Positions 1 through 24,963 of a DNA stretch of 24,963 nt are shown in pieces. Made by a program: the position numbers and the translations under genes. Numbering within the stretch: position 1 is the stretch's first letter; each line of letters begins with the position of its first letter. The notes beneath the pieces are model-generated. The model was not told where the DNA came from, made no database searches, and saw only the letters and a program-made list of their open reading frames with translations. Source of the DNA: an uncultured Clostridiaceae bacterium. GTDB lineage: Bacteria > Bacillota > Clostridia > Peptostreptococcales > Natronincolaceae. The stretch is taken from positions 1 to 24,963 of the forward strand of contig CBFGTV010000051.1 of NCBI GenBank assembly GCA_965652145.1. The letters are read 5' to 3'.

Positions 1-5
1 TTCGC

Positions 6-485
6 ATGATGATGAAGAAAAGAGATAAAGTACTAATGATTTGTTTAATTTCAATAATTTTATTTAATTGTTTTTTTATGATTATGTTAATTTACTACAA
101 TGATATTATAATTGTAGCAAATAATTTCTTTAAGAGCGTAAGCAAGGAATATTATTTATGGTATTTAGAAAGACCTATTGTAGACAATGAATTAATCATA
201 ATCGGCGTAACCAAGATTCTAAACATAGTATTTTCAGTAATTTTTTTATTAGAATTTTTCTATATAGTATTTAGCAAGAAATACATAAATGAAATTGAGA
301 AAAAGAATGTTATTCTATCTTTATTAATTGGCTTTATTATTTACTGTTTAAGTTTTATTTTAATAAAATATAGAGCTGAACATTATAAATTATTTATGAT
401 TCTTATTCCAACCGAAATATTTTCAATAATATTGCTAAATTTAATTTTAAAAGTTAAAAGAGTAGCCACTTTACAATTAAATTGA
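6..485 (+). CDS. Hypothetical small polytopic membrane protein; the ORF is open to the window edge, so it may be 5'-truncated
   Basis: 159-aa ORF in an extremely AT-rich region. It has four to five hydrophobic stretches (LMICLISIILFNCFFMIMLIYY, LIIIGVTKILNIVFSVIFLLEFFYIVF, ILSLLIGFIIYCLSFILI, FMILIPTEIFSIILLNLIL) separated by K/E-rich loops. No family is recognised. Confidence 0.4.
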   Translation: MMMKKRDKVLMICLISIILFNCFFMIMLIYYNDIIIVANNFFKSVSKEYYLWYLERPIVDNELIIIGVTKILNIVFSVIFLLEFFYIVFSKKYINEIEKKNVILSLLIGFIIYCLSFILIKYRAEHYKLFMILIPTEIFSIILLNLILKVKRVATLQLN

Positions 486-676
486 TATTGTAAAATAATT
501 TAGAAGCATTTGTTTTTAGTTAGTTAAATCCCTTATACACTGACTTGTTTCCCTCTATAAAAAGAACTATAAGTCAACATGCCAGGATCTGTAACTGTAA
601 GCGATCATTGCTATAATTTTAGTAGCTAGTTTTGTAAGCTCCTTCGGCAAATTATTTTATTACTGAGGTGTGTATA

Positions 677-1126
677 ATGCTTAATATAAAAAGAACCAAA
701 TTAATATTGGCTGTAATTCTCTGTTTACTAGTTACAATAATAAACAGTGCCGATTTTCACAATCCTTCAAGGGGCAATCGCAGGCCTGCAATTTCAGCAG
801 ATAGGGTTCATATTCATTATGGTATCGATAGTTCAGTAACCATTTTAACCAAGAAAGAAGATGTTTCTCAAATGGTGGATTTATATAACCGCATGGAAAT
901 AGGGCCCATTAGTAGACAGATGAATCCTTCAGACTTTTATACCGTCTATTATTTTCAAGATGAAAAAAATGTGGCCTTTTTAAATATTTACAACAAGGGC
1001 TTAACTAAAACCGGCTTTAAGGAATTATATGATGAATATGGTGATGTTAAAGCCTATGCCCTTGCACGTAAAATGTATTATCGTTTAAATGATGAAGAAT
1101 TACCCCGAGCCAGAATTAAAAGCTGA
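677..1126 (+). CDS. Hypothetical secreted protein (signal peptide)
   Basis: The track ORF starts at GTG 668. ATG 677 is preferred because GAGGTG at 665-670 gives a 6-nt spacer. The N-terminus KRTKLILAVILCLLVTIINSA has signal-peptide character. No motif is recognised. Confidence 0.4.
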   Translation: MLNIKRTKLILAVILCLLVTIINSADFHNPSRGNRRPAISADRVHIHYGIDSSVTILTKKEDVSQMVDLYNRMEIGPISRQMNPSDFYTVYYFQDEKNVAFLNIYNKGLTKTGFKELYDEYGDVKAYALARKMYYRLNDEELPRARIKS

Positions 1127-1418
1127 CAATTTGATTGATTGCTTTCATTTGTTATTTACTTTAATCTTTCTTGATTTTCTTTTGTAGTTAAAGTTAATGT
1201 TAGGGTGTTTTAATTAAGCCCATAATTAACAATAACTTTATGTGTAGTAACTTTAAAACATGAATTATAAATAGGCCATGATAGTACATTGGTTTTTAAA
1301 GCTTCTTAATTGAATCTCTATCATATAATTTACCATATTTACATTAACTTTACAAAACCCTTAATTAATGTTAAAGTTAAATTGTTAATACTACAATACC
1401 AAAGAAAGGTGCTTAATA

Positions 1419-1841
1419 ATGAAGAACAATATTAAACTAAAAGGATTATTAGTACTCCTTTTACTTACAATTCCTTTTACTTTTTTTAAAGGTGATGCGC
1501 CTGATTCTTCAAAGGATATAGATTTTGAGGTTTCAACGGTTGCTGTGAAGGCTGATACCATAAATAATTCAAGAAGATTATATTTTAACAGCAATGGTCA
1601 ATTAATCACTGACATAAGTGAGCTAAATAGAGCCCTTCAACAAAGCAGCACTAAGCATACAGAATTAACAGCACAGCTCCCTTTCGATGATCAGGCAGCC
1701 AAAGAGGAATTATCTGAGGAAGAACGGATGAAATTAGAGGCCCATATTGAAAAGCTATCTCTTGAAGCCGCAGAATTAGAAAGAAAACTAAAGGAATATG
1801 CAAATAATAATAAACCCTATAATGTTCCAGTAAATGAATAA
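1419..1841 (+). CDS. Hypothetical secreted or N-anchored protein with a C-terminal coiled coil
   Basis: RBS AAAGGTG precedes the ATG. The N-terminus is hydrophobic (LKGLLVLLLLTIPFTFF) and contains no Cys, so it is not a lipoprotein. The C-terminus (EELSEEERMKLEAHIEKLSLEAAELERKLKE) has a heptad, charged character. Confidence 0.45.
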   Translation: MKNNIKLKGLLVLLLLTIPFTFFKGDAPDSSKDIDFEVSTVAVKADTINNSRRLYFNSNGQLITDISELNRALQQSSTKHTELTAQLPFDDQAAKEELSEEERMKLEAHIEKLSLEAAELERKLKEYANNNKPYNVPVNE

Positions 1842-1852
1842 ATCATAAAACA

Positions 1853-1893
1853 AAAGCCCTTTCAAAACAATTGAAAAGGCTTTTTCTTTTTTT
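1853..1893. terminator. Bidirectional rho-independent terminator between the convergent genes ending at 1841 (plus) and 1892 (minus)
   Basis: Hairpin AGCCCTTTCAA / TTGAAAAGGCT (one mismatch) with loop AACAA, followed by TTTTTCTTTTTTT on the plus strand. Read on the minus strand the hairpin is followed by TTTTGTTTT. Confidence 0.6.
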
Positions 1894-3154
1894 AATATTT
1901 CTTCCCCAGCTCCCAGGCCTTGTCAAGCTCGAAAAGACATTGAATTAAATACAGAGCACCCTTAAAGCCCACAAAGGGGGTATAGGGGTAAATGGTATGC
2001 TTTAGCAGATTGGGATTGGCGATTTGCATCGTCAGCCTGCTTTGATGCTTAAATTCCAGTGAGGCCCCGTCGGCCATTAAAAGATACAGAGGGGTTTCCT
2101 TAAGATACTCCTCAATTTCGGCCTCACTCCACTGGCTTACCAAGAAGGGCTGCCATTTTTCAGGAACCTGGTCCTTAATTTCAGCAGATAGCTTGTGCTT
2201 TACAATAATCCTGTTAACCCGAAGCCCCAGCTCCTCCATAAAATCCGCCAGGCCAATTACTGTATCGTAATCCCCTACCAGAGCAACATCTTTAATGTCC
2301 TTTTCTCTAAGCATAAACTGGTAGCTCATCAGGTGCCTTTTAATTCTACTAATCCATTGGTTTAGGTAGCCTTCGTCCACCCGCTTTTTAAAGGCTCCTT
2401 CAATAGCCCTGATCCAAGAAACGGTACCGGCTAACCCATAGGGCCTGCCATGATGATAGGGAATGCCGTGGTTATCCTGCAATTCCTTGGCTGCCTTTAT
2501 TCCCTCTGCCCTCAGGACCAGATTAAATTCTGCCTGGCCGGCGGCTTCGATTTCACTAAGGGTAGTGTAGGCTGTAAAGAGGGTGCTGCAATGGGCCCCA
2601 AAGCCATCCTCCATGATGGCCTTAATTTCTTCTGCATCTGAGAGAAAGTTAAACTGATCCACATTAGTGCCAATCAAGCCATAATGATTTTTTCTTGTCG
2701 GTTGATTTTTAGGAACAAGCTGCTGACAAAGGAGCTTTAGGGTTTTTTCGATGCCCAGGGTATGGTCTCCGTGGTAGCCACCGGTGGTAATCGGAACTAA
2801 CCGTGCCTTTACCCTTGGCTGCATTTCATAGCATACGCTTTCAATGTCGGTACCAATCACTGCCGAGATGGAGGAGGCCATAATGAAAATATATTTAGGG
2901 TGATGATTTTCGTCAATTTCAATTATTGCCTTTTCAAGTCTTTCATGGGTGCCAAAGGAAATGTCGGTCTCGTCGATATGGGTTGTATAGACATTGGCCT
3001 TATGGCTGCCATTTAACTGCATCATTCCCTCCTGGGCAAAATGGGTGGTGCCTGCCGGGCCGAATTCAATAATGAAAATATCTGCTATGGTGCTGAGGGT
3101 CCATAGGGTACCCATTCGATCAGAGGGAATAGGAAAAAATTTATATAGCTCCAT
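1892..3154 (-). CDS. Nitrogenase-like component-1 beta-type subunit (NifK/NifN/BchB family; NflK-like)
   Basis: 420 aa with the overall look of the oxidoreductase/nitrogenase component-1 fold: GxGxxGG-like segments and conserved Cys in ESVCYEM and GAHCSTLF. It is translationally coupled, with its start overlapping the stop of the upstream NifD-like gene by 14 nt. It sits in an operon with NifH-like and NifD-like genes. Confidence 0.65.
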   Translation of the reverse strand: MELYKFFPIPSDRMGTLWTLSTIADIFIIEFGPAGTTHFAQEGMMQLNGSHKANVYTTHIDETDISFGTHERLEKAIIEIDENHHPKYIFIMASSISAVIGTDIESVCYEMQPRVKARLVPITTGGYHGDHTLGIEKTLKLLCQQLVPKNQPTRKNHYGLIGTNVDQFNFLSDAEEIKAIMEDGFGAHCSTLFTAYTTLSEIEAAGQAEFNLVLRAEGIKAAKELQDNHGIPYHHGRPYGLAGTVSWIRAIEGAFKKRVDEGYLNQWISRIKRHLMSYQFMLREKDIKDVALVGDYDTVIGLADFMEELGLRVNRIIVKHKLSAEIKDQVPEKWQPFLVSQWSEAEIEEYLKETPLYLLMADGASLEFKHQSRLTMQIANPNLLKHTIYPYTPFVGFKGALYLIQCLFELDKAWELGKKY

Positions 3155-4466
3155 GTCGCATACCTCCCTTTGAAGCCATGGCCATCATTTTTGCTTTCAT
3201 TTCCTCCTGTTGACCATAGCTTAACATAATCTTTTTAATAGCATAGAGGGGAATTTCAAAGCCCAGCTTTTTGGTTGCATCATCCAGCGTGATCTGTACG
3301 ATGTTTCGTTTTATTAAATTCATTGGGTTTTCATGACCGATATAAAAATCTGGCTTCAGCTGGTCATAGATTGACTGCATGGGGGCAATGTTGGCAATTC
3401 TGCTGATGTAGGGGTTTTGACCCTTTTCCTTGATTTCATCCATATAGATGCCGTCATTCTCATAAAGCTCCCTGACCTGTACTAAAAGGGGGGTCATGTC
3501 CAAATCACACAAAAAGCTGGCTACCTCCAGCGCCATCATGGGGGTGTTGCCATAGATAAAGGTTTTATCCTTTAACATGGCCCTGGCTTCCTCCATCAGG
3601 TTCCTTAATTGTGCCTCTTGCCCTTGGAGCTTATCCAGCAGCTTGATTTCAAGGGCTGATTCCAGCCTGGCATAACAGGCTTTTATCCGGTGGATGGAAA
3701 GATGCCTGTCGAAGTAAATATAATCTATATCAAAATCCCGCTTCATAGCTTTGGCCAAGGGCAGGGCAACAAAATCCGTTACAATATTCAGTTGAGCCCC
3801 TGGAACCTGACTAAGCTCAGCAATGGTACAGCTTGAAGGTACAACGGAATGAATGTCAACCCCTTCTTCCCTTAGCAGCTTAATTAGCTCGGTTTCTTCA
3901 ATGCCATGCTGACGATGGCCTAAAATATTGACGGTTTTAGGCCTTTTTTCCTGGGGCTCCATCAGAGTCACCAGCTTTTCGAGGCACCTTTCCATTCCGG
4001 GTATATGGCTGTTGCATTTAAAATGCTCGGTGGGTACCACCAATAGCTTTGCCGCCACCTCATGGGACATGGCCTGCCCCATGGCTTCAAAATCCTCACC
4101 AATCAGCTCCATCACACAGGTAGTTACAATCATAATTGCTTTGGGCTTGATTTTCTGATCAATTTCAATAATGATTTCCTTAATTTTTTCCTCACAGCCA
4201 AAGGTAATGTCATGCTTACTGGCTACAGCCGAATAAAAATTATCCCTTCCCTTTTGCCTTAGATGGGCAAAGTCCTTGGCATAATAGGTACACTCCTGGG
4301 TGCCCACCACCAAAACCACCAAATCCTCAATAAAGGAAGCAATCATGGCCACCCCAAAGAGGGGGCAATGGGTCCCTGGGAAAATGGCATGGGAAAGGGA
4401 TTGAATGTCTTCATTGGCCTGAATGTCTGCTAAACGTGCCAGGCCCGTCAAATCATATTTTTTCAT
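3141..4466 (-). CDS. Nitrogenase-like component-1 alpha-type subunit (NifD/NifE/BchN family; NflD-like)
   Basis: The track ORF extends to 4523. The start is preferred at M of MKKYDLTGLARL (4466), which is preceded by AGAGGTG and overlaps the ABC ATPase stop by only 14 nt. Cys residues sit in the HCPLFG, GTQECTYY, TFGCEE and TTCVMELIGEDF contexts typical of [4Fe-4S]-ligating NifD/BchN-like subunits. Confidence 0.7.
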   Translation of the reverse strand: MKKYDLTGLARLADIQANEDIQSLSHAIFPGTHCPLFGVAMIASFIEDLVVLVVGTQECTYYAKDFAHLRQKGRDNFYSAVASKHDITFGCEEKIKEIIIEIDQKIKPKAIMIVTTCVMELIGEDFEAMGQAMSHEVAAKLLVVPTEHFKCNSHIPGMERCLEKLVTLMEPQEKRPKTVNILGHRQHGIEETELIKLLREEGVDIHSVVPSSCTIAELSQVPGAQLNIVTDFVALPLAKAMKRDFDIDYIYFDRHLSIHRIKACYARLESALEIKLLDKLQGQEAQLRNLMEEARAMLKDKTFIYGNTPMMALEVASFLCDLDMTPLLVQVRELYENDGIYMDEIKEKGQNPYISRIANIAPMQSIYDQLKPDFYIGHENPMNLIKRNIVQITLDDATKKLGFEIPLYAIKKIMLSYGQQEEMKAKMMAMASKGGMRHGAI

Positions 4467-5268
4467 GTTCGCACCTCTCTTCACAGCCTTTACAAACGCC
4501 AATGGGGTGGATAATAAATTCATCCTTTAATAAATCCCTACGGATACACACCTCAACGTTGTAGACCGATTCAATTAAATCCTCAGTTAATACTTCAACG
4601 GGGCTTCCCTCTGCGATGAGGGCCCCCTCCTTCATGACTACCACCCTGTGGCTGTACTTGGCAGCCTGGCTTAGGTCATGGAGTACCATAATCACCGTCA
4701 GCTTCAGCTCCTTGTTCAGATTCCGCAGAAGCTCCATCACCTCCAGCTGATGACAAATATCCAGGTAGGTGGTGGGCTCATCCAATAACAAAACCTGGGG
4801 CCTTTGAGCCAGGGCCATGGCGATCCATACCCGCTGCCTTTCTCCTCCTGAAAGGGACATTACTCGCTTATCCTCAAAGCCCTGTAGGGAGGTATGGTTG
4901 ATGGCCCAGCGGATAATTTCCTCATCTTCGTGATTTTTAGGTTGAAACCACCTTTTATGGGGCATTCTCCCGTAATAGATCAATTCCTTTACGGTAATAT
5001 CCTCAGGGCTTTTATTGTGCTGAGATAGGGTAGATATTTTACGGGCAATGCTTTTGACATTCATACTACCCATATCTTCCTTATCAAGATACACAAAGCC
5101 GGATTTTTGCTTTAAAAATCGTGAAACTGTTTTCAACAGGGTTGACTTTCCCGAGCCATTGGGGCCGATGATGGAAACCATTTGCCCCGGCTCAACCTTA
5201 AAGGAGAAATCCTGTACAATTACCTTTTCTGAATAGGCAATACACAAATTTTTAGCTTCTATCATCAA
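4453..5268 (-). CDS. ABC transporter ATP-binding protein, FecE/FepC/BtuD class (type II importer)
   Basis: Walker A GPNGSGKST, signature LSGGERQR, Walker B LLLDEPTTYLD and an H-loop (VLHD). The start overlaps the permease stop (ATGA). The C-terminal tail CKGCEERCEH is unusual. Confidence 0.85.
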   Translation of the reverse strand: MMIEAKNLCIAYSEKVIVQDFSFKVEPGQMVSIIGPNGSGKSTLLKTVSRFLKQKSGFVYLDKEDMGSMNVKSIARKISTLSQHNKSPEDITVKELIYYGRMPHKRWFQPKNHEDEEIIRWAINHTSLQGFEDKRVMSLSGGERQRVWIAMALAQRPQVLLLDEPTTYLDICHQLEVMELLRNLNKELKLTVIMVLHDLSQAAKYSHRVVVMKEGALIAEGSPVEVLTEDLIESVYNVEVCIRRDLLKDEFIIHPIGVCKGCEERCEHEKI

Positions 5269-6254
5269 GCATGCCCCCTTCTTAAAAGATACAGGAAAAA
5301 GGGCCCCCCAATGACCGCCATAATCACCCCAACCGGAAGCTCAATGGGATTCATAACGGTTCTGGCAAAGGTGTCCCCCAATAGCAGCAGGCTGCTGCCC
5401 AATATCACGCTAAAGGGAAGCAGGTGCTTGTAATCTGACCCAATTAACAGCCTGGCAATATGGGGAACAATTAAACCAACAAAGCCGATTACCCCCACCA
5501 GGGCGGTTGAAATGGCTGCAATAAATACAGCAACCAGAGAAATCAGCACCCTGTACCGGTTAATGTCTACCCCAAGGTTGCTGGACATTTCGTCTCCCAG
5601 CTGCAAAATATTGGCCTTTCTAATACATAGCATGGCCAATGTTAGCCCAATGAGGCTATAAATGGCCAAAACCCGTACATCATACCAGGTTTTTCCCGTT
5701 ACGCTGCCATTGACCCACAGTAAAACACCTTGAATTTTATCACTATGCAAAATGGATAACAGGGAGGTTCCTCCCCCTAAAATGGCATTGACCGCCACCC
5801 CCGCCAGGATAATCCTTACGGGCTTGATGCCGTCCTTCCAGGCCAGGCTATAGACCAGCCCACAGGCTATGGCCCCACCTATGAAGGACACTAGGGGAAC
5901 CAGGTAGCTGTATTGGGGTAAAAGCAGCATGATAATAATGGCCATCAGGCTTGCCCCGGAAGAAACCCCGGTTAAACCGGGGTCAGCCAAAGGGTTCTGC
6001 ATAACAGCCTGAAGCAAGGCCCCTGCCACAGCCAAATTGGCACCCACCATCATGGCAATAAAAATTCTGGGCAGCCTGATATTCATGATGATATTTCTGT
6101 CAGCAGACATTTCACTGCTGAAAATAGCACTAAATATACGGTCATAGCTGTATTCTACACTGCCCATTCTGATTGAAAAGAAGGCAATCAGTATAAGCAG
6201 CAGAAAAGAAACGGCAATGGTAAGGGGCTTTTTCCCCTTCTTCAGCTCTATCAT
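5265..6254 (-). CDS. ABC transporter permease, FecCD/BtuC family
   Basis: 329-aa polytopic protein. It carries the FecCD signature region GVIGFVGLIVPHIARLLIG...LGDTFART and a G-rich transmembrane helix (GGPFFLYLL). Confidence 0.85.
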   Translation of the reverse strand: MIELKKGKKPLTIAVSFLLLILIAFFSIRMGSVEYSYDRIFSAIFSSEMSADRNIIMNIRLPRIFIAMMVGANLAVAGALLQAVMQNPLADPGLTGVSSGASLMAIIIMLLLPQYSYLVPLVSFIGGAIACGLVYSLAWKDGIKPVRIILAGVAVNAILGGGTSLLSILHSDKIQGVLLWVNGSVTGKTWYDVRVLAIYSLIGLTLAMLCIRKANILQLGDEMSSNLGVDINRYRVLISLVAVFIAAISTALVGVIGFVGLIVPHIARLLIGSDYKHLLPFSVILGSSLLLLGDTFARTVMNPIELPVGVIMAVIGGPFFLYLLRRGHA

Positions 6255-6266
6255 TTCTTTAGTCTC

Positions 6267-7169
6267 CTACTGATATAGTATTTCTGCCATTTTTTCCAGG
6301 GCCTCAATAGCTCTGATATTGGCCGTTACCCCAAAGTATTCCGGATCTAAATCGTAAACACGATGATTTTTAACCGCCTCCAGGTTCACCCAGAAGCCCT
6401 TTTCAAATTCCTTTTCAAAGGCAGCCTTGCTGACCTCGGGGGAAGCATGGGTTAACCTTAATATCATATCGGGGTTTAGGTCTGCAATGGTTTCAAGGCT
6501 AAAGGGCAGATAGGGCATGGGTCTATTTTCTCCTAATGAATCGGTTACATTGATGCCGCCCAGCATTTCTACCAGCCCCCCCGCATAGGAGTGCTTTGTC
6601 GCCAGCATAAAGCTTTCAGGGGTACCAAAGATCACCAGTACCCTTGGGGCCTCTTTCCCCTCAATTGAATTTAATACCTGCTGCTCCCTTTCCTTCATTT
6701 CATCCAATACTGCCTTAGCCTTTTCTTCCTTACCAAAATACTGACCTAGGCTTTCAATATTTTCTAAAATGTTCTGATAGGAGTTGTTGGAAAGAAACAT
6801 GGTTTCGATATTCTGTCCTTCAAAAAGGGCTTCGATGCTTTCCTTCAGACTTGCATCGGTAATATACAGCTCCGGGTTTAGGGAAACCACCTTTTCTAAA
6901 TCAGGGTTCATGGGCATACCAATTTCTGTGATACCATTAAATCTTTCGGGCAATGCCTTTTCGGTTGACACTACCCCCACCACATCCACATCAATCAAAT
7001 CTAAAATCTCTGCCGCTGCAACGGTGCCTGCAATAACCCTTAATTCCTGTTGCTGGGCCTCCGCCTGGGGCCCTTGGGGTACTGCTGTTCCTGGCTCGGT
7101 GTTGGTGGTTTTGCCACAGCCTGTCATCAGTACCGCTGCCAGCAAGCCCATTAGTATAATTTTTTTCAT
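6267..7169 (-). CDS. Substrate-binding lipoprotein, cluster A/class III (FecB/BtuF/HmuT-like) of the ABC importer
   Basis: Signal peptide with lipobox (LMTGC), followed by a T/P/Q-rich linker. The size (300 aa) fits, and it sits next to the FecCD/FecE components. Its start overlaps the NifH-like gene's stop (ATGA). Confidence 0.7.
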
Positions 7170-7921
7170 TCCTCTGATCCCTCCATTATTTTTTTAGCCA
7201 GCTGGAAATAGATTTGGCTCATTTCGCTGTCAGGGAAGGCTTCTATCACTGTTTTACCTGCATTTTCTGCCTCCTGCACCAGGCTGTTTCTAGGGATATA
7301 ATGATAGATGCTGGTGTCAATTTCCTGACATAGCTTTTCTACCAGCTCCTGTTCGTTCTCAACATTTTTTGCATTCAAAATTAATCCCTCAAGCCGTGCG
7401 TAACCCCGGGCCTTAAACTGCCTGACTGCGTTGGAAATATTGGATGCTGCATACATCGACATCATTTCACCCGAGGTAACAATATAGACTTCCTTGGCAT
7501 ACTGGTTCCTAATGGGCATGGCAAAGCCGCCGCAAACCACGTCTCCTAAAACATCATAAACGACAATGTCTGGTTGGTAGGTTTCAAAGGCATTCAGTTC
7601 CTCCAGCTTTTCAAAGGCGGTAATAATCCCCCGGCCTGCACAGCCAATCCCGGGGGTAGGGCCTCCGGCCTCTACACACAATACACCATTGTAGCCTGCA
7701 AATACCATATCCTTTAGATCAACATCATCATTTTTTTCCTTTAAAACATCTAATACAGTGGGAATAAAGGCACCCCGCATCAAATTCTTCGTTGAATCAG
7801 CCTTGGGGTCGCAGCCTATTTGCATCACCCTGTAGCCTAAATGACTTAGGGCGGCCGACAGATTTGAAACGGTGGTGGATTTTCCTATTCCCCCTTTACC
7901 GTATATGGCTATTTTCTTCAT
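7166..7921 (-). CDS. NifH/BchL-family nitrogenase-iron-protein-like ATPase (NflH-like)
   Basis: Walker A KGGIGKST, switch I CDPKADST, and the two [4Fe-4S]-ligand contexts [17 protein letters not shown] and [14 protein letters not shown] that are diagnostic of NifH/BchL/ChlL. 251 aa. Confidence 0.88.
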
Positions 7922-8442
7922 GACTGCTTCACCTCAGAAAGCTGGCTTAATATTTCCCTGATGAAATTTCTGGCTGCCTCAAAATCTTCTTCATTGGGAT
8001 GCTTTGCTGCCTCCTGATGCCTTTTTAATCTTTCCTCCGTCATTTGGTGGGGCCCGCTGGCACCGGCTTTTTTAAACATTTCTGTTATTTTAGGATTAAT
8101 TTTTCCCTGGCAGAGAAAATTTCCCAACAGGATATTATCCTTCTCAAGGATTTCAGTAACATTTTTCAGGGTGGCCTGGGCATGCTCTGAATCCGGGTAG
8201 GCACCCAGAGTGCCAAAGGTGGCTACATGTTTATTTTTTAATCCTTCCATAAAGGCCAGCATTTCTTTATTAGGCTTGGCCCGGTCTACCCAGTAGCCCA
8301 AAACTAAAAAATCTGCATCTATTTCTTGACTTACTTCCTTCAAATCATATATTTTAGTTGTATCGGGCATGGCCTTTAATATTTCGTAGGCAATCTTTTT
8401 CGTATTGCCCGTGGCAGAAGAAAACACTATGGCTTTTTTCAT
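7918..8442 (-). CDS. Flavodoxin (probable electron donor to the NifH-like protein)
   Basis: [20 protein letters not shown] is the flavodoxin FMN phosphate-binding loop (T/SxTGNT). The stop overlaps the NifH-like start. The start is preferred at ATG 8442 (GGAG with a 9-nt spacer) rather than the track's 8451. Confidence 0.75.
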
Positions 8443-8626
8443 TTGAAACATCTCCTTAAATGATAATTTCTATCAAATACTTCACCCATACATCTTATCC
8501 TATTCATTCTACAAACTTTTTTAATATATTTCGATTTTTTATAATTTATTTTTCAGTTTCTTTTTTTTAGAAAATAGCGTATGATATTATTAGATAAGAA
8601 TAATTATCATTATTGGAGTGTTGATC

Positions 8627-9370
8627 ATGATTACGGATATTTGTTTCCCCAAGCCAAATATCAATGAGATTTATGAGCATTATGAGCTTGAACTCTCCTT
8701 GATTGATAAGGTCGTAAACGGTGAGGTAAAGGAGGCCCTGGGGCTATTTGATGAGTTATTTGATAACAGGCATTTATATGCACTGGATGAAAGGTGTGCT
8801 TTTCGTTCTCAAAAAAACCATTTGATTTCACTGTCGGCTCTACTATGTCATAATGTTATTAAGAAGGGTGTACCGCCCTACACTGCAAAGGCAAAAAACC
8901 AATCCTTTGTTAAGCTCATAGAAAATGCTGGTACCATGGCGACCCTTATGAATTTAGGTAGAATATTAATAAGGGGCTATTGTACACAGGTGACCTCAAG
9001 ATTAACCCGGGCCAGCGATGCCCACATCATTAAAGCCATCAATTATATACATAATAATCTGGGGGAAGACCTGACCCTTGAACGGGTTGCAGAACATGTC
9101 AACCTGAGTCGCTGCTATTTTTGTACGCAATTTAAAAAGGAAACCCGGCTTTCCTTTTCAAATTATTTGGCCCACGCCCGAATTGAAAAAAGTAAGTTTT
9201 TACTTACTCATTCTGATAAATCTATATTAGACATTGCTATTTTACTGGGCTTTAACAGTCAAAACTATTTTACAACCCAGTTTAAGAAGTTTACCGGTAT
9301 GACTCCGAAAAAGTTTAGAATAGCGGGTTCGGCACAAAAAAAAGACCAGGCCCCGGGGCAATTACCCTAG
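8627..9370 (+). CDS. AraC/XylS-family transcriptional regulator, divergent from the nitrogenase-like operon
   Basis: The C-terminus has two HTH_AraC motifs (RVAEHVNLSRCYFCTQFKKETRLSFSNYLAHARIEKSKFLL...ILDIAILLGFNSQNYFTTQFKKFTGMTPKKFR). The start is preferred at ATG 8627 after GGAG; the track begins at GTG 8618. Confidence 0.8.
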   Translation: MITDICFPKPNINEIYEHYELELSLIDKVVNGEVKEALGLFDELFDNRHLYALDERCAFRSQKNHLISLSALLCHNVIKKGVPPYTAKAKNQSFVKLIENAGTMATLMNLGRILIRGYCTQVTSRLTRASDAHIIKAINYIHNNLGEDLTLERVAEHVNLSRCYFCTQFKKETRLSFSNYLAHARIEKSKFLLTHSDKSILDIAILLGFNSQNYFTTQFKKFTGMTPKKFRIAGSAQKKDQAPGQLP

Positions 9371-9403
9371 GGTCTGGTGCTTTATATGAGGGTTTTTATC
9401 TAA

Positions 9404-9874
9404 TTAGCTTAAATAGGCTCTAAACATCCAAAGTGTCTTTTCAAGATTTTCCAAAGCACCTACAAATAGGTCAACAGACACTTGATCGTTGTGTTCATCG
9501 GCTACATTTAAAGCGCCTCTTAATTCACCAATTAATTGTTGGAAATCCTCTTTCAGGGCACTTATAACCGCCTCCCCTGCGATGGCTTCACTTTGAGCTT
9601 CTTTAAGGGTGGCCAATTCTAAATAGTCCTTCATGGTTGCCGCTGGTCTAAAGCCAAGGGTTAAGATTCTTTCTGCAACAGCATCTAATTCCTCGGCTGT
9701 ATGATCATACAGCTCCTCTAGCTTTGAATGTAGTTGGAAGAAACTCTTGCCCTCTACATTCCAATGGTAATTGTGCAGCTTGGTGTATAGTACATGCAGG
9801 TTAGCTAAATACTGATTTAATACCTTTGATACTTCTTCTCTTCCCTTTGCCTCTAATCCAATTTGTACGTTCAT
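9404..9874 (-). CDS. dps: Dps (DNA-binding ferritin-like protein)
   Basis: Ferritin-like Dps signature LHVLYTKLHNYHWNVEGKSFFQLHSKLEELYDH...DEHND. 156 aa. RBS GGAGGAATTACA precedes the ATG. Confidence 0.85.
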   Translation of the reverse strand: MNVQIGLEAKGREEVSKVLNQYLANLHVLYTKLHNYHWNVEGKSFFQLHSKLEELYDHTAEELDAVAERILTLGFRPAATMKDYLELATLKEAQSEAIAGEAVISALKEDFQQLIGELRGALNVADEHNDQVSVDLFVGALENLEKTLWMFRAYLS

Positions 9875-9889
9875 AATTGTAATTCCTCC

Positions 9890-10321
9890 TTAATTTTTTT
9901 GATTTTTATTTGACAGGCATTCATGACAAATGCCTTTATAATAAACACTTTTTTCACTGATTTTAAAATCCCTTAAAGCTTCAATCTCCTCTGAAATCAT
10001 TGAGACCTTAAAGTCATAGATTTTTCCACACTCATTGCACTTAAAATGCCCGTGGCTGCCAATATCGGCATCATACCTGGCCTCATTTTCTTCAATGGTT
10101 ATGACTCTTGCAACATTGGCCTCAATAAAAAGCTTCAGGGTGTTATATACTGTGGTTTTTGATAGAGTTGGAATTTCCTTCACCAAGGCCCGGTATATTT
10201 CCTCTGCCGTTGGGTGGGAATCCTTTTCAACCAAGTATTCCAGTATTTTAATTCGAGCATAGGATGGCTTGATATGATTCTTTTGTAAATATTCACTTAT
10301 ATTTTCGATTGAAACCCTCAT
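9890..10321 (-). CDS. perR: Fur-family metalloregulator, probably PerR (co-oriented with dps)
   Basis: Winged-helix N-terminal region (KPSYARIKILEYLVEKDSHPTAEEIYRAL...TVYNTLKLF), HxH metal site (SHGHFKC) and two CxxC pairs (CNECG...CHEC). 143 aa. Confidence 0.75.
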   Translation of the reverse strand: MRVSIENISEYLQKNHIKPSYARIKILEYLVEKDSHPTAEEIYRALVKEIPTLSKTTVYNTLKLFIEANVARVITIEENEARYDADIGSHGHFKCNECGKIYDFKVSMISEEIEALRDFKISEKSVYYKGICHECLSNKNQKN

Positions 10322-10346
10322 GCCATCAGCTCCTATGACAATAATT

Positions 10347-10399
10347 TTTGTAATTGATTCAAATTTGTAATTGATTTAAATTTGCAATCATTACAATTT
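10347..10399. promoter_or_regulatory. Three tandem 17-bp operator-like repeats upstream of the perR-like gene (candidate Fur/PerR boxes)
   Basis: TTTGTAATTGATTCAAA (10347-10363), TTTGTAATTGATTTAAA (10364-10380) and TTTGCAATCATTACAAT (10381-10397). The third unit is the inverted version of the first two, so the array contains TTGTAATNATT / AATNATTACAA dyads typical of Fur-family boxes. Confidence 0.55.
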
Positions 10400-10502
10400 A
10401 TATCTGTTTTATATATACCTTTGCATTTGAACCTTAAACATATTATTTGAAATTTTTTTGTTTTTATTTGATTTATTTAAATTAATGAGATTTCTTAACT
10501 AT

Positions 10503-10548
10503 AAAAAAGCCCCTCTCTTTTAGTATCAGACTTTAAAAGAGAGGAGCA
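10503..10548 (-). terminator. Rho-independent terminator of the CAT-family gene
   Basis: On the minus strand: GCTCCTCTCTTTTAAAGTCTGATACTAAAAGAGAGGGGC followed by TTTTTT. The stem is CCTCTCTTTT / AAAAGAGAGG. Confidence 0.7.
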
Positions 10549-10555
10549 ATATCTA

Positions 10556-11194
10556 TTAGTATAAATACTTTTCTGGTTCATTTAACAAACACTGTAATGT
10601 TTCAAAATACTGTCCTACATGGGCACCATCTGCCAGAGCATGATGGGCCTGAAGGGAAAAGGGAAGCTTGATTATTCCGTTTTCTTCAAAATATTTTCCC
10701 CAGGTAATTCGAGGTACGCTATCGGTTGGCTTCATATGAATGGGGTGAGTAACACTGGTAAAGGACACCCATGGCAAGCTGGTGATATAAAGTACATCAT
10801 CTTCCAAGGGTCGGTCTTCAATATTAATACATCCCTTCGCTGCTTCTATGGCATTTGCAGTATTTTCTTTAAATACCGCAAATGCCTCAGTATATCTTGA
10901 GGAACAAAAGCTAAAGACACCATGGTCAGTCATCATAGTAAAGGCCGGATGAACCCGTTCATGCTCAATTACCGTTTTTTCTTTAATTCTATAGCGCAGC
11001 ACCTCTACAGAATTGGCGGCCTTTGTGGCAACATAGAGCAATGAGATGAAAAAAGGCCTTTTTTCGGTTTTTATATATTGAAGAAACCTGCTTATGTCTA
11101 CATTGGTACAAACATTGAAATGCGGGTAATCTAGCTGGCTGAAATATTCAAAATGCTGCTTTCTGTTCCACTTGTTTATATCGATAATTCTCAT
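10556..11194 (-). CDS. Chloramphenicol-acetyltransferase-family protein (type A CAT-like)
   Basis: 212 aa. KWNRKQHFEYF matches the CAT N-terminus (SWNRKEYFDHY in CatP-like proteins). The catalytic-histidine motif AHHALADGAH matches HHAVCDGFH, and the length is right. It is monocistronic with its own terminator. Confidence 0.75.
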   Translation of the reverse strand: MRIIDINKWNRKQHFEYFSQLDYPHFNVCTNVDISRFLQYIKTEKRPFFISLLYVATKAANSVEVLRYRIKEKTVIEHERVHPAFTMMTDHGVFSFCSSRYTEAFAVFKENTANAIEAAKGCINIEDRPLEDDVLYITSLPWVSFTSVTHPIHMKPTDSVPRITWGKYFEENGIIKLPFSLQAHHALADGAHVGQYFETLQCLLNEPEKYLY

Positions 11195-11402
11195 TGGTAT
11201 CCCCCTGATGATCTAGATTTTTACAATTCCTATTATATCAGAAGGGGAAAGGGAAACTCAATTCTATCAAGTATTTATTTCATTATCTCTTATACAGAGA
11301 ATTGCCTTGTTCTTTAATGGTTTTCCTTATAAACCATTGAAGTTTAACTTTATTGGTTAGATCCCCGAAGCTTATTTTGTTATTTATCAACTGCCATGCC
11401 CA

Positions 11403-12548
11403 CTACCATTCTGCAATGGTACCATCATAGTTCTTCCATTTGGGGTTGGTCCACACCAGGCCCTCTAACGCTATCTTTTCTACAAATTCTTCATCGATGT
11501 CAATACCCAGGCCTGGCTTTGTAGGAATCTTGACATAACCATCCTTGTATTGAAAAATCTCTTTATTCTTGATGAAGTCTAAAAGATCAAAGCCCTTGTT
11601 GTAGTGTATGCCCAGGCTTTGCTCCTGAATAAATACATTGGGAGTACATACATCCATCTGCAGGGTTGCTGCCAAGGCAATAGGTCCGTAGGGAGCATGG
11701 GGGGCTACTGCCACATCGAAGGCCTCAGCCATGGCGGCTATTTTTCGCCCTTCTAATATTCCTCCTGTCAAGGCCAGATCAGGCTGAATGATATCGATTA
11801 CGCCATCCTTTAAAATATTTTTAAATTCCCATCGAGTATAGAGCCTTTCTCCTGTTGCTAGAGGAGTGGATGTATACTTGGCCACCTCCCGGAAGGCTTC
11901 TTCATTTTCTGGTAGCACCACCTCTTCCAGGAACATTAGCTTATAGGGCTCCAGCTCCTTGGCCAATACCTTGGCCATGGCCTTATGTACCCTTCCATGG
12001 AAATCTACCCCTATATTTAAATCATAGCCTACAGCCTCTCTAATAGATGCTACTCGCTCAACAACGGCCTGTATTTTTTTAAAGGAATCGATATAATGCA
12101 GCTCCTCTGTGGCATTCATTTTAATTGCCTGAAAGCCCCTGTTTTTTCTGTCTAAGGCCTCCTTTACCACCTCAGCGGGTCGGTCTCCGCCAATCCATGA
12201 ATAGACCATGATTCGATCCCGGGCAGCCCCTCCTAAAAATTCGTAAACAGGTATATTGTAGAATTTCCCCTTAATATCCCATAGGGCCATTTCAATTCCT
12301 GAAAGGACTGTCATGTGAATGGGGCCGCCCCTAAAGAAGGAACGATACAGCTCCTGCCATAAGCGCTCTATCTCAAAGGGATTTCTTCCAATCAAGGTAT
12401 TGCCCATTTCGTAGGCCCCGGCCACAACGGTTTCTGTCTTGGTTCCTGAGATCATCTCGCCCCATCCGTCTATACCTTCATCTGTACTAATTTTAATAAA
12501 AATCCACCTAGGCTTGATTTTATATACCTTTATTCCTGTAATCTTCAT
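11403..12548 (-). CDS. Enolase-superfamily acid-sugar dehydratase, D-galactonate dehydratase (DgoD)-like
   Basis: The N-terminus MKITGIKVYKIKPRWIFIKISTDEGIDGWGE closely matches DgoD. Metal and catalytic motifs are present: GVDFHGR, FLEEVV, ATGERL, IIQPD, PHAPYGPIALAA. 381 aa. Confidence 0.85.
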   Translation of the reverse strand: MKITGIKVYKIKPRWIFIKISTDEGIDGWGEMISGTKTETVVAGAYEMGNTLIGRNPFEIERLWQELYRSFFRGGPIHMTVLSGIEMALWDIKGKFYNIPVYEFLGGAARDRIMVYSWIGGDRPAEVVKEALDRKNRGFQAIKMNATEELHYIDSFKKIQAVVERVASIREAVGYDLNIGVDFHGRVHKAMAKVLAKELEPYKLMFLEEVVLPENEEAFREVAKYTSTPLATGERLYTRWEFKNILKDGVIDIIQPDLALTGGILEGRKIAAMAEAFDVAVAPHAPYGPIALAATLQMDVCTPNVFIQEQSLGIHYNKGFDLLDFIKNKEIFQYKDGYVKIPTKPGLGIDIDEEFVEKIALEGLVWTNPKWKNYDGTIAEW

Positions 12549-12561
12549 TTCTATCGTCCCC

Positions 12562-13917
12562 CTATTCTGCTGAAATTACTGCTGCCTGCTTTTTCTTCCT
12601 CTTGCCCTCGATATATACCCATACCCCTATAAAGGCAAGGAAAAAGACCGGTACGGTGATAATTAAATTACCTGTAAATACTTTATACACGATGAAGCTT
12701 AAGGTTAAGCTGGTGGCTGCAAAGGATGAAATCATTGCTCCTGCTGCCATAGATAAATCAATTCCCGATGCCTTGGCCAAATCAGTCAATACCGGTGCTG
12801 TATTGGTTCCTGCCAAAAGAATAGCACCTGTACAAACCAAGCCAATTATAATATTTTTTAGAAGGTTTCCTTGGGTTAGAGCCACCACCATAGCCACCCG
12901 GAAGGGCACCACCGCCAGGTCAGCAAAGGGGAGCACGCGATTTCCCGGAAGAATAACAGCCAACGCTATGGTGAGGGGAATCACAATCAGGGATGTGGTA
13001 ATCACATCGGGGTTCCCCACCACAACGGCTGCATCTAAACCGATCAGAAACTTTCTTCCCTTAAACTTATCCTTGGTAAATTTCTTTGCAGCTTCTGATA
13101 TAGGCATCAAGCCCTCCATAAAAAGGGAGGTCATTTTGGGGATTAGTACCATTACCGCCGCCATATTAACTGCCACATTCAAAATCTTAGTAATATCATA
13201 TTTTGCCAGGGCTCCTATAACACCGCCCAGCAGCATTCCTGTAATCATGGGTTCACCAAAGAAGCCCAGATATTTTTTGGCATCCTTCACTGTAAAATTC
13301 ACTTTATTTATTCCAGGTATTTTATCCAGCAGCATATTCAAAGGTGCTGCAATGACCATAGAAGAAAGGGCAGAGACCGTTGGAAGGGAGACCCCGGGAA
13401 GTCCGAAGAAATCGCTGACAAGGTCCTCTGTCCAGTCTGACATTTTAAAGGTGACAATGGCCATGGTCAGGGTGGCTGCGATGCCTAGGGGAACACTTTT
13501 AGTGACATAATAAGTCATGATTCCTACAATGGCCATATGGTGATAATTCCAAATATCTACATCAAGGGTATTGGTTTTCTTTAATATCAGCATGACGATG
13601 TTTGTAGCCAGAATACCAAAGATTAAAATTGGAATAATGGGTGACGACCAGGTTACTGCCGCAATGGCCCCCCATCCCACATCTAAAATATCCAGCTTAA
13701 TACCGAAATTCTCTACCATTCCCTGGGCAGCAGGGCCGAGGTTTGAGGAGAGTAGGTTAATAACCAACCGAATTCCGGCAAAGCCAATCCCCACTGTCAT
13801 ACCAGATCGAAAGGCTCTTGCAGGCTTTACTCTAAAAATAAGTCCGATGGCAAAGATAATGATTGGAAGCATAACCGTTGGTCCGGCATTGAGTAAAATG
13901 TTAAACGCATTATACAT
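12562..13917 (-). CDS. PTS EIIC component, galactitol (Gat) family
   Basis: 451 aa and polytopic. The N-terminus LNAGPTVMLPIIIFAIGLIFRVKPARAFRSGMTVGIGFAGIRLV...GPAAQGMVENFGIKLDILDVGW parallels GatC. FLIGLD...GNRVLPFADLA is also GatC-like. Confidence 0.85.
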   Translation of the reverse strand: MYNAFNILLNAGPTVMLPIIIFAIGLIFRVKPARAFRSGMTVGIGFAGIRLVINLLSSNLGPAAQGMVENFGIKLDILDVGWGAIAAVTWSSPIIPILIFGILATNIVMLILKKTNTLDVDIWNYHHMAIVGIMTYYVTKSVPLGIAATLTMAIVTFKMSDWTEDLVSDFFGLPGVSLPTVSALSSMVIAAPLNMLLDKIPGINKVNFTVKDAKKYLGFFGEPMITGMLLGGVIGALAKYDITKILNVAVNMAAVMVLIPKMTSLFMEGLMPISEAAKKFTKDKFKGRKFLIGLDAAVVVGNPDVITTSLIVIPLTIALAVILPGNRVLPFADLAVVPFRVAMVVALTQGNLLKNIIIGLVCTGAILLAGTNTAPVLTDLAKASGIDLSMAAGAMISSFAATSLTLSFIVYKVFTGNLIITVPVFFLAFIGVWVYIEGKRKKKQAAVISAE

Positions 13918-13950
13918 TTATAACCCTCCCATAATAAATTAATTGTTCAT

Positions 13951-14232
13951 TTATTTTAAATGTCCTATAATTTCTTCCAAAACAGACTCTTCCTCAAAGC
14001 CCGTTAAAAGGGCAATGGCGCCTACCACCGGGATACTAACCTCAGAACCTTCAAATTTCCCAGTGGTAACAAGCAGATCAAAATCTGCCACCTTAGAGGG
14101 AACTTCCATCAGCTTACATTGAGTAACCGACACATTGATACCGTTATCTTCACAGGCTTCTTTTATTTTACTGGCCACTACTGTTGAGGTTGCAATACCA
14201 TTTCCACACGCAACTAGTACTCTTTTCATCAT
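13951..14232 (-). CDS. PTS EIIB component, galactitol family
   Basis: 93 aa. The active-site Cys loop VACGNGIATS is typical of GatB-type EIIB. Confidence 0.8.
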   Translation of the reverse strand: MMKRVLVACGNGIATSTVVASKIKEACEDNGINVSVTQCKLMEVPSKVADFDLLVTTGKFEGSEVSIPVVGAIALLTGFEEESVLEEIIGHLK

Positions 14233-14263
14233 TTACGCCTCCTAGAATTTAGTTTCCGCTACG

Positions 14264-14731
14264 TTATAGCAAATAAGGTTTTAGCTTTTCCATTACTTCT
14301 TCGCTGCTTGCTGCTTTACAAATCCCTTTTAAAACTTCTTGATCCTTAACAAGGTTAATAATTTTTTGTAGCATATTTAAATGCCCATGGGGCTGATCCA
14401 GGGCCAGCATCATAATAATATGGACTTCCAGCTCCCGTTCTGGATCATCCATTGAACGAAAAATGACCGGCTCCTTAAGAATGCCTATGGCAATGGCTGC
14501 CCTGTTAACCAGCTTATAATCACAGTGGGGTATGGCAATTTTGATATCTACCGACGGAAGCCCGGTGGGATAGTTCATTTCCCTTTCTACAATAGCTTCT
14601 TGATAAGACTCCTTTACATACCCCCCTTGATAAAGCTTGTCAGATAAAAATCTTAAGGCTTCAAGATTTTCACTAAAGGTTAAGTCTCTAAAAATTAAAT
14701 CCTTTTCAAAATACAATTCTGTGCCCATCAT
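14264..14731 (-). CDS. PTS EIIA component (EIIA-2, Mtl/Fru/Gat type)
   Basis: 155 aa. The phosphorylatable-His context KIAIPHCDYK and the LEVHIIMMLALD region are typical of EIIA-2. Confidence 0.75.
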   Translation of the reverse strand: MMGTELYFEKDLIFRDLTFSENLEALRFLSDKLYQGGYVKESYQEAIVEREMNYPTGLPSVDIKIAIPHCDYKLVNRAAIAIGILKEPVIFRSMDDPERELEVHIIMMLALDQPHGHLNMLQKIINLVKDQEVLKGICKAASSEEVMEKLKPYLL

Positions 14732-14740
14732 TTTTGCCTC

Positions 14741-15358
14741 CTAGCCTATTTCTGCTTCAAATGCTTTGAGAGACCCCCTTAACCCCTTCAGGTTCCCATT
14801 GATTATGTCCTCTCTATTGAAGATTCCCGAACCAATTCCCAGGTAATCTGCCCCAAGATTTAAAAATTCTTTTGCATTGTTCTTTGTGATTCCTCCCACA
14901 GCCATGAGGGGAATGTTACCAAGGGGTGCCTTCACATCCTTAAAAAACCTAGCACCGCAGCTAATCGCCGGAAATACCTTTACAATGTCTGCCCCTGCCT
15001 CCAAGCCTTGGTATATTTCTGTGGGAGTCATGGCCCCTGATACAGAAATTACTGAATTGGCCTTGCACAGATTTATTACCGCCTTGGGCAGCACAATGGG
15101 AGATAAAATAAATCTAGCTCCTGCCTGAATAGCCGCCTCTGCCTGCTGCAGGGTATTGACTGTGCCTGCCCCAATTAAGATTTGGTCTTTAAATTCTCTT
15201 TGAAAGGTTTCAATCATTTCCAGGGCCCCGGGGGTATTCATGGTGATTTCTACTGCTTTAATGGTACTTTCTGTCAAAATCTCTATTACATTTCTAATCT
15301 GCCTTTTTTCGTATCCACGCAAAATAATAGTGATCTTAGGAAAGGCTGCTGCATTCAT
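14741..15358 (-). CDS. 2-keto-3-deoxy-6-phosphogluconate / 6-phosphogalactonate aldolase family (Eda/DgoA-like)
   Basis: 205 aa. The Schiff-base lysine context GADIVKVFPA is present, together with ITMNTPGALE and the G-rich C-terminus GGITKNNAKEFLNLGADYLGIGSGIF typical of KDPG/KHG aldolases. Confidence 0.85.
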   Translation of the reverse strand: MNAAAFPKITIILRGYEKRQIRNVIEILTESTIKAVEITMNTPGALEMIETFQREFKDQILIGAGTVNTLQQAEAAIQAGARFILSPIVLPKAVINLCKANSVISVSGAMTPTEIYQGLEAGADIVKVFPAISCGARFFKDVKAPLGNIPLMAVGGITKNNAKEFLNLGADYLGIGSGIFNREDIINGNLKGLRGSLKAFEAEIG

Positions 15359-15392
15359 CTACTCACCTCCTTAATCTCACTATTATCCTTGA

Positions 15393-15407
15393 GCAAATAT
15401 TGTGCCA
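15393..15407 (-). promoter_or_regulatory. Sigma-54 (-24/-12) promoter for the aldolase-PTS-dehydratase operon
   Basis: The minus strand reads TGGCACAATATTTGC, i.e. TGGCAC-N5-TTGC(T). That is a perfect match to the RpoN consensus. It lies 35 nt upstream of the aldolase ATG, with GGAGGTGAG as RBS, and sits directly after a sigma-54 activator gene. Confidence 0.65.
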
Positions 15408-15409
15408 GA

Positions 15410-24963: not shown

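Follow-up and report, generated by a model that had tools for sequence, protein, structure and literature searches.

All nitrogenase-like enzymes known to act on tetrapyrroles reduce the ring (PMC13474568). DPOR (BchL/BchN/BchB) and COR (BchX/Y/Z) pair a NifH-like ATPase with a heteromeric core, and CfbCD provides a precedent in the superfamily for six-electron reduction of a metallated tetrapyrrole. Anaerobic heme utilization in Fusobacterium (hmuTRUVWF), E. coli (chuW/chuY), and Vibrio (hutWXZ) involves a radical-SAM ring-opening enzyme, whereas the Isd/Hup heme uptake systems of Firmicutes (IsdE-IsdF, NEAT, sortase B, IsdG/I) use an oxygen-dependent heme oxygenase of the IsdG/I type. Dos Santos et al. 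(2012; PMC3464626) described "NifEN-like plus NifH plus ABC ATPase" loci in C. botulinum (CLM_0808/0809) and A. oremlandii (Clos_0313/0314) and proposed a role in metal transport for cofactor assembly. Matched by description, those loci almost certainly belong to the same family as the operon analyzed here: NifH and an ABC ATPase lie upstream, the E-like protein has three cysteines, and the N-like protein lacks them. Heme, Fur control, and heme-binding accessory proteins were not identified in that paper. The gene arrangement, for which an earlier note on this DNA knew of no established substrate or function, was already noted in 2012 without a function; what is new is the proposed identity of the substrate as heme. 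We found no paper tying this enzyme family to heme. From the gene content, synteny, heme-type ligands, Fur-box enrichment, and cofactor-ligand loss seen by sequence analysis, we propose, with moderate confidence, that the operon mediates iron-starvation-induced, oxygen-independent acquisition of heme iron, in which the nitrogenase-like enzyme would reduce the heme macrocycle so that iron is freed.

The window (the whole stretch of DNA analyzed, 24,963 nt) derives from a strictly anaerobic Clostridium-type bacterium and carries a seven-gene minus-strand operon at 1892-8451. Its products are a flavodoxin, a NifH-like ATPase (H), a lipoprotein binding protein, a FecCD permease, an ABC ATPase, and NifD-like (D) and NifK-like (K) proteins (Table 1). 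The seven tightly coupled reading frames lie where the earlier note had placed them, and the Pfam assignments agree. Direct reading of the sequence revealed ATGA overlaps at the flavodoxin/H and H/binding protein junctions and a GGAG inside the 12-nt spacer between the binding protein and permease genes. The permease/ATPase junction reads TGATG, or TTGA with a TTG start, and is not strictly ATGA. D and K overlap by 14 nt, as do the ATPase gene and D if D starts at Met 4466; this start has the ribosome-binding site AGAGAGGTG and gives 441 aa for D. The terminator proposed to be bidirectional was recovered at the operon end; because an A run precedes the stem and a T run follows it, it is predicted to be usable from both sides. 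The GC content is 0.456 in the operon, 0.38 to 0.42 in the other coding parts of the window, and 0.283 in the flank at 1-1891. It is this flank, not the operon, that is the outlier, which corrects the GC claim of the earlier note; base composition argues only weakly for horizontal acquisition. Genes for a PerR-like protein and for Dps adjoin the operon in the source genome; the other loci do not conserve this pair.

Table 1. Features of the operon and its promoter region, with predicted products
Feature	Position	Strand	Basis or remark
Intrinsic terminator	1852..1884	-	14-pair stem, 5-nt loop, T-rich tail; ends operon
NifK/NifN-like subunit, 420 aa	1892..3154	-	PF00148, 276 bits; below all curated cut-offs
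NifD/NifE-like subunit, 441 aa from Met 4466	3141..4466 (ORF open to 4523)	-	PF00148, 209 bits
ABC importer ATPase, FecE/heme/corrinoid class	4453..5265 (ORF to 5268)	-	PF00005 (ABC_tran)
FecCD-family (type II) ABC importer permease	5265..6254	-	PF01032, 331 bits
IsdE-type heme-binding lipoprotein (substrate-binding protein)	6267..7169	-	Peripla_BP_2; NCBIfam TIGR03659 IsdE; lipobox LMTGC
NifH-like Fe protein, putative ATP-dependent electron donor to D/K	7166..7921	-	PF00142 (Fer4_NifH), 335 bits
FldH/HmuF-type flavodoxin, helical cap, predicted FMN and heme binder	7918..8451	-	PF12641 (Flavodoxin_3)
Fur-box-like site 1	8461..8475	.	TGATAATNATTATCA, 2 mismatches; 24 nt upstream of flavodoxin start codon
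Promoter-like hexamer pair TCGAAA-17-TAGAAT	8506..8534	-	Consensus scan, 9/12 matches; weak
Fur-box-like site 2	8595..8609	.	Adjoins AraC start; overlaps palindromic promoter-like element
Divergent AraC-family regulator	8618..9370	+	HTH_AraC/HTH_18

The importer had been assigned to a broad siderophore/heme/cobalamin class. The heme part of that assignment stands, whereas the IsdE model, the ligands, and the heme-type neighbors speak against a generic siderophore, a corrinoid, or a Ni chelate. As in the Isd/Hup systems, an IsdE-type lipoprotein with Met/His ligands accompanies a FecCD permease. The binding protein passes the TIGR03659 IsdE cut-off (303.3 bits; cut-off, 298.65), matches Lmo2184 (1.8e-54) and S. 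aureus IsdE (2.5e-48) in the PDB, and has Met87 and His241 aligned with the heme-ligand Met (GQPMEPN) and His (LRLPHG) motifs of IsdE. IsdE was the best-scoring family for all 33 related binding proteins, with the ligand His present in 32 and the Met in 24. Counting against our explanation, the Met position is Phe in six of these proteins, only 2 of the 33 reach the IsdE equivalog cut-off, and the most distant branch (L038, L044, and L060) scores just 81 to 106 bits with IsdE. Among NCBIfam models, the ATPase scored highest with FecE (286 bits) and heme ABC ATPase (238 bits) but reached neither cut-off. Taken with the flavodoxin, the accessory genes, and the Fur boxes described below, the binding protein makes it almost certain that the substrate is heme.

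The flavodoxin has a single PDB match, 8G64 (E, 2.5e-22; residues 3 to 165), which is heme-bound FldH of F. nucleatum with His134 as the heme ligand (PMC10404700). His135 of the operon's protein aligns with this residue and is conserved in 16/16 sequences. Proteins of the FldH/HmuF type have been shown to be heme carriers and hydride donors that do not stabilize the semiquinone; they cycle between the oxidized and hydroquinone forms, which speaks against a one-electron donor role toward the NifH-like protein and counts against our explanation. The flavodoxin is a homologue of these heme/FMN flavodoxins and not the ordinary low-potential donor to the Fe protein that the earlier note had envisaged.

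The NifH-like protein scored best with the CfbC model (362 bits; cut-off, 402), with 358 bits for NifH (cut-off, 394). Its P-loop, switch I and switch II regions, and cysteines C94 and C130 do not vary among the 43 family members compared, corroborating the view that the Cys ligands and nucleotide switch regions are kept. D and K fell below every curated cut-off for NifD, K, E, N, BchN, BchB, and CfbD, with 71 bits for NifD (cut-off, 654), 27 to 48 bits for NifK (cut-off, 427), and 34 to 50 bits for CfbD (cut-off, 268). Family profiles scored best with NifE (126 and 130 bits). The AlphaFold model of D (pLDDT, 88) has a generic component-1 fold. C34, C59, and C117 of D align with NifD C62, C88, and C154 and with the BchN Cys triad; equivalents of the FeMo-cofactor ligands C275 and H442 of NifD are absent in the alignment, and an additional motif, EHFKCNSHIPG, is invariant. 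K has no ligand cysteines, the positions of NifK C70, C95, and C153 being D12, T36, and S95 in the alignment, and its GPAGTTH motif is invariant. No nifB, nifEN, or nifV gene was found within the window, and NifB also was missing from 50 related loci. D and K are thus nitrogenase-like rather than nitrogenase, as the earlier note had it.

Because D has three cluster cysteines and K has none, we predict a single [4Fe-4S] cluster whose fourth ligand is not a Cys, and on these sequence grounds we class its chemistry with DPOR, not with nitrogenase. The likeness to DPOR and COR extends to the two-component design, the three cluster cysteines on the N/D-type subunit with none at the matching partner positions, the lack of FeMo-cofactor and NifB, and a tetrapyrrole as the likely substrate. 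However, the D/K sequences are very distant from these enzymes (family profiles, 18 bits for BchN and 26 to 66 bits for BchB), the BchB Asp36 position is an invariant Thr in the K family, and the operon appears to serve Fur-controlled nutrient uptake, not pigment synthesis, with an iron porphyrin from outside as its presumed substrate. Unlike CfbCD, in which CfbD is a single subunit type, the operon encodes two distinct subunits; it is bacterial and importer linked, not methanogenic, and its proteins lie under the CfbC and CfbD cut-offs.

In nearly all of 50 genome loci, which span 71% to 37% D identity and include Bacteroidota, the genes stand in the order H-binding protein-permease-ATPase-D-K. 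The importer, noted previously as embedded, has been kept together with the nif-like genes and is therefore not a recent insertion. Three loci have no NifH-like gene nearby, which counts against our explanation. Directly after K, 17 loci encode a HutZ/HugZ-like protein (HugZ model E, 4e-39; PDB matches to ChuZ, HugZ, and HutZ; C-terminal His in 17/17). Some loci are flanked by genes for NEAT-LPXTG proteins and class B sortases, as in Isd/Hup systems, and others by TonB, a TonB-dependent receptor, ExbBD, and a secreted CbiX-like protein. Four independent features point to heme: the binding protein, the flavodoxin, the HutZ/HugZ-like protein, and the flanking NEAT/sortase or TonB-type genes. Neither an HmuW/ChuW-like gene nor another recurrent enzyme gene was found in the surveyed loci, which leaves the nitrogenase-like enzyme as the only candidate catalyst.

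Only two Fur-box matches occur in the window, both inside the 166-nt promoter region, and the position of site 1 is kept in close relatives. A Fur box lies within -300 to +20 in 28/45 loci; the match is missing in the other 17, which counts against our explanation. Per kb, the promoter regions of the operons had 4.4 Fur-box matches and 349 other intergenic regions had 0.13, suggesting induction under iron scarcity. The earlier note had overlooked these boxes and had correctly drawn attention to the divergent, adjacent AraC gene, a homologue of which lies directly upstream and divergent in 29 loci. Its product probably is an operon-specific regulator.

We infer that D/K acts on heme, that it reduces the ring and not the iron, and that the system serves to release iron. 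Heme would enter the cytoplasm through the importer made up of the IsdE-type lipoprotein, the FecCD permease, and the ATPase, and the flavodoxin would then hold it on the conserved His under the helical cap and carry it; in related operons, the HutZ/HugZ-like protein would take this role instead. The NifH-like ATPase dimer and the D/K core, with its cluster held by three D cysteines and a non-Cys ligand from K, would then act on heme, ATP hydrolysis driving low-potential electrons into the aromatic macrocycle as in DPOR, COR, and CfbCD on their own tetrapyrroles. Since a reduced, nonaromatic ring would bind iron less tightly, Fe2+ would be freed, and the flavodoxin may reduce the product further. 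Fur would repress the operon when iron is plentiful, with the AraC protein probably adding a local signal. To our knowledge, iron loss upon ring reduction has no citable enzymatic precedent, which counts against this scheme. Like the hmu, chu, and hut systems, the operon unites, for iron acquisition, ABC-type heme import with a flavodoxin of the FldH/HmuF type or a HutZ-type protein and with a single enzyme that needs no oxygen. It differs in that its catalyst would be an ATP-dependent nitrogenase-like reductase, occupying the place of the radical-SAM HmuW/ChuW of Fusobacterium and E. coli, rather than a class C radical-SAM methyltransferase, and in that a closed but reduced ring would be expected as product in place of anaerobilin.

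D/K might instead be a general iron-chelate reductase that reduces the metal center of an imported chelate at very low potential, after which iron dissociates, heme being one of several substrates. We consider this unlikely, although Fur control would suit any iron-release role and one sister-clade locus (L057; 29% D identity) joins H-D-K to an AraC gene, two siderophore-type binding proteins, two FecCD permeases, and an ATPase. This siderophore link is a single example; it fits metal-center reduction as well as ring reduction and in this respect counts against our explanation. Ferric heme is easily reduced without ATP, and ferrous heme keeps its iron, so an ATP-driven reductase suits the ring better; ring reduction is also what the known tetrapyrrole-acting relatives perform.

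Improbable in our judgment is the conversion of imported heme, without iron extraction, into a retained modified tetrapyrrole, for example by vinyl reduction or as an iron chlorin. COR also reduces an 8-vinyl group, CfbCD builds a cofactor, and the FldH/HmuF-type and HutZ-like proteins could be product chaperones; however, the Fur-box enrichment indicates iron supply, the NEAT/sortase and TonB-receptor neighbors are typical of iron piracy, and the loci share no recurrent gene for an apoprotein or downstream user. Heme detoxification, in which excess heme would be taken up and reductively inactivated and the AraC protein would sense heme, is very unlikely. The conserved AraC regulator, the removal of reactive tetrapyrrole by FldH/HmuF in Fusobacterium, and the PerR-like and Dps genes beside the operon would fit it, but such systems usually export heme, whereas here there is a binding-protein-dependent importer; moreover, the Fur boxes point to induction by iron shortage, and the PerR/Dps pair is not kept at the other loci. 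Slightly less credible still is a NifEN-like scaffold assembling a metal cluster from imported metal, the role put forward for the homologues of C. botulinum and A. oremlandii in 2012 (PMC3464626). The best family-profile scores are indeed with NifE, but ligand cysteines are missing from K, D has no equivalent of Cys275, which is retained in NifE, NifB and a recipient enzyme are missing from every locus, and the importer is of the heme type, not the metal-ion type. Ordinary nitrogen fixation, for which nothing speaks but pipeline-assigned family names, is refuted by the ligand analysis, in which the FeMo-cofactor ligands and P-cluster Cys are missing; NifD and NifK scores far below the curated cut-offs and the lack of nifB/nifEN/nifV in the window also speak against it.

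Heme-iron acquisition by ring reduction thus remains our preferred reading. In strictly anaerobic hosts, the nitrogenase-like enzyme would replace the oxygen-dependent heme oxygenase of Isd/Hup systems. If this is true, such anaerobes would obtain iron from heme without oxygen by means of a nitrogenase-like reductase, a function undescribed for this enzyme family.

The seven-gene operon is real, conserved and widespread, and a predicted role for it in anaerobic heme-iron acquisition is well supported. All seven minus-strand ORFs claimed in the earlier note were found, and their positions and Pfam assignments are collected in the table. Direct reading of the sequence bore out the coupled junctions: the flavodoxin gene and the gene for the NifH-like ATPase (H) overlap at ATGA, as do H and the binding-protein gene, and there are 14-nt overlaps between the ATPase gene and D and between D and K, the two PF00148 subunit genes. 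The ATPase/D overlap is conditional on D starting at the Met at 4466, which has a good ribosome-binding site and gives a product of 441 aa. The D-like protein is 100% identical to an Alkaliphilus crotonatoxidans protein. The binding-protein and permease genes are separated by a 12-nt spacer carrying GGAG, and the permease/ATPase junction is TGATG (or TTGA).

Positions of the operon genes and of the features that border them
Feature	Coordinates	Strand	Source
Strong terminator	1852-1884
NifK-like protein, PF00148	1892-3154	-	Pfam
NifD-like protein, PF00148	3141-4523	-	Pfam
ABC ATPase	4453-5268	-	Pfam
FecCD permease	5265-6254	-	Pfam
Peripla_BP_2 binding protein	6267-7169	-	Pfam
Fer4_NifH protein	7166-7921	-	Pfam
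Flavodoxin_3 protein	7918-8451	-	Pfam
Divergent AraC gene	8618-9370

A scan of one genome per species yielded 50 related loci. The order H-binding protein-permease-ATPase-D-K was kept in nearly all of them, at D identities from 71% down to 37%, and clustering of all locus ORFs confirmed this core. The importer is thus integral with the nif-like genes, as had been proposed, and the synteny excludes a recent, unrelated insertion. The accessory genes are mostly alternatives: flavodoxin is encoded in 16 loci, and a 153-aa protein is encoded directly after K in 17. The clostridial hosts include Tissierella, C. argentinense, C. perfringens, Sarcina, Paeniclostridium, Paraclostridium, Romboutsia, Terrisporobacter and Turicibacter; others are diderm Bacillota and Bacteroidota (rumen and oral). 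A search of 1.84 billion representative proteins returned 118 clusters at E < 1e-30 and 346 at E < 1e-10, and the family is therefore large.

On four independent lines of sequence evidence, the imported substrate is almost certainly heme. The binding protein scored 303.3 bits with the curated IsdE model, above the cut-off of 298.65, and the next family scored 73 bits. Among solved structures it is closest to Listeria Lmo2184 (1.8e-54) and Staphylococcus aureus IsdE (2.5e-48). We take the heme ligands of IsdE to be Met78 and His229, in the motifs GQPMEPN and LRLPHG, with which Met87 and His241 of the window protein align. IsdE also was the top family for the binding proteins of all 33 relatives, two of which passed the cut-off; the ligand His was kept in 32 of the 33 and the Met in 24. 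Phe replaces the Met, and the His is retained, in loci L021, L022, L024, L029, L030 and L032 of the C. perfringens/Sarcina branch, which implies that heme would be coordinated differently there. Corrinoids, siderophores and Ni/Co chelates were rejected as the substrate of the window's branch, given 35-73 bits for the BtuF, FhuD, FecB and enterobactin models against 303 for IsdE.

Analysis of the accessory proteins also pointed to heme. The sole PDB match of the flavodoxin was 8G64 (E 2.5e-22, residues 3-165), identified in PMC10404700 as Fusobacterium nucleatum FldH with heme bound; FldH and HmuF are paralogues. Proteins of this type bind FMN and heme under a helical cap, with the iron ligated by His134, and deliver heme to the radical-SAM enzyme HmuW, whose product, anaerobilin, they then reduce by hydride transfer. 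The alignment with 8G64 is ungapped through the cap region and places window His135 on His134, and an equivalent His is conserved in 16/16 family flavodoxins. With the flavodoxin core, the inserted helical cap and the heme-ligating His all present, the protein is assigned to the FldH/HmuF type and is predicted to bind heme and FMN. This assignment tells against the suggestion that the flavodoxin is a low-potential donor to the Fe protein, since neither FldH nor HmuF stabilizes the semiquinone. The 153-aa protein matched the HugZ (E 4e-39) and HutZ (E 1e-33) models, both under cut-off, as well as the ChuZ, HugZ and HutZ structures. It carries a His near the C terminus in 17/17 copies, and the heme ligand of HugZ and HutZ lies in this region. 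A NEAT-LPXTG protein is encoded in some loci together with a class B sortase that scored over cut-off. Loci of diderm Bacillota add TonB-type uptake genes and a secreted CbiX-like protein: in three metagenome-assembled genomes (L034, L040 and L049), TonB and a TonB-dependent receptor precede the binding protein, and the CbiX-like chelatase homologue and ExbB/ExbD follow K. No NifH-like gene lies within 10 kb in these three loci. The earlier note had proposed an imported chelate or macrocycle; the binding protein and accessory proteins sharpen this to heme.

The enzyme encoded with this importer belongs to the nitrogenase-like superfamily, with a PF00142 protein (335 bits) and two PF00148 proteins (209 and 276 bits) in one operon. 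The P-loop, both switch regions and both cluster Cys (C94 and C130) of the NifH-like protein are invariant in 43/43 aligned sequences, in keeping with the earlier description of its Cys ligands and nucleotide switches. It missed the cut-offs of both the CfbC (362 bits; cut-off, 402) and NifH (358 bits; cut-off, 394) models. Alignment of the D-like protein with NifD, NifE, BchN and BchY taken from annotated plasmids revealed that three cluster Cys (C34, C59 and C117) are kept, that the NifD Cys275 position reads NIVTDF, and that there is no counterpart of His442, the C-terminal segment being without His. At the three positions of the NifK Cys, the K-like protein carries D12, T36 and S95 and no Cys, so that the six P-cluster Cys (three per subunit) are not all present. 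T36, which occupies the BchB Asp36 position, is part of an invariant GPAGTTH motif. These ligand features hold across 42 family members. The D-like proteins have an invariant motif as well, EHFKCNSHIPG.

Matches to the curated NCBIfam NifD/K/E/N, Vnf/Anf, BchN/B/Y/Z and CfbD models all fell far under their cut-offs. For nitrogenase the scores were 71 bits for NifD (cut-off, 654), 27-48 for NifK (427) and 90-109 for NifE (505). For DPOR they were 67-71 bits for BchN (324-420), 100 for BchB (490) and 221 for BchL (345). CfbD scored 34 and 50 bits (268), and there are two distinct D/K genes as opposed to a single homomeric D. Neither NifB nor NifEN maturation genes were found in the window or within 10 kb in the 50 related loci. 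A true nitrogenase is excluded by the ligand positions and the HMM scores, and the earlier reading of D/K as nonnitrogenase proteins stands on these scores, the missing FeMo-cofactor ligands and K Cys, and the local absence of NifB. The sulfur-compound reductases (MAR and ISR; Groups IV-C and IV-F) also were rejected, the loci being without K Cys, a Cys275 equivalent, NifB or sulfur genes. Public databases label many entries of the D-like family "oxalate:formate antiporter" or "NifE"; neither name is correct for a soluble PF00148 protein without NifE features.

Because there are three D Cys, no K Cys, no cofactor ligands and no NifB nearby, each D/K pair most likely holds one [4Fe-4S] cluster with one non-Cys ligand. 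This would be the DPOR arrangement, unlike a P-cluster plus cofactor. In DPOR the cluster is held by three Cys of the N subunit and Asp36 of the B subunit. Here the three Cys are present, and an invariant Thr stands where Asp36 would be; its part could be taken by D12 of the K-like protein, which is nearly invariant, or by H38, which is invariant.

Both subunits are remote from solved structures, with best sequence matches (E 2e-16 and 8e-28) to a NifEN fusion. An AlphaFold model of the D-like protein (pLDDT, 88) has the component-1 fold and matched NifK, NifN, NifD, NifE and BchB about equally (TM, 0.6-0.75; 14-18% identity); with these five families tied, the structural neighbor search yielded no specific relative. 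In a neighbor-joining tree with NifD/K/E/N, BchN/B/Y/Z and one Treponema NFL protein as references, the D-like proteins and 32 of 34 distant representatives formed their own clade (bootstrap, 88) with all references outside, and the K-like proteins were monophyletic (bootstrap, 100). As MarD, IsrD, NfaD, CfbD and Group VI lie outside this reference set, the clade carries no group label (IV-A to IV-F or VI).

With a Bacillus-type Fur-box query (TGATAATNATTATCA, at most 2 mismatches), two matches were found in the window, at 8461-8475 and 8595-8609, with 2 mismatches each. Both lie inside the 166 nt that separate the flavodoxin gene from the AraC gene, and the chance expectation for the whole 24,963-nt window is 0.38. 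A site occurs between -300 and +20 of the first operon gene in 28 of 45 loci. Operon promoter regions have 4.4 sites per kb and 349 other intergenic regions from these loci have 0.13, a 34-fold difference. The AraC gene had been put forward as the local regulator, and a divergent copy is present in 29 loci; the predicted Fur boxes extend that picture beyond AraC alone, and Fur is a likely regulator beside it.

The operon shares the logic of the Fusobacterium hmuTRUVWF cluster, in which ABC import of heme is combined with an HmuF-type flavodoxin and a single catalyst that works without oxygen. The nitrogenase-like reductase is the only recurrent enzyme in the loci, among which HmuW-like genes do not recur. 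In DPOR, COR and CfbCD, all characterized tetrapyrrole-handling members of the superfamily, ATP drives electrons into the conjugated ring (PMC13474568). The hmu-like logic, the lack of a recurrent HmuW-like gene and these ring-reducing relatives lead us to propose that the H/D/K enzyme would reduce imported heme on the macrocycle. Loss of aromaticity would labilize the heme iron; delivery of heme, and perhaps processing of the product, would fall to the flavodoxin or the HutZ-like protein. We place the operon among the nitrogenase-like tetrapyrrole reductases, as a variant with a new predicted function.

The main rival holds that reduction occurs at the metal rather than the ring. It draws some support from the sister locus L057 (JGI metagenome 3300011851, 1197-10515), whose D is 29% identical and which encodes AraC, two binding proteins, two FecCD permeases, an ATPase, NifH, D and K in that order. 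Both binding proteins there are of the siderophore type (Fe-dicitrate, FhuD or enterobactin-like) as opposed to the IsdE type, which suggests a general role in iron-chelate uptake for the wider clade. The other rivals, namely cofactor salvage, detoxification and a scaffold role like that of NifEN, agree less well with Fur control, with the type of importer or with the absence of ligands. Macrocycle reduction in the heme branch and iron-chelate uptake in the wider clade can be joined in one tentative reading, which we rate somewhat short of an even chance. A large and widespread clade of the nitrogenase superfamily would consist of catabolic enzymes that serve in acquiring nutrients, using ATP to drive reduction at very low potential and so freeing iron from iron chelates brought into the cell. 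The heme branch would dearomatize heme, possibly to a porphyrinogen-like product; this would be a third oxygen-independent heme-iron route, independent of radical-SAM chemistry and of a CobN-type dechelatase, in Clostridia including pathogens and gut commensals.

Two further relatives differ in layout. On Treponema saccharophilum plasmid pTS1 (L053, 7599-15255), H-D-K is followed by binding protein-permease-ATPase, and the NifH is 67% identical to that of the window. A second binding-protein gene is divergent upstream and a PNPOx-family gene lies nearby; the binding proteins of this locus matched no specific family. Locus L058 (ENA ERZ21831108, 733-13573) has a D-like relative (26% identity) beside ABC exporter genes, a split NifH, a radical-SAM gene and Mg-chelatase-like AAA/VWA genes, and this uncharacterized nitrogenase-like setting also has a tetrapyrrole flavor.

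The suggestion from GC content that the operon was horizontally acquired found little support, its GC being 0.456 versus 0.38-0.42 for other coding DNA. The compositional outliers are rather 1-1891 and 23715-24963 (GC, 0.28 and 0.26), which encode small predicted membrane or secreted proteins. Just past the AraC gene (9404-10321, minus strand) are a Dps-like ferritin gene and a Fur-family gene whose closest model is clostridial PerR (116 bits, under cut-off). This pair was excluded as part of the system because it does not adjoin the operon in the other 50 loci. Farther along the minus strand (10556-18358), after a chloramphenicol-acetyltransferase-family gene, comes a sugar-acid module (enolase-superfamily dehydratase, galactitol-type PTS IIC, PTS IIA and KDPG aldolase). 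At the head of the module is a sigma-54 activator of 982 aa that has PRD and PTS regulatory domains. At 20150-23714, a minus-strand RtcB RNA ligase gene diverges from a pair of overlapping ORFs on the plus strand, of 411 and 323 aa, neither of which matched a Pfam family.

NifEN-like genes located downstream of NifH and an ABC ATPase in C. botulinum and A. oremlandii were described by Dos Santos et al. (2012; PMC3464626), who counted three Cys in the E-like and none in the N-like product and speculated that metal is transported for use in assembling a cofactor. By this description, those genes almost certainly belong to the same family as the window operon, and the gene arrangement is therefore not new. 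A Chemical Reviews survey of July 2026 gives functions for Groups IV-A, IV-B, IV-C, IV-F and V only; it counts the assignment of function to uncharacterized NFL clades among the field's greatest challenges and finds gene context of little help. A full-text search of papers open without subscription found no link between a nitrogenase-like enzyme and heme uptake or degradation, and the word nitrogenase does not occur in a November 2025 review of heme in bacterial pathogenesis. Gene context here is unusually informative and consistent, with a heme importer, heme-binding accessories and Fur boxes accompanying the enzyme in about 50 species. Isd-type heme oxygenases require oxygen, and heme-iron extraction by strictly anaerobic Firmicutes is, to our knowledge, poorly explained for that reason. 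Several carriers of the operon are culturable, and some, such as C. perfringens, are believed to be genetically tractable. If the proposal is true, the nitrogenase superfamily would gain a new reaction type, and anaerobic heme metabolism a new pathway with a bearing on infection and on iron ecology in the gut; it would also be a possible source of the heme-derived porphyrins that gut anaerobes make.

Follow-up and report, generated by a model that had tools for sequence, protein, structure and literature searches.

A kinase-less operon with a galactitol-family PTS, a DgoD-clade dehydratase and a KDPGal-type aldolase: a predicted PTS-dependent route for D-galactonate

The DNA analyzed here (the window) is a stretch of 24,963 nucleotides from an uncultured Clostridiaceae bacterium. 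Genes for an aldolase, the phosphotransferase (PTS) components EIIA, EIIB and EIIC and a DgoD-type dehydratase occupy positions 11403-15358 of its minus strand and form one tight operon with intergenic gaps of 9, 31, 33 and 13 nt. The operon and the neighboring features are listed below.

15410-18358, minus strand: LevR-type sigma-54 activator (PF00158, 2.9e-39; PF00874, PF03610, PF00359)
15392-15407, minus strand: sigma-54 -24/-12 promoter TGGCACAATATTTGCT, an exact match to TGGCAC-N5-TTGCW
14741-15358, minus strand: class I aldolase of KDPG/KDPGal type (PF01081, E=6.6e-31)
14264-14731, minus strand: PTS EIIA (EIIA_2, Mtl/Fru/Gat type; PF00359, 4.5e-34)
13951-14232, minus strand: PTS EIIB (Gat/Lac type; PF02302)
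12562-13917, minus strand: PTS EIIC of the galactitol family (Gat, TC 4.A.5; PF03611 EIIC-GAT, E=3.7e-83)
11403-12548, minus strand: DgoD-clade dehydratase (MR_MLE_N and MR_MLE_C; NF010624)
11312-11342: AT-rich hairpin past the end of dgoD, a possible but weak terminator (consensus match only)
10556-11194: CAT-like acetyltransferase, the next gene after the hairpin

All five operon genes had been reported in a first-pass annotation and were found again at the same positions with Pfam and NCBIfam. The annotation had also stated that the operon contains neither a kinase nor a dehydrogenase. This was borne out in the window: no kinase or dehydrogenase was detected among the 26 ORFs put through Pfam, and tblastn of the window with two kinase queries, E. 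coli DgoK and a KDG(al) kinase of the PfkB family, returned nothing at E<=1 except for one chance-level match (E=0.67). A candidate sigma-70-like promoter of the acetyltransferase gene lies at 11261-11232 (consensus match only).

The regulator gene encodes HTH, AAA+ Sigma54_activat, PRD, EIIA-Man and C-terminal EIIA_2 domains. Its longest ORF has a TTG start at 18358; on identical contigs, gene callers predict a protein of 971 aa and hence a start at about 18325. Its top NCBIfam match is the LevR-like DagR model, at a score below the cut-off. The sigma-54 promoter is the sole zero-mismatch TGGCAC-N5-TTGCW sequence in the whole window. It starts 2 nt past the levR stop codon and is followed by a GGAGG ribosome-binding site and then by the aldolase ATG. 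At 15 loci the module is preceded by a LevR orthologue, and 14 of these have an equivalent element 46-115 nt upstream of the aldolase; no such element was found at this place in the 12 loci without LevR. The activator domains and the exact promoter match agree with the control by a LevR-type sigma-54 activator suggested earlier. The activator would drive expression from this promoter, and we infer that its PRD and EIIA domains are phosphorylated by the PTS in the absence of substrate.

The PTS carries the expected phosphorylation sites: EIIA has the phospho-histidine motif IAIPH (His69) and EIIB the phospho-cysteine motif VLVACGNG (Cys9). Each residue is kept in at least 95% of 43 sequences, comprising the window copy and modules from other genomes, and this conservation suggests that the PTS phosphorylates its cargo. 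EIIC scored 420 bits against TIGR00827 (cut-off 542) and EIIB 65.7 bits against the NCBIfam galactitol IIB model (cut-off 95). With approximately 37-39% identity to E. coli GatC, the window EIIC is, as judged by sequence, not a GatC orthologue; we predict it to be a permease for D-galactonate. In its C2-C6 configuration and its primary hydroxyl, D-galactonate matches the cargo which the galactitol PTS phosphorylates.

In the aldolase, the Lys that forms the Schiff base and the catalytic Glu correspond to K126 and E37 of E. coli DgoA in the alignment. The protein is below the cut-offs of the NCBIfam models for Eda and DgoA alike. The stereo-determinants that separate KDPG from KDPGal aldolases have been documented (PMC4915726). 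At the column of DgoA V154 and Eda T161 the window protein has Val, as have all 45 PTS-linked aldolases, and its strand beta1 reads IILRG, as in DgoA. These determinants point to the galacto (KDPGal) series over the gluco series, and the enzyme is predicted to be a 2-dehydro-3-deoxy-6-phosphogalactonate aldolase.

The dehydratase scored 619.6 bits against the galactonate dehydratase equivalog NF010624 (cut-off 311), as opposed to 248-262 bits against the ManD and gluconate dehydratase models. Its top PDB match is 3RR1; its AlphaFold model is poor (pLDDT 58). It was previously claimed to contain all DgoD catalytic motifs, and indeed all seven catalytic residues of E. coli DgoD (D183, H185, E209, E235, D258, H285 and E310) are conserved. 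Because the equivalog model is passed easily and identity to E. coli DgoD is 52%, the enzyme may also be active on free galactonate.

A genome-neighborhood analysis of the dehydratase, proposed in the first-pass annotation, separated the PTS-linked enzymes from other DgoD proteins. They form a single monophyletic clade (73-93% identity) with 46 tips and no non-PTS members inside, and the catalytic residues of DgoD are all retained in it. A Gat-family PTS is linked to every one of the 45 assessable clade dehydratases from other genomes; an additional member (L023) is on a cut contig and is outside the 45. More distant DgoD relatives (61-67% identity) are accompanied by ABC or other transporters, and none of the 35 examined is linked to a PTS. 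Thirty-one positions are specific to the PTS-linked clade, and 18 of these fall in the 20s loop, in the 50s loop or no more than three residues from a catalytic one (binomial p=2e-5). They include a change in the 20s loop, where EG[RK] is replaced by an invariant SGT[KR]T (S34-G35-T36-K37-T38 in the window enzyme), with loss of the otherwise invariant Glu35. Apart from K12, R134 and this loss of E35, the clade-specific replacements are mainly hydrophobic (L, M, A, F, Y). Such replacements differ from the gain of Arg or Lys that might be expected at a phosphate site, and to that extent they would count against a phosphorylated substrate.

Among species-representative genomes, 43 from the Bacillota, Fusobacteriota and Actinomycetota have the gene order aldolase-EIIA-EIIB-EIIC-dehydratase; a rearranged PTS-linked version occurs at one additional locus, L055. 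Recurrence of the five-gene order in 43 other species indicates that it is not due to chance. The module is also present on IS-flanked segments of Enterococcus, Lactococcus and Latilactobacillus plasmids, and a complete plasmid of 13.7 kb bears the module and no kinase. The module travels from plasmid to plasmid as a single kinase-free unit. Genes for histidine phosphatases or HAD phosphatases are often found downstream of it.

These downstream genes could hint at management of sugar-phosphate stress, that is, at detoxification or salvage of internal 6-phospho-hexonates, which might arise when galactose-6-phosphate is oxidized, while the PTS proteins serve another cargo. We consider this very improbable: no linked oxidoreductase is present to form the phospho-acid, and LevR/PRD control together with a dedicated EIIABC is a hallmark of uptake-coupled, substrate-induced catabolism.

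A kinase within 10 kb was found at only one of the 45 PTS-linked loci, 9 kb away and 23% identical, as compared with a PfkB- or DgoK-type kinase at 16 of the 35 non-PTS DgoD loci; these association statistics take no account of common descent or of horizontal transfer of the entire module. An adjacent kinase is also missing from about half of the non-PTS loci, so that its absence alone proves little. KdgK-type kinases are common in Bacillota, and the many non-PTS DgoD loci without a neighboring kinase (Paenibacillus group) demonstrate that kinases in trans do occur. An ordinary dehydratase, with its DgoD equivalog score and complete set of catalytic residues, could accordingly act on free D-galactonate with a KDG/KDGal kinase encoded elsewhere, while the PTS brings in some polyol or sugar unconnected with the dehydratase or mainly serves the PRD-containing regulator as a sensor; the genes would then be linked for regulatory or historical reasons. 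Several observations make this quite unlikely. None of 43 modules contains a free-galactonate transporter gene, and none a polyol-phosphate or sugar-phosphate enzyme. For a PTS to deliver a phosphorylated cargo that no enzyme processes further would be a waste or a toxic burden. The genes stay linked and in the same order in three phyla and under two regulator types, the dehydratase clade with its own specificity-loop signature is exactly co-extensive with PTS linkage, and the IS-flanked plasmid segments carry the module without a kinase.

Taken together, these data suggest that the operon is probably a self-contained, substrate-inducible module for D-galactonate catabolism, in which the PTS takes the place of the dgo transporter and kinase. 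With both functions taken over by the PTS, the substrate of the DgoD-like enzyme would have to be phosphorylated. The phosphoryl group would pass from HPr~P to His69 of EIIA and then to Cys9 of EIIB, and the Gat-family EIIC would take in D-galactonate, and possibly also its lactone, and release 6-phospho-D-galactonate; we infer both the identity of this substrate and its phosphorylation at O6. The next enzyme, predicted to be a 6-phospho-D-galactonate dehydratase, would combine an unchanged DgoD catalytic machinery with a pocket remodelled in the 20s and 50s loops to give 2-dehydro-3-deoxy-6-phospho-D-galactonate (KDPGal), from which the KDPGal-type aldolase would release pyruvate and glyceraldehyde-3-phosphate. 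The order PTS, dehydratase, aldolase had been put forward before, and it gains support from the clade-wide PTS linkage, the rarity of kinases, the loop signature, the conserved EIIA and EIIB residues and the kinase-free transfer on plasmids. A full-text literature search found no published characterization of such a pathway; the predicted route would represent an uncharacterized one, in which a sugar acid is phosphorylated at entry and then dehydrated.

The same succession of PTS, phospho-acid dehydratase and aldolase may operate on another sugar acid: D-gluconate, D-talonate, D-altronate, D-mannonate, a 2-keto-hexonate or mainly a 1,4-lactone, with KDPG or another 2-keto-3-deoxy-phospho-acid as product. 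EIIC is orthologous to no characterized permease, the aldolase falls short of the Eda and DgoA models, and the remodelled dehydratase pocket could reflect not only a phosphate but also another stereochemistry. In addition, the related loci L047, L055 and L016/L018 include a D-2-hydroxyacid dehydrogenase or a UxaA-like dehydratase, and type B loci, with a divergent EIIC, have a lactonase-like gene. We nevertheless regard another cargo as unlikely, given that the PTS family is that of the galacto-configured galactitol, both known aldolase stereo-determinants have the KDPGal form in all modules, the DgoD-defining catalytic His/Asp-His arrangement is intact and the dehydratase clearly prefers the DgoD model to those of ManD and gluconate dehydratase.

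Comparison with E. coli dgoRKADT (the DeLey-Doudoroff pathway) places the proposed D-galactonate route among known systems. In both, the dehydratase is of DgoD type with identical catalytic residues, differing in its specificity loops, and the class I KDPGal aldolases agree in their stereo-determinants. The E. coli pathway ends in pyruvate and glyceraldehyde-3-phosphate, as would the proposed one. Instead of the DgoT MFS symporter, the DgoK kinase and the GntR-type DgoR, all of which it lacks, the window has a PTS of the Gat family and a LevR/sigma-54 activator. Dehydration, phosphorylation and cleavage follow one another in E. coli, whereas here phosphorylation would precede dehydration and cleavage. 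E. coli GatABC (TC 4.A.5) belongs to the same EIIC, EIIB and EIIA families (identities of 37-39%, 34% and 22%, respectively, all three window proteins being under the NCBIfam galactitol cut-offs), and it carries a galacto-configured cargo that receives its phosphate on a primary hydroxyl, as proposed here. Unlike the gat operon, the window has no GatD dehydrogenase and no GatYZ tagatose-bisphosphate aldolase.

In the Edd/Eda steps of the Entner-Doudoroff pathway and in the enterococcal PTS-dependent gluconate route, dehydration of a 6-phospho-hexonate likewise comes first and aldolase cleavage second. Edd, a member of the IlvD/Edd iron-sulfur family, takes the gluco isomer as its substrate; the window dehydratase is Mg-dependent and belongs to the DgoD clade of the enolase superfamily. 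The Salmonella D-glucosaminate system dgaABCDEF/DgaR also couples uptake of a sugar acid to its phosphorylation by a PTS (PMC4987338, PMC9529869). It shares with the window a LevR-like activator with sigma-54 and, as proposed here, direct conversion of a 6-phospho acid to a 2-keto-3-deoxy-6-phospho acid followed by a KDPG-family aldolase. However, its PTS is of the mannose family, its middle enzyme is the PLP-dependent ammonia-lyase DgaE and its product is KDPG, as against KDPGal proposed for the window.

The window module is of type A and does not contain the PTE-family hydrolase gene that was found in six out of six type B loci and in none of the 37 main-type loci. The top matches of this hydrolase are PDB 3PNZ (which we take to be Lmo2620), 3MSR and the NCBIfam 'phospho-furanose lactonase' model, where it scored 138 (equivalog cut-off 630). 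Lmo2620 and Mycoplasma MS53_0025 are amidohydrolase/PTE-family lactonases for phosphorylated sugar lactones according to Korczynska et al. (2014), as related in PMC10971088. They are the closest structural and NCBIfam relatives of the type B gene which, like theirs, adjoins a PTS.

Analysis of the window located the five open reading frames of the first-pass annotation exactly where they had been placed, all on the minus strand.

Features of the five-gene operon and its control region (11403-15358 and upstream)
15410-18358, minus strand: LevR-type activator of ~980 amino acids, with AAA+ sigma-54 interaction, PRD, EIIA-Man-like and C-terminal EIIA_2 domains
15392-15407, minus strand: sigma-54 -24/-12 element TGGCACAATATTTGCT, an exact TGGCAC-N5-TTGCT
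14741-15358, minus strand: aldolase, KDPG/KHG aldolase family (PF01081, E=6.6e-31)
14264-14731, minus strand: EIIA (PF00359)
13951-14232, minus strand: EIIB (PF02302)
12562-13917, minus strand: EIIC, EIIC-GAT family (PF03611, E=3.7e-83)
11403-12548, minus strand: dehydratase, MR_MLE_N and MR_MLE_C domains, 619.6 bits with the NCBIfam equivalog NF010624 (cut-off 311)

The intergenic gaps are 9, 31, 33 and 13 nt, and the genes therefore form a single tight operon. The levR-type gene lies directly upstream of the aldolase gene. The element TGGCACAATATTTGCT starts two bases past the levR stop codon and is followed by a ribosome-binding site, GGAGG, and by the ATG of the aldolase gene; nowhere else in the 25-kb window does the sequence match the sigma-54 -24/-12 consensus exactly. 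PF00158, PF00874 and PF03610 were all found in the activator, and with the cognate promoter in front of the PTS operon they agree with the LevR-type, sigma-54-dependent control proposed previously. Among the loci of other genomes, a -24/-12 element precedes the aldolase gene in 14 of 15 with LevR and in none of 12 without it. A single PRD was detected in the activator, and its C-terminus (residues 842-975) is an EIIA_2 domain according to Pfam. This differs from LevR of B. subtilis, which has a second PRD at the C-terminus where the window activator carries the Mtl/Fru-type EIIA_2 domain. The latter and the EIIA of the operon are of one family and share 27-30% identity. A CAT-like acetyltransferase gene, next downstream, was considered as a sixth operon member; with a sigma-70-like promoter of its own and no conserved adjacency to the module elsewhere, it was rejected. 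The terminator and promoter scan gave match counts no better than in shuffled sequence.

A conservation scan with one genome per species yielded 80 loci, which fall cleanly into two groups by dehydratase identity (73-93% versus 61-67%). The first group contains 43 loci with aldolase, EIIA, EIIB, EIIC and dehydratase in the window's order, a rearranged but PTS-linked version in Pelosinus (locus L055) and locus L023, whose 3-kb contig ends before any PTS could show. Loci of the second group (Bacillus, Paenibacillus, Cohnella, Virgibacillus and others) have no PTS, and ABC or other transporters are found instead. The PTS-linked dehydratases make up a monophyletic group of 46 tips in a neighbour-joining tree, and no non-PTS sequence falls inside it. 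The carriers belong to three phyla: Clostridium, Caproicibacter, Fusibacter, Negativicutes, Carnobacteriaceae, Enterococcus, Streptococcus, Aerococcus, Loigolactobacillus, Erysipelotrichaceae, Leptotrichia and Coriobacteriia. Contigs assigned by NCBI to Alkaliphilus crotonatoxidans are identical to the window. Locus L021, from a bin labelled Proteiniphilum, has the same layout as L022 of Streptococcus sp. 'caviae' and equal identity percentages to the window proteins; its Bacteroidota label is thus probably a binning error.

The PTS-type dehydratase (75-79% identity) was also found in 19 plasmid records from E. faecium, E. faecalis, E. durans, Lactococcus lactis and Latilactobacillus curvatus. 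Conjugative E. faecium plasmids of ~210-250 kb with the module come from isolates of human, animal and environmental origin; on one of these, of 244 kb, it is annotated only generically ('PTS sugar transporter subunit', 'PTS transporter subunit IIC', 'galactonate dehydratase'). The module is flanked on both sides by transposase genes in an L. curvatus plasmid and lies between IS6-family elements in a complete 13.7-kb E. faecium plasmid, the whole of which contains no kinase detectable by tblastn. As a mobile unit, the module carries no kinase with it.

The first reading had noted the lack of a kinase and a dehydrogenase, and indeed Pfam identified no sugar or sugar-acid kinase and no polyol or sugar dehydrogenase among the 26 window ORFs searched. 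Searches by tblastn with E. coli DgoK and with the PfkB-type KDG(al) kinase of L059, a non-PTS locus arranged as dgoD-kinase-aldolase, gave nothing meaningful in the window; the same queries against the 80 loci and the plasmid loci revealed no kinase linked to PTS modules. As for operon context, the 43 modules and the window have neither a KDGal kinase of the PfkB or DgoK type nor an MFS or ABC galactonate transporter. A PfkB- or DgoK-type kinase lies within 10 kb in 16 of 35 non-PTS dgoD loci, L059 being an example. Only one PTS-linked locus, L033, has a PfkB-like gene, 9 kb away and 23% identical to the reference kinase (Fisher p ~2e-6 for the difference, uncorrected for shared ancestry). 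Genes of clusters 12 and 13 beside Paenibacillus dgoD were considered as kinases and rejected: they encode a two-component sensor and an AraC-type response regulator.

D-galactonate and galactitol have the same C2-C6 configuration and the same primary hydroxyl that is phosphorylated by the Gat PTS. The simplest complete pathway is probably a three-step galactonate route. The PTS would take up D-galactonate as 6-phospho-D-galactonate, the DgoD-clade enzyme would dehydrate this to 2-dehydro-3-deoxy-6-phospho-D-galactonate (KDPGal), and the aldolase would split KDPGal into pyruvate and glyceraldehyde-3-phosphate. The original interpretation, a dehydratase acting on a phosphorylated substrate with no kinase required, is favoured by comparative genomics. 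About half of the non-PTS dgoD loci are likewise without a neighbouring kinase, which counts against it. That the enzyme passes the DgoD equivalog model is a further weakness of the phospho-substrate reading. We regard as quite unlikely the alternative that it is an ordinary DgoD acting on the free acid, the kinase being supplied in trans and the PTS cargo being unrelated. The regulator of the module varies with the host: LevR and sigma-54 in 15 loci, and a ~690-aa Mga-HTH/PRD/EIIA activator in Lactobacillales. Both types are PTS-controlled, as is typical of uptake-coupled induction; that the module serves salvage or detoxification appears very improbable.

The dehydratase has the enolase-superfamily N-terminal capping and C-terminal barrel domains (PF02746, 1.8e-18; PF13378, 4.1e-68), and by sequence it is a member of the DgoD family, well above the NF010624 cut-off. 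The catalytic residues in E. coli DgoD are the metal ligands D183, E209 and E235, the acid/base H185, the D258-H285 dyad and E310. All seven proved invariant in 82 aligned sequences, which agrees with the catalytic motifs noticed in the first-pass annotation; the window equivalents are D182, H184, E208, E234, D257, H284 and E309. The enzyme is thus predicted to retain DgoD chemistry.

The canonical DgoD specificity-loop residues are replaced, and the replacements are invariant or nearly so across the PTS-linked clade. In the 20s loop GEPvvEG[RK]a.TV becomes GEmISGT[KR]TeTV, with an invariant Glu lost and an invariant Ser-Gly-Thr-Lys/Arg-Thr gained; the 50s loop changes from YRggFYRGG to hr-SFFRGG with one residue deleted. 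Q88 of canonical DgoD is replaced by M (M87 in the window). The pair of residues past the catalytic Asp, SH (S260-H261), becomes AL (A259-L260), and past the catalytic His, C.L (C286/L288) becomes A.Y (A285/Y287). The C-terminal segment GH.WKNP.WR is replaced by GL.WTNP.WKNY. Positions were taken as clade-specific when their conservation in the PTS-linked clade reached 90% and at most 10% of the other sequences shared the residue; 31 such positions were found. Eighteen of them (binomial p=2e-5) lie in regions predefined from general knowledge of the superfamily, namely the two capping loops and up to three residues from the catalytic residues, which cover 23% of the protein. The substrate pocket therefore probably differs from that of DgoD. 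Loss of an acidic residue and gain of a hydroxyl- and lysine-rich loop would fit an added phosphate, but many of the clade-specific replacements are hydrophobic, which counts against a phosphate site. An AlphaFold2 model of the dehydratase built on a 24-sequence alignment was poor (mean pLDDT 58). Both the specificity loops and the operon context depart from those of DgoD, so that proteins of this clade are probably mis-annotated when named 'D-galactonate dehydratase'.

The aldolase has the PF01081 fold, and its Schiff-base Lys and catalytic Glu align with K126/E37 of DgoA and K133/E45 of Eda. It carries Val at the site corresponding to V154 of E. coli KDPGal aldolase and T161 of KDPG aldolase, and its beta1 strand, IILRG, is DgoA-like (I12, no proline). 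Both sites are experimentally established stereo-determinants (PMC4915726). Val occupies the V154/T161 site in all 45 PTS-linked aldolases, while aldolases beside non-PTS dehydratases have Thr there in 12 cases and Val in 11. Judged by these residues, the aldolase is of the galacto (KDPGal) type. Its NCBIfam scores are below the cut-offs of PRK09140 (140.3 against 207), TIGR01182 (139.3 against 156) and PRK06552 (147.2 against 238).

The PTS consists of an EIIC of the EIIC-GAT family (PF03611), a separate Gat/Lac-type EIIB (PF02302) and an EIIA_2-type EIIA (PF00359). Phospho-His69 of EIIA (IAIPH) and phospho-Cys9 of EIIB (VACGNG) are at least 95% conserved in 43 aligned sequences, so that the PTS should phosphorylate its cargo. 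Scores remain below the curated galactitol cut-offs (TIGR00827, 420 against 542; IIB, 65.7 against 95; IIA, 74.7 against 139), and no GatD or GatYZ homologues were found in the window. EIIABC thus belong to the Gat family (TC 4.A.5), yet are not orthologues of GatABC. The same pathway logic with another hexonate or a lactone as the cargo is regarded as unlikely.

Six loci (L014, L026, L030, L046, L049 and L050) form a sub-type of the module, type B, with an EIIC 40-42% identical to that of the window. A phosphotriesterase-family hydrolase gene is present in all six and in none of the 37 main-type (type A) loci. The best PDB matches of the hydrolase are 3PNZ, which we take to be Lmo2620, and 3MSR/3OVG; its match to the NCBIfam 'phospho-furanose lactonase' model is below the cut-off. 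According to a passage in PMC10971088 citing Korczynska et al. 2014, its family has members hydrolysing phosphorylated sugar-acid lactones. Type B thus points to phosphorylated intermediates and suggests that this sub-type would import the lactone and type A, to which the module of the window belongs, the open acid. Plasmid NZ_CP044267.1 (L091, 9782-10684) is also of type B with the phosphotriesterase-family gene, and the gene in L049 looks frameshifted.

In its fullest form, the phospho-galactonate reading makes the PTS-linked DgoD clade a true 6-phospho-D-galactonate dehydratase with SGT[KR]T as the phosphate site, in a kinase-free pathway spread by enterococcal plasmids, with a lactone-importing type B sister that has a dedicated phospho-lactonase; for this whole set of claims we hold the balance to be even. 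In the window enzyme, the predicted phosphate contacts are S34, T36, K37, T38 and R134. To our knowledge, no acid-sugar dehydratase with specificity for a phosphorylated sugar acid is known from the mandelate-racemase branch of the enolase superfamily, and this clade would supply the first. If true, it would define a PTS-driven, kinase-free 'phosphorylative DeLey-Doudoroff' pathway.

In the D-glucosaminate system of Salmonella, a PTS delivers a 6-phospho acid that is converted to a 2-keto-3-deoxy-6-phospho acid and split by a KDPG-family aldolase, under control of the LevR-like DgaR and sigma-54 (PMC4987338; PMC9529869). The window module would work in a similar way, as an analogue of this system and not as a member. 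The Dga system uses a mannose-family PTS and a PLP-dependent 6-phospho-acid ammonia-lyase, whereas the window has a Gat-family PTS and an enolase-superfamily dehydratase and, unlike the Salmonella system, is placed in the galacto series. The module and the E. coli dgo operon have dehydratases and aldolases of the same families. The module lacks the transporter, kinase and repressor of dgo, and the order of phosphorylation and dehydration is proposed to be reversed.

The first-pass annotation called the activity uncharacterized for the DgoD subgroup, and we likewise found no published description in the open-access literature. No account of a galactonate PTS, of 6-phosphogalactonate or of its dehydratase was found in open-access full texts (subscription journals may differ), and none of enolase-superfamily enzymes with a PTS, of phospho-lactonases in such a context or of the NCBIfam name DagR. 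Two genome surveys merely list module genes. In one (PMC6042284), the genes enriched in E. faecalis isolates from blood include dgoD, PTS-Gat-EIIA/B/C and eda, which are discussed as galactitol genes. The module is not mentioned in the sigma-54 study of Francke et al. 2011. A passage in PMC12288454 links galactonate to gut colonisation by E. coli. Overall, the module would be a variation on pathways of known kinds, and a new enzyme activity is specifically predicted for it. If confirmed, dehydration of 6-phospho-D-galactonate is a new reaction for a heavily studied enzyme superfamily and an aldonic acid a new class of cargo for the Gat PTS family; it also corrects a systematic annotation, with thousands of entries reading 'galactonate dehydratase' or 'PTS galactitol transporter', and explains possible galactonate use by many Gram-positive gut, oral and food bacteria.

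Several genes adjoin the module in other genomes. Downstream of dgoD (L019-L045, for example L019 11162-12195; L008 11335-12159; L090 9170-10194), enterococci and relatives have a conserved gene for a ~160-aa membrane protein without family match and a histidine-phosphatase gene; Clostridium relatives have a Cof-type HAD phosphatase gene after the module instead. These downstream genes may guard against sugar-phosphate stress. Some same-clade dehydratases are also found beside a UxaA-like (SAF and GD_AH) dehydratase and/or a D-2-hydroxyacid dehydrogenase (L055 5212-11812, L023 10-2860, L047 11400-12470, L016/L018 2810-3757), which hints that related routes supply the same dehydratase with other sugar acids or 2-keto acids.

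The flanks of the window (1-2000 and 21000-24963) have a GC content of 27-38%, against 41-47% in the operon region, and contain small ORFs without family match; ORF 1419-1841 has only weak matches to defence-system models (PbeC, Drt5). A seven-gene run at 1892-8451 (minus strand) encodes a flavodoxin (BilS-like, below cut-off), a NifH/CfbC-like ATPase, two NifD/K-like proteins, an IsdE-type haem-binding ABC substrate-binding protein (TIGR03659, 303 bits, just above cut-off), a FecCD permease and an ABC ATPase. A divergent AraC regulator gene and adjoining genes for Fur and a ferritin-like protein accompany it (8618-9370, plus strand, and 9404-10321, minus strand). The run combines a nitrogenase-like reductase with a haem-uptake transporter, which suggests that it processes tetrapyrroles or haem anaerobically. 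The RtcB RNA ligase gene (20150-21382, minus strand) is divergent from two tandem WYL-domain genes (21515-23714, plus strand) encoding proteins of 411 and 323 aa with weak WYL matches; in controlling RNA repair, this possible regulator pair may substitute for RtcR, a sigma-54 activator. An ABC-ATPase/FtsX-permease pair lies between the CAT-like gene and fur in the strains of L001 (12025-14890), L003, L005 and L006, and is absent from L002, L004 and the window (10322/10555 interval). The window and several strains have an intact SPFH/Band-7 gene beside levR (18589-19758, minus strand); in the otherwise identical contigs L001 (2867-3960) and L006 (2866-3960) it is split into two ORFs, which suggests strain-level pseudogenisation.
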